A stretch of 64,000 nucleotides of DNA from Candidatus Aminicenantales bacterium (GCA_049515535.1 JBEKTZ010000002.1:27787-91786); one strand, 5' to 3'; shown: positions 1 through 64,000, counted from the first letter of the stretch. Translations and numbers: made by a program. The notes: generated from the sequence alone by a model not told the origin.

Positions 1-1092
1 ATCGTCGTAGCCGACGAAGTTCTCCCCGAGATTTTCCATGTCATGGACGTCCAGGCCGAGCATATGGCCGAGGCCGTGAGGGAAGAACAAGGCGTGAGCG
101 CCCTGAAGAACGGCTTCTTCGATGTCGCCTTTCATCAAATCGATGTCTTTCAACCCGGAGGCGATGACTCGGGCCGTCTGGAGATGGATCTCGCGATATT
201 TAACGCCGGGCTTGATGGATTTGATCGCCATTTCTTGCGCGCGGAGAACGATCTCATAGACGTCCTTTTGCTTCGCCGAGAATTTTCCTCCGACGGGAAT
301 GGTCCGGGTGATGTCCGCGGCATAATGGAGCGGCGATTCGGCGCCCGCGTCGACGACGAGCAGGTCGCCCTTCTTCAGGAGATTTTCGTGTCCATGATTG
401 TGGAGAATCTGGCCGTTTTTGGTCAGGATGGTCGGAAAAGCGGTGGAGCCTCCGCCGGCGATGGCGAAGCCGTCGATCCGTCCGGCGATGTCCTTTTCGT
501 AAATGCCGGGCTGGGCCATATGCATGGCCGTGGCGTACATCTTATAAGTCGTCTTGAGCGCGGTTTCAAGTTCCGCGATCTCTTCATTGGATTTTATGGA
601 CCTTAGAGAAATGACGGCCCGGACGAGCGTTGGGGAAGATTTCGCCTTGGCCTCATCCGGCTTAATGCCGAGGAGCTTCGCGATCTTGAGAAACGTCTCG
701 GGCCGATAAGGCGGAAGATAATGAACGGGCCTCCCCTTTTCGGTCGCTTCCCGCAGCAGACCGGGAAGTTCGTTCAGGGCGGCGGTCTGTTTGACGCCGA
801 CTTCCGCGGCCCTGTCTTTGAGGGTCGGGAGATAGCCCATCCAGATGATGTCTTCTATATCGATGTCGTCGCCGAAAAGAACTTCCTTGTTTCCGTCCAC
901 GTCGATAACGGCCGCCAGCGCCGGAGTGTCCAGTCCGAAAAAGTACAGAAAGGAGCTGTCCTGCCGGAAATGATAAGCATTGGCCGGATAGTTCATCGGG
1001 CTGTCCTCATGGCCTAAAAAAAGGATCAGTCCGGTCGAAACCTGCTTCCTTAAGAGTTCTCGTCTTTTGATATAGATTTTTGAGTCGAACAT
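1..1092 (-). CDS. pepP: Xaa-Pro aminopeptidase (peptidase M24B), 3' end runs off the window
   Basis: Hand translation (absent from the ORF track): ATG at 1092 behind AAGGAG, MFDSKIYIKRRELLRKQ...YHFRQDSSFLYFFG...DAGAESPLHYAADITRT...FFPHGLGHMLGLDVHD, which are M24 metal-binding motifs. Confidence 0.9.
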   Translation of the reverse strand, partial: MFDSKIYIKRRELLRKQVSTGLILFLGHEDSPMNYPANAYHFRQDSSFLYFFGLDTPALAAVIDVDGNKEVLFGDDIDIEDIIWMGYLPTLKDRAAEVGVKQTAALNELPGLLREATEKGRPVHYLPPYRPETFLKIAKLLGIKPDEAKAKSSPTLVRAVISLRSIKSNEEIAELETALKTTYKMYATAMHMAQPGIYEKDIAGRIDGFAIAGGGSTAFPTILTKNGQILHNHGHENLLKKGDLLVVDAGAESPLHYAADITRTIPVGGKFSAKQKDVYEIVLRAQEMAIKSIKPGVKYREIHLQTARVIASGLKDIDLMKGDIEEAVLQGAHALFFPHGLGHMLGLDVHDMENLGENFVGYDD

Positions 1093-1289
1093 GATTTCTC
1101 CTTAAGACTGAATTACGGCCGCATCACGACGCCGCGCATATAGTGAATTTAACAAAAGATGAGGGTTAAGTCAAAAAAGCCGCCGGGACCCGCAAAAAAG
1201 AAATCGCAATCCCCAATAACGAGAAACCTAAAATCCTCCTTAAATGGAGGCCGAAGCCTTATATTATCAGGGAGATTGTTAAATTCGGA

Positions 1290-1366
<77 letters not shown>

Positions 1367-1489
1367 ATCCAGGCTATTATATCAAAATATTTAATATTGT
1401 CAAAACATTATCTCGATAATCTCGATCCGAGAGCCGATTTATTTCCTTGACGCCCTCCGGACCAAAAAATATAATGAAAAAACCGAAAA

Positions 1490-1984
1490 ATGGCGATTTT
1501 CCTATTCCTTTTATTATCCGTCATTTGTGTCGGTTCCGTCTTGGGCATGATCATTTCCAGGAACCAGGCCTATGGAGCGCTTTATCTCGTGCTGGCGTTT
1601 TCCTGCCTTGGCGGCCTTTTTGGGATGCTCGGGGCCTCTTTTGCGGCCGTCATCCAGATCCTCATCTATGCCGGCGCCATCATGGTTCTGTTCATTTTCG
1701 TCATCATGATGATCAATTTGCGGGAAGGCATCGCCCCGGAAAAGAAAAAATGGACCATCCGCGCCTCCGGATTCATCGCGGTTATTCTTCTGGCGGAGAT
1801 AATTTTAGCGTCCAAAGGCGGGCCGGCCTCCGGCATCGCCGGAGCGGCCCAGGGGGCCGGACCGGCCGACCTCGGCAGGATCTTATTGACGGACTATCTC
1901 TATCCCTTCGAGATCACCTCGATCCTGATCATCGCGGCCCTGGTCGGAGCCATCGTTTTGGCCAAGAAAAAGGAAAAAAAGTGA
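1490..1984 (+). CDS. nuoJ: NADH-quinone oxidoreductase subunit J
   Basis: QILIYAGAIMVLFIFVIMM and YLYPFEITSILIIAALVGAIVL motifs. Confidence 0.93.
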   Translation: MAIFLFLLLSVICVGSVLGMIISRNQAYGALYLVLAFSCLGGLFGMLGASFAAVIQILIYAGAIMVLFIFVIMMINLREGIAPEKKKWTIRASGFIAVILLAEIILASKGGPASGIAGAAQGAGPADLGRILLTDYLYPFEITSILIIAALVGAIVLAKKKEKK

Positions 1985-2283
1985 TCCCCTCCAATTACTT
2001 CTTCATCTTGAGCATCATTCTTTTTGTCCTTGGTATCATCGCCTTCTTCGTCAAAAGGGATCTTATCGGCCAGCTCATGGGAATCGAAATCATGTTGAAC
2101 GCGGCCAACCTGGCTTTTCTCGCTTTGGCCAAAGCGTCAAATTTTCCCGAGGCCCAGGCGATCGTCCTCTTTGTCATAGTCGTCGCCGCCGCCGAAGCCG
2201 CGGTCGGACTGGCCATTATCCTTCTCATTTTTCGTCGAAAAAAAACGATCAAAACCGAAGATATACGGTCCATGAAAGGCTGA
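1981..2283 (+). CDS. nuoK: NADH-quinone oxidoreductase subunit K
   Basis: GTG at 1981 overlapping the nuoJ stop; GIEIMLNAANL and VAAAEAAVGLAI motifs. Only the last 100 aa of ORF 1447..2283 are real. Confidence 0.92.
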   Translation: MIPSNYFFILSIILFVLGIIAFFVKRDLIGQLMGIEIMLNAANLAFLALAKASNFPEAQAIVLFVIVVAAAEAAVGLAIILLIFRRKKTIKTEDIRSMKG

Positions 2284-2284
2284 A

Positions 2285-4186
2285 GTGAAGGATATTTTCT
2301 GGCTCATCCCGTTTGGTCCGGCCATCAGCGCGCTGGTCCTCGTCCTTTTCGGTCACCGGCTTTCGAGAAAGGTCGTCTCCATCCAAGCTTGCGCGGCCGT
2401 TTTCTTTTCCTTTGCGGTTTCTGTCGTCTCATGTTTAGGACTTATCAATGCGAACCGCGCGGACTTCCCTCTCATCAAACATCTTTTTTCTTGGATCTCG
2501 GCAGGCTCCCTGAAGGCCGGTTTTTCCCTCCAATTCGACCCCCTATCGGCCGTCATGGTTCTGGTCGTGACCGGCGTGGGATTTTTGATCCATGTCTATT
2601 CCATCGGCTATATGTCCCGCGACAAAGGATATGCGCGCTATTTCGCCTGCCTGAACCTGTTCACGTTCGCCATGCTCCTCCTCGTTCTGGCTTCGAACAT
2701 GATCTTGATGTTCGTCGGATGGGAAGGCGTCGGCCTCTGTTCCTATTTGCTCATCGGGTTTTGGTTCGAAAAACCGGCCGCTGCGGCAGCCGGGAAAAAA
2801 GCGTTCATCGTCAACCGGATCGGAGATGCCGGCTTCATCCTGGGCGTGTTGTTCATCGTCCTGGTTGTCGGGAATTCCGAGTTTATGGCCATTAACGAAG
2901 CGATCGGCAACGGCGGCTTGGCCCGGGGGACGGCGACGGGGATCGCGATTCTGTTGTTTATCGGGGCGGCGGGGAAATCCGCCCAAATCCCACTTTATGT
3001 CTGGCTTCCGGACGCCATGGAAGGCCCCACGCCCGTCAGCGCGCTCATCCACGCCGCGACCATGGTCACGGCCGGCGTTTACATGGTCGCCAGGATGAAT
3101 TTGCTTTATGCGTTCTCGGGCACGGCCGGCCAGATCGTGGCCGTCGTCGGGGCCGTGACGGCCGTCTATGCGGCGACCATGGCCTTGACCCAGAATGACA
3201 TCAAGCGGGTTCTCGCCTATTCGACCATTTCCCAACTCGGATACATGTTCCTCGGATGCGGTGTGGGCGCCTACGCAGCCGGCATCTTTCATCTTTATAC
3301 CCACGCTTTCTTCAAAAGCCTTTTATTCCTCGCGGCCGGCAGCGTCATCCATTCCCTGTCCGGAGAACAGGATATGCGCAAAATGGGCGGTTTGAAAAAA
3401 TATCTGCCCAGGACGTATCCGGCTTTTCTCATCGGCGCCATCGCCATTGCCGGCGTCCCTTTTTTATCCGGCTTCTATTCCAAAGACGCGATCCTGACCC
3501 AGGCCTTCGCTCAGGGACATTACGTCCTTTGGGCGTTAGGGTTAGGCGCGGCCGTTTTGACGGCTTTTTACATGTTCCGGCTGATCTTCCTGACGTTTTA
3601 CGGAGAAGAAAGGCTGGACCCCGAGGCGAAACGACATCTCCATGAATCTCCAAGGATCATGACCCTTCCCCTGGCTATCCTGGCCTTTTTCTCGATCACC
3701 GCCGGCTACGTCGGACTTCCGGCGGTGCTGGGCGAAAAAGCCGATGTCTTTAAGCGTTTTTTGAATCCCGTCATCCGACCCGTCTCCGGAGGACATCTTG
3801 CCTCGGGCACGGAATGGCTCCTTATTTTGCTTTCGACAACGGCCGCTTTGCTCGGGATTGTCCTGGCCTATGCTCTTTACCTGAAAAACAAGCGAATTCC
3901 CCATGCTTTCGTCGCCCGCTTTCCCGGTCTGTACAAACTTCTCTATAACAAGTATTACGTGGATGAAATCTATGATGCGGTTGTCGTCAATCCCCTGGTC
4001 CGTTGCTCGGAAGGAATTTACGGCGGCTTCGACCTCAAGGTCATCGACGGAAGCCTCGACGGATCGGCCTCCGCCGCCGCGTTGGCGGGCAAAATCCTCG
4101 CCTATTTCCAAACGGGGTTATTAAAAGACTATGCTCTTGTCTTTCTTCTGGGCGTCGTGATTTTCATGGGAGTCCTTCTGTTTTAG
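2285..4186 (+). CDS. nuoL: NADH-quinone oxidoreductase subunit L
   Basis: GWEGVGLCSYLLIGFW, GKSAQIPLYVWLPDAMEGPTPVSALIHAATMV and AYSTISQLGYM motifs. Confidence 0.96.
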   Translation: MKDIFWLIPFGPAISALVLVLFGHRLSRKVVSIQACAAVFFSFAVSVVSCLGLINANRADFPLIKHLFSWISAGSLKAGFSLQFDPLSAVMVLVVTGVGFLIHVYSIGYMSRDKGYARYFACLNLFTFAMLLLVLASNMILMFVGWEGVGLCSYLLIGFWFEKPAAAAAGKKAFIVNRIGDAGFILGVLFIVLVVGNSEFMAINEAIGNGGLARGTATGIAILLFIGAAGKSAQIPLYVWLPDAMEGPTPVSALIHAATMVTAGVYMVARMNLLYAFSGTAGQIVAVVGAVTAVYAATMALTQNDIKRVLAYSTISQLGYMFLGCGVGAYAAGIFHLYTHAFFKSLLFLAAGSVIHSLSGEQDMRKMGGLKKYLPRTYPAFLIGAIAIAGVPFLSGFYSKDAILTQAFAQGHYVLWALGLGAAVLTAFYMFRLIFLTFYGEERLDPEAKRHLHESPRIMTLPLAILAFFSITAGYVGLPAVLGEKADVFKRFLNPVIRPVSGGHLASGTEWLLILLSTTAALLGIVLAYALYLKNKRIPHAFVARFPGLYKLLYNKYYVDEIYDAVVVNPLVRCSEGIYGGFDLKVIDGSLDGSASAAALAGKILAYFQTGLLKDYALVFLLGVVIFMGVLLF

Positions 4187-4188
4187 CC

Positions 4189-5745
4189 ATGAGCCAGCCG
4201 ATTCTCAGCCTGGTCATCTTTTTGCCCTTAGCCGCCGCCCTTCTCATGATCTTTCTGCCGAAAGACAACAAAAATCTGCTTTACGGCTTCGCCCTGGCCG
4301 TCACGGTCGTGACATTCGCCCTGTCGCTTTTTCTCTTTTTCGGATTCGACGTCCGCACGGGCGGCCCGCAGTTCGTGGAACAAGCGGCCTGGCTGGGCGA
4401 TGGCCTGCAATATCACGTCGGCATCGACGGCATCAGCCTCTTTCTCGTTTTGCTGACCACGTTCCTCATGCCTCTCGCGCTCATGTCCTCGTGGTCTTCG
4501 ATCCGCGATAAGATCAAGGAATATCTCGTTTTCATGCTCGTCCTCGAGACGGGCATCATCGGCGTTTTTGCCGCGCTCAATCTGTTCCTCTTCTACGTTT
4601 TCTGGGAAGCCATGCTCATCCCCATGTATTTTCTCATCGGCGTCTGGGGCGGCAAGCGCCGCGTCTATGCCACGACGAAATTCATTCTGTTCACGATGCT
4701 GGGAAGCCTTCTGATGCTCGTCGCGATTTTCGCTTTGTATTCTCATTTTCATGAAGCGACAGGCGCATATTCCTTGAATCTCTTTGATCTCTACAAAGTC
4801 CCGATCGATCCGAAGGTTCAGAGCTGGCTCTTTCTGGCCTTCGCTCTCGCCTTCGCCATCAAAGTGCCGATATTTCCTTTCCATACCTGGCTGCCCGACG
4901 CCCATGTCGAGGCCCCGACGGCGGGATCCGTCTTTCTGGCCGCGGTGCTCCTCAAGATGGGCGCCTACGGCTTTCTCCGATTCGCCATTCCTCTGTTCCC
5001 GAACGCCGTGGAGAAATTCCTTCCGATCCTGGCCGTTCTTTCCATCATCGGGATCATTTACGGCGGCTTGATGGCACTCGTTCAGAAAGACATCAAATCG
5101 CTGGTCGCCTACTCCAGCGTCAGCCATATGGGACTGATCATGTTGGCCCTTCTTTCGCTCAACGTCGAAGGCACGGTGGGTTCCGTTTTCCAGATGCTCA
5201 ACCACGGACTGAGCACCGGCGCGCTGTTCCTGATCGTAGGCATTTTGTATGAGCGGGCGCACTCCCGGCAGATCAAGGATTTTGGCGGAGTGAGTCGTCC
5301 CATGCCCGTCCTCTCCGTTTTTTTTCTGATCGCTATGCTTTCGTCAATGGGACTGCCGGGGCTGAACGGCTTTGTCGGCGAAATCACCTGCTTTTTCGGA
5401 ATTTTCACTGCAAACAAAGTTTACGCCGTCCTGGGCCTGACCACGGTCATCCTTACCGCGGCCTATCTCCTCTGGATGTTCCAGAGGGTCATGCAAGGGC
5501 CGGTCGCAAACGAAAGAATATCGTCTTTCAGGGACATGAACAAACGAGAGATCACGTATCTTATTCCCATCATCATCTTGATGTTCTGGATGGGCCTTTA
5601 TCCTCAGACATTTATAAGAAAAATTGAGCCTTCCGTCGTCCAATATATCAGCCTTATCAAGAATGACCGGAGGGTCATCGTTCATAAGGCGGCCGGGCTC
5701 CCGGTCAAATGGGGACTTCGGCAGAAGGACAACAAAGCCAGATGA
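4189..5745 (+). CDS. nuoM: NADH-quinone oxidoreductase subunit M
   Basis: ATG at 4189 (MSQPILS...); FWEAMLIPMYFLIG, KVPIFPFHTWLPDAHVEAPTAGS and AYSSVSHMG motifs. Confidence 0.95.
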   Translation: MSQPILSLVIFLPLAAALLMIFLPKDNKNLLYGFALAVTVVTFALSLFLFFGFDVRTGGPQFVEQAAWLGDGLQYHVGIDGISLFLVLLTTFLMPLALMSSWSSIRDKIKEYLVFMLVLETGIIGVFAALNLFLFYVFWEAMLIPMYFLIGVWGGKRRVYATTKFILFTMLGSLLMLVAIFALYSHFHEATGAYSLNLFDLYKVPIDPKVQSWLFLAFALAFAIKVPIFPFHTWLPDAHVEAPTAGSVFLAAVLLKMGAYGFLRFAIPLFPNAVEKFLPILAVLSIIGIIYGGLMALVQKDIKSLVAYSSVSHMGLIMLALLSLNVEGTVGSVFQMLNHGLSTGALFLIVGILYERAHSRQIKDFGGVSRPMPVLSVFFLIAMLSSMGLPGLNGFVGEITCFFGIFTANKVYAVLGLTTVILTAAYLLWMFQRVMQGPVANERISSFRDMNKREITYLIPIIILMFWMGLYPQTFIRKIEPSVVQYISLIKNDRRVIVHKAAGLPVKWGLRQKDNKAR

Positions 5746-7178
5746 ACGGATTTGCCGCGGCGGCTCCCCTTCTCGTCATCACCGGCGCCGCTCTGGCTGT
5801 CCTTCTCCTGGAAGCTTTTGTGAACAAGTCGAACAAGAATTATTTGGCCATTTTATCTCTGATTTTCCTCTCGATCTGCGCTCTCTTCTGCGCGCGCTCA
5901 TGGAACGCCGGCTTGGCTTATTTCAACGGGATGCTCCGCTTGGATAATCTGTCTCTGATCCTGATCGCGCTCTTCCTGATCACCACGGCCTTCGTCATTC
6001 TCATCGGCATGAAATATTTTTCGGCGCGGGCTCTCAATGGCGGCGAGTTCTACGGACTTCTTCTCCTGGCCCTTTCCGGACTCATTATCATGGTCACATC
6101 GCTGAATCTCATCGTCATTTTCCTGGGCCTCGAAGTCCTTTCGGTCGCCAGCTATGCGTTGGCCGGATTGAACCTTCGCGACAGCAAATCCGCGGAGGCT
6201 GCGATCAAATATTTCATGATGGGATGTTTCGCCGGAGCCTTTCTTGTGTTCGGGCTGGCCCTCGTCTTTGGCACTGTCCGTTCCATTGACATTCCGGATA
6301 TCATCGCCTTTCTCGGCGCGGCATCCGGCCCGCCCGTCCTTGGACTCATCGGCCTGGGACTGATCATCTCCGGATTCGCTTTTAAGATCGCGATCGTGCC
6401 CTTTCATATGTGGGCGCCGGACGTCTATGAGGGCGCTCCTACGCCTGTGACGACTTTTTTCGTCGTCGGCCCCAAAGCGGCGGGATTCGCCGTCCTTTTC
6501 CGGATGTTGGTCCCCCTCTGGAAAGAAAGCTCCAGGTCCGGTTCCATCTTCGATTTCCTTTGGGCTCTCTCCGCCCTGACGATGATCGTGGGAAGTCTGA
6601 TCGCCCTCCGGCAAAAGAACATCAAGCGATTGTTTGCTTATTCCAGCATCGTCCATTCGGGATATTTGCTGATTGCGATCCTCTCCGGCGATGGCACCGG
6701 CCTCGTTTTTTTCATGGCGGTCTATTTGTTCATGAGCGTGGGGGCTTTCGGCTCTCTCATTGCCCTAAGCTATAAAGACCGCGAATACGGCGATTTGAGC
6801 GATTTCGCCGGGATTGGCTTCAAATATCCGTGGATCGGCGCCCTTTTTACGGTCTTCCTCGTCTCCTTGGCTGGATTCCCTCCGACGGGCGGCTTCCTGG
6901 CGAAATTTTACATTTTCGTGGGGGCCGTTCGGCAAGGTCTGACGCCTCTCGTCCTCATCGGCGTGCTGGCCAGTTTGATTTCGGCTTATTACTATCTCCG
7001 GATCGTCGCTTATATGTATATGAGAGAACCGATAAACGACATCGAAATTGAAATGGAGAACCCGGCCCTCTTTTTAGTCCTTTTTCTTTGTCTGTTCGGG
7101 GTCCTTCAGCTCGGTCTATTCCCCGGCAATGTCCTGTACATCATTAAACAAGCGGTCGCTTCCCTCGTTGGCTTCTGA
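5742..7178 (+). CDS. nuoN: NADH-quinone oxidoreductase subunit N
   Basis: ATGA overlap with the nuoM stop; EAAIKYF, FKIAIVPFHMWAPDVYEGAPTPVT and GFPPTGGFLAKF motifs. Confidence 0.95.
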   Translation: MNGFAAAAPLLVITGAALAVLLLEAFVNKSNKNYLAILSLIFLSICALFCARSWNAGLAYFNGMLRLDNLSLILIALFLITTAFVILIGMKYFSARALNGGEFYGLLLLALSGLIIMVTSLNLIVIFLGLEVLSVASYALAGLNLRDSKSAEAAIKYFMMGCFAGAFLVFGLALVFGTVRSIDIPDIIAFLGAASGPPVLGLIGLGLIISGFAFKIAIVPFHMWAPDVYEGAPTPVTTFFVVGPKAAGFAVLFRMLVPLWKESSRSGSIFDFLWALSALTMIVGSLIALRQKNIKRLFAYSSIVHSGYLLIAILSGDGTGLVFFMAVYLFMSVGAFGSLIALSYKDREYGDLSDFAGIGFKYPWIGALFTVFLVSLAGFPPTGGFLAKFYIFVGAVRQGLTPLVLIGVLASLISAYYYLRIVAYMYMREPINDIEIEMENPALFLVLFLCLFGVLQLGLFPGNVLYIIKQAVASLVGF

Positions 7179-7187
7179 TTCGCATCC

Positions 7188-7796
7188 TCAAATATCCGAC
7201 GTCTTTCGCGGATTGAGGAAATCCGTCAAAAGCTCGCGGAGCAAACGGATCGGAAGTCCGACGACGTTGTCATAATCCCCTTCCAGTTTTCGAACCAAGG
7301 CATCTCCCGATTCCTGGATGGCATAGCTTCCAGCTTTATCCAGAAAATCGTTCGCATCAAGATATTTTTCGATGTCGGCCCGGCTCAACATTTTGAATGT
7401 GACCCAACTGGTGGCCTGCCCGGAAAGCATCCGATCTTGATCTTCCCGATAAAGAGCGACGGCCGTGACAACCCGATGTCTCTTCCTGGAAAGCCTTTCC
7501 AACATGGATTCGGCCTCCCGACGGCTTTTCGGCTTGCCGAAGATGTCCTCATCGCAACAGACGACGGTATCTGCGGCGATAATGAGCGAAGAAGGGTGTT
7601 CGGCGCCGACGGCTCTGGCCTTGGCAATCGCGGCCCGTCGGGCGAAGACGACCGGATCGCGGTCGCGAAAAAGATCTTCGTCCACCCGGCTTGGCACGAC
7701 TCTAAAATCGGGCACGATTTCCCTTAAAAGATCGCGTCTTCTGGGAGAAGCGGAGGCCAGGATGACGTCCAGCCTGTTTTTTTCCTTTGAATTCAA
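7188..7796 (-). CDS. maf: Maf family nucleoside triphosphate pyrophosphatase
   Basis: ILASASPRR, AADTVV, GKP, DKAGSYAIQ and NVVGLP motifs. Confidence 0.93.
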   Translation of the reverse strand: MNSKEKNRLDVILASASPRRRDLLREIVPDFRVVPSRVDEDLFRDRDPVVFARRAAIAKARAVGAEHPSSLIIAADTVVCCDEDIFGKPKSRREAESMLERLSRKRHRVVTAVALYREDQDRMLSGQATSWVTFKMLSRADIEKYLDANDFLDKAGSYAIQESGDALVRKLEGDYDNVVGLPIRLLRELLTDFLNPRKTSDI

Positions 7797-7834
7797 GCTA
7801 AGAACGTCCGAAACGCGAGCGCGCGGATTCCGTT

Positions 7835-8839
7835 TTAAAATTTCAAACCGGCAAAGATGGCCAGAACATTCGTCTTGGGTATGGAATCGGAGGGGACGGT
7901 GCCCTCATATCCGGCCGAGCTTTTCTGAATGCCGGCTAGGCCCATATGATAGCGGCCTTCGACGAATAATTTGACGCCGCCCATGGGCAGGCCGAAGCCG
8001 GCTCCGAAGACGAGACCGTAATCCAGTTGATTCAGATCTTTTTTGATATCTTCCGTCGCGGACTGGGGGGTCACACCGGTACCGGAAATAGAGTATGACG
8101 CTTTAGCTTGGACTACATAAGCCGCCTCGCCGCCTCCCATCAGATAGAAATCGGGGGCGCCGGCTTGTTTCAGGATGTGGATCTTGAGCATCACGGGAAC
8201 GCTTAATTCGTCGATGTTCATTTTAATGTCAAAATCGTAGCCCGAATCGGAACCTTGAAAACGGATGCCTTTGCGGATATAAAGCACGTCAATTTCAAAG
8301 CCGATTTGAGATCCCATCTCGAATCCTATGCCGCCGCCCAATCCGCTGATCGGCTTTTTAAACGAATCAAATTGCTCATATCCGGGTTGGGATTTGTACG
8401 TCATGGATGCCGAGGTCACCCCCCCCATGATCTTGAATCCGCCGAAGGATGCCGCCGAAGCCGACGAATACGATGGAGGAGGAGCCTGATACACGACGGG
8501 CGGCGGCTCCGTGGCTCGTTGAGGCTGAACCACGGGCACGGGGGGAGCGATCTCTTTCTTCTCCCCGCCGACGACATCGACGACGGAATTGTTGATAAAG
8601 CCGGATAGGCTTTTACCCGTATCATCGGTGATCGAGATCTCGTACCAATCTCCGATCTTTTGGCGTGATTCGAGAAGAGTCCCCTGGGGCAGCTGTTTGA
8701 TGACGGAGCTCGAAGCGTCCGGCTCGGACCTGACGTTGGCTGTCATGACTTTCACTTTCAGAACGTAGCTTTGTGCTGCGCTCAAACCTGGAACTAAGAT
8801 CAAGGCAAGCCCGAGTCCCATAATCCACGCTCTTTTCAT
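7835..8839 (-). CDS. Secreted SH3 domain + Pro-rich linker + outer-membrane beta-barrel protein
   Basis: Probable start MKRAWIMGLG with a signal peptide; ANVRSEPD...WYEI (bacterial SH3); PPVPVVQP linker; alternating beta strands ending in terminal Phe (FAGLKF). Confidence 0.75.
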   Translation of the reverse strand: MKRAWIMGLGLALILVPGLSAAQSYVLKVKVMTANVRSEPDASSSVIKQLPQGTLLESRQKIGDWYEISITDDTGKSLSGFINNSVVDVVGGEKKEIAPPVPVVQPQRATEPPPVVYQAPPPSYSSASAASFGGFKIMGGVTSASMTYKSQPGYEQFDSFKKPISGLGGGIGFEMGSQIGFEIDVLYIRKGIRFQGSDSGYDFDIKMNIDELSVPVMLKIHILKQAGAPDFYLMGGGEAAYVVQAKASYSISGTGVTPQSATEDIKKDLNQLDYGLVFGAGFGLPMGGVKLFVEGRYHMGLAGIQKSSAGYEGTVPSDSIPKTNVLAIFAGLKF

Positions 8840-8934
8840 GGAAACCTCCGCACTTTCGTATTCAATCTCTCGTATGTATGACATGATTTGGCGGGAATTT
8901 CAATATCTTTTTCGCGCTTTATTTTGAATCTGCG

Positions 8935-10305
8935 ATGGCCGTCATTTTCTTTCTATTGAAATCCGGCGAGTCCCGCTCTACAATCAGCCTGTCTTCTCTT
9001 CGAGGAGGCGCCCTGGAACAACTTGAACATGATGCCACGCCGAAAAACCCAATCATGCGAATGACCTATCGTTTTCCCGATATTCCCCAGATGAAGGACA
9101 TCCGATTGAAGTTGGAGAATAAGGGAAAAAGACTCCGGTTTTCCATTTCCGGCCGCAAATCGCTTATATACGTCCCTCTCATCTGGTATTTCATAAAATG
9201 GCTCAGCCGCTTGGGAATCATCCTCAGACGGAACGGCGCCAATGTCTATTCCCTATACATTCCCCCGATCCCGAGCGAAGCTGACAATCGACACCTCCAA
9301 ATCTTCTTGAATGCCTGGCTGTTCAAAAAAAAGGTTCCCTTCGCCGTGACGATTGCCGTCACGGACGAATGCCAGCTGAATTGTGCCCATTGCAGCGTGC
9401 TTGAGAACGCCGCCGGGAGAAGGCCGATGGCGCTCGCGGAGATCAAGCAGGCGATTGCCGAATCGATTTCTCTCGGCGTGACGAATATCACTTTCACCGG
9501 CGGAGAACCGCTTATGCGGGCCGATTTGGAGGAGATCATCGCCGCCGTCCCCGCCGATAAGGCCGTCTCTCTCGTTTTTACCAATGCGGTGGGATTGGAT
9601 GCCGCAAGAGCGGCGGCGATCAGCAAAGCGGGCGCGTTTGGAGTCCAGATCAGTCTGGATTCTCCCGAGCCGTCGGAACACGACCGATTGCGCGGCCGGG
9701 AAGGCTTATTCGATTTGGTGAAAAAGGGAGTTGAAAACGCCCTTGGCGAGGGCTTAATGGTCGGCCTTTCGACTTATGCTTCCAACCCATCCGTCGCGGA
9801 AAAGAAACTCAGTCGCCTCGCGGAACTTGCCGCGGCGTGGGGCGCGCATGAAGTCAGCGTCTTCGACCTGATTCCCACCGGACGTCTGTTGCGGAAGACT
9901 GAAGTCATGCTGACCGCGGCGAGCCGCCGCTCATTGCTCCTCGAAGCCAGACGGCTCAACCGGCGCTTTGGGGGCCGACCGAGGATCATCACCCAGTGCT
10001 GGACAAATCACGGCCGGGGATTCGCTCGTTTCATAGGCTGCCTGGCCGGTCACTACCAGTTTCATATCTCCGCGAGCGGCGAATTCATGCCCTGCGACTT
10101 CACGCCTCTGTCCTTCGGGAATATCCGTGACGAAACGGTCGCCGGCCTTTGGGAGAAGCTCCTCCGGCATCCGGCCTATAAGGGAAGATGTTACGCCTGC
10201 AGGATGCAGGATCCATTGTTCCGCAAGACGTATATCGATTCCATTCCCCAGGGAGCGGACATGCCCTACTTCATCGACAGGCTGTCGTCCCCGAATTGCG
10301 GCTAA
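8935..10305 (+). CDS. Radical SAM protein with SPASM/Twitch domain (start uncertain, may be about 9013-9061)
   Basis: CQLNCAHC (CxxxCxxC), FTGGEPLMR, and C-terminal GCLAG...PCDF...GNI...CYAC cysteines. Confidence 0.88.
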   Translation: MAVIFFLLKSGESRSTISLSSLRGGALEQLEHDATPKNPIMRMTYRFPDIPQMKDIRLKLENKGKRLRFSISGRKSLIYVPLIWYFIKWLSRLGIILRRNGANVYSLYIPPIPSEADNRHLQIFLNAWLFKKKVPFAVTIAVTDECQLNCAHCSVLENAAGRRPMALAEIKQAIAESISLGVTNITFTGGEPLMRADLEEIIAAVPADKAVSLVFTNAVGLDAARAAAISKAGAFGVQISLDSPEPSEHDRLRGREGLFDLVKKGVENALGEGLMVGLSTYASNPSVAEKKLSRLAELAAAWGAHEVSVFDLIPTGRLLRKTEVMLTAASRRSLLLEARRLNRRFGGRPRIITQCWTNHGRGFARFIGCLAGHYQFHISASGEFMPCDFTPLSFGNIRDETVAGLWEKLLRHPAYKGRCYACRMQDPLFRKTYIDSIPQGADMPYFIDRLSSPNCG

Positions 10306-11162
10306 GGCTCCGAGCCAGAATCGCCCGAGCCGATTTTTCCGTAAGGCGCTTTTTCCGCTTCCCCGCCCGGCCGATCTTTTTCAGCTAGCCATTTGCGGAG
10401 CTTTTGAGCGGCGTGTCTTTGATAGGCCTTGCCGATCACGGGAGAGAGCCTGTTGAGAAACGACGTGATCCTGAAAAGCCGCGAGGGATAGATGCGCTTC
10501 CGGTCCTTTTCGACTCCCCTGATGATGGCCTTGGCTACGACGTCCGAGTCCTGGATGGGCCAGGGTATCGGGACGTTTTCGCCGGCCGCTTTGAAGAAAC
10601 CCGTCCGGGTGGCGATGGGATAGACCATGGAAATTCGAGCCCCGTGGCCCATCTCCAAGCGGTAGCCTTCCACGAACCTTTCCAGGGCGGCTTTGGTGGC
10701 TGAATAGAGGGCGTAGCCCGGCATGGCCAGGGTGCACATGCCCGAGGCCGTGATGACAAAATGAAAGCTCCGGCCGCCGGAAATTTCGATCATCTTCTCC
10801 AGAGAATAAAAGACCGAGAACGTATTGAGGTCGAATATGGATCGGATATGGGTCCAATCCGATCTTTCTAGCTTTTCATAATAGGGGAAACCCGCGTTGG
10901 CGATGAAGATATCCACACCGCCCCATTTTCTCATTACCTCCTCGAATAAGCGGTCAACATTTTCCTTCCGGGAAAGGTCGCAGGACAGGGCCTCCATCTT
11001 AGCCCTGCGATCATTCATCGACAGGATGTTCTTCCTGATCAAGTCCCCGCGGCGGGCCACCCCGAGAACAGTCGCCTCTCGGCCGGCCAGCTGCTCCAAA
11101 AGGGACTTGCCGATGCCCGACGAGGCCCCGGTGACGATGATCCTCCGGCCTTCGATCTTCAT
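10302..11162 (-). CDS. Classical short-chain dehydrogenase/reductase
   Basis: TGASSGIG, ANAG and YSATK; ATG at 11162 overlaps the stop of the upstream gene. Confidence 0.9.
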   Translation of the reverse strand: MKIEGRRIIVTGASSGIGKSLLEQLAGREATVLGVARRGDLIRKNILSMNDRRAKMEALSCDLSRKENVDRLFEEVMRKWGGVDIFIANAGFPYYEKLERSDWTHIRSIFDLNTFSVFYSLEKMIEISGGRSFHFVITASGMCTLAMPGYALYSATKAALERFVEGYRLEMGHGARISMVYPIATRTGFFKAAGENVPIPWPIQDSDVVAKAIIRGVEKDRKRIYPSRLFRITSFLNRLSPVIGKAYQRHAAQKLRKWLAEKDRPGGEAEKAPYGKIGSGDSGSEP

Positions 11163-12178
11163 TTCGACTCCCTGACGTCCTTCCGCCCTGGAGGCCAAGG
11201 GGCCAGCCCGCGGCTGCAGAGCCAGTCAACGGCATGCCTGAAGGTTTCGCCGAGGGGGCGGGACGTGTGGTCCAATTCCTTTCTCGCTTTCGAATCATCA
11301 TAGAACCAGTAGTGGCTCATGATGAAGGCCTCCGCTTCGTCCAGGAAGGGGTCCTTGGAGAAGGCTTGGAGGATCCGGCCGGCCGCGCGTCCTATCCCCT
11401 GCGATATGACCCAACGAGGCGGCGGATAGCCGGTCACGTTCGACAGGATTTCGAATAACTCCGCATAATCTAAGTTGGCCCCGCCCAGGATATAGCGTTC
11501 ACCCAGCCGTCCCTTATCCATCGCCAGGACAAGCCCGCGTGCGGCGTCTCTTACGTCCAGGGCGTTCTGCCCGCCCCGGATATAAGCCGGGACTCGGCGC
11601 CGGAGGAAGGCGAGCAGCAAACGGGAGCTTGAGATGTGGATGTCGCCGGGGCCGTAACAGTAACAGGGATAGGCACGGACTATCGGCAAGCCCGCCTCCA
11701 GGCAATCCTGAACATAGAGTTCTGTTCGGCGCTTAGCCCGAAAATATTCTATCCGGCAGTCGTCGAGGTCATAAACGACATCTTCCCCGACCGGGGTGGG
11801 ACTGCCGCCGCCCAGGCCGAAGATGCTGCCGAGAAAAACGATTCTATCCGGACGCTCGACGCGGCAGGCCTCAAAAAGGTTGCGGGTTATGCTGTAGTTG
11901 AGATTCCAGATTAGTCGGCGGTCTTTGGGGGCCGTGGAGATGAAACCGGCCAAATGGAAAAGGGCATCGACTCCTTCGAGCGCCTGGGGAAGCGATCCAG
12001 GGTCAAGGAGATCGCCTTCGAAGACCTCAAGGCCAGCTCGGCCTTCAAGGCCTGAGTCCCGCAGGAGCCGTACGTTCCTGGCGAAGGCCCGCACTCTTTC
12101 CCCTCGTTCGAGAAGGAGGCGGACCGCATGGGATCCGATGAATCCGGTGGCTCCGGTTACCAAGTTCAGGTTAGGCAT
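11159..12178 (-). CDS. Extended SDR, NAD-dependent epimerase/dehydratase (dihydroflavonol reductase/HpnA-like)
   Basis: VTGATGFIGS, FHLAG, YFRAK (YxxxK), YGPGD and DVRDAARG...GRLGERYILGG motifs. Confidence 0.87.
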   Translation of the reverse strand: MPNLNLVTGATGFIGSHAVRLLLERGERVRAFARNVRLLRDSGLEGRAGLEVFEGDLLDPGSLPQALEGVDALFHLAGFISTAPKDRRLIWNLNYSITRNLFEACRVERPDRIVFLGSIFGLGGGSPTPVGEDVVYDLDDCRIEYFRAKRRTELYVQDCLEAGLPIVRAYPCYCYGPGDIHISSSRLLLAFLRRRVPAYIRGGQNALDVRDAARGLVLAMDKGRLGERYILGGANLDYAELFEILSNVTGYPPPRWVISQGIGRAAGRILQAFSKDPFLDEAEAFIMSHYWFYDDSKARKELDHTSRPLGETFRHAVDWLCSRGLAPWPPGRKDVRESK

Positions 12179-12373
12179 GTCGTCGATCGCTTAAAAGACG
12201 CCTCCTGGATGATCGCATCGCTCCTGACACGGCTGGGGAAACGTATCATACGATCATCTTCCAGTCAACGCGGTTCCAGGCTGCTCGCGGCTCCGGCCTC
12301 AGTTCGGGCTAAATAGAGTATGTCGCCATATTTTTGATAGAATTGTGCTTTCACCGGACGACCACAAATGCGC

Positions 12374-12545
12374 CTAAAAGACAATAAACCCCCTTCCCCC
12401 ATCAAAACCACTTATCCTAAAAATACTCCGCCCGTTCTTCGGCCGCCATCAGGGCGACCTGCTCGGAGACGCCTGACGGCGACAAACACGTGCTTGAGGT
12501 GATCGATGATGTGCGGTCCACGGCCTGATAATCGGTTATGAAGGC
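12374..12545 (-). pseudogene. Frameshifted 3' remnant of an IS91-like (HUH/Y2) transposase plus downstream element sequence
   Basis: Reads AFITDYQAVDR / IIDHLKHVFVA / EQVALMAAEERAEYF* across frameshifts. Shares its C-terminus and the downstream CTAAAAGACAATA motif with the remnant at 14494-15094. Confidence 0.6.
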
Positions 12546-12696
12546 CTTGATTTTAGTTTTAGAACTGCCTAAAATTCCTATGAAGCTAAAAACGAATTTC
12601 TTATAAGTTATAAAAGAAATCGATGTCATATTTTAAAGGCTGTCAATTAAGTAACTTCAAAGTAGAATCAACCTGCAATTTTTTAAATTTCACATC

Positions 12697-14244
12697 ATGA
12701 GTCACAAATCTTCTCCAGAAAACAAGAAGAATCCTGGGATCCCAATTGTGCTTACCGCTTCCCGGGTCGAGATGAGCGACTTCGACCTTGACCCATTTCT
12801 TGCCTTTGGCGCAGGCCTTCCGCTCGGTTTCATTCCCAAATCCGTGTTGAGAAAAAGCATTTACCCACCGTTAGAGGAGAATGAGGACGGGACAGTCAAG
12901 TTTGCCCCATATGGATTAAGGAAGGTTGAGGCGTTACTTATGAAAGAGTTCGGGCAGGAAAATGTTGTTACCGTCCATCCTTCCCGGTTGGATCAGTTCA
13001 TTGGACCACGAACCAATGTCATCGGCATCACAAGTATGGATCCTTTGGGCCAAGGTTTTGTTAGCAGGACTTTATCCGGCATTATGGGCCTACACGGCAA
13101 GCCAACCACACGGATGGAGTTTGAAGCTCTCCTCTTTAGTGATATTTTAAAGAAGAGCGGGGCCCGGATTCTGGTAGGAGGATCCGGTGCATGGCAACTT
13201 GTGGAGCGAGGTTTAAGTGATTTTTGCAGGTTCGATACTGTTATTGTGGGGGAAGCCGAAAGGGCAGTCCTGGATGTGTTCAAGAGAGCTTTCAACGGCC
13301 AGAATATAGAAAGGGTAATCCAGATGCCATTCCCAAACATTGAACAAATCCCGACTATTAATAACGCCTCAATCTACGGCACGGTCGAAATCACCAGGGG
13401 ATGTGACCGGGGATGTCACTTCTGTTCACCAACCATGCGGAAATCCATCTCCTTTCCTATTGAACACATCATGGAAGAAGTCAGCCTTAACGCCAGCCTC
13501 GGGTCAAAAATGATTATCCTTCAGACAGATGACCTGTTTCTCTATCAGAGCAATCCTGATTTCAGACCCAACCGCCGAGCCGTTGTTGATCTTATCCAAA
13601 GGGTGGCTAAAACCGATGGAGTGAAGTATTGCCAAATTGCCCATATGTCTCTTCCTCCTGCGATTTTAGACCGGGAAATAGTCAGAGAGATAGGCCCGAT
13701 CCTCGCCGAAAAGTCAACATGGGAATACCAGGGGAAACGGTGTGCTTCTGTGGAAATAGGGATAGAAACAGGCAGCATCAGGTTGGTGAGGAAGTACATG
13801 CATGGAAAATCCTTGCCCTTTTCCCCAGACGACTGGCCAGATATCATCGTCCAGGCAATAAGCATTCTAAATGACTGCCAAATAAATCCCCTGGCTACAT
13901 TGGTGTTGGGACTACCCGGAGAAACAGAGGAGGATATCCATCAGACCCTCAAGCTTCTTGACCGCCTCAAGAACGCTAAGCTCTTCTATGTCCCGCTTCT
14001 CTTTGTCTCCGAGGAAGATACTGTACTGGATGGTTTCGAACATATGAATATCAAGAGCCTAAACAGGCTTCATTGGGAGATCATGGCAACTTGTTGGAGG
14101 CAAAATATTGAGCGCTGGGAGCCTGCCCTCTCACTTTTGGTCAGAATGGTTTGTGTTTTGTCTTGCAGGATACGAACGCGAGCGCTTTTGTCGATGTACG
14201 CCATAAGTAAAAGTTTAGAAAGGCATGGCGGAAAAAGAAGTTGA
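12697..14244 (+). CDS. B12-binding-like radical SAM protein, archaeal Grs/Gms/Gmm-like family
   Basis: IVLTAS..EMSDF, APYGLRKVEALL, VIGITSMDPLG, VGGSGAWQ, GEAE, VEITRGCDRGCHFCSP (CxxxCxxC), GIETGS and GLPGETEED. More AT-rich than its flanks. Confidence 0.8.
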   Translation: MSHKSSPENKKNPGIPIVLTASRVEMSDFDLDPFLAFGAGLPLGFIPKSVLRKSIYPPLEENEDGTVKFAPYGLRKVEALLMKEFGQENVVTVHPSRLDQFIGPRTNVIGITSMDPLGQGFVSRTLSGIMGLHGKPTTRMEFEALLFSDILKKSGARILVGGSGAWQLVERGLSDFCRFDTVIVGEAERAVLDVFKRAFNGQNIERVIQMPFPNIEQIPTINNASIYGTVEITRGCDRGCHFCSPTMRKSISFPIEHIMEEVSLNASLGSKMIILQTDDLFLYQSNPDFRPNRRAVVDLIQRVAKTDGVKYCQIAHMSLPPAILDREIVREIGPILAEKSTWEYQGKRCASVEIGIETGSIRLVRKYMHGKSLPFSPDDWPDIIVQAISILNDCQINPLATLVLGLPGETEEDIHQTLKLLDRLKNAKLFYVPLLFVSEEDTVLDGFEHMNIKSLNRLHWEIMATCWRQNIERWEPALSLLVRMVCVLSCRIRTRALLSMYAISKSLERHGGKRS

Positions 14245-14493
14245 TAGATGTTGAATTTCCGTGAGCGGCGCTAAGGCGCCGCCGGCCAAATCGATCTGGC
14301 CGGCAGGGACATCGGCTTCGCGGGCATTGATACGAAGGAATTTCCTTTTTTCGCGTTGTGGTGAATTCCCGCTCCGGACAATGAATCTCCCCTCCTAACC
14401 ATAACGGAAGTATATCATCGGCCGGGCGGCGCTATCAAATACCGCGAAAAGCGTACCCGAAGTGCATATTGGGAAAAAAACTCGCCACACCGG

Positions 14494-15094
14494 CTAAAAG
14501 ACAATAGACTTCCGCTCCCCCCTGATCACAAAATACTCAAAAATATTCCCCGCTCTCCTCGGCCAGCCGGAGGGCGAAGGAAACAAGGCTCGCCTTCTTG
14601 ACCTTTCCCCGGTGGGCGTTGGCATAGAGGCCGTAGTAGCGGACCATCACCTGCCCCTTGTCGGGGATATGGGATGTCGCACGGGCGATAAACTCCAGAT
14701 AATCCATCACCTCCCGCTCTGTGCCCTTCTCACCATGCCGATAACCGACTTTGCCCTCCTGCTCCAGGAAGGAGAGGAGCGGCCGGATTATGTATTTGCC
14801 CACCCGCTCGGCCTCCGGCTTCGTTTTGGCCCTCACCAGGCTGTGGACGTTGAAGCCGGTGTAAGGCCAAGAGAGAATGCGCTCGGCCCATTCCGGGCTG
14901 AGAAGTTCCCGGCCGACGAGAAACGACAGGACCTCCCGGGCGAAGATCTCCGCCAGCCGTGAGTCGTCCATCCGCGGGATCTGATGGAAGACACCCGCCT
15001 CGTCCGTTCCTCCTTCAGTCACCAGGAAATGGAGGTGCGGGTGAAGATTGATCCGGTTCCCGAAGGTCTGGATGGCCGCGATGATCCCCGGCGT
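14494..15094 (-). mobile_element. Truncated IS91-like rolling-circle transposase remnant
   Basis: In-frame TPGIIAAIQTFGNRINLHPHLHFLVTEGG (HUH motif), GFNVHS, YIIRP and HIPDKGQVMVRYYGLY. It lacks the N-terminus, has an internal deletion, and ends AEESGEYF* at 14537. Confidence 0.8.
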
Positions 15095-15115
15095 GCTCCC
15101 AGCCTAGCCGGTCTT

Positions 15116-18100
15116 TTACCGATTCGTCTGAGGGGCGGCCGGCGGCGGCATCGGCCGAAGCGCTGAGAGCCCGCTCCCGGCGATCGATTTGTTGAAAGTG
15201 GGGACGTCCTTGTCCATCAACACCCGATATTGCGCTTGAACGTCCTGGATCTGTTTCTCCAGGTCATCGACAAGCCCAATCGATGTCTTGGTCGGACCGT
15301 AATCGGCGCTGCCGGCCGTATCTCCGCCGCCCGTTCCGATGACCTGGCTCACCCACATTAGGTTAAGGTAGATCTTGTAGGACTGGACGAAGTACTTATC
15401 GTCGCTGAGGGCCTCCGATCGGGTAATGAGCTGATCTCGAACGGTCAGCATCTTCTTGTCCATATCGTCCACAGTTTTAAGCAGCGCTTTCTTTCCGCCC
15501 GGCGCGAAGAGCGTCTTGCGGGCGTCTTCGAGCTGTTTCCGCATCCACTCGATCTGGTTGGTCATATCGGACACGGCGTTGATATCGTCGCGGACGCGGA
15601 TCTGCAGATTCACCAAATTCCGGATGTCCGTCTCCGAACCGCTGTTGTTGGGTGGAAGAAGGATCTCGATCGGTTGGACGTACGTCTCGCCGTCCACAGT
15701 GAGGCGGGCGATGTACGCGCCGGGAGCGGCGATCGGGCCTTGGCCTTGGGAAACGCCCCAGTGAGTTATAGGACGCGTCTGCGCGTTCTGGAATCGCGGC
15801 TCTTCCCATATGCGGGGATTCTCGGGAGGCGTTGTCCGGAGCGCGACCAGGCGCGGCGGATCATGACGCATGTCCCAAGATGTCCGGTTGATCCCGGCGC
15901 GGGCTCCCGTCACGGGCAGTTTGCGGATGACGGTTCCGTTTCCGTCGAGGATTTCGAGCTGCATCGGGCTCTTGGGAGCGGCCTTCAGCGCAAAGTTCAG
16001 AAGAGCGCGTCCGCCGCGGACGAGCCGGTAGGCCGGGCGCGGCTTGAACAATTTCGCGGCCGCTTCCCCGTCCATGGCGCCTTGCTCGAGGGCCGAGATG
16101 TCTTCCATAATATAGATTCCGCGGCCGTAAGTGGATACAACCAGGTCTTGCGCCTGTTTTTGGACGACGATCCATGAGACGGGCGCGGGAGGCAGTCCTT
16201 CCTTCAGCGGCTTCCAGGTCGCGCCGTCATCGAGCGTATAGTGGAGCGCGTTGCCGGTCCCGGCGAAAAGCATGCCCTTCCGGTTCGGGTTCTCCGCGAT
16301 GACGCGGGCGTAGGCCAGGGTGCCTTTGGGCAGGTTGCCGGTGATCTTGGTCCACGTCTGGCCGAAATCCGTGGTCTTGTAAAGATACGGGTCGCGGTTG
16401 TCCATCAAATGAAAATCGACGGCGATGTAGGCCTTGCCGGCGTCGAAGCTCGACGGTTCGATCTTGGAAACGACACCCCACGCGGGCAAGCCTTTGATGT
16501 TGGCCGTGACGTCGTTCCATTTGCCGCCGCCGTCGTTCGTATACCAGACCTTGCCGTCGTTGGTCCCGGCCCAGATGAGGCCCTTCTGGATCGGCGACGG
16601 CGCGATCGAAAAAACGACTTCGCCGTAGAATTGGCCGAGGTTATCGCCGACGATCCCGCCCGAAGAAACGATGAACCGCGGATCCTGCGTCGAGAGGTCC
16701 GGGCTGATGACGGACCAGCTCGAACCGCCGTCGGCGGTCTTGAAAATGACCTGGGCGCCGTAATAGACGGTGTTGTGGTCAAAGGGGTCGATCGCCAAAG
16801 GCGGCGTCCAGTGGGCCCGCCATTTGATGGTATTCGGCGCCGAATCGAGCGTCCGGAGCCAGGGGCTCACCGAGCGCGCGAGCTTGGTCCTGAAATCATA
16901 GCGGGTCACTTCGTTGCCGTAGCAGGTCGCCCAGACGATGTCGGAGTCCGTCGGGTCCGGGATCGTAAAGCCGGATTCGCAGCCGCCGATGCCGTGGTCC
17001 CATGCCCCGCCGCCGCCTCCGCGCATCGCGGTGCCGGCAGCGTTCGCCCCGGCCTCGGGCGTCGTGCTGAGCCCCCGCATCGTGCCGTCGTCCTGCATGT
17101 TACTGTAAATGTGATAGGGAACATCGTTGTCCAAGGCGACGTGGTACATCTGGCCGATGGGCAGCGTGACGCGATGGGATGTTTTTCCGTGGTCGTTGGT
17201 TACGAACATGCCGCCGTCATCGGTGACGATGATCCTGTCGGCGTTCGTCGGGTCGATCCATATGTCATGGGTGTCGCCGCCCCAGGGCAGAGTGCGGAAC
17301 GACTTGCCCCCGTCGGTCGATTGGTGGAAACTGCTGTTCGCCACCAGGACTTCATCCGGGTTGGACGGCGAAATGCCGAGACGAATGTAATAGCCGGCGC
17401 GGCCGATCAGCGCCCGCTGCCAGCTCCCGACCTTCCAGTTCTCGCCTCCATCGTCCGAGCGCCAGAGCGATCCCTGGTCGGCGGTCTGAATGAGAGCATA
17501 GACGCGCTTGGAATCCTTGGCCGCGATCGCGACATCGATTTTGCCGACGGGAGATTTCGGCAGGCCGTGGCCTTCGATGCGCTTCCAAGTCGTGCCGCCG
17601 TCGATCGATTTCCAGATGCCGCTGTCGGGGCCGCCGCTGAACATGGCGTAAGTGTGCATTTCGGCCTGCCACATTCCGGCGAACAGGACGTTCGGGTCGT
17701 TCGGATCCATGGCCAGGCCGGAACATCCCGAGTTCGGGCTGACGAAGAGAACGCGCTGCCAGGTTTTGCCGCCGTCCATCGTCCGATAAACGCCGCGCTC
17801 CTGCTGCGGGCCGGTCAGACGGCCGAGCGCCGCGGCGAAAACGATGTCCGGGTTCGTGGGATGGATGATGATCCGTCCGATGCGGCCGGTCTCGTCGAGG
17901 CCCAGGTGAGCCCAGGTTTGGCCGGCGTCGGCGGACTTGTAGATGCCGTCGCCCATCATGTCCACGTCGCGGATGGCCCACGCTTCGCCCGTCCCGGCCC
18001 AGATGATATTGTGGTTGGACGAAGACAAGGCCAGGGCGCCTATAGCGGCCACAGGCTGGTCGTCGAAGATCGGCCGCCACGTGTTTCCGCCGTCGCTGGA

Positions 18101-18337
18101 CTTGAAGATGCCGCCCGAAGCGGCGCCGGCGTAGTAAGTGCTGAGCTCGCCCGGAACTCCCGTGGCGGCCGAGATGCGATTGCCGACCGCCGGTCCCATG
18201 AAGCGGAACCGCAGCGGCTCCTGCGGGGGACCGCCGAACTGTCCGCCGCGCTGCTGGGCAAACGACAGGGCAAACCAGAGTCCGAGGCCAAGAATGGCCA
18301 GGAAAAGAACCTTGAAATTGCGATCGAATGCTTTCAT
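15116..18337 (-). CDS. Secreted VPS10/BNR(Asp-box)-repeat beta-propeller protein (glycosyl hydrolase-like)
   Basis: Signal peptide; many S/TxDGGxTW Asp-boxes; GTGE, QMYHV and GGCESG motifs; C-terminal FlgD-like and coiled region. Start is 18343 or 18337 after GAGGAGG. Confidence 0.85.
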   Translation of the reverse strand: MKAFDRNFKVLFLAILGLGLWFALSFAQQRGGQFGGPPQEPLRFRFMGPAVGNRISAATGVPGELSTYYAGAASGGIFKSSDGGNTWRPIFDDQPVAAIGALALSSSNHNIIWAGTGEAWAIRDVDMMGDGIYKSADAGQTWAHLGLDETGRIGRIIIHPTNPDIVFAAALGRLTGPQQERGVYRTMDGGKTWQRVLFVSPNSGCSGLAMDPNDPNVLFAGMWQAEMHTYAMFSGGPDSGIWKSIDGGTTWKRIEGHGLPKSPVGKIDVAIAAKDSKRVYALIQTADQGSLWRSDDGGENWKVGSWQRALIGRAGYYIRLGISPSNPDEVLVANSSFHQSTDGGKSFRTLPWGGDTHDIWIDPTNADRIIVTDDGGMFVTNDHGKTSHRVTLPIGQMYHVALDNDVPYHIYSNMQDDGTMRGLSTTPEAGANAAGTAMRGGGGGAWDHGIGGCESGFTIPDPTDSDIVWATCYGNEVTRYDFRTKLARSVSPWLRTLDSAPNTIKWRAHWTPPLAIDPFDHNTVYYGAQVIFKTADGGSSWSVISPDLSTQDPRFIVSSGGIVGDNLGQFYGEVVFSIAPSPIQKGLIWAGTNDGKVWYTNDGGGKWNDVTANIKGLPAWGVVSKIEPSSFDAGKAYIAVDFHLMDNRDPYLYKTTDFGQTWTKITGNLPKGTLAYARVIAENPNRKGMLFAGTGNALHYTLDDGATWKPLKEGLPPAPVSWIVVQKQAQDLVVSTYGRGIYIMEDISALEQGAMDGEAAAKLFKPRPAYRLVRGGRALLNFALKAAPKSPMQLEILDGNGTVIRKLPVTGARAGINRTSWDMRHDPPRLVALRTTPPENPRIWEEPRFQNAQTRPITHWGVSQGQGPIAAPGAYIARLTVDGETYVQPIEILLPPNNSGSETDIRNLVNLQIRVRDDINAVSDMTNQIEWMRKQLEDARKTLFAPGGKKALLKTVDDMDKKMLTVRDQLITRSEALSDDKYFVQSYKIYLNLMWVSQVIGTGGGDTAGSADYGPTKTSIGLVDDLEKQIQDVQAQYRVLMDKDVPTFNKSIAGSGLSALRPMPPPAAPQTNR

Positions 18338-18723
18338 GCTCATCCTCCTCTTTCCAGCTCATATCCGATATTAATTTTCCTAAGAAAAAAAAACAATGGT
18401 CAGCGGATAACGTCCATAACAATAAATCATGTCCATGAAAAAGTGAAGCCTTTATAAAAATCCTCAGAGGCGGATCATGGACTTGAAGCACGATGCAGCA
18501 AGGAGTTCCATCGGCCGTTCCCACCTCGGAAGAAGACGTAATAATTGGGCCGTTTTGGCGTCAGGAATAGGGTCTTTTCCTAAATCCCATGTAAAAAATG
18601 ATTTACGCTGAACAGGTTAGAACATACGGGCGAAGATCGTCCTGACGCCGAGTTCGGAGTGCGGATGGATCGTGCTCCGGAGGAGGCGCTTGAGCGATTT
18701 CTCGGGCGCACTCGCGGCACCCG

Positions 18724-19947
18724 CTATTTCGTCCGTGGTGAAAAGGTCAAAGTTTGATACGTCGTCAAGTCCGGTGGGCCTGGAGCGACAATCAGGTACG
18801 GCTGCGCGGAAAGCACCATGATGGTCGACGCGTATGTAAATCCTCCCGCGCCCCCGAAGTGGCGGCATATAGGGAACATGCTGGAGTCGTGCGATCTCAG
18901 TGTCGCCTTCGCGAGTTCGACATCGTGTGCGGCCGAGACTCCACGCAGACGCGTCTCGAGAGCCTGGTATCGTGCCCTGGTGCCCGAGAATCCGGCTTCT
19001 TGCGCTATCGCTTCCGTGGCCTTCATCCAGCCGCGATAGTCGTCGCTGAAGTCATCGCTCGCCAGAGCATGGTTCGTGTGATAAACGACAGTCGCGCCTT
19101 CGAAGGGGACGAATTCAACGACTTTTCCTGCCGAGCACTCGAAGTCGCGAGGGTGTTCGGGACCGCCGACGATATAGTTCTGACCCGAGGCGTGCTTCAC
19201 AGTTTTGAGGAACCGAATCGCGTCCGCCTGCGCATGCTGGGCCAGGATTCCCCGGACGATGAAGGCGACCGGCAATCCGTCACGCGCCGGCGCGAGCTGG
19301 GCGAGCGTGTTGGTGCAAACGCTGACCGACCGGCTATTCATGCCGTTCATGCCAATGAATCCGGCGCTCGTGAGGACGAAGACATCGAGGCCGTCCAGCC
19401 CTTTCACATGCAAAATCGTCTGAAAACCGTTGTAGAACGGCGGGACGTCCATGTTTTGCGCCGTGAGCGCCGGGCTTCGATCGCTTTTATCAAATCCCAT
19501 GCCGCTGCACCGTTCAGAGGTCATCGTCAGGGCATACACCCATTGTTCGTCGGGAAGTTGAAAAGCCAGCATCGTTTTGAAGTCGATATCCGCGCCTTCC
19601 GCAAGGCCCCGCACTTCGTCCAACAGATCCGGCGTCCATCTCTTGATCGACGGGAGAAAGTCGGTGTGTGCTAAAAATCGAGCGATAAACGTTTCGGCAT
19701 CGATTTTATTGCTGTCGACAAGACTCGCTTTCCAGGCCTGCACGACCGCGTGGATCTCGTTCTTCAGCATGCGTCCGTGTTTCAAGCCGCGCTCATACGG
19801 CGAGCCTTCGAGCACGACGACTTTGAATGTATCCGGATAGACATTCGCATTCTGGGTGCGCGGGGCAGAAGCGCCGCGAGTCGAGAGAGAAACGAAAACA
19901 ACCGCGGCCGAAAGAAAGATCCGAACAGATGCAGGTGCACAAGACAT
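18724..19947 (-). CDS. Peptidase C45 family Ntn hydrolase (acyl-CoA:6-APA acyltransferase-like); start uncertain
   Basis: GSPYERGLKHG, EVRGLAEGA, ER|CSG autoprocessing Cys, AQNMD, GMNS and HTNH motifs. Confidence 0.8.
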   Translation of the reverse strand: MSCAPASVRIFLSAAVVFVSLSTRGASAPRTQNANVYPDTFKVVVLEGSPYERGLKHGRMLKNEIHAVVQAWKASLVDSNKIDAETFIARFLAHTDFLPSIKRWTPDLLDEVRGLAEGADIDFKTMLAFQLPDEQWVYALTMTSERCSGMGFDKSDRSPALTAQNMDVPPFYNGFQTILHVKGLDGLDVFVLTSAGFIGMNGMNSRSVSVCTNTLAQLAPARDGLPVAFIVRGILAQHAQADAIRFLKTVKHASGQNYIVGGPEHPRDFECSAGKVVEFVPFEGATVVYHTNHALASDDFSDDYRGWMKATEAIAQEAGFSGTRARYQALETRLRGVSAAHDVELAKATLRSHDSSMFPICRHFGGAGGFTYASTIMVLSAQPYLIVAPGPPDLTTYQTLTFSPRTK

Positions 19948-20107
19948 CGATCTTCTCCTCAACCAAGTGCGAACTCGAAATCGATACTCTCCGTTGCGAA
20001 AAAATGATAATCGCTGCTTCGGATCCGTGTCAAGAAAAAGAAAAGACAAAGAAAAAGCCACCCCCTCTCAACCATCGTTGGCGTATGACCGAAAAAAAGA
20101 AACGGCT

Positions 20108-20465
20108 GGAGCGGGACATAAGCCGGATTCTGTTCCCGCGCGCCGAAGCGGCGGGGGCGGTTATTTGTCTGGCCCCGCGATTGCTCGCGGGGACGAGCGG
20201 CCGACCCGCCCCGGGACGGGCCATCCCATGTGGGGCTCGTTTGGCCTTGCTCCGGATGGGGTTTACCCTGCCCCCGGCGTCGCCGCCGGGGCGGTGAGCT
20301 CTTACCTCACCTTTTCACCCTTACCCTCGCGGGCGGTATGTTTTCTGTGGCACTTTCCGCCGGTCGCCCGGCGCCGTCGTTAGCGGCCATCCTGCCCTGC
20401 GGAGTCCGGACTTTCCTCCCCTACTCCTCCTCGGGAGAAGCGGGAGCAACCGCCTCGCCCACTCC
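20108..20465 (-). ncRNA. rnpB: RNase P RNA, bacterial type A
   Basis: Minus strand has GAGGAAAGTCCGGACTCC, GGAAAGTGCCACAGAAAA, GGGTGAAAAGGTGAGGTAAGAGCTCACCG, GGTAAACCCC..GGAGCAAGGCC and ACAGAATCCGGCTTA. P1 ends are complementary, and pairing extends over 20101-20472. Confidence 0.95.
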
Positions 20466-21839
20466 AGCCGTTATTTTAATGCCGTATTGCTCAAGCTTTT
20501 TGTACAAATTGCTGCGCGGCGTGTCGATCTCCCGCGCCGTCTGGGAGATATTCCATTTGTTTTCCGCGAGCTTGGCCAGGATGAAATCTTTTTCAGCCAG
20601 GTCCCGGAAATCCCTGAGCGTCTTCGCCTGGCCGGCGTCCGGGAATACCGCCCGATGACTCTCCCGGAGCTGTTCGGGAAGATCCTTGATCTCGATCAAG
20701 TCCTTATCGGTCATGATCAACAGCCGCTCGATGACGTTCTTGAGTTCCCGGACGTTCCCCTTCCAGGGACATCTCATCATGACCTCGAGTGCGTCGGGAC
20801 TGATTTTTTTGATCTTGAAATTGTTCTCTTCCGCCAAATTCCTGCAAAAATATTCGATGAGCAGCGGGATGTCTTCCTTTTTTTCCCGCAGTGCGGGAGA
20901 ATAGAGAGGAACGACGTTCAGGCGGAAGAACAGATCGTCGCGAAAATTGTTCTTCTCGATCTCTTTTTTCAAGTCCTTGTTGGTCGCGGCAATGACCCGG
21001 ACGTCGACCTTGCCGATCTTGTTCGAACCGACCTTTTGGACCTCCCCTTCTTCGAGGACACGCAAGACCTTGGATTGCGTTTTGAGGCTCATGTCGCCGA
21101 TTTCGTCGAGGAAGATCGTTCCGCCGTCCGCTTGCTCGAACTTGCCCGTTTTTCGCTCCGTGGCGCCCGTGAACGAGCCTTTCTCGTGGCCGAACAGCTC
21201 GCTTTCGATCAATTCCTCGGGAATGGCGGCGCAGTTGACCTGGATGAAATTCTCCTTGGCCCGGAGGCTATGCGCGTGGATCGCCCTGGCGATAAGCTCC
21301 TTGCCCGTCCCGCTTTCGCCATAGATGAGAACGGTGGCGTTTGTGGGAGCCGCCTGTAGAATTTCCTTCCAAAGCTTTTTCATCAACGGATGGTGACCGA
21401 TGAGCTCGTATCGTTTCTCGGATTTCCTCTTCAGGTCCAGATTCTCCCGCTGCAGCTTGTTCTGGTTCAGCGCGTTGCGGATGGACAAAAGCACGCGGTC
21501 GCGGTGGAGCGGCTTCTCCAGGAACTCAAACGCGCCGTTTTTCGTCGCTTCGACGGCGTTTTGGATCGAGCCTTGACCCGAAATCATGATGACCTCGGGC
21601 GAATAAGGCTTGTTTTTGATTTGCTTCAAGACGTCGAGGCCGTCCATGCCCCCGGGCATCTTGATGTCGAGGAGAACGATGTCCACGCCGATGCTCTCTT
21701 CGAGCTTACGCAGGCCTTCTTCGCCGTCGCCGGCCTCGAAGAACTGAAATCCCTCGTATTCCAGGATCATTTTCAACGATTTTCGGATGTTTTCCTCGTC
21801 GTCGATGACGAGGATCCGCGCTTTGCGATCGGTTTTCAT
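20421..21839 (-). CDS. Sigma-54-dependent two-component response regulator (NtrC/NtrX family)
   Basis: Receiver domain (ILVIDDE, LLDIKMP), GESGTGKE, ESELFGHEKGSFTGA, FLDEIG, WKGNVRELKN and a Fis-type HTH. Probable start MKTDRK at 21839. Confidence 0.93.
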   Translation of the reverse strand: MKTDRKARILVIDDEENIRKSLKMILEYEGFQFFEAGDGEEGLRKLEESIGVDIVLLDIKMPGGMDGLDVLKQIKNKPYSPEVIMISGQGSIQNAVEATKNGAFEFLEKPLHRDRVLLSIRNALNQNKLQRENLDLKRKSEKRYELIGHHPLMKKLWKEILQAAPTNATVLIYGESGTGKELIARAIHAHSLRAKENFIQVNCAAIPEELIESELFGHEKGSFTGATERKTGKFEQADGGTIFLDEIGDMSLKTQSKVLRVLEEGEVQKVGSNKIGKVDVRVIAATNKDLKKEIEKNNFRDDLFFRLNVVPLYSPALREKKEDIPLLIEYFCRNLAEENNFKIKKISPDALEVMMRCPWKGNVRELKNVIERLLIMTDKDLIEIKDLPEQLRESHRAVFPDAGQAKTLRDFRDLAEKDFILAKLAENKWNISQTAREIDTPRSNLYKKLEQYGIKITAGVGEAVAPASPEEE

Positions 21840-22027
21840 GAGGATTCTCTTGTTCGACGATATTTTACCATAGATATCGCTCGAGTGCCAAAAAACCGAG
21901 TCGGGTGGCAATTCAAGGAAATTCACGACGCAGCGGCGCTTTGGCGTCCATCCAGCATTCGTGGCGGGCTTTGTCAAGAGAATTTACGTTGATGACGGGT
22001 CATGAGAGTGCACAAGGCAGGTTTATT

Positions 22028-22043
22028 TGGCATGGAATTTGCT
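22028..22043 (+). promoter_or_regulatory. Sigma-54 (-24/-12) promoter upstream of the M16 peptidase pair
   Basis: TGGCATGGAATTTGCT: GG at 22029-22030 and GC at 22041-22042 give exact GG-N10-GC spacing, one mismatch to TGGCAC-N5-TTGCW. Confidence 0.7.
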
Positions 22044-22057
22044 TTTATAAAAGGAGA

Positions 22058-23467
22058 ATGAGTAGAATATTTCCGGTGGCCATCCTAAGGAATGTCCGTT
22101 TCGGGCAGCTGAACCGCAAGCTCATGGTTCTCGTCTTCCTCATCTTCTCCGGCCTCAACTCGATCCCCGGCGCCTATGCTTTCGAAAAAACCAACGTCGA
22201 ACGGCAATTCACTCTCGACAACGGCCTGAAGGTTTTTTTGTACGAGCGGCGTGCGCTGCCTCTCGTGAATATCGTCGTCGCCGTCAACGCCGGCTCAAAG
22301 GATGAATCGGCGGAAACGAACGGCCTGGTCCATCTGCTGGAACATTTTATCCTTTTTCGCGGGACCGAGGTCCGGAGCGGCTCCAAGATCGCCGACGACA
22401 TACGTCGTCACGGCGCCTATTTCAATGCCCAGACCGGTCTGGATGTTTCCTTATTCGAGATCTCGCTGCCTGCCGAATACGCCGACTTCGGACTGAGCAA
22501 CCAGAAAGAGATCCTCTTCAATCTCAAGATCGACGATCAAGAGCTCGAGGCTGAGAAAGAAGTTGTGCTCGAAGAGTTGAGTCAGATCCGGGACGATCCC
22601 CTGCGATGGGCCTCGGCCCTTCTCTATCAAAATTTATTTCCGGGGCATCCCTACGGGCGTCCGGTCTTCGGCCAAGCGGAAATGATCAGGGCCCTGACCG
22701 CGGAACAAATGAATCGATTTTACAAGACCCATTACGTCCCGGCGAACTGCGCCCTGGCGATCGTGGGCGATTTCGCGGCCGAGGACATGGAAGGAAAAGT
22801 CCGCTCGTGTTTCGGGCCGGTCCCCAAAACCGATTTTGCTCCTGTCCAAATCGCCGCCGTGAAGCCTCTTCAGAAATCCGTCGAAATCCAGGAGACCATG
22901 GATGTCCAAGAGGCTTATCTGGTCATCGGGACGGCGGCCCCCGATGACAGCAGCCCCGACCAATACGGGGCCGATATCCTGACCGAAATTCTCGGCCGCG
23001 GAATCAATCCCATGCTTTATGGGCCTCTCAAGGGACAACGGAACCTGATCCATTCCGCCGGTATGGGATTTCTCCCCCTCAAATACGGGGGGGCCTTTGA
23101 AGTCTATATCACGCTCGATCCGGGGCGCATCGGCGTGGTCAAGAACCAGGCGATCCAATTTTTGCGACAGACGCGCAACGAGAATTTTTCCCGGGACGAT
23201 GTTTTTGGCGACGCCAGGATGTACGCCTACGATTATCTCGAAAGCGCCAAGAACCAGATTTCGTTCAACCAGCAGAAGGCGGAGGAAAACGGGCTGGAGT
23301 TGGCCTCTTCCCTGGCTATGCACATCTTGCTCCGCGATAATGCCGCGCCCGCGAACTATCTCGATCATATCAAAAAGATCTCGTCGTCCGATTTGAGGAA
23401 AATGGCGGCGAAATACCTGAGCCGAGGCGAATATGTGCTCGTGGCGATCCTTCCCAAAAAGAAATAA
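22058..23467 (+). CDS. M16B zinc peptidase, catalytic subunit (start 22058 or about 22123)
   Basis: LDNGLKV, inverted zinc motif HLLEH, FNAQT, EKEVVLEE and HPYGRPVFG. Confidence 0.9.
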   Translation: MSRIFPVAILRNVRFGQLNRKLMVLVFLIFSGLNSIPGAYAFEKTNVERQFTLDNGLKVFLYERRALPLVNIVVAVNAGSKDESAETNGLVHLLEHFILFRGTEVRSGSKIADDIRRHGAYFNAQTGLDVSLFEISLPAEYADFGLSNQKEILFNLKIDDQELEAEKEVVLEELSQIRDDPLRWASALLYQNLFPGHPYGRPVFGQAEMIRALTAEQMNRFYKTHYVPANCALAIVGDFAAEDMEGKVRSCFGPVPKTDFAPVQIAAVKPLQKSVEIQETMDVQEAYLVIGTAAPDDSSPDQYGADILTEILGRGINPMLYGPLKGQRNLIHSAGMGFLPLKYGGAFEVYITLDPGRIGVVKNQAIQFLRQTRNENFSRDDVFGDARMYAYDYLESAKNQISFNQQKAEENGLELASSLAMHILLRDNAAPANYLDHIKKISSSDLRKMAAKYLSRGEYVLVAILPKKK

Positions 23468-24781
23468 ATGAATCAGCGAAAGCCGCGTTTCGTCCGTTTT
23501 TTCGCCCTTACGTTGGGGATCTTCTCCTCCCCCTGGCTTTTCGCCCAATGGAATAATCCGCCCTCAAAGAAATTTTTAGAGAATGGTTTGACGGTGATCA
23601 TGCAGCAGGACGATTCCTCCGCCATCACCGTCATGGAGATCTTCATCAAGGGAGGTCGACGCGCCGAGCCGGCGGGAAAAGAGGGGTTGTCCTATTTGAC
23701 CACCCGGCTTTCCCTCGAGATCCCCGACCAGGGCAAAGCCATCGCGCTCATGGAGAAGTCCTCGCGATATATGATGGCATCCAAAGGGGATTTCAGCCTC
23801 ATCCACATCGAGTGTCTGACCGATTTCCTGGCCGACACGCTGGAAGTATTCAGCGCGATTCTGAAAGATCCTCTGTTTTCCGGGATCCGCTTCGACCGGG
23901 TCGTGGAAGACATGAACGACCAGCGGAAGATCGAAAATGATGATAATATCAATATCGGCCATTTGACTCACCTGCGGACTTTTCTCGGGAATCTCGGCTA
24001 TGCCGGCTCGGCCTTCGGCGAAGAAACCGCCTTGAAGAAAATCAAAGTCCGCGACGTCGAGGGCTTTTATAAGAGCTATTTCTCAGCCGGAAACATGATC
24101 CTTGCCGTCGTTTCGGACCTTGACGGCGGAAAACTCATCGAAATGCTGAATAAATATTTCGGCTCTTTGTCCCCTGGCAAACCGCAGGAAAGGATATCCA
24201 CGGGCGCTCAAAAGGATTTTCCCGAGCTGCCGAAGGAAACGGTCATCGAGAAAGACACAAAGCAGAATCTCGTTTCCTTGGGCTTTGCCCTGCCGCGGAT
24301 ATCCCGAAAGAATTACGCGTTGAATACGCTCCTCGATATCCTTTTGGGAAAAGGCCCAGGCTCCAGGCTCTGGCCCCTGAGGTCGGAGGAAAAACTCGCT
24401 TACAATGTCAATTCCCGGACCACGTTCATGATCGAAGGCGGGTTTCTAGAAGTCTTCCTTGAAACCGATTCACCGAAAAGTGATACGGCCAAGGAGGCTT
24501 TAAAGAAAGTCATCGCCCGGCTTCATGAGCAGGGAGTTACCTCCGACGAACTTCAAGAGGCCAAAACCATGGTCAAGGCCAATTTTCTACGAACGAACGA
24601 GACAAAGGAAAAGAGGGTGGAAACCTTGGGTTCTTTTGAGGCTTTAGGGCTGGGCATTGATTATTTCAAGGGATATTTCGCCGAAATCGATGCCGTTACG
24701 GTGGACGCGATCAACGACTATATCAAAGACGTGCTGGATCCCCAAAAAGCCGCGCTCATCGTCGTCGGCCCCAAAAAGTGA
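23468..24781 (+). CDS. M16B peptidase, non-catalytic partner subunit
   Basis: Signal peptide, LENGL, HxxEH replaced by YLTTR, and C-terminal SRLWPLRSEEKLAY (R-Y pair). Confidence 0.85.
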   Translation: MNQRKPRFVRFFALTLGIFSSPWLFAQWNNPPSKKFLENGLTVIMQQDDSSAITVMEIFIKGGRRAEPAGKEGLSYLTTRLSLEIPDQGKAIALMEKSSRYMMASKGDFSLIHIECLTDFLADTLEVFSAILKDPLFSGIRFDRVVEDMNDQRKIENDDNINIGHLTHLRTFLGNLGYAGSAFGEETALKKIKVRDVEGFYKSYFSAGNMILAVVSDLDGGKLIEMLNKYFGSLSPGKPQERISTGAQKDFPELPKETVIEKDTKQNLVSLGFALPRISRKNYALNTLLDILLGKGPGSRLWPLRSEEKLAYNVNSRTTFMIEGGFLEVFLETDSPKSDTAKEALKKVIARLHEQGVTSDELQEAKTMVKANFLRTNETKEKRVETLGSFEALGLGIDYFKGYFAEIDAVTVDAINDYIKDVLDPQKAALIVVGPKK

Positions 24782-24865
24782 CGGGACTCGCGCCTGCCAA
24801 CGGCTCGATGGCGAGCCTCATCACGCTTTGAGTTTGGCGCGCCGGTCATCTTCATGCGGCGGCGC

Positions 24866-24909
24866 AAAAAAAAGCCGTCCCGGACCTGAGCCCGGAACGG
24901 CCTTTTTTT
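24866..24909. terminator. Bidirectional intrinsic terminator between convergent genes
   Basis: A-run, GCCGTCCCGG-loop-CCGGAACGGC, then T-run. Confidence 0.75.
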
Positions 24910-24923
24910 GTTCTTCGCGGTTT

Positions 24924-27900
24924 CTATTCCGCCATCTTCTTGTAATCCTGGTACCTCTTTTTCGCTTCCGCGGCGGCCTGGGCGAAAAGGACCTTGGCGA
25001 TGTCGGGATACTGTTGGGCCAGCGTGCGATACCGGATCTCGTTCTTGAGAAACGCCTCGTATTCGAGCTTGGGTTCCCTGGAATCGAGTTGGAGAGGGTT
25101 CTTTCCTTCCCGGGCCAGCATCGGGTTGTAGCGATATAGGATCCAGTAGCCCGTGTCCACGGCAAGCTTCTCTTCCTCCTGGGTCTTGGTCATGTCGATG
25201 CCGTGGTTGATGCAGGGCGAATAAGCGATGATGAGGGAAGGGCCGTCGTAAGCTTCGGCTTCCGTGAACGCCTTGATGCATTGGTTCATGTTGGCGCCCA
25301 TGGCGATCGCCGCGACATAGACATAGCCGTAGCTCATGGCCATCCGGCCCAGGTCTTTCTTCCCGGTCTTCTTGCCCGACGCGGCGAACTTGGCTACGGA
25401 ACCCGTCGGCGTGGATTTGGACGCTTGTCCGCCGGTGTTGGAATACACTTCGGTGTCGAGCACGAGCAGATTGACGTTCCTGTTCTGGGCGATCACGTGG
25501 TCGAGTCCGCCGAAGCCGATGTCGTAAGCCCATCCATCGCCGCCGATGCACCAGACGCTCCGTTCGACGAGGTAGTCCTGGAGCTGAATGATCTTCTCGA
25601 TATCGGGCTTGACGGCCGCGGCCTTGGATAAAGCCGCGGGGAGCGCGGCCTTAACGGCCTTGGCGGCCGTTTTGGCCTGATCGTCCGTCGCCTTCCACAT
25701 CTCTTTCATCTTTTTCAGGGCGTCCGCAAGCGCCGGTGTCGAGCCGGCTTCCAAAACCCTGTCGATATTGAAGGCGAGCTGTTTCCTATTGCCGTCGACC
25801 GCCAAGCGCATGCCGAAGCCGTATTCGGCGTTGTCCTCAAACAGCGAATTGGCCCAAGTCGGGCCCTGTCCCGTCGCGTTCTTGCAATAAGGGATCGTCG
25901 GGAAGGTGCCGCCGTAAATCGACGAACAGCCGGTGGCATTGGCGATGATCATCCGGTCGCCGAAAAGCTGGGTGGCGAGCTTCACATAGGGCGTCTCGCC
26001 GCATCCCGCGCAAGCGAGGCTGAACTCGAAGAGCGGTTGGAGGAGCTGGCTGCCCTTGATCGAATCGCGCTTATTGCCGTCCAGAACGTCATAGGGGAGT
26101 TTTTCGAAGAACTTCTCGTTCTGGAATTCGCCCGCGGAGCGGGCGTCTTCGATGGGAATCATCTTGAGAGACTTGACTTTGCTGGGGCAGATTTCCACGC
26201 AGTTTTCGCAGCCCACGCAATCCTCGATATAGACCTGGAGGCTGAACCGAAGGTCACGGTCGTTCTTGGAATTGGACTTGAGGGTCTTGAACGACCCGGG
26301 AGCGCCTTTGAGGCCTTCGGGCGTGATCTGCTTGGGGCGGATGGCGGCGTGGGGACAGATCAGGGCGCACTGATTGCACTGGATGCAGTTCTCGGGGATC
26401 CAGGCGGGGACTTCGGGCGCAATGCCCCGTTTTTCGAGTCGGGAGGTTGCGGTCGGGATACGACCATCGTAAGGCATCTTGGAAACAGGGATCGTGTCGC
26501 CCTTGAAGTGCATGATCGGCTCGATGACGCTCCTGGTGAAATCGTCGGCGTCTTCGGGAATGAGCTTGGGAACGGACGCGGACTTCGTGATTCTCTTTGG
26601 GAGCGGAACCTCTTCGAGCGCCGCCGCGGCGCGATCGACGGCCGCCCAGTTCATGTCCACGACATTTTGGCCCTTCTTGATGAAGCTCTTGTGGATCGCC
26701 TTCTTGATCAAGGCAATGGCTTCATCCTCGGGAAGCACGCCCGAGAGCTTGAAGAAACAGGCCTGCATAAGCGTGTTGATCCGACCGCCGAGGCCGAGTT
26801 CCTGGGCGATCTTCAGGGCGTCGATGTTAAAGACCTTGATTTTCTTCTCCAGGATCGTCTTCTGCATGTCCTCGGTCAGATTATCGAAGACGTCCTCTTT
26901 TTTCCAATTGGAATTGATGAGGAACGTCCCGTTTTCCCGGATGCCTTCCAGGATGTCATACCGGCCGATATAGGTGGACTTGTGCAGGGCGACGAAGTCC
27001 ACGACATTGTTGACCAGATACTGGGATTGGATCGGGCTCTTGCCGAAACGCAGATGGGAGATCGTGACTCCGCCCGATTTCTTGGAGTCATATTGGAAAT
27101 AGCCCTGCGCGTACATATTGGTGTTGTCGCCGATGATGGTGATGGAGTTCTTGTTGGCGCCGACCGTGCCGTCGGAACCGTAGCCCCAGAATTTGCAGCG
27201 GACGACGCCTTTGGGCTCGGCGTCGAACTCGGGACCGGTCTTGAGCGAGAGATGCGTGACGTCGTCATCGATGCCGACCGTGAAGCCGTGGGTGCAAGCG
27301 CCGGCGAGGTGGTCATAAACGGCCTTGACCTGGGCGGGCGTAAATTCCTTGGAGGAGAGGCCGTAGCGGCCTCCGATGATTTTCATCGAACGGCCGGAGA
27401 GAGACACGGCGGCGTCGAGATAGAGCGGCTCGCCGAGCGAGCCGGGCTCCTTGGTCCGGTCGAGGACGGCCACTTTCCTGACCGTGTTCGGGATGACCGC
27501 GTTCAGGGCCTCGGCTGACCAGGGCCGGTAGAGACGGACTTTGACCGCGCCGACCTTGGTGCCGCGGGCGTTGAGGTAGTTGATCGTTTCCTCGATCGTC
27601 TCCGCCCCGGAGCCCATGGCGATGATGATCCGATCGGCATCGGGCGCGCCGACATAATCGAAGAGCTTGTAGGAGCGGCCGATGACCTTCCCGACCTTGT
27701 CCATGTAGTCCTGGACGATCTTCGGCGTGACGGCATAATGGCCGTTGATCGTTTCCCGTCCCTGGAAATAAACGTCCGGGTTCTGAGCGCCGACTTTCAT
27801 CATCGGCTTTTCCGGATTGAGCGCCCTGTCTCGGAAAGCCTGGTGGTATTGGGGTTCGAAGAGCCCGGCCAGCGTTTCGTAGGACACGATCTCGACTTTT

Positions 27901-28445
27901 TGAACTTCGCTCGACGTCCGGAAACCGTCGAAGAAGTTCAGGAACGGCACTTGCGTTCGGAGCGAGGCGAGCTGGGAGACGATCGCCAGGTCCATGGTCT
28001 CCTGGACCGATCCGGAGGCCATCAAGCCGAAGCCCGTGTTCCGGGCGGCCATGACATCGGAATGGTCGCCGAAGATCGAGAGCGACTGGCAGGCCAGCGA
28101 CCGGGCCGACACGTAAAAAACCGTGGGCAGCATTTCCCCCGCGATCTTGTGCATGTTCGGAAGCATGAGCATCAGGCCTTGAGAGGCGGTGAACGTCGTC
28201 GTCAAGGCGCCGGCCGACAGGGCCCCATGGACGGCGCCGGCCGCTCCGCCTTCGGACTGGAGTTCGACGACCTCCACGGTCTGGCCGAAGATGTTTTTCC
28301 GGCCCTGCACGGACCATTCGTCCGCCATCTCCCCCATCGTCGAAGAGGGCGTGATGGGATAGATGGCCGCGATCTGGGAATACGCGTAAGCGACGTGCGT
28401 CGCCGCTGTGTTTCCATCGATGGCTTTGAAAACTTTTTTCATCAT
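24924..28445 (-). CDS. nifJ: Pyruvate:ferredoxin (flavodoxin) oxidoreductase, single chain
   Basis: YPITPSS, QSEGGAAGAVHG, FFDGFRTS, two CxxCxxCxxxCP motifs, ACAGCGETPY, GDGWAYDIG and YSNTGGQ. Confidence 0.96.
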   Translation of the reverse strand: MMKKVFKAIDGNTAATHVAYAYSQIAAIYPITPSSTMGEMADEWSVQGRKNIFGQTVEVVELQSEGGAAGAVHGALSAGALTTTFTASQGLMLMLPNMHKIAGEMLPTVFYVSARSLACQSLSIFGDHSDVMAARNTGFGLMASGSVQETMDLAIVSQLASLRTQVPFLNFFDGFRTSSEVQKVEIVSYETLAGLFEPQYHQAFRDRALNPEKPMMKVGAQNPDVYFQGRETINGHYAVTPKIVQDYMDKVGKVIGRSYKLFDYVGAPDADRIIIAMGSGAETIEETINYLNARGTKVGAVKVRLYRPWSAEALNAVIPNTVRKVAVLDRTKEPGSLGEPLYLDAAVSLSGRSMKIIGGRYGLSSKEFTPAQVKAVYDHLAGACTHGFTVGIDDDVTHLSLKTGPEFDAEPKGVVRCKFWGYGSDGTVGANKNSITIIGDNTNMYAQGYFQYDSKKSGGVTISHLRFGKSPIQSQYLVNNVVDFVALHKSTYIGRYDILEGIRENGTFLINSNWKKEDVFDNLTEDMQKTILEKKIKVFNIDALKIAQELGLGGRINTLMQACFFKLSGVLPEDEAIALIKKAIHKSFIKKGQNVVDMNWAAVDRAAAALEEVPLPKRITKSASVPKLIPEDADDFTRSVIEPIMHFKGDTIPVSKMPYDGRIPTATSRLEKRGIAPEVPAWIPENCIQCNQCALICPHAAIRPKQITPEGLKGAPGSFKTLKSNSKNDRDLRFSLQVYIEDCVGCENCVEICPSKVKSLKMIPIEDARSAGEFQNEKFFEKLPYDVLDGNKRDSIKGSQLLQPLFEFSLACAGCGETPYVKLATQLFGDRMIIANATGCSSIYGGTFPTIPYCKNATGQGPTWANSLFEDNAEYGFGMRLAVDGNRKQLAFNIDRVLEAGSTPALADALKKMKEMWKATDDQAKTAAKAVKAALPAALSKAAAVKPDIEKIIQLQDYLVERSVWCIGGDGWAYDIGFGGLDHVIAQNRNVNLLVLDTEVYSNTGGQASKSTPTGSVAKFAASGKKTGKKDLGRMAMSYGYVYVAAIAMGANMNQCIKAFTEAEAYDGPSLIIAYSPCINHGIDMTKTQEEEKLAVDTGYWILYRYNPMLAREGKNPLQLDSREPKLEYEAFLKNEIRYRTLAQQYPDIAKVLFAQAAAEAKKRYQDYKKMAE

Positions 28446-28539
28446 GATCTCCTATTATGGCAATTGGGGGTCATCGTGCCGATCCAACGAACCCGGGCCT
28501 TTCCAACGGATAAGCCCGTACAGCTTGAACACCCGATAA

Positions 28540-29145
28540 TTATTCCTTGAGTTCCGTTCTTCCTTCCAGGGCCTTCTTGACGGTGATCTGATCGGCGAAA
28601 TCGATATCGGATCCGACCGGCAAACCCATGGCCAATCGCGTCAGCTTCACAGGATAGTCCTTGAGAATTTTCACCAAGAAGTGGGCCGTCGCCTCGCCGT
28701 CGGCCGTCGGATTAGTGGCGATGATGATCTCCTTGATCCTGCCGTCTTCGATCCGGCCCGTCAATTTTTCGATCTTCAGGTCTTCCGGCCCTATTCCTTT
28801 GAGGGGCGCCAGCGTCCCGAGAAGAACATGGTAGCGGCCGTGGAACGCCCCGGTTTTCTCGATCGTCGAGATATGATACGGCTCTTCGACGACGCACAAA
28901 AGGCCCTCGGTCCGATCGGGATCCGTGCAATACAGGCAAGGATCGATGTGCGTGATATTGTTGCAGATCGAGCAATAAAACAGATTTTTTTTGACTTCCC
29001 TGATGGAGTCAGCCAGGCTTTCCGCTTCGTCCTGGGGAATGCTGAGGAGATGAAAAGCGATCCGCTGAGCGGTCTTGGCCCCGATGCTTGGGATTTTCTT
29101 CAGCTCCTCGATGAGGCGGCTGAGCGGCTGGGCGTATTCGAACAT
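28540..29145 (-). CDS. recR: Recombination mediator RecR
   Basis: IGAKTAQR HhH, CSICNN..PCLYC zinc finger, and TOPRIM domain IIATNPTADGEATA. Confidence 0.95.
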   Translation of the reverse strand: MFEYAQPLSRLIEELKKIPSIGAKTAQRIAFHLLSIPQDEAESLADSIREVKKNLFYCSICNNITHIDPCLYCTDPDRTEGLLCVVEEPYHISTIEKTGAFHGRYHVLLGTLAPLKGIGPEDLKIEKLTGRIEDGRIKEIIIATNPTADGEATAHFLVKILKDYPVKLTRLAMGLPVGSDIDFADQITVKKALEGRTELKE

Positions 29146-29147
29146 CT

Positions 29148-29456
29148 TTATAATCCCGGAATCTTCAATCCGGCGCCGAGGCTGCCCAGCCTTTGGGCGA
29201 GTTCCTCGTCGACTTTTGCCGCGGCGTCGCGGAAAGCCGCCATGATCATATCCTGGAGCATGTCCACGTCGTCCTTGTTGACCACTTCCGGATCCAGTTT
29301 GAGCGAAATGACATTTTTCTGACCGTCCAGGATGATCGTGACCATGCCGCCCCCGCTCGACCCTTCCCGGCGCAGAGCGGCCATTTCCTTCTGCATTCTC
29401 TCCTGCATCTCCTGCGCCGACTTGAGCATTTTTTGCAGGTCGCCGAAGCCTGTCAT
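29148..29456 (-). CDS. ybaB: YbaB/EbfC nucleoid-associated protein
   Basis: AQEMQ..GSSGGGMV..DVDMLQDMIMAA; lies between dnaX and recR. Confidence 0.93.
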   Translation of the reverse strand: MTGFGDLQKMLKSAQEMQERMQKEMAALRREGSSGGGMVTIILDGQKNVISLKLDPEVVNKDDVDMLQDMIMAAFRDAAAKVDEELAQRLGSLGAGLKIPGL

Positions 29457-29457
29457 C

Positions 29458-30867
29458 TCATTTCTCCTCGCCATCCGTTTTGCCCTTGACCGGCTCGACC
29501 GAAAGCACTCGGGCTTTGAACTTGTCGACGAAAGACCTGACGCCGGGGTCTTTCATGGCGATCTCGAAGTCTTTCTCTTTTCGGGAAACGAAGGGATCCT
29601 CCCTCGAGGAAACTTGTTTCATTTCCCCGGCGGGAGGCTTCATCCCGCCGCCGGACTTTTCCACGGACATGGGAACGGGAGACGCCGGAACCGCCGGCCG
29701 GGGCCGGTTTTCGACAACTTGTCCTCCGCCCTTCTTCGTCTCGCTGATGGACTGAATGACGTCCTTCAACGCTACGAGCTTTTTAAAATGGCAGAGCTTG
29801 ACCAGGACCGTTTCAAAGTAGATCTGGGGATGAGAGGAAAACCTTAAACCCTGTTCCGCGTTTTGAAGTGCCTGGAGACAGCGAAGGAGATCCTCGGCGG
29901 AGGCTTTGGCCGCTTCCGTCTTCAATTTCTCGAGGTCCTCGGACGTGAGCCGAAGAAGGTCGCTCGTTTTTTCGACGGATTTCACGACGAGCAGGTTTCG
30001 GAAATGTTGGATGAGCTCCTTATAAAAAAAACGCAAATCATAGCCCGATTTGATGACCTTATCGGCCAGAGAAAAAATGGATTCCGGCCGTTCGGCAAGG
30101 ACGGCTCCGGAAAATTCGAAAAGGAGGTCGCGATTGACGACGCCGAGGATCTCCTTGAGCTCCTGGTCGCCGATGTTTTCTCCGCAGAAAGCCACCGCCT
30201 GGTCAAGAAGGCTTTGGGCGTCGCGGATGCTCCCGTCCGAAGCGTCCGCGATCAGGTCCAGGCCGAAGGCGGAAATCGTCAGGCCTTCCTTCTTGGCGAG
30301 ATCATTGAGATGGTTGACGATGTCCTTATGCGAGACCTTTTTGAATTCGAAGTGCTGGCAGCGGGAGACGATCGTAGCCGGGACCTTGTGGAATTCCGTG
30401 GTGGCGAAAATGAAAATCGTCCCCGGCGGGGGTTCTTCGAGGGTCTTGAGCAGGGCATTGAACGCTGGCCCGGTGACCTGGTGGACTTCGTCGATGATGA
30501 TGATCTTGAAGCGGCTGTGCATGGCCTTGTATTGGACGGAATCCCGGAGCGATCGGATATCGTCGATCCCTCGATTCGAGGCGCCGTCGATTTCAAGGAC
30601 GTCGATCGAGCGGTCCTCGTGGATGGACAGGCATTGATCGCATTTGTTGCACGGCGTGGGCGTGGGGCCGTGCTCGCAGTTGAGGGCTTTGGCCAGGATG
30701 CGGGCCGCGGTCGTCTTGCCCACGCCCCTCATGCCCGAAAAAAGGTAGGCCTGGGCGACGCGATTGCTCTTGACCGCGTTTTGAAGCGTTTGGACGACGG
30801 TCTTCTGTCCGACCATTTCCTCGAAGGTCTTCGGTCTATATTTTCGGGCGTAAATTAAATAGCTCAT
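29458..30867 (-). CDS. dnaX: DNA polymerase III subunit gamma/tau
   Basis: ARKYRP, GMRGVGKTT, EIDGASNRG, IDEVH, FNALLKTLEEPP and SRC motifs. Confidence 0.96.
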   Translation of the reverse strand: MSYLIYARKYRPKTFEEMVGQKTVVQTLQNAVKSNRVAQAYLFSGMRGVGKTTAARILAKALNCEHGPTPTPCNKCDQCLSIHEDRSIDVLEIDGASNRGIDDIRSLRDSVQYKAMHSRFKIIIIDEVHQVTGPAFNALLKTLEEPPPGTIFIFATTEFHKVPATIVSRCQHFEFKKVSHKDIVNHLNDLAKKEGLTISAFGLDLIADASDGSIRDAQSLLDQAVAFCGENIGDQELKEILGVVNRDLLFEFSGAVLAERPESIFSLADKVIKSGYDLRFFYKELIQHFRNLLVVKSVEKTSDLLRLTSEDLEKLKTEAAKASAEDLLRCLQALQNAEQGLRFSSHPQIYFETVLVKLCHFKKLVALKDVIQSISETKKGGGQVVENRPRPAVPASPVPMSVEKSGGGMKPPAGEMKQVSSREDPFVSRKEKDFEIAMKDPGVRSFVDKFKARVLSVEPVKGKTDGEEK

Positions 30868-31045
30868 GAACGCTGGTAATAAGACTCCGGCAAGGAACTG
30901 AATTCCTTTTATTAGTAAGCGTTATCTTAGCATATCTCGTCGAAAAATAGAAAGATTTTTCTTTGGGGCAAGACAGAGTCCGTGCCGGTCCGCCCATCGC
31001 CCCTCCGCCTCCCTTGCCAAAGAAAAAGCGGCGGGAATATCGACC

Positions 31046-32050
31046 TCAGGAAAGGAGCTTCATCTTCATCCAGGGAGCGGAATTGTGGAAGTTGGCGACC
31101 GCGCTTCCCGGAGGAACGAGTTCGTCGCACGCCTTCCGGACGGACTCGTCGAGCGTCATCTCTATCGTCGGCAAGAGATGCCTGAACTGTTCGACCGTCC
31201 GCGGCCCGATGATCGGGGCGGTGATTCCCGGCTGTTCTTTGGCCCAAACGACCGCCAACTGCGCCGGTGAAACGCCGAGATCATGGGCGATCCGCGCGAA
31301 TTGCCGTCCGACCTGGACGCCCTTTTCGGTCACCCGTTCGGCGTAGATCCCTCCCCGCAGGGCGGCCCTGGAATCTTCGGGGAAGCTCCGCCCATCAGGA
31401 TAGCGGCCGGCCAAAACGCCCATCCCCAAAACTCCCCAGGGAATGAGGCCCAGGCCATGCTCCCGGCACATCGGGACGATCTCGTTCTCGATACGGCGAT
31501 CCAATAGATTGTAAGGAGGCTGTTCCGAGATAAAGCGGGCATATCCCTTGTTTTCGCTCGTCAGAACCGCCTCCAGGACTTTCCATGCCGGCGAAGTCGA
31601 GCTGCCGATATACAGGATCTTCCCCTGGCCGATGAGATACGTCAACGCTTCCAAGGTTTCCTCGATGGGGCAATCGAAAGAAGGCCGATGGGTCTGGTAG
31701 AGGTCGATATGGTCGGTCTGGAGCCGGCGGAGCGAGTTTTCGCAGGCCTGGAGGATATGACGCCGGGAGCCGCCCCGATCGTTGGGGCCCGGGCCCGTCG
31801 GATAAAAGATTTTCGTGGCAATGACGGCTTCATGGCGGCGCTTGTTCTTGGCCAATGTCCGGCCGATGATTCGCTCGCATTCGCCTTTCACATAGCTGTC
31901 GCTCGTGTCGATGAAATTGATACCGGCATCCAGAGCGGCCTCGATCATCGAGGCGCACTCGTCTTCCGGCGTGGGGTTGGCGAAATTATCCGTGCCCAGA
32001 CAAAGAGGCGAAACTTTGAGGCCCGATCGACCCAGGGTTCTGTAATCCAT
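31046..32050 (-). CDS. Aldo/keto reductase
   Basis: [35 protein letters not shown] and EQPPYNLL motifs. Confidence 0.92.
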
Positions 32051-32074
32051 GGAAATATCCTCTCATAAATCAGA

Positions 32075-32824
32075 TCAGCGGGCTGTGTAGCCCGCGTCAA
32101 TCGTGATCATAGATCCTGTGATATAGCTGGCCGCGTCGGAAGCCAGGAACAGGACCACGCGCGCGATCTCGACCGGATCAGCCAGCCGTCCCATGGGGAC
32201 CATGGTTTCTCCAAGCTTTTTCAAATCATCGGGGGTCGGAGGCGACGGCCGGCCGGAGGCCAACATCGGCGTGTTGACTTCCCCCGGGCAGACGGCATTG
32301 ATCCGGATGCCGTCTCTTGCGTAGTCGAGAGCCATGGCTCGGGTCAGGTTATGGACGGCTCCCTTGCTGGCGCAATACGCTACCACCCCCGCAGCGCCCA
32401 CGCCGCCCCAGATAGAGCCGAAATTGACGATGACGCCGGTCTTCTGTTTTTTCATGACGCCGACAGCGGCTCGACTCATGAAAAAAACGCCGTCGACGTT
32501 GACGGCCATCACCCGCCGCCAATCGGCGTCCGATGTGCCCCGGGCATCGGCTCTGAAAATGACGCCGGCACAATTGACCAGAATGTCCAGCCGGCCGTGG
32601 CGAGTCAGAGCCGTCCCGACGGCCTTCTCGCAAAAAGCGGAATCGCTGACATCCCCGATGACGGGTTCTGGAGCGCCGATTTCGGCCGCGACCTTTTTGG
32701 CCAGCGGGCCGTTCTGATCGACGATGACGACGCGCGCCCCCGCCGCGGTGAATTCCCGGGCGGTCGCGGCACCCATGCCGGACGCGCCGCCGGTGATCAA
32801 GGCCGTCTTTCCCGCAAAGTCCAT
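32075..32824 (-). CDS. Classical short-chain dehydrogenase/reductase
   Basis: TGGASGMG, NCAG, YCASK and IRINAVCPG; probable start MDFAGK. Confidence 0.92.
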   Translation of the reverse strand: MDFAGKTALITGGASGMGAATAREFTAAGARVVIVDQNGPLAKKVAAEIGAPEPVIGDVSDSAFCEKAVGTALTRHGRLDILVNCAGVIFRADARGTSDADWRRVMAVNVDGVFFMSRAAVGVMKKQKTGVIVNFGSIWGGVGAAGVVAYCASKGAVHNLTRAMALDYARDGIRINAVCPGEVNTPMLASGRPSPPTPDDLKKLGETMVPMGRLADPVEIARVVLFLASDAASYITGSMITIDAGYTAR

Positions 32825-33015
32825 GCTAATCTCCCCTCGATCGATTTCAAGGTCATATATATCAAAGATGCGGAGCGTGGTCAATTTGGCCGACGATGGA
32901 ATTCAGATCGCGCGCGGATCGATATTGACGTCCCCCATGGAATTTGATATCAAGGAGGCGCTATGAACGAATGCTTATTTATCGCCCTATTATTTTCTTT
33001 TTCCAAGAGTGAATC

Positions 33016-33906
33016 ATGAAGTACTTTTTGCTCGCCCTCATCAGCTTCTCGGGCGCCGTTTTCGCCTTCTTTTTCCTGGGAGACATCTATCGGAAGCGCA
33101 AGGACTTCTCCAAAGCATCGTGGATGCCGCTTCTGTTCATCGGCTTTTTAGCCGATTTCCTGGACACGCTCGGCATCGGCAGCTTTGCCGTGACCACGTC
33201 GTTTTACAAGTTCACCAAGCTCGTTGACGACAGGGTCATCCCTGGGACGCTCAATGCCGGGCATTGCCTTCCCACGATCACCGAGGCCTTGATTTTCATC
33301 ACCGTCGTCCAGGTGGCTCCATCGACGCTCCTCTCCCTGATGTTCGCCGCCACCCTGGGCGCGGTCCTCGGTGCCGGCGCGGTCGCCAAGATGCCGGTCA
33401 ATAAAATCAGGTTTGGTCTGGGAAGCGCCCTGCTCCTGGTCGTCATCGCCATGCTGGCCGGTATGTTGAACATCATGCCCAGCGGCGGAGATGCGTTCGG
33501 CCTTACGAATTGGAAATTGGCCGTGGCCATAGGCGTGATCTTTATCCTGGGAGCGCTCCAGACGATTGGCATCGGGCTCTATGCCCCCTGCATGGCCTTG
33601 GTCTATTCCCTAGGCATGAATCCGAGAGCGGCATTTCCCATCATGATGGGCGCCTGCGCCCTGCTCATGCCCTGGTGCAGCATCAGGTTCGTCCGGAGGT
33701 CATCCTACGACCCCAAAGCCTCCTTCGGCTTGACGGCACTCGGCATTATCGGCGTTCTTATCGCGGCTTATATCGTCAAATCGCTTCCTTTGACGATCCT
33801 CAAGTGGGTGGTCGTGGTCGTCATCCTTTATACGTCGATCATGATGTTCCTGTCGATCAAAAAGAAAGACAGCCCCGCGACCTCGTCCGAAGCCTGTCGA
33901 AGCTGA
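33016..33906 (+). CDS. TauE/SafE (TSUP) family membrane permease
   Basis: Hydrophobic throughout; DFLDTLGIGSFA, PGTLN, GIGLYAPC and AFPIMMG motifs. Confidence 0.8.
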   Translation: MKYFLLALISFSGAVFAFFFLGDIYRKRKDFSKASWMPLLFIGFLADFLDTLGIGSFAVTTSFYKFTKLVDDRVIPGTLNAGHCLPTITEALIFITVVQVAPSTLLSLMFAATLGAVLGAGAVAKMPVNKIRFGLGSALLLVVIAMLAGMLNIMPSGGDAFGLTNWKLAVAIGVIFILGALQTIGIGLYAPCMALVYSLGMNPRAAFPIMMGACALLMPWCSIRFVRRSSYDPKASFGLTALGIIGVLIAAYIVKSLPLTILKWVVVVVILYTSIMMFLSIKKKDSPATSSEACRS

Positions 33907-33929
33907 GGCCGACGGCAAAAACCGGGCTT

Positions 33930-34808
33930 TCAAATCTTCGGCCGGAGGCTCAGATTAACGCGGATATCCAGCGTCGGCCCCTTGATCTCCACGAGACCGT
34001 ATTTTTCCCGGAAATCGATGAACGTGAAAGAGGTGTCTCGCATTTCAAGGATCTTCAAATACGGATCGAGATTCGCCAGAAGATTTTGATAAATCCCAGC
34101 GGCCCGGATGCCATCCGGATACGGGATGATGAAACGGGTGAAGGCGGATTCGGAGTTTTCCTTATAATTCGCCACGACGCCGAAGATCTTGCCTTCGAGC
34201 TGAAGGATATCTCCCTCCCCGAACGTAAAAAAAGGCTGCAAGACGACGGGTCCCCGGATAAGCCGTTCCGAACCCGCAATACGGTCTTTTTGGGGAAGAA
34301 GGTCGAACAGCCGCTTGGATACGGGTTCATCCGTGAGATTTTTCAGAACCGCGCCGGCCAACGCAACCATGGCCGGAAGGAGATTTTCTCCTCCCCTGAA
34401 ATTATCGATAAGCACGAAATATTTTCCCTTGAGGATCGTCGCCTGCGTCGATTCGCTCGAATTGCGGGCCGGGATCTCGGCCAGAGGCGTCTCCCTCCCG
34501 CATTTCATGAGATAAACGCCGAGCGCCGAGTTCGGGCCCTCCATCTCATATATTTCGAGCGTCAGTTCGCCCGGCCCTTTCTTATAGCGCTGGATCGTGA
34601 CCCGCTCGAACCCGAATTCGAGAAACAGATCGGCTCCGCCGTCGATGTGGTTGAAAAGGTCGGTCTTTATGAAAATTTCCGGTTTCGCTTCCTTTTTCCA
34701 GCCGGGAAGGAAGTTATCTCCGGGAAGGACGATCTCGGCGCCCATCGAAAAAACCGGCCCAAGGATGATAAGAACGAACAATAAGAACACGCAACGACCC
34801 GGTTTCAA
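33930..34808 (-). CDS. Exported protein, DUF6599-like
   Basis: TTG start, signal peptide, and LFNHIDGGADLFLEFGF...LEIYEM...ALGVY pattern. Confidence 0.6.
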   Translation of the reverse strand: MKPGRCVFLLFVLIILGPVFSMGAEIVLPGDNFLPGWKKEAKPEIFIKTDLFNHIDGGADLFLEFGFERVTIQRYKKGPGELTLEIYEMEGPNSALGVYLMKCGRETPLAEIPARNSSESTQATILKGKYFVLIDNFRGGENLLPAMVALAGAVLKNLTDEPVSKRLFDLLPQKDRIAGSERLIRGPVVLQPFFTFGEGDILQLEGKIFGVVANYKENSESAFTRFIIPYPDGIRAAGIYQNLLANLDPYLKILEMRDTSFTFIDFREKYGLVEIKGPTLDIRVNLSLRPKI

Positions 34809-34871
34809 TTTCGCTCCATGAGGGTGGGATCGAACGCCAAATCGCGAAATCCCCGTCCTCCGCCTATCGTC

Positions 34872-36104
34872 TTATCCTTTGATATGGTCGAGTTTGTCCG
34901 CCCGCACGACGCCCAGTCCGAGGCGTTCGGCGTAGCGGAGATATTCCGTGAAACGGGGGTTCTCGTTCACCGGCACGCCCATGCTTTTCCTCTTCGCGAC
35001 GAGCTGATTGTGACAGACCATATCCAGGGCGAACGGGTCGGTCGCGAAAAAGAGCGTATTGTAAACATAGGTGAATTTCGCGTCGGCGGCCGGCCCGCCG
35101 TCGTACTGGGCGCGAAGGCCGTCCGTGATGTTCAGAACCAGTTTGTCGCGGACGGCAGGGAAAGCCGGAACTTCGACACAGACGTCCAAAAACAAGGGCG
35201 CGTGCAGTCTGTTGGTGTTGCAGACCGCTCCGAAGCCGATATTTTTCGTGGCCATGGAAATGGCGTTTCCCGTGTTCTTGAAAACCGGGATGTTGATGAT
35301 CTTCGTCAGCTTTTTGGTCAGGAGCTTGCCGAAATAGGAATACTTTCCGTTGAAGACGTGCTGGTTCAGGTAAGCCAGGTCTTTCGGCCCTTCGACATCG
35401 GCCCAGTAATAGGCGTCCTGATCGAAATTCGGAACGCTGACGTGCGTTCCGTCCGGGTTCAGCCATCGGCTGTTGTCTTTCGTCTTCCCTTCTTGGGCAT
35501 CCTCGTCCATCGTCTGGAGCCCCTCGATGCCGATGCCGGGATAACGCTCGGCCGTGAAACCCGCGTCTTTGAGCATATAATCGAATCGGTCCCATATGAT
35601 GATGTTCGAGCGCTTGAGCCCATTGTCCGTCAGCCAGCCGATGACGGCATCCACGACTTCGAGGCGCGAGCTGATCAGTCCGGGTCCCACGGGATTGACT
35701 TTGATCCCGACGACATCGTCCTTCGAAAAAAACAGCCCGAAGCTGTCTTTGAGGTTCGTTCCCGTCAGCTTGGTGATTCCCTTCGCCGCCATTTCCTTGA
35801 TGACGGCGGCGTTCGGCTTTCCGTCCGGCATGGATTTGGGATCGGAAATTTCAACGACCTTGCCGGGAAACGGCCCGGGAAGCGAAAGCTTCGTTTTGGG
35901 GACTTTCATCGCTTCTTCGATATTCGTCTTCGGCCTCGGCGGAGGCGTCTTTTGAGCCGGCGCGCTTTGGCCGGGCCCCCGACCGGCGTCGAGGAACCGG
36001 TTGCCGAGAACGAGACCTGCCCCGACCGCTCCGCTCCATTTGAAAAAATCCCGCCGATCGATCGAACCTTCGGATTTCAGAGATCGATATCCGTGTTTTT
36101 TCAT
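34872..36104 (-). CDS. Tat-exported DUF362 domain protein
   Basis: Twin-arginine DRRDFFK; DVVGIKVN, IINIPVFKNT..ISMATKN and DPFALD motifs. Confidence 0.8.
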   Translation of the reverse strand: MKKHGYRSLKSEGSIDRRDFFKWSGAVGAGLVLGNRFLDAGRGPGQSAPAQKTPPPRPKTNIEEAMKVPKTKLSLPGPFPGKVVEISDPKSMPDGKPNAAVIKEMAAKGITKLTGTNLKDSFGLFFSKDDVVGIKVNPVGPGLISSRLEVVDAVIGWLTDNGLKRSNIIIWDRFDYMLKDAGFTAERYPGIGIEGLQTMDEDAQEGKTKDNSRWLNPDGTHVSVPNFDQDAYYWADVEGPKDLAYLNQHVFNGKYSYFGKLLTKKLTKIINIPVFKNTGNAISMATKNIGFGAVCNTNRLHAPLFLDVCVEVPAFPAVRDKLVLNITDGLRAQYDGGPAADAKFTYVYNTLFFATDPFALDMVCHNQLVAKRKSMGVPVNENPRFTEYLRYAERLGLGVVRADKLDHIKG

Positions 36105-36111
36105 GGCCGAC

Positions 36112-37320
36112 TTAATTCTCGAGCTTGATGAATACGCCCTTGATCCTGTCGAACGCCCAATCGAGATCGTTCTTCTTGACGATCAGCGGCGGCGCGAAAC
36201 GGATGACGTCGTCGTGCGTTTCTTTGCATAAAAGGCCGGCGTCTTTGAGCTCTTCGCAGAAACGGCGGGCCCCGCCGGCCGCGGGATAAAGCTCGATGCC
36301 GATCAGCAATCCCATGCCGCGAACTTCTTTGATGTGCCGGCTCTTAAGCGTCTTGAGTTTTTTGATGAAATAGCGGCCCTGGACGGCCGCATTCTGAACC
36401 AACTTTTCGTCCTTGATGACGCGAAGCGCTTCCCGGGCCACGGCGCAGGCGAGCGGATTTCCACCGAAGGTCGAGCCATGTTCGCCGGGCTTATAAACTC
36501 CAAGGACGTCCCGCATGGCCAGCACGGCCGAAATCGGATAGCATCCTCCGCCCAGAGACTTGCCGATGACGACCATATCGGGTTTGAAGCCTTCATGTTC
36601 GTAGGCGAAGAGCTTTCCTGTGCGGCCCAGCCCCGTCTGGATCTCATCGGCAATGAACAGAACGTTGTTCTTCCCGCAGATGTCCTTGGCTTTTTTGAGA
36701 TAGCCCGGGGAAGGAATCAGGATGCCCGCTTCGGCCTGGCAAGGCTCGACGAGGAAAGCGGCCGTGTTGGGCGTGATCGCATTTTCGAGGGCCTCGACGT
36801 CATCAAACGGAATGATCTTGAAGCCGGGCGTAAAGGGCCCAAAGTCCTTACGGTAGAGCGGCTCGGTCGAAAAGCTGATGACGGTGACCGTCCGGCCGTG
36901 GAAATTGTTCCGGCAGGCGATGATCTCGGCCTGATCCTGGGCCAAGCCCTTTTTCTGATAAGCCCATTTGCGCGCGGTCTTGATCGCCGTCTCGACGGCT
37001 TCGGCGCCCGAGTTCATGGCCAGGACCATTTCGTATCCGGCCATTTGACAGAGTTCCTTCGTCAGCATCGGCCATTGGTCGTTGCGGAAAGCGCGCGATG
37101 TCAGGGTCAGATTCCTGGACTGCGCTTGAAGAGCCTTGATGATCCGGGGATGGCAGTGTCCCTGGTTCAAGGCCGAATAGGAGCTCAGAAAATCCAGGTA
37201 CTTTCGGCCCTCCACGTCCCAGACCCAGATGCCTTTGGCCTTGGTGATGACCACGTCGAGAGGATGATAATTATGCGCGCCGTACTTGTCTTCGATGGCG
37301 ATGAATTGTTTGGCGTTCAT
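36112..37320 (-). CDS. rocD: Ornithine--oxo-acid aminotransferase
   Basis: YGAHNYHPL, SYSALNQGHCHP, MNSGAEAVETAIK, DEIQTGLGRTG and HGSTFGGNPL. Confidence 0.95.
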   Translation of the reverse strand: MNAKQFIAIEDKYGAHNYHPLDVVITKAKGIWVWDVEGRKYLDFLSSYSALNQGHCHPRIIKALQAQSRNLTLTSRAFRNDQWPMLTKELCQMAGYEMVLAMNSGAEAVETAIKTARKWAYQKKGLAQDQAEIIACRNNFHGRTVTVISFSTEPLYRKDFGPFTPGFKIIPFDDVEALENAITPNTAAFLVEPCQAEAGILIPSPGYLKKAKDICGKNNVLFIADEIQTGLGRTGKLFAYEHEGFKPDMVVIGKSLGGGCYPISAVLAMRDVLGVYKPGEHGSTFGGNPLACAVAREALRVIKDEKLVQNAAVQGRYFIKKLKTLKSRHIKEVRGMGLLIGIELYPAAGGARRFCEELKDAGLLCKETHDDVIRFAPPLIVKKNDLDWAFDRIKGVFIKLEN

Positions 37321-37364
37321 GAGGACTCCTTTCCAGAATCGATCAGCGCTTCAGGATCGTGAAA

Positions 37365-37453
<89 letters not shown>

Positions 37454-37600
37454 ACAGCCGGAAGGTCGCTGGCAGAGAAAATTACGTTACCAGAAATCAG
37501 GAACGCGGTCAAACATGGAGCACAGGGGCGGCCATCGCCATGTCGGGATCATTTTGAATAGGGCCGCGGTCTCGCTCATATCCCGAGGAGAGGGTTTTCT

Positions 37601-38620
37601 TCATGGCCGATAAATATTGATGATATCCTTGAGAATGGCCGCGGCGGTCCCCCGCGGATCGGATCGGCCTCCCATCACGGTTATGGGGCCCATAGTATCG
37701 GTAAAAAACGTGATGCCCTTGTTCGTTCCCGAAACACCGAAAAGCGGATGCGTCTTGTCGATGGAGACCAGCTTCACCTCCGCCCACGACGCGCCGTTCT
37801 CTTTGGCGAACCGTCCCAATAGCTTGAGCGCCCTGCCTTTTTCCGCGGCTTTCCTCATGTCATCCTGAGTCACGCTCCGGATGCTTTCGCGCCGAACGTC
37901 GGACAAGCGGAAACTCGTTCCGGCGACCGAGTTGGCGATCAGGAGGATCTTGCAGGCCGTGTCCCAACCGTCCACGTCCAAAGACGGGTCGGGCTCGGCG
38001 ATCCCCTTCTCCTGCGTTTCCCGCAACGCGTCCGAAAAAGAGACGCCGCCTTCCATCCCGGTCAGAATATGGTTCGTGACTCCGTTGAGGATTCCCTCGA
38101 TGCGGAAAATCTCCGTCCCGGCCAGGGCGAACAGCCCGACGTCCAAAGTCGGCAGGGCGGCCGCCGTCGCGCCGCCGTATTTCAAGCCCACGCTATTCTT
38201 CCGGGCGAGGGCCGTCATTTCCGTGAAATGGAGGACCAAAGCGCCCTTGCTCGCGGCGGCGACATGCCACCGTTTTTCCAAAGCCGCGATCATATGGCCC
38301 AACCCGGGCTCCCCCGTTTGGATATTGGTCGGCGTGGCTTCAACAAAAACACCCGGTTCCAGGCGGGAGAAAACGTCAGCGAGTCCAAGTCCCGATTGCC
38401 AGGCCGGATGCCGGGTCGTCTCGGCCGCGGGAAGTTCGACGATCTCGTCCCATTCCGGAAGCGTTAGGCCGAAGAATCCTCCGGCCGTTTTCAAGACGGC
38501 TTTCAAATGGAGATCCAGGCCGTAGCGTTCCCGGCACATCGTCTTTTTTTCGTTCGTCAAACGGATAAAGGCGCGGCCGACGTTTCCGAAGCCGGCGAGG
38601 ACCAGAGGAACGGCCTGCAT
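37601..38620 (-). CDS. hom: Homoserine dehydrogenase (short form, no ACT domain)
   Basis: AGFGNVG, ASKG, GILNGVTN and GIAEPDPSLDVDGWDTACK. Confidence 0.9.
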   Translation of the reverse strand: MQAVPLVLAGFGNVGRAFIRLTNEKKTMCRERYGLDLHLKAVLKTAGGFFGLTLPEWDEIVELPAAETTRHPAWQSGLGLADVFSRLEPGVFVEATPTNIQTGEPGLGHMIAALEKRWHVAAASKGALVLHFTEMTALARKNSVGLKYGGATAAALPTLDVGLFALAGTEIFRIEGILNGVTNHILTGMEGGVSFSDALRETQEKGIAEPDPSLDVDGWDTACKILLIANSVAGTSFRLSDVRRESIRSVTQDDMRKAAEKGRALKLLGRFAKENGASWAEVKLVSIDKTHPLFGVSGTNKGITFFTDTMGPITVMGGRSDPRGTAAAILKDIINIYRP

Positions 38621-40180
38621 CTATTTTTTCCCCTCGGCTGTTTTTGGGAGGCGCTGGAACACGATCTCCTTGACCGCCGGTTCGAGTTTGATGGCCAGGC
38701 TACCGATGTCTCCTCGCGAATCGATGATGAAGGTCAACCGTTCATCGAGACCGGCCAGATCGTTCCTCAATGAGAACGTATCGTAATGGAAGTGAGAGAG
38801 GGCGAACGTCATCGAATGAAATTCGGCCGCGAGATGATCCTCGTCTTTCCTGATCGCGAACGGGCCGTAAGCCGGGTGCTCGTAGATTCCGACATAGTCC
38901 TCGAGCGGATGCGAGGGCTTCGTGTCGGGTTTGCGGTCCTTCTCGCTCTCTTTTTTCGTTTTTTCCGCGTCCGCCTTGGCCTTGGCCTGATCCTCGTTGA
39001 TGCGCGCGTTCCAATCGATCGGATTCATCCCCAGCAAGCGGTCATAAATATTATAGGCCAGCGTCGCATTGATCGCCGCGTCCTCCAGATTATTCAGGAG
39101 AACGATGCCGATGCCGTCCTTCGGCATCATGGAAACCGTCGCGGAAAACCCGTCGATCGACCCGCCATGGAAAACCAGGAGATGCCCCCGATAGGCGCCG
39201 ATCCGCCAGCCCATGGCGTAGCTTCCGTAAAAAAGCTCATCGTATTTTGGGGAGTCCGGGATAACGACCTGGGGCAAATGAATCTGGGCCAGCGCGGCTT
39301 CCGATAGGATCCGTTTTTCTCCCTTGTCGCCGAAAGTCCCTTTGTTCAAGTTCATCAAGACCCAGCGGGCCATATCCAGGACATTGGAATTGATCGCTCC
39401 GGCCGGGGCGATGGCGTCGACATTGCAAAACGGCACGGCCGCGACCTTGCCGTCGCTTTCCTGGTACGGGAGAGCGAAATCGGCCGCTTTCCGGGAATCT
39501 TCCACGGAAAAATTCGTTTCCGTCATGCCGAGCGGATCAAGGATGCGCTTGCGGGCGAACTCCTCCCAAGGCCCGCCGGCGACGCTCTCGACGATGAGAC
39601 CGGCCGTCATAAACATCAAATTATTGTATTGATAGACTTCGCGGAATCCCCGGCTGAAATCGAGATAGCGGAGACGATCGAAAAGCTCGCGCCGGGACAA
39701 CGGCGATTTGTACCACACCTTGTCGTGGCGCGGCAGACCCGAGCGGTGGCAGACGAGATCCCGGACCTTCATTTGATCCGACGCGACAGGGTCGGACAGG
39801 GTGAACGTCGGCATGTAAGAACGCACGGGTTTGTCCCAATCGAGTTTCCCTTCATCCACCAGGATCCCCATTGTCGTCGCCGTGAAAGCCTTGCTGCAGG
39901 ATCCGATGGCGAAGAGCGTATGCGGCGTGACCTTCAAACCGTTCTGGACGTCTTTCAATCCGAACCCTTGAGCGTAAAGCAGTTTCCCGTCTTTGACGAT
40001 CGATATCGCCACTCCCGGCACTTTGTGCTCGGCCAGAATCCTGTTGACGAAAGCCTCGAACCCTTTGAGCTTGGCCAGGTCATCGGATTTGGACCCCGCT
40101 TGAACGGTGCCGCAAGAAAGCATAAGGACAAAGGAAATTAGAATCGAAAAAATCCTTTTACCGTTCATCATGGTGATCAT
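38621..40180 (-). CDS. Serine hydrolase, beta-lactamase/AmpC-like, with C-terminal DUF3471-like domain
   Basis: Signal peptide, IGSCSKAF (SxxK), HRSG, YNN (YxN), HGG and YVGIYEHPAYG. Confidence 0.88.
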   Translation of the reverse strand: MITMMNGKRIFSILISFVLMLSCGTVQAGSKSDDLAKLKGFEAFVNRILAEHKVPGVAISIVKDGKLLYAQGFGLKDVQNGLKVTPHTLFAIGSCSKAFTATTMGILVDEGKLDWDKPVRSYMPTFTLSDPVASDQMKVRDLVCHRSGLPRHDKVWYKSPLSRRELFDRLRYLDFSRGFREVYQYNNLMFMTAGLIVESVAGGPWEEFARKRILDPLGMTETNFSVEDSRKAADFALPYQESDGKVAAVPFCNVDAIAPAGAINSNVLDMARWVLMNLNKGTFGDKGEKRILSEAALAQIHLPQVVIPDSPKYDELFYGSYAMGWRIGAYRGHLLVFHGGSIDGFSATVSMMPKDGIGIVLLNNLEDAAINATLAYNIYDRLLGMNPIDWNARINEDQAKAKADAEKTKKESEKDRKPDTKPSHPLEDYVGIYEHPAYGPFAIRKDEDHLAAEFHSMTFALSHFHYDTFSLRNDLAGLDERLTFIIDSRGDIGSLAIKLEPAVKEIVFQRLPKTAEGKK

Positions 40181-40206
40181 TCTCCCAGCGTTTCGGGTTG
40201 AAGCTA

Positions 40207-40295
40207 CGGAGAGGGCGGGATTCGAACCCGCGATTCCGATTGCTCAGAATAACGGTTTTCGAGACCGTCGCCTTCAACCACTCGGCCACCTCTCC
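40207..40295 (-). tRNA. tRNA-Ser(CGA)
   Basis: Reverse complement GGAGAGGTGGCCGAGTGG...GACGGTCTCGAAAACCGTT...long variable arm...GGTTCGAATCCCGCCCTCTCCG. Confidence 0.93.
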
Positions 40296-40451
40296 GCATC
40301 GATCGGATCGGAATCAAAATCGGGAGGCCTATTATATAGGATTTGAGCGGAAAAGAAACCCCTCCTCGAAAGCTCTCGTCCGAACGGACAAGCCTGGCAT
40401 CTCCATCAAAAAACGCCGGTTCGGGCCGCAGATACACCGCTCTTCGTGATT

Positions 40452-40934
40452 CTAGCCTCTTTTTGGGGAAGAACGAGGCTCGATCCCGCCCCGTCTCGTC
40501 TTGAAAAAATCCTTGAGGGCGCGGCCGCATTCCCCGGCCAGAACGCCGCCAAGGATTTCCATCCGATGATTCGTTTTCTCTAAAGGGAAGGCCATGATCG
40601 ACAGGACCGCTCCGGCTTTAGGATCCCGCGCTCCGAAAACGAGCCTGTCGATCCGCGCCTGGACGATCGCCCCCATGCACATGGCGCACGGCTCGATCGT
40701 GACATAGAGCGTGCTTTCGGCCAGCCGGTAATTCCTTTGCTTCCGGCCCGCTTTTCTGACCGCGACGATTTCGGCATGGGCCGTGGGGTCATTCGTCCGA
40801 ATGGGCCGATTGTGCCCGCGGGCGATGATCTTCCCGCGCGAAACGATGACGGCCCCCACGGGGACCTCTCCCATCTTTGCCGCCTTGAAAGCCTGGCCAA
40901 GGGCCTCTCGCATATAATGTTCGTCTTCGTTCAT
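40452..40934 (-). CDS. tadA: tRNA adenosine(34) deaminase
   Basis: EVPVGAV, DPTAHAE and EPCAMC; probable start MNEDEHYM at 40934. Confidence 0.93.
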   Translation of the reverse strand: MNEDEHYMREALGQAFKAAKMGEVPVGAVIVSRGKIIARGHNRPIRTNDPTAHAEIVAVRKAGRKQRNYRLAESTLYVTIEPCAMCMGAIVQARIDRLVFGARDPKAGAVLSIMAFPLEKTNHRMEILGGVLAGECGRALKDFFKTRRGGIEPRSSPKRG

Positions 40935-41012
40935 CTTTTTAGGGCCGGACCATGATCTTCCCCATTTTACTTCATGGCGAATCCATGTCAAAATACGGAT
41001 ACAGGAGCGGCC

Positions 41013-42215
41013 ATGGATAGTCTGGAATGTCTTTTCTGCCACAGACGGTTTCCTTTGGACGTTTTTTTCCCTTTTTGCCCGGATTGCGACGAACCCCTGC
41101 TCGTCCGCGGATCGAAGAAGCCCCGCGCTTTCCGAACGGACAAAAAGCTGGCCATCGAGGTCTTCCGGGATTTTCTTCCGCTTCGGAAGATCGATCCGGA
41201 TCTGAGCCTGGGCGAGGGAGACACACCGTTAATTCGGCTCGGGCAGCTCATGTCGAAGTTCGATCTCCCCCTGGTTTTAGCCAAGAATGAAACCGTCAAT
41301 CCCACGTCCAGCTTCAAAGACCGGGGAACCGTGGTGGCGGTCCAAAAAGCCGTGGCCCTGGGCCTTAAAAGAATCGGGACGATTTCAACGGGAAACATGG
41401 CCGGCTCAACCGCCGCGTACGCGGCCAAAGCGGGTCTCCAATGCGTCATTTTCGTCAAAGAAGACACGACCAGGGAAAAGATCCTCGCCGCGGGGATTTA
41501 CGGTCCTGCGCTCTTCAAAGTCCGGGGCGACTATGGCCGGCTCTTTCGCAAGAGCTTCGAGATCGGCCGAAAATACGGGATCTATTTCATGAATTCGGTC
41601 GATCCCTTTCGAATCGAGGGCTACAAGGCCACCGGCTTCGAGATCTTTTTGCAGCTCGAGGCGAGGGCGCCCGGATACATTATCGTGCCGGTCAGCGCGG
41701 GCGGTCATCTGATCGGCCTGATGCGCGCCTTTTTGGATTTGAAAAAAGAGGGCATGATCCGGAAAATGCCCGTTTTCATCGGCGTCCAAGCCAGGGGTTG
41801 CTCCCCGTTGGCCCGCGCCTCGGCTTCCGGCAAGACCGCGTTTTCGATATTCCCGAATCCGCGGACCATCGCCCACGCGATTTCCAACCCGAATCCGCCG
41901 GGCGGCAATATCGTCTTGAAGATGATCCGCGAGAATCAGGGGATGATGGTCGGCGTCACTGACGCCGAGATCTTGAAGGCTCAGAAGATTCTGGCGGAAG
42001 AAGAAGGCCTTTTCTGCGATCCGGCGTCGGCGACGGTCGCGGCGGCCTTTTTGCGTCTGGCCGGGAGGCGCGAATGGAAATCCCGCGACCGGATCGTCCT
42101 GGTCATTACGGGCAGCGGCCTGAAGACGATCGAAGACCTGGACGAGGCGTCGATCCGCTATCACGAGGCCTCGCTGGAAAGCCTTGAAAGGAAGATGAGT
42201 TCTGTGTTATCGTAA
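41013..42215 (+). CDS. thrC: Threonine synthase (with N-terminal CxxC..CxxC)
   Basis: SLGEGDTPL, NPTSSFKDRG (PLP Lys), STGN, RIEGYK and VITGSGLK; ATG at 41013 after CAGGAG. Confidence 0.9.
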   Translation: MDSLECLFCHRRFPLDVFFPFCPDCDEPLLVRGSKKPRAFRTDKKLAIEVFRDFLPLRKIDPDLSLGEGDTPLIRLGQLMSKFDLPLVLAKNETVNPTSSFKDRGTVVAVQKAVALGLKRIGTISTGNMAGSTAAYAAKAGLQCVIFVKEDTTREKILAAGIYGPALFKVRGDYGRLFRKSFEIGRKYGIYFMNSVDPFRIEGYKATGFEIFLQLEARAPGYIIVPVSAGGHLIGLMRAFLDLKKEGMIRKMPVFIGVQARGCSPLARASASGKTAFSIFPNPRTIAHAISNPNPPGGNIVLKMIRENQGMMVGVTDAEILKAQKILAEEEGLFCDPASATVAAAFLRLAGRREWKSRDRIVLVITGSGLKTIEDLDEASIRYHEASLESLERKMSSVLS

Positions 42216-42338
42216 GCAAGGAGAAGGGAGGCTCATGATCTGATTTCCATCGCCGAGGATCATGAGCCATTATTCTTTTTTCCCTTAGCTCAAAGCAGGT
42301 GAAAAAGGATTCTTCGTTTTAATAAACAGGAGGTTCGC

Positions 42339-43325
42339 ATGAGTCAAAATTTTCCCCAGATGGAATTCAAATTGCCGCCCTTGCCGAAAATACCATGGAA
42401 ATTCGTTAAGATCGGCCTTTTGGTCGTCATCGCCGTCATTTTTCTTTACGGCTCGATCTACCAGATCAGCCCCGATGAAATGGGCGTCATCCAGCGCTTC
42501 GGCAAATTTGTCCGGACCACGGATCCTGGGCTGCATTTCAAGCTTCCCTTCGGCATCGAAGCGCTGACCAAAGTCCCGGTCCAGCAGCAGCTCAAACAGG
42601 AGTTCGGTTTCCGAACGACGAGGGCCGGCGTGCACTCCGAGTTTGTCATTCCGCCCGACGCCCAGAAAGAAGCCGTGATGCTTACGGGCGATTTGAACGT
42701 CCTCAACGTCGAATGGATCGTCCAATACAAGATCAAAGATCCGTACAAATACCTCTTCAAGATGCGGGAAGCGCAGGCGACCTTCCGCGACATGAACGAG
42801 GCCGTCGTCCGGCGCGTCATCGGCGACAACTCCGTGGACGAGGTCCTGACCACGGGACGAGACCGCCTGGCCCATGAAGCCAAGGACGCGCTTCAAAACC
42901 TCTGCAATCTCTATGAGATCGGCATCGACGTCAGCCAGCTCATCTTTCAGGACATCAATCCTCCGGAACCCGTGAAACCCTCCTTCAACGAGGTCAACGA
43001 GTCCCTTCAGGAAAAGGAACGGAAGATCAACGAGGCTTGGGCGGAATATAACAATGAGATTCCCAAGGCCTCGGGCGTGGCGGAGCAGGCCATTCGCGGC
43101 GCCGAAGGCTACGCCACCGAGCGGGTCAATAACGCGAAGGGCGACGCGAGCCGGTTCACCGCCGTCTACCAGGAATACGTCCGAGCGCCCTTGGTCACGC
43201 GCAAGCGTCTTTATCTCGAAACCCTCAATGACGTCATGCAGAAGATCGGCAAGAAAATCATCCTGGACGGTCAGCAGAAAAACCTCTTACCCCTGCTCAA
43301 TCTGAACGAGGAGGTGAAGAAGTGA
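42339..43325 (+). CDS. hflK: FtsH modulator HflK
   Basis: SPFH domain, MLTGDLN, A..YA.ERVN.AKGDA.RF and RKRLYLET. Confidence 0.93.
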   Translation: MSQNFPQMEFKLPPLPKIPWKFVKIGLLVVIAVIFLYGSIYQISPDEMGVIQRFGKFVRTTDPGLHFKLPFGIEALTKVPVQQQLKQEFGFRTTRAGVHSEFVIPPDAQKEAVMLTGDLNVLNVEWIVQYKIKDPYKYLFKMREAQATFRDMNEAVVRRVIGDNSVDEVLTTGRDRLAHEAKDALQNLCNLYEIGIDVSQLIFQDINPPEPVKPSFNEVNESLQEKERKINEAWAEYNNEIPKASGVAEQAIRGAEGYATERVNNAKGDASRFTAVYQEYVRAPLVTRKRLYLETLNDVMQKIGKKIILDGQQKNLLPLLNLNEEVKK

Positions 43326-44269
43326 AAAAATCGACGAGAAACATCATCCTCATCGGCGCCGCTCTTGTCGCGCTGATTATTCTCGCGGATTCCATCTATA
43401 TCGTTTCCGAAACCAACCAGGTCATCATCACTCAGTTCGGCGAGCCGATCGGCGGCGCCGTGACGACCGCGGGCATTCATTTCAAGACGCCCTTCGTCCA
43501 GAAAACGAACTATTTCGAGAAGCGCTGGCTGGAATGGGAGGGCGATGCCAACCAAATCCCGACCAAAGACAAGAAATACATATGGGTCGAGACCTACTGC
43601 CGCTGGCGCATCAGCGATCCTCTCCGGTTTTTCCAGAGAGTCCAGGACGAACGCGGAGCGCAGTCCCGTTTGGACGACATCGTGGACGGAGAGGCGCGCA
43701 ACGCGGTCGCCAATTACGACCTGATCGAGCTGGTCCGGTCCTCGAACCGGGCCTTCGATCAATCCGAGGAATCCGCCCTATTTCTGGATTCGGCGACGAT
43801 CGCCGCCAAAATCCAATTGGGCCGGGAAAAGGTCGCCAGGATCATTCTGGAAAAGGCCGACAAGATCACGCCCGAATTCGGGGTCGAGATCAAGGATGTC
43901 CAGATCAAGAGGGTCAATTACGTGGACGAGGTCCAAAAGAAGGTCTTCGAACGGATGATCGCCGAGCGGCAGCGGATCGCCTCCAAGTACCGGTCGGAAG
44001 GCGACGGAAAAAGCGCCGAGATCCGCGGCCAGAAAGAGCGCGAGTTGAAACGGATCCAATCCGAAGCTTACAAGAAAGCCCAGGAGATCATGGGCAAGGC
44101 GGATGCGGAAGCGACGAAGATCTACGCCCTGGCTTACAACCTGGACCCGGAACTCTACCAGTTCCTGAAGACCATGGAGAGCTACCGGACAAGCTTGGCC
44201 AAGGATACCTGGCTCGTGCTTTCGACCGACAGCGAATTTCTGAAGTATCTGAAGAGCTCAGGCAAGTAG
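43322..44269 (+). CDS. hflC: FtsH modulator HflC
   Basis: IITQFGEP, PTKDKK, WRISDPL and VFERMIAERQRIA..RSEG. Confidence 0.93.
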   Translation: MKKSTRNIILIGAALVALIILADSIYIVSETNQVIITQFGEPIGGAVTTAGIHFKTPFVQKTNYFEKRWLEWEGDANQIPTKDKKYIWVETYCRWRISDPLRFFQRVQDERGAQSRLDDIVDGEARNAVANYDLIELVRSSNRAFDQSEESALFLDSATIAAKIQLGREKVARIILEKADKITPEFGVEIKDVQIKRVNYVDEVQKKVFERMIAERQRIASKYRSEGDGKSAEIRGQKERELKRIQSEAYKKAQEIMGKADAEATKIYALAYNLDPELYQFLKTMESYRTSLAKDTWLVLSTDSEFLKYLKSSGK

Positions 44270-45328
44270 TTCCACCAGCTTTTTCCTGTTCGGGAAAAGC
44301 GCCGGCGTTCCGCCCGTGTGGAAGAAGACGATCTTATCGGTGCGCTTGAAATAGCCTTTAGCCGCGAGATCCACAAGGCCCACCATCGCTTTGGACGTAT
44401 AAACCGGATCGAGGACGATCCCTTCGCGGGTGAAGACGAGCCGGATGATCTCAGCCACTTCCCTATTCACGATGCCATAGCCGTCCTTGATGTATTCGTC
44501 GAAGACGACGATGTCATCGGATCGGACGTCCGAATTCAGACCGAGCGCGCGTTCCGTGGCCTTGGCGATCGTCAAGACCTCTCTTGAGAACGGTTCCTTC
44601 GGATCCGAGACGCTGATGCCGACGATCCTGGTTTTGGATGAAACGGCCTTGGCCCCGACAACGAGCCCGGCTTGGGTCGCGCCTGATCCGGTCGAATGGA
44701 CGATATAATCCGGCTCGAAACCCGAAGCCCGGGCCTGTTCCCGCATCTCCAGGAAAGCGTCCACATAGCTGACCGCGCCCAGCGGAAGCTCCATCGAACC
44801 CATCGGCATGGACCCGCCGACGGCGACCACATAGGGGCGATGCCCTTTTCTGCGGAATTCCTCGGCGATATCTTCGGCCACGCTCAGATAATCTCCGGAT
44901 TTAGCGCTTTGGCCAGGCAATGGATCCTTGATCCGGATATCCGCCCCCAGAATGTAATCCAGCAGCATATTGCCGTCGTATTCCTCGGGGAGGTCATATC
45001 TCTTGAACAAAACCAGCACGGGCTTGATGCCGAACCGGCTGGCCGCGGCCGCCGTCTGCATGGCCCAATTGGACTGAAGGGCGGCCCAGGTGACGATTAC
45101 ATCGGCTTTTTTAGCCAGCATGTCCGGAAAGATGAATTCCAGCTTCCGCGATTTGTTGCCGCCGAAGGCCAGGCCGGTCAAATCGTCCCGCTTGACGTAT
45201 ATTTCGGGCCCGTCGATTTCGGCCGTCAGATTTTCGAGCTTCCGAAACGGCGTCGGCAAATGAATGAGATTGACGCGGGGAAACTCACGAATTTTCCGTT
45301 CGATGTCATTCATGGTATAGGCGCTCAT
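44258..45328 (-). CDS. D-cysteine desulfhydrase / ACC deaminase family PLP enzyme
   Basis: KRDDLTG..GGNKSRKLEF, QSN, GSGAT, LDPVYTSKA and FHTGG. Confidence 0.9.
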   Translation of the reverse strand: MSAYTMNDIERKIREFPRVNLIHLPTPFRKLENLTAEIDGPEIYVKRDDLTGLAFGGNKSRKLEFIFPDMLAKKADVIVTWAALQSNWAMQTAAAASRFGIKPVLVLFKRYDLPEEYDGNMLLDYILGADIRIKDPLPGQSAKSGDYLSVAEDIAEEFRRKGHRPYVVAVGGSMPMGSMELPLGAVSYVDAFLEMREQARASGFEPDYIVHSTGSGATQAGLVVGAKAVSSKTRIVGISVSDPKEPFSREVLTIAKATERALGLNSDVRSDDIVVFDEYIKDGYGIVNREVAEIIRLVFTREGIVLDPVYTSKAMVGLVDLAAKGYFKRTDKIVFFHTGGTPALFPNRKKLVELLA

Positions 45329-45461
45329 GATATCTTTATATCTCCTGATGCTTTTCAGGTCGTCAAGGCTCCTGTCCCGGAGGTTTCATGAATTTCCTGA
45401 TTTCCGCCGCTCTATGCCTAGGTGAAGCCCCGGCATCAACGGAGCAAGACCCTCAAAATAA

Positions 45462-45486
45462 GGGGGCGATCCGGAGATCGCCCCCC
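45462..45486 (-). terminator. Intrinsic terminator after the second VPS10/BNR gene
   Basis: GGGGGCGATC-loop-GATCGCCCCC stem; the minus-strand transcript continues into TTATTTT. Confidence 0.7.
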
Positions 45487-45505
45487 AACTCGCAGGCAAT
45501 GAATT

Positions 45506-48268
45506 TTACTTCGTCGGATCCTGCAAGATCTTCGCGATGCCCGTGAACTGCTGATTGTCCACGATCAAAACGACTTTGTAGTTACCCTCTCCGGCGGGAC
45601 TGGAAATGAAATTCGGGTCCTGCTGTCCCCTCATCTGCGCCACGAATTCGGGAGGGACATCGGTCAAATCCATGCCGGCACCGCCTCCGAATCTTCCCGC
45701 CCGGCCCTGCATGGCCTGCTTCTCGGCCGGGGTCCGCTCCCGCCTGATCATCATGTTCCACGACGCGGTATTGAGCCCCACATTGCCGCTGCCCTTGATC
45801 TCATTGACAAGCATGTTGCCTTTGTAGATCTGGATCTTGACATCGCCCGCGGGCTTGGCTTTGAGATAGTAATTGATGACGACCGCCGCCGGCTCGCTTT
45901 TGCCGTTGAGATTGAGAGAGCTGGAATTGAAACGCCCGATTTCCGACCAGCGGATTCTGGGCTTGATCGCGCACAAATAAGCGTTGCTCACGAGAACCTG
46001 CGGCGTCAAATCCTGAAGCGCCGAGATGTCCGCGATGTAGATGCCGCGGCCATGGGTGGCCACGATCAGGTCGTTCTCGCGCGGATGGACCTTCAGGTCG
46101 TGGATGGGCTGGGTCGGCATATTGCCTTTCATCTTCGTCCAACTTTTGCCGCCGTCGAGAGAAACATAAATCGCGAAATCCGTCCCGACGAAGAGAAGAT
46201 CCGGGTTCTTGACGTCTTCGCGAACGACGTTGATCGACTCATTGGGCAGATTTCCGACGATCGAAGTCCAAGTCGCGCCATAATCCGTGGTCTTATATAG
46301 GAACGGCCGGAAATCGTCGTTGCGCAGCCCCGTGTACGAGACATACGCCGTGCCGGGGTCGGCATTGGAAGCGGCCACGCGGCTCACCCAATAGCCCGGA
46401 TTGCCCGCAATTTTATCGTTGAGCTTCGTCCAATTTTTTCCATCGTCTCTCGTGACCCAGACGTTTCCGTCGTCGGTGCCGGCCCAGAGCAGCCCTGGAA
46501 TGAGAGGCGATTCGTCCATCGTCGTGAGCGTACAATATTCGATACTGCCGTCGCCGCCTTTGCCCTGGGGAAGCTTGGCCGGATTGTTGGTCGTGAGGTC
46601 GGGGCTGATCTCGGTCCAGGTTTCGCCGCGGTTCGTCGATTTCACGATGAGATTTCCGCCATGATAGACCACGTTGCCGTCGTGAACGGAGACGAGGAGC
46701 GGCGCGCACCAGTTCCAGCGTATCGCGGATTTGACCTGAGCATAGGCGATACGCTTCGTTTCGCCGGTTACGAGGTCCATCCTCTGCAGCGACCCGTTCT
46801 GAGATTCGTTATACAGAAAACGGTTGGTCTTCTTGTCGAAGACGTTGTACATGCCGTCGCCGCCGCCGACCGTCTGCCAGTCCTCCAGGCGTATCGGCGC
46901 GCCGCCTTTTTTGGTGCTCGGGCCCATCATAGACCCGTTGTCTTGCAATCCGCCCGCGACCCGATACGGATAAGACATGTCGTAATCCACCGCGTAAAAC
47001 TGGGCCATGGCCATATAATCGGGATGGAACCAGGTCTTGCCGCCGTCGAACGTCACGCCCATGCCGTGATCGAAACCGAGGAGCATATGAAGCGAATTGG
47101 CCGGATCGATCCAGAGCGCGTGGTTGTCGCCTCCGAAGCGAAAGGCGCTTCCCCAGGTCTTGCCGCCGTCCTTGGATTCTTGGACGCCGACCGTGAGGGC
47201 GTAGACGTGCTTGTCGTCATTGGGATCGACGATGATGTCGCAGTAGTAATAGCCGGGCCCCGAGCCGATGCTCTGTTTCTCGGGGCTGACTTTTTTCCAG
47301 GTCGCGCCGGCGTCGTCCGTTCGGTAGACCTCTCCATCGATCATGCCCGAGCTCGATTTGCCCTCCACGATCTCTTTCCAGCGCGCCTCTGCGGTCATTC
47401 CAGATTTGTTGCCGTTCTCGATGACGGCGTAGAGGATGTTCGGATTTCTGAGATAGACGCTCAAACCGATGCGGCCGAGAATGCCGCTTGGGAGACCGCC
47501 GCCGAGCTTTTTCCAGCTCCGGCCGGCGTCGGTGGTTTTATAAATGCCGGTGCCGGGCCCGCCGAGCTGGTAGTTCCAGTCCTTGCGAAGCTTGTCGTAG
47601 GTGGCCGCGTAAAGGATGTCCGGGTTCTTGGGATCCATCACGACGTCGACCGCGCCGATGGCCCGGTCTCCGACCTTGACGTCGAGGGATTTGACCCAGG
47701 TCCTGCCCCCGTCCCGGGTCATATACAGACCGCGGTCAGGATTATCGGTGTAAAGGTGGCCGAGCGCCGCGACATAAACGACGTCGGGGTTGGTCGGATG
47801 GATAATGATGCGACCGATATGATGGGACTCCCTGAGCCCCATATTCCTCCAGGTCTTGCCGGCGTCCGTGGATTTGTACATCCCGTCGCCGTAGTAGGTG
47901 CTTCGGGAGCAGTTGGCTTCTCCCGTCCCCACCCAGACGACGCTGGGATTGGACGGAGCGACGGCGATATCGCCGATCGAGATCACCTTCTCGTTCTCGA
48001 AGATCGGCTCGAACGACTGGCCGTTGTTCACGGTTTTCCATAGGCCGCCCGAGCTGACAGCGGCGTAGAACGTGTACGGCTGCTGGAGCGGGACCGCGAA
48101 GTCCACGAACCGGACACCCTGACGGGACGGTCCGATGTCCCGGTAAGTAATCGTTTTGAAGAAATCCTCGCCTGGGGTTTGGCTGAATGCGTTCACCGCG
48201 CTCAAAAGCGGTATGACCGCTAGCGCGCACACGAACAGGATTTTAACACGAGATTTTAAAAAGAGCAT
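45506..48268 (-). CDS. Second secreted VPS10/BNR-repeat beta-propeller protein
   Basis: Signal peptide, repeated TxDAGxTW Asp-boxes, GTGE, GGLQDNG and GGDG motifs. Confidence 0.85.
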   Translation of the reverse strand: MLFLKSRVKILFVCALAVIPLLSAVNAFSQTPGEDFFKTITYRDIGPSRQGVRFVDFAVPLQQPYTFYAAVSSGGLWKTVNNGQSFEPIFENEKVISIGDIAVAPSNPSVVWVGTGEANCSRSTYYGDGMYKSTDAGKTWRNMGLRESHHIGRIIIHPTNPDVVYVAALGHLYTDNPDRGLYMTRDGGRTWVKSLDVKVGDRAIGAVDVVMDPKNPDILYAATYDKLRKDWNYQLGGPGTGIYKTTDAGRSWKKLGGGLPSGILGRIGLSVYLRNPNILYAVIENGNKSGMTAEARWKEIVEGKSSSGMIDGEVYRTDDAGATWKKVSPEKQSIGSGPGYYYCDIIVDPNDDKHVYALTVGVQESKDGGKTWGSAFRFGGDNHALWIDPANSLHMLLGFDHGMGVTFDGGKTWFHPDYMAMAQFYAVDYDMSYPYRVAGGLQDNGSMMGPSTKKGGAPIRLEDWQTVGGGDGMYNVFDKKTNRFLYNESQNGSLQRMDLVTGETKRIAYAQVKSAIRWNWCAPLLVSVHDGNVVYHGGNLIVKSTNRGETWTEISPDLTTNNPAKLPQGKGGDGSIEYCTLTTMDESPLIPGLLWAGTDDGNVWVTRDDGKNWTKLNDKIAGNPGYWVSRVAASNADPGTAYVSYTGLRNDDFRPFLYKTTDYGATWTSIVGNLPNESINVVREDVKNPDLLFVGTDFAIYVSLDGGKSWTKMKGNMPTQPIHDLKVHPRENDLIVATHGRGIYIADISALQDLTPQVLVSNAYLCAIKPRIRWSEIGRFNSSSLNLNGKSEPAAVVINYYLKAKPAGDVKIQIYKGNMLVNEIKGSGNVGLNTASWNMMIRRERTPAEKQAMQGRAGRFGGGAGMDLTDVPPEFVAQMRGQQDPNFISSPAGEGNYKVVLIVDNQQFTGIAKILQDPTK

Positions 48269-48478
48269 GAAACCTCCGTGACCTGAGATTTAAAACGAAA
48301 GATTCTTTGGCGGGACCGAGCGGAACGCGATTTCAATCGTCAATCCAATAAGTTAAAAAAAATCTCTTTAGTGATTATCACAGAACGGATGAAACGTCAA
48401 TATTGTATCGTCCTGACCGTCGGACGGTTTCTCAGTCGAGGGGCGCACGGATTGCCTAGGGAAGATCCCAGGAATGAA

Positions 48479-51139
48479 CTACGTTGTCGCCTTGAGCAAT
48501 TTTTCAAAGCGGGGATTTCCCTTGAGCGGGGCGAAGTTGGGATCGATGGAAAGCCATCCAGGAGAAAGATAGTAAGGAATCTTGAGCAGCAATTCGAGTT
48601 TATCGAGAGCCTTTTCCTGTTCGCCGAGGACGATATAAATGCGGGCCAACTGATGCTGAGTATACGGGCCCCATAAGGCATCGCGTTCAATAGGCAACAG
48701 GGTTACGCTCTTCTCCCCTTCGCGAATCGCCTCCTCGCGCCGCCCAAGGTGGGCCAGGGCCAAGCCGCGAAAAGCGTGGAGTTGGTCGTCATTGGGGGCC
48801 TCTGAGATTCGCTCGTCCAAAGCCTGCTCCGCCTCACGGGCATATCGAAGAGTTTGGGCCGGGTCGCCTTTCAGGGCAAAAGCTTGCATCCGGACGAAAG
48901 CCCAAACATCGCGTCTCCCGCCGAACGCCGCCGGCGTTTGTTGAAGGAGGAGCCGCTGTTGGGTCTCGTCGAGCACCCAACCGAGGTCCCAGTATGTGGC
49001 AAAAGTGACGGCAAGATTGACGGGCTCGATATCTCTGGATGCCGCGGCGATCGAAGCCCGCGCCCCGGCCAAGTCCCCTTGGGCGAGAAAAACCATCGCT
49101 TTTTGTTCGATCTGCCGGAGGTCCGCGGGAGCGATGGCCAACGCATTGCCGCTAGCAGACATCGCTTCGGAGTAGCGCCGCAACCAGAGCAGGGTGAGCG
49201 CGAGCCGTCCGGCGGTTGTGGCCGAACGGGGATCGAGGGAAAGCGCCTGCCGATAATGAGAAACGGCTTGGTCCCAGAGTCCTAAACTCGTCTCGGAAGA
49301 AGCGGCAATGCTGAGGAGTCCGGCGTGGCCGGGATTTGCCGCTAATCCTTGTCGGCACTGTTCAAGGGCTCGGGTGGAGTCGTTGGCGACCGCCCGGAAA
49401 TACAGGCCTAAGGCCATTCGTCCCTCCGGAAGTCCCGGAGAAATCCGGAGCGCCCGTTCGGCCGCTTCCCGCGCGCGATCGGCCAAGGCCGATGAGGGCG
49501 CGACATTGACGTAGATAAACGAGCGCGCACTCGAAAGCTGCGCCCAGGCAAGGGCAAAGGACGGGTCAAGAGCGACCGCCTGCTCGTATTGAGCCATCGC
49601 GCGATCCAAAATGGCCGGATCCAACGCGCTGAGATCGCCGGAAATTTCCTGGCCGCGCATGTAGGCGTCATACGCGGCAAGATTCGTCGTCGGCTTTGCG
49701 GCCAGGCGTTGCTGTTCTCGGGCGTCAAGCGCTACCTGCAAGGCTTCGGCCACCTTGGAAGCGATTTCCGCCTGCACCCGAAAGACGTCCTCTAGAACCG
49801 CATCATAAGAATTCTGCCAGCGGGCTGCGGGCTCCCCGGGACCCTTGATCTCAACCAGCTCCGGCGTTACGCGAATGCGACTCGCCCCCGAGCTTTCCTT
49901 CTGCCAGCGCACTTTTGCCGTCAGCAGAAAGGAAACGTCCAGTTCCTGGGCGATTTGCTTGAAGGGTTTCGAGCTTCCTTTGTATCGGTCGACGCTGTTG
50001 CGGGCGATGACCGCCAATCCCGGCAGGGAAGCCAATTTGCTTCGGACCTCGTCGGTCATGCCGTCGGCGAAGTAGGCGTCCTCGGCGGATCCCACATTCT
50101 CAAAGGCGAGAACCGCGATTCGCTTCGGCCCGGCTGTTTCCCGGCCGGGTCCCGGTCGCCGCGTCAGCAACAATCCGATGACAACGGCCAGGCCAATAAC
50201 CAAAGCCGCCCCCCCAATCGCAATCCAGCGCTTCCGGCCCGAGGGCCGTTCCGCGACGGCGGACATCTGACCCGACTTCCGAAGGAGTCGTTTGAGGTCG
50301 GTTTTCATCTCGGCTGCGCTCTGATAGCGCAGGGAAGGGTCCTTTTCCAGAGCTTTGAGAATGATTCTCTCGAGATCTTCCGGCAAATCGGGATTGAGGT
50401 GCCGAGGCGGAAGCGGTTGCCGGTTGAGAATGCCGTCAAAGATCTCCGCCGGACTTCCGCCCCGGAAAGGCAATACGCCGGCCGCCATTTCATACAACAC
50501 GACTCCGAACGAAAACAGGTCGCCGCGGGCGTCCACGTCCTGGCCCCGCGCCTGTTCCGGCGACATATAGGCATCCGTGCCCATCGTCGTCCCGGACCTG
50601 GTCAGCTGCTGGGAATACGACATGGTGGCTTGCCGGTTGAAATGGTCTTTTGCTTCCCGGGCCGTTTCAGACACGAGTTTGGCCAATCCGAAATCCAGGA
50701 TCTTGGCCTCGCCCCTATCGGTAACGAAAATGTTGGCGGGTTTGATGTCTCGATGGACAATGCCCTGGGCGTGCGCCGCTTCCAAGGCCTCGGCGATTTG
50801 TTCGCCGAGCTCCAAAATCTTTTCGATCTCGGCCGGCCGGCCCGTCAGGCTTTGTTTCAGCGTTTTTCCTTTCATAAGCTCCATGACGATGAACGGCTTG
50901 CCGTCCTGTTCGCCGAAATCATAAATGGCGCAGATATGGGGATGATTCAAGGCCGATGCGGCCCGCGCTTCGCGCTCGAATCGGGCCAGCGCCTCCCGAT
51001 CGTCGGACAGATTCTCGGGCAGAAACTTAACCGCGACATGCCGTCCGAGTTTTGTGTCTTCGGCTTCGTAAACGACGCCCATCCCTCCCCCGCCGAGTTT
51101 GGCGAGCATGCGATAATGGGAGAAGGTCCGGTCAATCAT
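48479..51139 (-). CDS. Hanks-type Ser/Thr kinase with TM segment, TolB-N-like domain and TPR repeats
   Basis: GGGGMGVVY, VAVK, HRDIKPAN, DFGLAK, YMSPEQ, RIAVLAFEN..YFADGMTDE and TPR helices. Confidence 0.92.
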   Translation of the reverse strand: MIDRTFSHYRMLAKLGGGGMGVVYEAEDTKLGRHVAVKFLPENLSDDREALARFEREARAASALNHPHICAIYDFGEQDGKPFIVMELMKGKTLKQSLTGRPAEIEKILELGEQIAEALEAAHAQGIVHRDIKPANIFVTDRGEAKILDFGLAKLVSETAREAKDHFNRQATMSYSQQLTRSGTTMGTDAYMSPEQARGQDVDARGDLFSFGVVLYEMAAGVLPFRGGSPAEIFDGILNRQPLPPRHLNPDLPEDLERIILKALEKDPSLRYQSAAEMKTDLKRLLRKSGQMSAVAERPSGRKRWIAIGGAALVIGLAVVIGLLLTRRPGPGRETAGPKRIAVLAFENVGSAEDAYFADGMTDEVRSKLASLPGLAVIARNSVDRYKGSSKPFKQIAQELDVSFLLTAKVRWQKESSGASRIRVTPELVEIKGPGEPAARWQNSYDAVLEDVFRVQAEIASKVAEALQVALDAREQQRLAAKPTTNLAAYDAYMRGQEISGDLSALDPAILDRAMAQYEQAVALDPSFALAWAQLSSARSFIYVNVAPSSALADRAREAAERALRISPGLPEGRMALGLYFRAVANDSTRALEQCRQGLAANPGHAGLLSIAASSETSLGLWDQAVSHYRQALSLDPRSATTAGRLALTLLWLRRYSEAMSASGNALAIAPADLRQIEQKAMVFLAQGDLAGARASIAAASRDIEPVNLAVTFATYWDLGWVLDETQQRLLLQQTPAAFGGRRDVWAFVRMQAFALKGDPAQTLRYAREAEQALDERISEAPNDDQLHAFRGLALAHLGRREEAIREGEKSVTLLPIERDALWGPYTQHQLARIYIVLGEQEKALDKLELLLKIPYYLSPGWLSIDPNFAPLKGNPRFEKLLKATT

Positions 51140-51280
51140 CTAAAAAAGAATATTCCCGACCGCCGACCGATGTCAAGAACCGCAAAAAGTCGACGGCAAA
51201 GCATATTGCTTTTTTTTCTTTTTTGAATTAATTATTTATACAGTTGAAACGAGCGAGGGCCGATCCTCGAAAGGAGTCCC

Positions 51281-53089
51281 ATGGGATTGCAAACCCTGGA
51301 TTGGATCACGCTGAGCCTGTATTTCCTCGTCATCATTAGCGTCGCCTGGTGGGTGATCAAGAAGCGGAAAGACACCGCCACAGATTATTTCCTGGCGGGC
51401 CGGAACCTCAGCTGGTGGATCATCGGCGCTTCGATCTTCGCTTCAAACATCGGCTCCGAGCACATCGTCGGGCTGGCCGGGACAGGCGCCACCGACGGCG
51501 TCGCGATGGCCCATTACGAGCTCCATGCCTGGTGCCTCCTCGTTCTGGCCTGGGTCTTCGTCCCCTTTTACGCCCGCTCGCTCGTCTTCACCATGCCCGA
51601 GTTTTTAGAGCGTCGTTTTTCGAGCCATTCGCGTTACGTCCTGTCTATCGTCTCCCTGATTACGTTCGTCGTATCCAAGATCGCCGTCGGAATTTTCGCC
51701 GGAGGCGTCGTGTTTTCGACCCTCCTTCCGGAACTCCATTTGCGCCTGGGTTCCATCGACATCAATAGTTTCTGGCTCGGGTCGGTCCTCGTCATCGTCC
51801 TGACCGGACTCTATACCATCCTGGGCGGGATGCGCGCCGTCGCTTATAACGACGCCGTCCAGGTCTTTGTCCTGATCCTCGGCTCGGCCATCCTGACGAT
51901 CTACGGACTGACGAAACTCGGCGGATGGAACGCCCTCCGCACGATCTGCGGCTCCGACATGTTCAACCTGTGGAAGCCCTTGATCCCGCACGGCGTCGCG
52001 GGGACGTGGGCGCCTGTCCTCGTGAAAAATGCCGCGGGCGCCGTGGTCAAGCAGGCCTGGTATTTCAACGGCTATTACCCGTGGTTGGGCATGCTCTTCT
52101 GCGCGCCGATCATCGGCCTGTGGTATTGGTGCACCGACCAGTACATCGTTCAGAGAGCTTTGGGCGCTCCAAATGAGCGGACAGCGCGCCGCGGGAGCAT
52201 TTTCGCCGGCGTCCTGAAGCTCCTGCCGGTTTACCTTTTCATCGTCCCCGGACTGATCGCCTTCGCCCTGGCCAAGAGCGGCAAGGTTCCGGGACTGGAG
52301 GTCATGATCGCCGCGGACGGGACAGCGATCCCCCACCAGGCCCAAGCGGCGTTCCCGCTGATGGTCAAATATATGCTGCCGGTCGGATTGCGCGGGATTG
52401 TTGTCGCCGGGCTGCTCTCCGCGCTGATGGGCTCGCTGGCCGGCGTCTTCAACGCCTGTTCGACGCTGTTCACGGTGGACCTCTATGGAAAGTGGAAACC
52501 CAAGGCCTCCCAGCACCAGATCGTCCGGACGGGCCGCATCGCCACCGCGGTGATGGTCTTCATCGCCCTGATGTGGATCCCGGTCATCCAGGGGGCCCGC
52601 GGGCTTTACAATTACCTGCAAACGGTCCAGGGCTATCTCGCGCCGCCCATTTTCGTCGTATTCTTCTTCGGCGTCTTTTGGAAACGCCTTAATGCCAAGG
52701 GCTGCCTCTGGGCTTTAATCGTCGGTTTTTCACTCGGCTTGTTCCGGATGCTCGTCGACACACCCGTCTCGCTGGGATTGTTCGGCTACGCCGACGCGGC
52801 CAAGACGATCGCGAACGGATATGCCCAGGGATCGTTCCTCTGGATCATCAACAACATTTACTTCCAGTATTTCAGCGTGCTCATAACGATTGTCTCGATC
52901 GTCGTCATGATCGTGGTCAGCTATATGACCAAGGAACCGGATTACGCGGCGATCGAAAGCCTGACGTTCGGGACAACGACCGCCGAAGACCGCCGCCGCA
53001 CTCGAATCAGCTGGAACTGGCGGGATCTGCTCGCCTCGGCGATCGTCCTCGCTTTCATCCTCGGCGCGTACCTGTACTTCCGCGGTTAG
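51281..53089 (+). CDS. Sodium:solute symporter (SSS, sugar-type)
   Basis: YFLAGR, ASNIGSEH, TMPEFLERRF and WYWCTDQYIVQR. Confidence 0.93.
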   Translation: MGLQTLDWITLSLYFLVIISVAWWVIKKRKDTATDYFLAGRNLSWWIIGASIFASNIGSEHIVGLAGTGATDGVAMAHYELHAWCLLVLAWVFVPFYARSLVFTMPEFLERRFSSHSRYVLSIVSLITFVVSKIAVGIFAGGVVFSTLLPELHLRLGSIDINSFWLGSVLVIVLTGLYTILGGMRAVAYNDAVQVFVLILGSAILTIYGLTKLGGWNALRTICGSDMFNLWKPLIPHGVAGTWAPVLVKNAAGAVVKQAWYFNGYYPWLGMLFCAPIIGLWYWCTDQYIVQRALGAPNERTARRGSIFAGVLKLLPVYLFIVPGLIAFALAKSGKVPGLEVMIAADGTAIPHQAQAAFPLMVKYMLPVGLRGIVVAGLLSALMGSLAGVFNACSTLFTVDLYGKWKPKASQHQIVRTGRIATAVMVFIALMWIPVIQGARGLYNYLQTVQGYLAPPIFVVFFFGVFWKRLNAKGCLWALIVGFSLGLFRMLVDTPVSLGLFGYADAAKTIANGYAQGSFLWIINNIYFQYFSVLITIVSIVVMIVVSYMTKEPDYAAIESLTFGTTTAEDRRRTRISWNWRDLLASAIVLAFILGAYLYFRG

Positions 53090-53096
53090 TCCGACC

Positions 53097-53579
53097 ATGA
53101 TCGAAACGAGACCGCCGGCAACCCCCGCCATAAGGGTCCTGAAAGACAAAGGCGTTTCTTTCGTCGCCCATTCCTATAAATACGAAGACCGCGGGGGAAC
53201 GGGCACGGCGGCCCGGGAGCTCGGCGTCGGCGAGCACGGCGTCATCAAGACGCTCGTCATGGAAACCGACAGGGGGGAACCTTTCATCATCCTCATGCAT
53301 GGCGACAACGAAGTCTCGACGAAAGCCCTCGCCCGATTTCTCGGGGTCAAAACCGTGGCGCCCTGCCATCCCGAGACGGCCGATAAGCATACGGGCTACA
53401 TGATCGGCGGGACATCGCCTTTCGGGACGCGGAAACAGCTGAAGATCTACATGGAAAAGACGATCGCCGATCTCCCGCGGATTTACATCAATGCCGGAAA
53501 GCGCGGCCTGCTCGCCGAAATGTCTCCGGCGGACCTCACGAAAATTCTGAATCCCGTTCCGGTCGAAGTCGCGCTCTAA
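53097..53579 (+). CDS. ybaK: YbaK/EbsC Cys-tRNA(Pro) deacylase
   Basis: TPA, IKTLV, TGYMIGGTSPFG and INAGKRG. Confidence 0.9.
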   Translation: MIETRPPATPAIRVLKDKGVSFVAHSYKYEDRGGTGTAARELGVGEHGVIKTLVMETDRGEPFIILMHGDNEVSTKALARFLGVKTVAPCHPETADKHTGYMIGGTSPFGTRKQLKIYMEKTIADLPRIYINAGKRGLLAEMSPADLTKILNPVPVEVAL

Positions 53580-53614
53580 TCCTCACCAGGGGGCGGCCAG
53601 CGGCAGGCCCGATT

Positions 53615-55378
53615 TCATTTGATTTTCTTCAGCTCGATCCCCTGCCCTCTAGGAAAAAGACCGGGGATGGAAACCGGAAGCCTGCCCTTGATGTCCATTT
53701 CCCCGAAAACGGCCCGGGCGGCGATCGCCTGCGACTGGGGCGAATTCCGGTAAAGACACAGGCACGCGTCAACCTCGGGAAAATCCCTCAATATATAAGG
53801 GCTTCCGAAGTTGACGACAATGACGGATTTCCCCGCCGCGGCCAGGGTCTTGATCAAGTCGGCGTGACTCGGCTCGATTCCAACGCTGCCCTTCCGCGCC
53901 CGCAGGCTCGAAAAGACCGCGCAGACGATGACATCGGCGGATTTCACGGCTTTAAAATAGGCGTCATCCAGGGCTTCCTTGCCCGTGACGGCATCCGCAT
54001 AGAAAACCTGGGTTCCTTCGGACCTTTTCTTGACGGCGTCCGCGAAAGCCCGTCCGGCGAAATAATCGCCTTGATCGCTGCTCAGCGAGAATACGGCGAT
54101 CTTTTTCCCGGTTGAGGGAATCGGCAAGGCTTCCCTCTCGTTCTTGACGAGTGTCGCCGCGGCTTCGAAAGCCAGAAGCGCTTGTCTCGAATTTTCTTTT
54201 GTTCCCAATTTCTGCGGCAAGGCTTCGACGTCCACGAACCTGTTGAGATGGAGCCCCAGCCGGGCCTTGGCTTCCAGGATGCGGCGCACGGATTCATCGA
54301 TCCGGGCTTCGGTCAACCGGCCTGTTTTCGCCGCATCGATCAGGAACGACACGGTTTTGGCGGGTTCGGGCGGGAGCAGGACCATGTCCACTCCGGCCAG
54401 GATGGCCCGCAGAGACGCTTCGGGACCGGGGTAGGCATTCGTCACGCCGCCCATTTCCATGGCGTCCGTGACGATCAAACCCTTGAATCCCATTCGTTTT
54501 CGCAAAAGTCCGGTCAGGATGGCGGGAGATAAGGAACTGGGCAGGTTGGGTGTCGGATCCAAAGCGGGAACGCTGAGATGAGCGACCATCACGGCCTGGA
54601 CGCCGGCCGCGAGGGCCATTTGATACGGATAGAGCTCGACTTTTTCCAGCCGATCCCGGTCGGCCTTGATCGTTGGAAGGAGGCTGTGCGAATCCTGGTC
54701 GGTGTCGCCGTGACCCGGAAAATGCTTGGCCGTTGCGATCATGCCGTTTTCCTGACAACCTTTTATGAACGCCGCGGCCAACCGGCCGACTTGTACGGGA
54801 TCCTCGCCGATCGCCCGGGTATTGATAATGGGATTGTCGGGGTTGATGTTGACATCCACGACGGGAGCGTAAGTCATATGGATGCCGAGCGCCCGGCCTT
54901 CTTCGGCCGTGATCTTCCCCATCTTGTAGGCCAGCTCATCGGAGTCAGCCGCGCCCAGGGCCATGAGCGTGGGAAAGAGGGTAGCGCCCGTAATTTGGTT
55001 TCCGGCGCCGCGCTCGAAATCGGAGGCGACGAGAAGCGGATATTTGGCCAACTTCTGCAAGGCGTTGTTCAAATGGGCGGTTTCATAGGACTCTCCGAGA
55101 AAAATGACCACGCCGCCGATCTTCTGGTCGACGACCAGGCTACGCAGGCCGGCGATATAATCGCTGTCGTCATTGAAAAAACCGCCCGTGTAACGACAAG
55201 CGATCATCTGCCCGATTTTTTCCTCGATCGACATCCGGCCGAGCGTTTTGGAGACCCAGCGCGCATCGCCAGGGCCGAGGGATAGATCGGACTTGGCGAC
55301 GATGCGGACGCAACTCGCCGATAACAGCCCCAGGACGGAGAAAAAGACAAAAGAATATCTCGCCGTTTTTCCGAACAT
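53615..55378 (-). CDS. GH3 beta-N-acetylglucosaminidase-like lipoprotein
   Basis: Lipobox-like LSASC; EKIGQM, DFERG, APVVDVN, KHFPGHGDT..DSH and VTDAMEM. Confidence 0.9.
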   Translation of the reverse strand: MFGKTARYSFVFFSVLGLLSASCVRIVAKSDLSLGPGDARWVSKTLGRMSIEEKIGQMIACRYTGGFFNDDSDYIAGLRSLVVDQKIGGVVIFLGESYETAHLNNALQKLAKYPLLVASDFERGAGNQITGATLFPTLMALGAADSDELAYKMGKITAEEGRALGIHMTYAPVVDVNINPDNPIINTRAIGEDPVQVGRLAAAFIKGCQENGMIATAKHFPGHGDTDQDSHSLLPTIKADRDRLEKVELYPYQMALAAGVQAVMVAHLSVPALDPTPNLPSSLSPAILTGLLRKRMGFKGLIVTDAMEMGGVTNAYPGPEASLRAILAGVDMVLLPPEPAKTVSFLIDAAKTGRLTEARIDESVRRILEAKARLGLHLNRFVDVEALPQKLGTKENSRQALLAFEAAATLVKNEREALPIPSTGKKIAVFSLSSDQGDYFAGRAFADAVKKRSEGTQVFYADAVTGKEALDDAYFKAVKSADVIVCAVFSSLRARKGSVGIEPSHADLIKTLAAAGKSVIVVNFGSPYILRDFPEVDACLCLYRNSPQSQAIAARAVFGEMDIKGRLPVSIPGLFPRGQGIELKKIK

Positions 55379-55424
55379 TCGGTCCTCCTTACGAAAAATC
55401 GCTGTCGCGGCCGCTCCCCTTCGG

Positions 55425-55964
55425 CTATTCCTTGTATTGAATAAGGCTGAAGATATCGATCTCCGGATGCGCTTTTTTTATGGCGGAGACGCCGTTCAAG
55501 AAGCCGAGTTCGACCACGGCGCCGAAACCGACGGGATTCCCTTTCAGAAGCTTGATCAAATCGATGGCGCTGATCGAGGACGAGCCGGTGGCGATCAGAT
55601 CGTCGATGATGACGACCCTCTGTCCCGGCCGGACGCTGTCCTCGTGCATCTCGAAATATTCGACGGCATATTCGTTGGGGGCCCGGACGCGGACCGTCTT
55701 GCGGGGCAGCTTGCCCTGTTTCCGGATGATGTCCAGCCCCAGTCTCAGTTCCCGGGCCACGGGTGCCGCGAAGAGATATCCGCGCGATTCGATGCCGACG
55801 ACGATATCGGGTTTTTTCTTTTGAGCCCATTCCGTGAGATGATCGATCACGAAGTTATAGCCGGCGGCGTCGCGGACGAGCGGCGAGATGTCCTTGAATC
55901 CGATGCCCGGTTTTGGAAAATCCTTGACTTCATAAATCAGGTCCTTGATGTCTTCGATTTTCAT
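55425..55964 (-). CDS. apt: Adenine phosphoribosyltransferase
   Basis: DFPKPGI.FKDI, GIESRG, RKQGKLP and IIDDLIATG. Confidence 0.92.
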   Translation of the reverse strand: MKIEDIKDLIYEVKDFPKPGIGFKDISPLVRDAAGYNFVIDHLTEWAQKKKPDIVVGIESRGYLFAAPVARELRLGLDIIRKQGKLPRKTVRVRAPNEYAVEYFEMHEDSVRPGQRVVIIDDLIATGSSSISAIDLIKLLKGNPVGFGAVVELGFLNGVSAIKKAHPEIDIFSLIQYKE

Positions 55965-56009
55965 TTTGATCTCGATTCCTTTCGTCTCTCCTTGATCATC
56001 GACAAGACG

Positions 56010-56447
56010 TCATCGTATCTCAATTCTTCTCCGTCCGCCGTCTTCAACGACGATCCGGACATGGAGAGCTTCGATCGGAAACCTGATCTTTTCCGCCCAC
56101 TCGACGACGACGACACCCTGCCCGACATAATCCTCGAATCCCAAATCCATGATTTCGGAGTCCTTGGTCAGCCGATAAAGGTCAAAATGGTAGATCGGAA
56201 CCCTCGCCCGGTAGATATTCATGATCGTGAACGTGGGACTGCAGACCTCATGGACGTTGTTGAGGCCAAGGCCGGCAGAGATGCCCTTGGCGAAAACGGT
56301 CTTGCCCGCGCCAAGTTCACCGATGAGAAAGACGACCTCATTCCCCTTGAATTTAAGCGCGATTGTTTTTCCTAGAGCAAGGGTTTCTTCCGCGGAATAG
56401 GAGAAAAAAACCGAATCCGTCGTCTCCCCTCCTCCCGGCGCCATCAA
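56010..56447 (-). CDS. tsaE: t6A biosynthesis ATPase TsaE
   Basis: GELGAGKT, SPTF, HFDLYRL and VEWAE. Confidence 0.93.
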   Translation of the reverse strand: MMAPGGGETTDSVFFSYSAEETLALGKTIALKFKGNEVVFLIGELGAGKTVFAKGISAGLGLNNVHEVCSPTFTIMNIYRARVPIYHFDLYRLTKDSEIMDLGFEDYVGQGVVVVEWAEKIRFPIEALHVRIVVEDGGRRRIEIR

Positions 56448-57994
56448 GCCTCCATCTCTTTGAGGGCCTGAGGCAGGTATCTGATGAGGTCTCCCGCGAT
56501 CAGGGCTCTCTCGCCCAGTTTCTGGGCCCCGATATCTCCGCTCAAACCGTGAACGAAGACGGCGGAAAGGATGGCCCCCAGAATGTCTTTTTCCTGGATG
56601 ATCAGCGAGGCGAGCATCCCGCTCAACACATCTCCGGAGCCACCCGTCGCCATGCCCGGGTTTCCGGTCGGGTTGATGAAAACCCTGCCCTGCGGGGTTG
56701 CGATGAGCGTCCGATATCCTTTCAGGATCAGATGGATCCCGTGTTTTTCGGCGAATTGCGGCGCGAGATCGAGCCGGTTGTCGAGGACGTCCTGGGTCGA
56801 CCGGCCGATGAGCCGGGCAAATTCGCCGGGATGCGGCGTCAGAACAACCGGACAGGAAAGCGTTTTCAAGATGTTGGTATTTCCGGCGAGAATGTTCAAC
56901 CCGTCCGCGTCGATCACGACCGGCATTTTGAGTTTCCCCAATAAGGACATCACGAGGCTCGCCGTCGCAGGATGGGTCGATATCCCCGGACCCAGGAGCA
57001 GTCCGTCTTTTCCTTTCAGCAGCTCCAAGATCCTCGGAAGCGCGGCATCCGACAAGGTCTTTTGCGGCGTCTCCGGCAACGCCTCGGTCATGAGCTCCAT
57101 CATCGAGCGCGCGACGATCGGAAGGCAGCTTTGCGGCGTCCCCACCGTCACGAGGCCCGCACCCATGCGCAGGCCGGCCTTGGCCGCCATGACGGCCGCG
57201 CCCGTTTTTCCGAGCGAACCCGCGAGGATGAGCAGATGACCGTAGGTCCCCTTATGGGAATCTTTTTTCCTTTTCTGGAAATAAGGGGCGACGTTTTTCT
57301 TTTCCACGAGTTCGATCTTCAATCTTGCGTCCTCGAACAGAAACGGCGGAACGCTGATATCGGAGACGATCAGTTCTCCGACAAAATCTTCCGCGGGCGG
57401 AAGGACGTGTCCGATCTTCGGCGCGGCGAGGGCGATCGTCAGGTCGGCCTTGACCGCCGGTCCGACGATCAACGGCGTATCGGACGATAGCCCAGAAGGA
57501 ATGTCTACAGCGATTTTATAGCCGCGCGCCTTGTTCATATCCTCGATAGCCGCCGCGAAAAGGCCCTGCGCGGGCTTCATGAGACCGGTTCCGAAAATGG
57601 CATCGATGATCAGCGATGCGTGGAATAGCTCGATTTTATTCTTTTTCCATTCTTTCGTGGACGGAATTTCCCTGATCTCGACGCCGATCTTTTCGGCTAT
57701 GGCCAGATTCAGGCCGGCATCGCCCTTCACGTCCTGTTTGGTGCCGAGGAGCAACACGGTCGGCCGGGCGCCGCAGTTGAACAGATGCCGGGCCACGACA
57801 AAGCCGTCTCCGCCGTTGTTGCCTTTCCCGGCGACGATGACGACCCGGTTTTCCTTGATCCGGGGAAACCTTTTCAAAACGGCCTGCGTGATCCGGATGC
57901 CCGCGTTTTCCATGAGCACGGGGCCCGGAATGCCGATCTTTTCGATTGTTATCCGGTCGATCTTCTTCATTTGCGCCGAGGTGAGGACTTTCAT
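56444..57994 (-). CDS. nnr: Bifunctional NAD(P)H-hydrate epimerase/dehydratase
   Basis: LMENAG, GKGNNGGDG, DAIFGTG, HKGTYG, TPHPGEF and MATGGSGDVL. Confidence 0.94.
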   Translation of the reverse strand: MKVLTSAQMKKIDRITIEKIGIPGPVLMENAGIRITQAVLKRFPRIKENRVVIVAGKGNNGGDGFVVARHLFNCGARPTVLLLGTKQDVKGDAGLNLAIAEKIGVEIREIPSTKEWKKNKIELFHASLIIDAIFGTGLMKPAQGLFAAAIEDMNKARGYKIAVDIPSGLSSDTPLIVGPAVKADLTIALAAPKIGHVLPPAEDFVGELIVSDISVPPFLFEDARLKIELVEKKNVAPYFQKRKKDSHKGTYGHLLILAGSLGKTGAAVMAAKAGLRMGAGLVTVGTPQSCLPIVARSMMELMTEALPETPQKTLSDAALPRILELLKGKDGLLLGPGISTHPATASLVMSLLGKLKMPVVIDADGLNILAGNTNILKTLSCPVVLTPHPGEFARLIGRSTQDVLDNRLDLAPQFAEKHGIHLILKGYRTLIATPQGRVFINPTGNPGMATGGSGDVLSGMLASLIIQEKDILGAILSAVFVHGLSGDIGAQKLGERALIAGDLIRYLPQALKEMEA

Positions 57995-58053
57995 GGCCGC
58001 TCCTTGAGCCGGATTTTAGCATAAAATTGATTTTTTCCGCCATTTTATGCTAA

Positions 58054-59106
<1,053 letters not shown>

Positions 59107-59119
59107 GAAGGGTCGCGCC

Positions 59120-60310
59120 GTGCTCTTCGTGGAAGATCTCGACGTCAAAGGAAAAAAGGTCTTTGTCCGGGTCGACTTCAACGTCCCCTTGAACGATCAA
59201 GGAGAAATTCGGAACGACGCGCGCATCCGGGCGTCCCTGCCCACGATCAACTATCTCGCCGGCAAAGGGGCCAAGCTCATCCTGGCCTCGCATCTCGGGC
59301 GACCCAAGGGAAAATTCGATCCCAAGATGAGCTTAAGGCCCGTCGCCGCTCGTCTGGCCGAGCTCACCGGCCGCGAAGTCCTGTTCGCGCCCGACTGCGT
59401 CGGCAAGGAGGTCGACGCGCTCAAAGCCGGTCTCGCGGATGGCCAAATTCTCCTCCTCGAAAATGTCCGTTTCCATGAGGAGGAGACCAAAAACGATCCC
59501 CAATTCTCGAAGCGGCTGGCCGAGGGTATCGACGATTTCGTCAACGACGCGTTCGGATCGAGTCACCGGGCGCACGCCTCGGTCGTCGGCATCACCTCCT
59601 TCGTGCCCAAATGCGCGGCGGGATATCTCATGAAGAACGAAGTGGAATATCTGAGAAGGGCCGTTCGATCTCCCCTCAAACCTTATGTCGCGATCCTCGG
59701 AGGCGCCAAAACCGAAGACAAGATCCCGGTCATCGAGAACCTCTTGAACAAGGCCGACTTCCTTTTGATCGGGGGAGCCATGGCTTACACGTTTTTCAAA
59801 GCGCAGGGATTTTCGGTCGGGAAATCCATGGTCGAGCCGGACAAGTTCACGACCGCGCTCGGCATCATGGCCAAGGCCCAACAAAAGAACGTCCAGTTTC
59901 ATTTGCCGATCGACCATGTCCTGACCGCGTCGATCGAATCCGGCGTCGCGGTCAAGATCGTCGATGCCTTTCCTTTTCCTGAAGACATGATGGGCGTGGA
60001 CATCGGCCCGAAAACGATCGCCGCGTATTCGGGCATCATCGCCCGGGCCAAGACCATCGTCTGGAACGGACCCCTCGGCGTTTTTGAGAAGCCGGCATTC
60101 GCGAACGGGACCATGAAGATCGCCGAAGCGGTAGCGAACGCGGGCGCCCTTTCCATCGTTGGCGGAGGTGATTCGATCGCGGCCCTCGAAAAATCCGGCG
60201 TCGCCGCGAAGATCACCCATATCTCGACGGGGGGAGGCGCGAGCCTCGAATTCCTGGCTTACGAAACGCTGCCCGGAATCGATGCCCTCGAGAAGAGCGC
60301 GACGAAATAG
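59120..60310 (+). CDS. pgk: Phosphoglycerate kinase
   Basis: GTG at 59120; RVDFNVP, SHLGRP, NDAFG..HRAHAS and [11 protein letters not shown]. Confidence 0.96.
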
Positions 60311-60311
60311 C

Positions 60312-61097
60312 ATGCCTCACCGAAAGCCGCCGTTTATCGCCGGGAATTGGAAGATGAATTTGACCGTTCCTGAGGCGAAAGCTCTGCTCGCGTCCATCCT
60401 TCGGGCCGGCCCCTTGCTTTCCGAGGCGGCCATCGTCGTCATCCCGCCGTTCACCGCGCTCGTCGATGCGGCCAAGCTTCTTTTGGACACACCCGTCCGG
60501 CTCGGCGCCCAAAACCTTTTCTGGGAAAATCAAGGCGCTTACACGGGCGAAATTTCCGCGCCGATGCTGGCCGATGTCGGCTGCCGCTACGTGATCGTCG
60601 GCCACTCGGAAAGACGCGGGCATTTCGGCGAGACGGACTCCGTTGTCGGCAAGAAAATCCTCGCCGCTCTCGGGGCGGGACTTCAGCCCATCGTTTGCAT
60701 TGGAGAAACTCTCGAAGAACGCGAAGCCGGGCAAACCGTCCGGAAAATTGCCCGTCAAATTCTAGGAGGCCTGGAAGGACTGCCCGCCGAACGTTTCCGC
60801 GACGTGATCATCGCCTACGAGCCGATTTGGGCCATCGGCACCGGGAAAACCGCCTCGCCGGCCCAGGCCGAAGAGATCCACGCTTTTATCCGAAGGACGC
60901 TCGAAGAAAAATATGGAAATGAGGCCGCGTCTTGTGCTATCATTCTCTATGGCGGGTCGGTAAAGCCCGCCAATTCTTATTCCCTTTTCAAGGAAAAGAA
61001 TATCGACGGGTTTCTCGTCGGTGGCGCTTCGTTGGAAGCGGAATCCTTCATCCTGATTACGAAAGAAGCGATGAAAGCTTATAAGGAAGAACATTGA
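60312..61097 (+). CDS. tpiA: Triosephosphate isomerase
   Basis: AGNWKMN, GHSERR, AYEPIWAIGTG and YGGSV. Confidence 0.96.
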   Translation: MPHRKPPFIAGNWKMNLTVPEAKALLASILRAGPLLSEAAIVVIPPFTALVDAAKLLLDTPVRLGAQNLFWENQGAYTGEISAPMLADVGCRYVIVGHSERRGHFGETDSVVGKKILAALGAGLQPIVCIGETLEEREAGQTVRKIARQILGGLEGLPAERFRDVIIAYEPIWAIGTGKTASPAQAEEIHAFIRRTLEEKYGNEAASCAIILYGGSVKPANSYSLFKEKNIDGFLVGGASLEAESFILITKEAMKAYKEEH

Positions 61098-61525
61098 GCG
61101 CATTAATCACGATCATCCATGTGGCCGTTTGCCTGATCCTGGTCGTCGCCGTCCTGATGCAATCCGGCAAGGCGGCTGATCTCGCCGGCGCGTTCGGCGG
61201 AGTCGGCAGCGCCACGGCTTTCGGCGCCCGCGGCACGCAGACCATTTTATCCAAGTTGACGACCATCTGCGCGATCCTTTTCATGTTCACGTCGCTGGGG
61301 CTTTGGATTCTCTCCGGCAGGGAAGCCAAATCCGCGGTCAGCGGCGTGAAAACCCAGCCCGCCCAGACCCAGGCGAATACGAAGAATGAGCCGGCCCAGA
61401 AGCCGCAGACGACCTCTCCGGCCGCGACGGATAAAGACAAAAAACAGCCGGAAGCCAAGGCGCCCGCCAAAAAAGTTCCGGATACGGCGCAAAAGAAAGC
61501 GGCCGCTCCCGGAACCAATAAATAA
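61094..61525 (+). CDS. secG: Preprotein translocase subunit SecG with long low-complexity tail
   Basis: VLMQSGK..DLAGAFGG..KLTT; follows tpiA. Confidence 0.92.
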   Translation: MSALITIIHVAVCLILVVAVLMQSGKAADLAGAFGGVGSATAFGARGTQTILSKLTTICAILFMFTSLGLWILSGREAKSAVSGVKTQPAQTQANTKNEPAQKPQTTSPAATDKDKKQPEAKAPAKKVPDTAQKKAAAPGTNK

Positions 61526-61551
61526 ACCCCCTCTCATTTCAAGCGGACTGT

Positions 61552-61638
61552 GCCGAAGTGGTGGAATTGGCAGACACACTAGCTTGAGGGGCTAGCGAGC
61601 CTTACCCGCTCGTAGGGGTTCGAGTCCCCTCTTCGGCA
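61552..61638 (+). tRNA. tRNA-Leu(GAG)
   Basis: GCCGAAGTGGTGGAATTGGCAGACAC-CTAGCTTGAGGGGCTAG-variable arm-GGTTCGAGTCCCCTCTTCGGCA; usual position after secG. Confidence 0.93.
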
Positions 61639-61723
61639 TTTCCCTTTTCTACGGAAAATTCCAGGACATAGCCGGTCCCTTTTCCATGACGGCGCTCCTC
61701 CCTTTCGCGGCGAGGATGATGGG

Positions 61724-62161
61724 CTATGCTTTCGAGGCGACCCAGAGAGAAAAATCCGCTTCGGACATGGCCCCCGACGTCCGGCCGACCTCGAAGCCTT
61801 TCTTTATGACCACGAAGGTCGGAACGGCCTGGATTTTGAAAGCGGAGGCCAGCTCCCCCGCCTCATCCACGTTCACCTTGAGGACCATGATATCGCCGGC
61901 CCGGCGTTTGGCCAGGCTTTCGACGATGGAGGTCATCCTATGGCAGGGCATGCAAGTCGGCGAATAAAAATCGACGAGGAGCGCGAGAGCTGCCTTTTGA
62001 ATGAGGTTCACGGCTTGAGATGATGACGGCTCCAAGACCCGCCCCGGCACGGGCAAGGGACTTTTGCAGCGGCCGCAAACGATTGTCTTTCCTCCGGCTT
62101 CCAAGGGAAATTGATTCGTCGTTCCACATTCGAGGCAGCTGATTTTCACTTTTTCGGCCAA
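61724..62161 (-). CDS. Thioredoxin 2-like protein with N-terminal zinc finger
   Basis: CLEC...CGRC zinc site, LLVDFYSPTCMPC and IQAVPT (cis-Pro loop). Confidence 0.85.
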   Translation of the reverse strand: MAEKVKISCLECGTTNQFPLEAGGKTIVCGRCKSPLPVPGRVLEPSSSQAVNLIQKAALALLVDFYSPTCMPCHRMTSIVESLAKRRAGDIMVLKVNVDEAGELASAFKIQAVPTFVVIKKGFEVGRTSGAMSEADFSLWVASKA

Positions 62162-62179
62162 GGATCGGCTCCTAACGTT

Positions 62180-62944
62180 TCATCGCTCTCGCGTTTTTTC
62201 CAAAAGGTGTTTTCTTTTCGCTTCCGGAAATCTCTCGATCGCGTACCGGAGCGTCGTGCGCGGGATTTTAGGACCATGGCGATAGAGAAACTTCTCCAGC
62301 CGGGCTATGTCCGTCTTACCCGCTTCCCGGAGAAGCCAGCCGTTGGCCTTCTCGATCAGATCTTCTTCGAAAGGAAAGAGCTTTCTCGAAATCTGATAGA
62401 CCACATCGAGATATTTCCCCTTCCGGGCCAGCTTGATGAAGGCCACGGCGGAGGCCCGCTTGACCCACATATTCGGGTGGGCGGTCCAACCCTTGATCCG
62501 GTGAACGAGATCGGGATATTTTTCCATCAGGCCGCCCAAACCGTCGGGACATAGGCCGTCCACGGATGCCCAATTGTCGCAATAATCCTGGGCCAGCCAT
62601 TTCTTGATCAAGGAAAAAACGGGGCGGCCGAAATCCTTTTGAAAGCGGAGAAAAAAGATTTCCGCCGTGCTTTTGACCTCTAAATATTTGTTCGGCAGAA
62701 GGATTTCGCACAGATCGATCGCTTCTTCGATCGTCCAATTCCTTCGCACCGATTCATAAAGATCCCGGGCGATCTCCCGGATATCCTCCGCCGCTAGGCC
62801 GTAGGACGACACGTTTTCCTTGAAATATCTTTGGATTTGAACGGCTTTTTCCGGATCTGCTTTGGCCCTGAGCGAGTTGACGATTTTTTTTGCCAGATCT
62901 TCGGGAGACACGCTCTTTCGTTCCTTTTTGGTTTCAGCCGTCAT
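62180..62944 (-). CDS. DNA alkylation repair protein (AlkD-like HEAT-repeat family)
   Basis: DNWASVD, W.KRAS, DLIEKANGWLLREAGK and LRYAIERF. Confidence 0.85.
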   Translation of the reverse strand: MTAETKKERKSVSPEDLAKKIVNSLRAKADPEKAVQIQRYFKENVSSYGLAAEDIREIARDLYESVRRNWTIEEAIDLCEILLPNKYLEVKSTAEIFFLRFQKDFGRPVFSLIKKWLAQDYCDNWASVDGLCPDGLGGLMEKYPDLVHRIKGWTAHPNMWVKRASAVAFIKLARKGKYLDVVYQISRKLFPFEEDLIEKANGWLLREAGKTDIARLEKFLYRHGPKIPRTTLRYAIERFPEAKRKHLLEKTRER

Positions 62945-63026
62945 GGGACTATCACCATCCGCTCATTGGCCCAAAAGAATCGTACACTTTTGGAAAAAGT
63001 CGTGTCAAGGCTTGAATGCGCCCCGG

Positions 63027-63420
63027 TTATACCCCCCGCACCCTCACGACATAGGTCAGCGGCGTTTCCAGCACGGCGTCCGCGTGCCATCCGGCGCCCT
63101 CAGCAAGGGCCATGAACGCCTCCCGGCTGCGGGAAACCGAGGAGAGCTGGATGGAGGAATTGGCCAGCCGGGAAACTTCGTTCTCCCTCATCACCGTGCC
63201 GCACATCAGCGCGACGGCCGCGTGGCGCTTCAGGACCGTCAGATTGGCGCCGATATCCAAGTCGCTTCCATATTCGAACAACCCGCCTTCGGACGAGGCG
63301 CCCACAATTCCTTCGGACCCTAGCCTCCAGGAGTTTATCCAACGGCTCCGTTTTTCCCCAGTCGTAGGACAGATGCTCCCAAGCCTGGTCCAAACCGGCC
63401 AGCGGCCCGAAAAAATCAAC
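63027..63420 (-). pseudogene. Probable frameshifted 3' fragment of a hypothetical (methyltransferase-like) gene
   Basis: GPLAGLDQAWEHLSYDWGKTEPLDKLL in one frame appears to continue as GIVGASSEGGLFEYGSD..ANL in the adjacent frame. No credible start or RBS. Confidence 0.4.
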
Positions 63421-63437
63421 TGTCCGGCAGGCGTAAT

Positions 63438-64000
63438 CTACCGGAGCGACATCCCCAGGATAAACAACATTTCGATGTAGCTTCCGAACAGGATGAAAAT
63501 GCCGGAGACGAGATACAGGACAAGGAAAATCCTGAGTCCTCCCTTCAGGCCTTCTTTTCTTGAGGAAAAGCCGAAGCGCTTGTAGAGAGCCGTCCAAAAA
63601 AGGACGCAGAGGCCTCCGCAGATCGTCAGAAAATAGCCGCCGAACTCGCCAATCAGCATTCCCCACATCTGGTACGACATGTCGCCCTGGGCGAACGTCA
63701 ATCCCTGGATAAATCGCCCGTAGGGGTAGAGCGCCAAGGGCAAGATGAAGACGGTGCGAACGACCATGGTCAAATTGCCGACGACCCAATTGTTGAAGAA
63801 GATGAGGAACATGGATTTGACGGCGTTTCCCTTGAAAATGTAGCTGGAGAGCTTGCGGCGCTCCCAGTCTTTATATTTCTGAAGCAGATCGCCGTACCCG
63901 GGAATCTTCAATTCGAGATTCCGGCTCCAATCGAAGATTTTAGAAGTCTTGAGCGTGTTGATGTCCGCGAGTTTTCTTTTTCCGGCGATATAACCCGCGC
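63438..64000 (-). CDS. Membrane protein, SpoIIM-like; 5' end lies beyond the window
   Basis: Frame is open to the window end; IFFNN motif, several TM helices, internal Glu (GEFGG) and terminal GSYIE resemble the SpoIIM family pattern. Confidence 0.55.
   Translation of the reverse strand, partial: AGYIAGKRKLADINTLKTSKIFDWSRNLELKIPGYGDLLQKYKDWERRKLSSYIFKGNAVKSMFLIFFNNWVVGNLTMVVRTVFILPLALYPYGRFIQGLTFAQGDMSYQMWGMLIGEFGGYFLTICGGLCVLFWTALYKRFGFSSRKEGLKGGLRIFLVLYLVSGIFILFGSYIEMLFILGMSLR

Follow-up and report, generated by a model that had tools for sequence, protein, structure and literature searches.

A Grs-like radical SAM gene acquired between IS91-type remnants, and its SPASM neighbour, in an Aminicenantes bacterium from peat

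The window analysed here, i.e., the whole stretch of 64,000 nucleotides from a Candidatus Aminicenantales assembly (GCA_049515535.1 JBEKTZ010000002.1:27787-91786), contains a gene for a Grs-like radical SAM (rSAM) protein of 515 aa, which opens with ATG and closes with TGA. The gene is flanked by pieces of IS91-type elements and lies together with two further genes in a segment that varies between strains, while an rSAM/SPASM gene is located 2.4 kb upstream (Table 1).

Table 1. Features at the locus, in positions counted from the first letter of the window
Feature	Coordinates	Strand	Basis
rSAM/SPASM partner gene, AhbD/NirJ2-like core with N-terminal extension of ~95-130 aa	8935..10305	+	PF04055 and PF13186
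Variable 4858-bp segment with SDR, HpnA-like and Grs-like genes and IS91 pieces	10248..15105		Missing from one X2 contig
SDR oxidoreductase, in variable segment	10302..11198	-	PF00106, E 1.2e-31
HpnA/SdmB-like NAD-dependent epimerase/reductase, accessory gene	11159..12178	-	TIGR03466, 214 bits, below cut-off of 368
Left IS91-type 3' end remnant, ~87 nt (element end and last transposase codons)	12371..12457	-	Repeat match
AT-rich leader with two sigma70-like matches (12547-12575, 12640-12668)	12547..12668	+	Consensus matches only
Grs-like (GDGT ring synthase family) radical SAM gene	12697..14244	+	Intact ORF, motifs, PF04055, AF2 model
Right IS91-family fragment: end repeat (14491-14520) and C-terminal 161 aa of transposase (14537-15022)	14491..15022	-	PF04986, NF033538

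The motifs by which a preceding sequence-only reading had singled out this protein are all present when their positions are read off the ORF, i.e., IVLTAS at residue 17, EMS at 25, APYGLRKVEA at 70, MDPLG at 114 and GGSGAWQ at 161, together with VEITRGCDRGCHFCSPT at residue 230, which provides the CX3CX2C motif as C236/C240/C243. In an alignment of 60 sequences, 19 residues are listed as invariant and 55 as nearly invariant, and the protein retains every one of them; among the cysteines, only C236/C240/C243 are invariant, while C466 is nearly so. The same reading had suspected that the C-terminal tail was eroded, and had named truncation relative to homologues as a point that would count against its claim. 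The alignment with homologues runs through the conserved core to the last residues, which speaks against erosion and shows the protein to be full length, the homologues possessing extra variable tails past this core.

The gene has a GC content of 0.478 (z = -2.6 against 2173 long ORFs of the genome) and a GC3 of 0.523, which places it in the lowest 7% of ORFs from the same genome, while the genes that flank it are of host-like composition. The low GC had previously been noted from two 60-nt lines, the counts of which (27/60 at 12901 and 35/60 at 11941) are exact, and it is confirmed for the gene as a whole. The leader is lower still, with a GC content of 0.33-0.38, and a scan for the sigma70-like consensus returned six sites where 2.6 were expected; direct reading of the leader sequence revealed no clear Shine-Dalgarno sequence ahead of the gene. 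The gene is present as a single copy in this genome, and no RNA run carrying it was found among the sequencing runs listed.

The IS91-like remnants that had been reported to flank the gene were found on both sides. The left remnant (12371-12457) matches positions 14491-14577 on the right, with 69 of the 79 aligned bases being identical, and a 30-nt direct repeat lies inside this match. The transposase piece on the right matches PF04986 at E 2e-9. With NF033538, of which it spans profile positions 160-318 of 356, it scores 37.6 bits (E 1.3e-9), the cut-off being 125. Both pieces are fragments, and neither is able to transpose as it stands. Four sequencing runs exhibit a spike in depth, with loose ends at 12419/12481, which indicates that the remnant belongs to a multi-copy element; in one run (X6) the right fragment reaches about 1100x, the sequence next to it standing at about 6x.

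In X2, an independent peat run, the region is present with 98-99% identity and at an even depth of 106x over 10162-12531 and of 102x over 12547-14553; the contigs of this run break only at the repeated IS remnant, and none bridges 12531-12547. One X2 contig carries the joint 10247->15106 at a depth of 17.8, compared to about 104 for the full form (side 86). The 99%-identical cluster of the query protein is represented on 13 contigs, the longest being 380 kb. The HpnA-like gene of the variable segment was found in none of the 30 relatives searched (E<=1e-40).

The genes surrounding the segment are those of a diderm bacterium, including complex I subunits, an outer-membrane beta-barrel protein, a sigma54 activator and PFOR, and all seven organism-named matches of NuoL belong to Candidatus Aminicenantes or Aminicenantales (71-76% identity). 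The host is an Aminicenantes bacterium from peat, Aminicenantes being placed in GTDB as a class of Acidobacteriota, and its genome of 3.45 Mb on 32 contigs is 94% complete with 2.3% contamination. The Grs-like gene was found in none of 60 relatives, of which 26 are from the same family and 34 from the same order, and a first metagenome scan using the single protein as query returned no match. Homologues with 51-64% identity to the query are archaeal wherever they are named, as are 79 of the best 80 genomic loci with homologues. A putative bacterial homologue assigned to ‘Ca. Acidoferrum’ (L051) was dropped as probably mis-binned, since it is near-identical to a Bathyarchaeota sequence and has a GC content of 0.35-0.41.

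In an IQ-TREE phylogeny of 69 sequences the query falls into a clade of twelve sequences without taxon labels (support 100), borne on a stem of 0.40. The sister group (support 98, and 97-98 over the trees computed) is composed of eight named archaeal sequences from Nitrososphaeria, ANME-1 and Thermoplasmatota, and the two together are nested among Brockarchaeota, Hadarchaeota, Bathyarchaeota and Asgard sequences. The host phylum possesses a Grs-like lineage of its own, with a full-length homologue (29-40% identity to the query) in 46 of 400 other sampled genomes, yet never, among these 400, in the class, order or family of the host. Eleven sequences of this lineage form a separate clade (support 100) apart from that of the query, and forcing the two together cost 388 log-likelihood units (AU p = 0.028, for a grouping that was chosen after the tree was seen). 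The copy in the window therefore represents an independent acquisition, and one that is recent and strain-variable, located between two IS91-type remnants.

With regard to its family, the 515-aa protein returned PF04055 as its only Pfam match, with no PF02310 (the B12-binding domain) found by Pfam and neither a SPASM domain nor AhbD/NirJ matches found by Pfam and NCBIfam; the latter yielded sub-threshold matches only, to B12-type rSAM and MiaB-like models. The AF2 model (pLDDT 91.8) begins with a Rossmann-like domain, which is followed by an rSAM barrel and, towards the C-terminus, by helices, and its full-length Foldseek matches are the cobalamin-dependent rSAMs MgmA, OxsB, TsrM, CysS, TokK and AprD4. 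Proteins of the Gmm, Ted and GDGT methylase type combine PF02310 with an rSAM domain, are MoeK5-like and share about 31% identity among members. Like the query they belong to the radical SAM enzymes that act on lipid tails, and they often adjoin its archaeal orthologues, but PF02310 is absent from the query, which exhibits just 22% identity (E 7e-7) to the Ted/Gmm-type PF02310 protein encoded next to the homologue at one locus (L006). Gmm, Ted (a desaturase) and the GDGT methylases are presented as true B12-binding rSAMs in a preprint (10.1101/2025.10.20.683597), while Gms is described as an AhbD-like rSAM/SPASM core with an N-terminal COG4001 extension of ~100 aa (PMC11214058). The domain content of the query, which has neither SPASM nor PF02310, and its low identity to the Ted/Gmm-type protein rule out assignment to Gms or Gmm, and assignment to Ted is likewise ruled out, as the ~620-aa neighbours of its orthologues make up the PF02310 family.

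GrsA and GrsB (Sulfolobus acidocaldarius Saci_1585 and Saci_0240), the GDGT ring synthases that have been characterised, are B12-type radical SAM enzymes described as possessing a Rossmann-like N-domain, a partial TIM barrel with one CX3CX2C site for a [4Fe-4S] cluster and a C-terminal helix, without an auxiliary Fe-S cluster (PMC13459092). By this description the query resembles GrsA/GrsB in its fold, its Foldseek matches and its invariant cysteines, and its archaeal orthologues reside in lipid-modification gene clusters; it differs in belonging to a bacterial host without Tes, with a substrate that is presumably non-isoprenoid. Published thresholds for Grs are E<=1e-40, at least 20% identity and at least 70% coverage relative to GrsA/GrsB (preprint 10.1101/2022.08.15.504015). 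Synteny, distribution and predicted fold assign the query to the Grs family, the match to GrsA/B being one to their description. The sequence-only reading had treated Grs, Gms and Gmm as one family with one motif set, which does not hold, given that Gms is of the SPASM type and Gmm and Ted are of the PF02310 type. Its proposal of a horizontally acquired lipid-tailoring enzyme in an anaerobic bacterium survives as regards a horizontally acquired gene for an archaeal-type radical SAM enzyme that modifies lipid tails, located in an anaerobic bacterium, but not as regards this merging of subfamilies; the query also stays within the Grs-type family. The subfamily, which that reading held to be undeterminable, narrows to Grs by fold, phylogeny and orthologue synteny, without a split between GrsA and GrsB.

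The gene neighbourhoods of the archaeal orthologues are consistent with this assignment. Nine archaeal loci possess an intact triplet in which the orthologue is followed by a gene for a ~620-aa protein with PF02310 and PF04055 and then by a gene of ~340-385 aa that adjoins or overlaps the second; a further locus (L139) has the triplet with its ted-type gene split in two ORFs, and the pair of orthologue and B12-type rSAM was observed at 11 loci. A grs-ted-hgs arrangement has been described for archaea in a preprint (10.1101/2025.10.20.683597), and in that arrangement it is the grs position that the orthologues (51-57% identity to the query) fill. At Hadarchaeia loci a Gmm-like and a Gms-like gene are located near the orthologue, so that both types of clustering, i.e., of grs with ted and hgs and of grs with gms and gmm, are found among the archaeal orthologues. 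Furthermore, the orthologue is the sole member of the superfamily in one Bathyarchaeota, one Thermoplasmata and one Hadarchaeia genome. A model of the third gene of the triplet returned AttH (2ICH) as its top match among 48,161 chains (Z 11.4; kievitone hydratase, Z 6.9), the match involving only residues 211-341; the model is of low confidence overall (mean pLDDT 49), with a C-terminal domain that is itself confident. Pfam gave no AttH signal in this gene, even at E<=10. A 489-aa protein of one locus (L027) was considered as Tes and dropped (E 1.4e-12).

As regards substrate supply, PF23545, used as marker for Tes, matches exactly the three Tes-bearing control archaea and gave no match in this genome. 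A search with a verified Tes (E 6.6e-152 to 7TOL, a solved GDGT/MAS structure) returned a best match of E 3.2e-6, representing noise from the rSAM core. The genome, which is 94% complete, yielded neither a Ger domain nor a hopene cyclase nor GGGPS. Of its 33 rSAM ORFs, 20 were compared with NCBIfam and none was named as Tes or Mss, the other 13 all being under 365 aa. On account of the missing Tes, Ger domain, GGGPS and hopene cyclase, no known substrate route was found. The sequence-only reading had proposed a search for Tes and Ger as the source of substrate, and had counted a genome with no route to membrane-spanning lipids against its own claim; that neither was found goes part of the way towards that outcome. 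Of the 46 genomes in the host phylum that carry its own Grs-like lineage, 45 possess the Tes marker, compared to 245 of 400 overall, which independently supports the view that bacterial Grs-type enzymes act on Tes products; these genomes are related and so not independent samples. The tallies include the unpublished genomes G112 (Grs-like and Tes), G087 and G215 (Tes), and become 44/45 and 242/397 if these three are omitted. In the order of the host the marker is present in none of 16 genomes.

The rSAM/SPASM gene upstream, whose true start is probably M40 (9052), encodes a protein with NirJ2, TIGR04053 and AhbD as its best family matches and the peptide maturase SkfB as its best solved-structure match. 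A single member of the query clade (L126) has readable flanks; its Grs-like protein is 59% identical to the query, and the gene adjoins genes for an NAD_binding_4 reductase, an rSAM/SPASM protein and an acyl-AMP ligase. The two SPASM proteins share 51% identity over 413 residues, extension included (E 1e-152), and this recurrence beside the nearest relative with readable flanks suggests a Tes-independent pair. The pairing was read directly in two contigs; the matching 30,369-bp contigs P0002/P0290 hint at a third case. Co-occurrence on P0003/P0368 (both 1856 bp) was dropped, because L125 has no room for a second gene. Members of this SPASM family are ~410-aa proteins and bacterial where named (Thermodesulfobacteriota, Deltaproteobacteria, Dehalococcoidales, Binatia, Bacillota), resembling Mss in this bacterial, anaerobe-rich range. 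Among relatives of the host the gene is patchy: a search at E<=1e-30 found it in 15 of 60, no more than two of which exceed 50% identity, and no further synteny was found around it on their short contigs. The partner resembles Gms in its rSAM/SPASM core of AhbD/NirJ type and in the extension at its N-terminus, but is just 28% identical to an archaeal Gms-like candidate, whereas about 45% is reported for true bacterial Gms (preprint 10.1101/2023.10.20.563219). The partner was also considered as a close relative of Tes, a reading that was dropped (E 2e-4 to 7TOL). As the SPASM gene has host-like GC and lies outside the variable segment, its adjacency to the Grs-like gene could be secondary here.

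It is probable, in our view, that the locus carries an intact and recently acquired Grs-family gene for a lipid tail cyclase, the substrate of which would be supplied by the SPASM partner. A Grs-like enzyme would use 5'-deoxyadenosyl radicals to take hydrogen at two places in a long lipid tail, namely a methyl branch and a methylene of the chain, and would close a cyclopentane ring in that tail, as GrsA/B do; to our knowledge, ring formation has been demonstrated for Sulfolobales enzymes only. Because the genome is without Tes, the rSAM/SPASM enzyme encoded 2.4 kb upstream is the most likely one to make or cross-link the substrate, and as an acyl-AMP ligase and a fatty-acyl-reductase-type protein accompany the L126 pair, the lipids would be fatty-acid-derived rather than isoprenoid. 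A wider proposal, speculative and rather unlikely as it stands, is that the two proteins form a Tes-independent module of anaerobic bacteria, in which fatty-acid-derived tails would first be joined or cross-linked by the SPASM enzyme and would then receive their cyclopentane rings from the Grs-like enzyme.

The absence of Tes, Ger, GGGPS and hopene cyclase from the genome searches is also what would be expected of an idle passenger, i.e., a gene that landed recently with IS91 debris, has no substrate, is inactive and is too young to have decayed. Its unameliorated GC, the strain-variable segment and the want of a clear Shine-Dalgarno sequence agree with such a history, but the ORF is intact with every invariant and nearly invariant residue kept, the gene recurs at 98-99% identity and full organism depth in an independent peat study, and a conserved SPASM partner is nearby, so that we hold this explanation to be unlikely. 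The enzyme might, on the other hand, be active and of the same family yet methylate, desaturate or cross-link lipid tails without forming rings. Ted is a desaturase despite its likeness to a methylase, so that homologous B12-type lipid rSAMs can switch reaction type (10.1101/2025.10.20.683597); the long stem of the query clade (0.40) and a partner and substrate that differ from the archaeal ones point in the same direction. Against this stand the 51-57% identity to archaeal orthologues in the grs slot beside ted and hgs and the placement of Ted and Gmm in another family, and a chemistry other than ring closure is judged distinctly unlikely.

Many pairs of SPASM and B12-type rSAM proteins tailor secondary metabolites or peptides, and a pair that acts on a secondary metabolite or RiPP-like peptide in place of a membrane lipid would fit both the SkfB match of the SPASM partner and the presence of ten further B12-type rSAMs, all unassigned, in the genome. 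This is very unlikely, however, as the family matches of the partner are to NirJ2, TIGR04053 and AhbD, the group reported to have given rise to Gms (PMC11214058), and the L126 pair is flanked by an acyl-AMP ligase and an NAD_binding_4 reductase. That an archaeal fragment was joined to a bacterial contig in assembly or binning has next to no probability: the assembly is in 32 contigs with 2.3% contamination and the contigs of independent runs break at the IS remnant near 12.53 kb, but the gene is set 40 kb deep in a 367-kb contig, where its neighbours to either side are bacterial, the depth in an independent run is uniform (102-106x) on both sides, and the 99% cluster extends over 13 contigs of up to 380 kb.

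The favoured reading, a Grs-family cyclase with a SPASM partner, can be set against earlier reports of bacterial Grs homologues. Four MAGs of Acidobacteriae from hot springs possess a single grs homologue each, which is placed among archaeal sequences and was interpreted as archaea-to-bacteria transfer (preprint 10.1101/2022.08.15.504015), and GrsA/B homologues of Solibacter usitatus have been proposed to form brGDGT rings (PMC10087280). As with the query, these represent an archaeal family in bacterial hosts; the Grs-like lineage found in the host phylum differs in its separate clade, with 29-40% identity to the query, and in its near-constant company of Tes. A further study reports GrsA homologues from Planctomycetota (94 of 684 MAGs) and from Cloacimonadota (7 of 42 MAGs); Cloacimonadota lack Tes, for which the authors suggest a non-homologous replacement (PMC11868695), while grs in mss/gms clusters of Aerophobetes is indicated by a figure legend (preprint 10.1101/2023.10.20.563219, Fig. 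S13 legend). These are likewise Grs-type genes of anaerobic bacteria, clustered with radical SAM lipid genes in Aerophobetes, but they belong to other phyla, and the partner of the query is of an unassigned SPASM family. Bacterial Grs homologues of archaeal origin are thus already published, and the query adds one further member. In the main texts of the papers searched, no link between Aminicenantes and GDGTs was found.

We know of no bacterial GDGT cyclase that has been demonstrated experimentally. The sequence-only reading was right that the enzyme is a real question, though its description as poorly defined passes over the bacterial Grs homologues already published as candidates. What the locus adds is a host lineage for which the papers searched gave no link with GDGTs and a mobile, strain-variable Grs-like copy in peat, together with a partner gene that could explain substrate supply in bacteria without Tes, and it is the recurring SPASM partner and the missing Tes that constitute the part worth testing. 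The ring numbers of branched tetraethers are used to reconstruct the past pH of soil and peat. If the two-enzyme module proves true, ring-bearing branched membrane-spanning lipids would have a second genetic route, and Aminicenantes would be a so far unlisted producer in peat, where the brGDGT cyclisation index serves as pH proxy.

Among the archaeal homologues of the Grs-like radical SAM gene, those of the two Hadarchaeia loci (L027 and L028, about 2800-11000) lie within a compact cluster, which also encodes a B12-type radical SAM protein of 452 aa (Gmm-like, 32-33% identity to a Ted-type protein) and a SPASM radical SAM protein of 489 aa (Gms-like, with an N-terminal extension), an arrangement similar to that of published gms-grs-gmm clusters. 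In four loci of the Thermoproteota/Brockarchaeota group (L010, L011, L013 and L014), the genes flanking the Grs-like gene encode a GH2 beta-mannosidase-like protein (~825 aa; conserved), a radical SAM protein (372 aa) and a sugar epimerase, a context unlike that observed in the ANME/Bathyarchaeota loci. The 6.8-kb contig L051 (GC 0.35-0.41), whose record is titled Candidatus Acidoferrum sp., carries a Grs-like gene that differs very little from the one in L039, a Bathyarchaeota MAG; L051 probably comes from an archaeon and was wrongly binned with a bacterial MAG.

Of the 400 genomes sampled from the host phylum, 245 contain PF23545, the zinc-ribbon marker of Tes, often in ORFs of 640-830 aa, which exceed archaeal Tes in length; within the host's order the marker was found in none of the 16 genomes sampled.

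At the locus itself, 161 bp located directly 3' of the Grs-like stop codon (window 14264-14426) are absent from contigs of two independent runs (102x coverage in peat run X2 and 4x in X3), representing a between-strain indel polymorphism. The adjacent IS91-type fragment (window 14442-15092) reaches ~660-1140x in a freshwater-sediment run (X6) compared to ~6x for adjoining sequence, indicating that relatives of this element are plentiful in that community. Two large Sortilin/VPS10-BNR repeat proteins are also encoded within this single 64-kb window.

Additional B12-type radical SAM genes of the host genome (C, contig) and repeat-protein genes of the window
Feature	Location	Length (aa)	Model matches
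B12-type radical SAM	C1:59078-60559		sub-threshold
B12-type radical SAM	C1:316698-318221		sub-threshold
B12-type radical SAM	C3:80762-82177		sub-threshold
B12-type radical SAM	C4:12304-13671		sub-threshold
B12-type radical SAM	C6:49541-51019		sub-threshold
B12-type radical SAM	C7:4997-6391		sub-threshold
B12-type radical SAM	C7:21813-23318		sub-threshold
B12-type radical SAM	C7:38839-40704		sub-threshold
B12-type radical SAM	C7:86271-87710		sub-threshold
B12-type radical SAM	C9:90474-91907		sub-threshold
Sortilin/VPS10-BNR repeat protein	window 15116-18343	1075	
Sortilin/VPS10-BNR repeat protein	window 45506-48268	920	

Besides the Grs-like gene, the host genome possesses ten B12-type radical SAM genes, whose matches, all sub-threshold, were to the HpnJ, BchE, PhpK and 'lipid biosynthesis B12-binding' models. 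A hopene cyclase was not found in this genome, and ten such genes lacking a family name is a large number for a 3.45-Mb genome without that enzyme.
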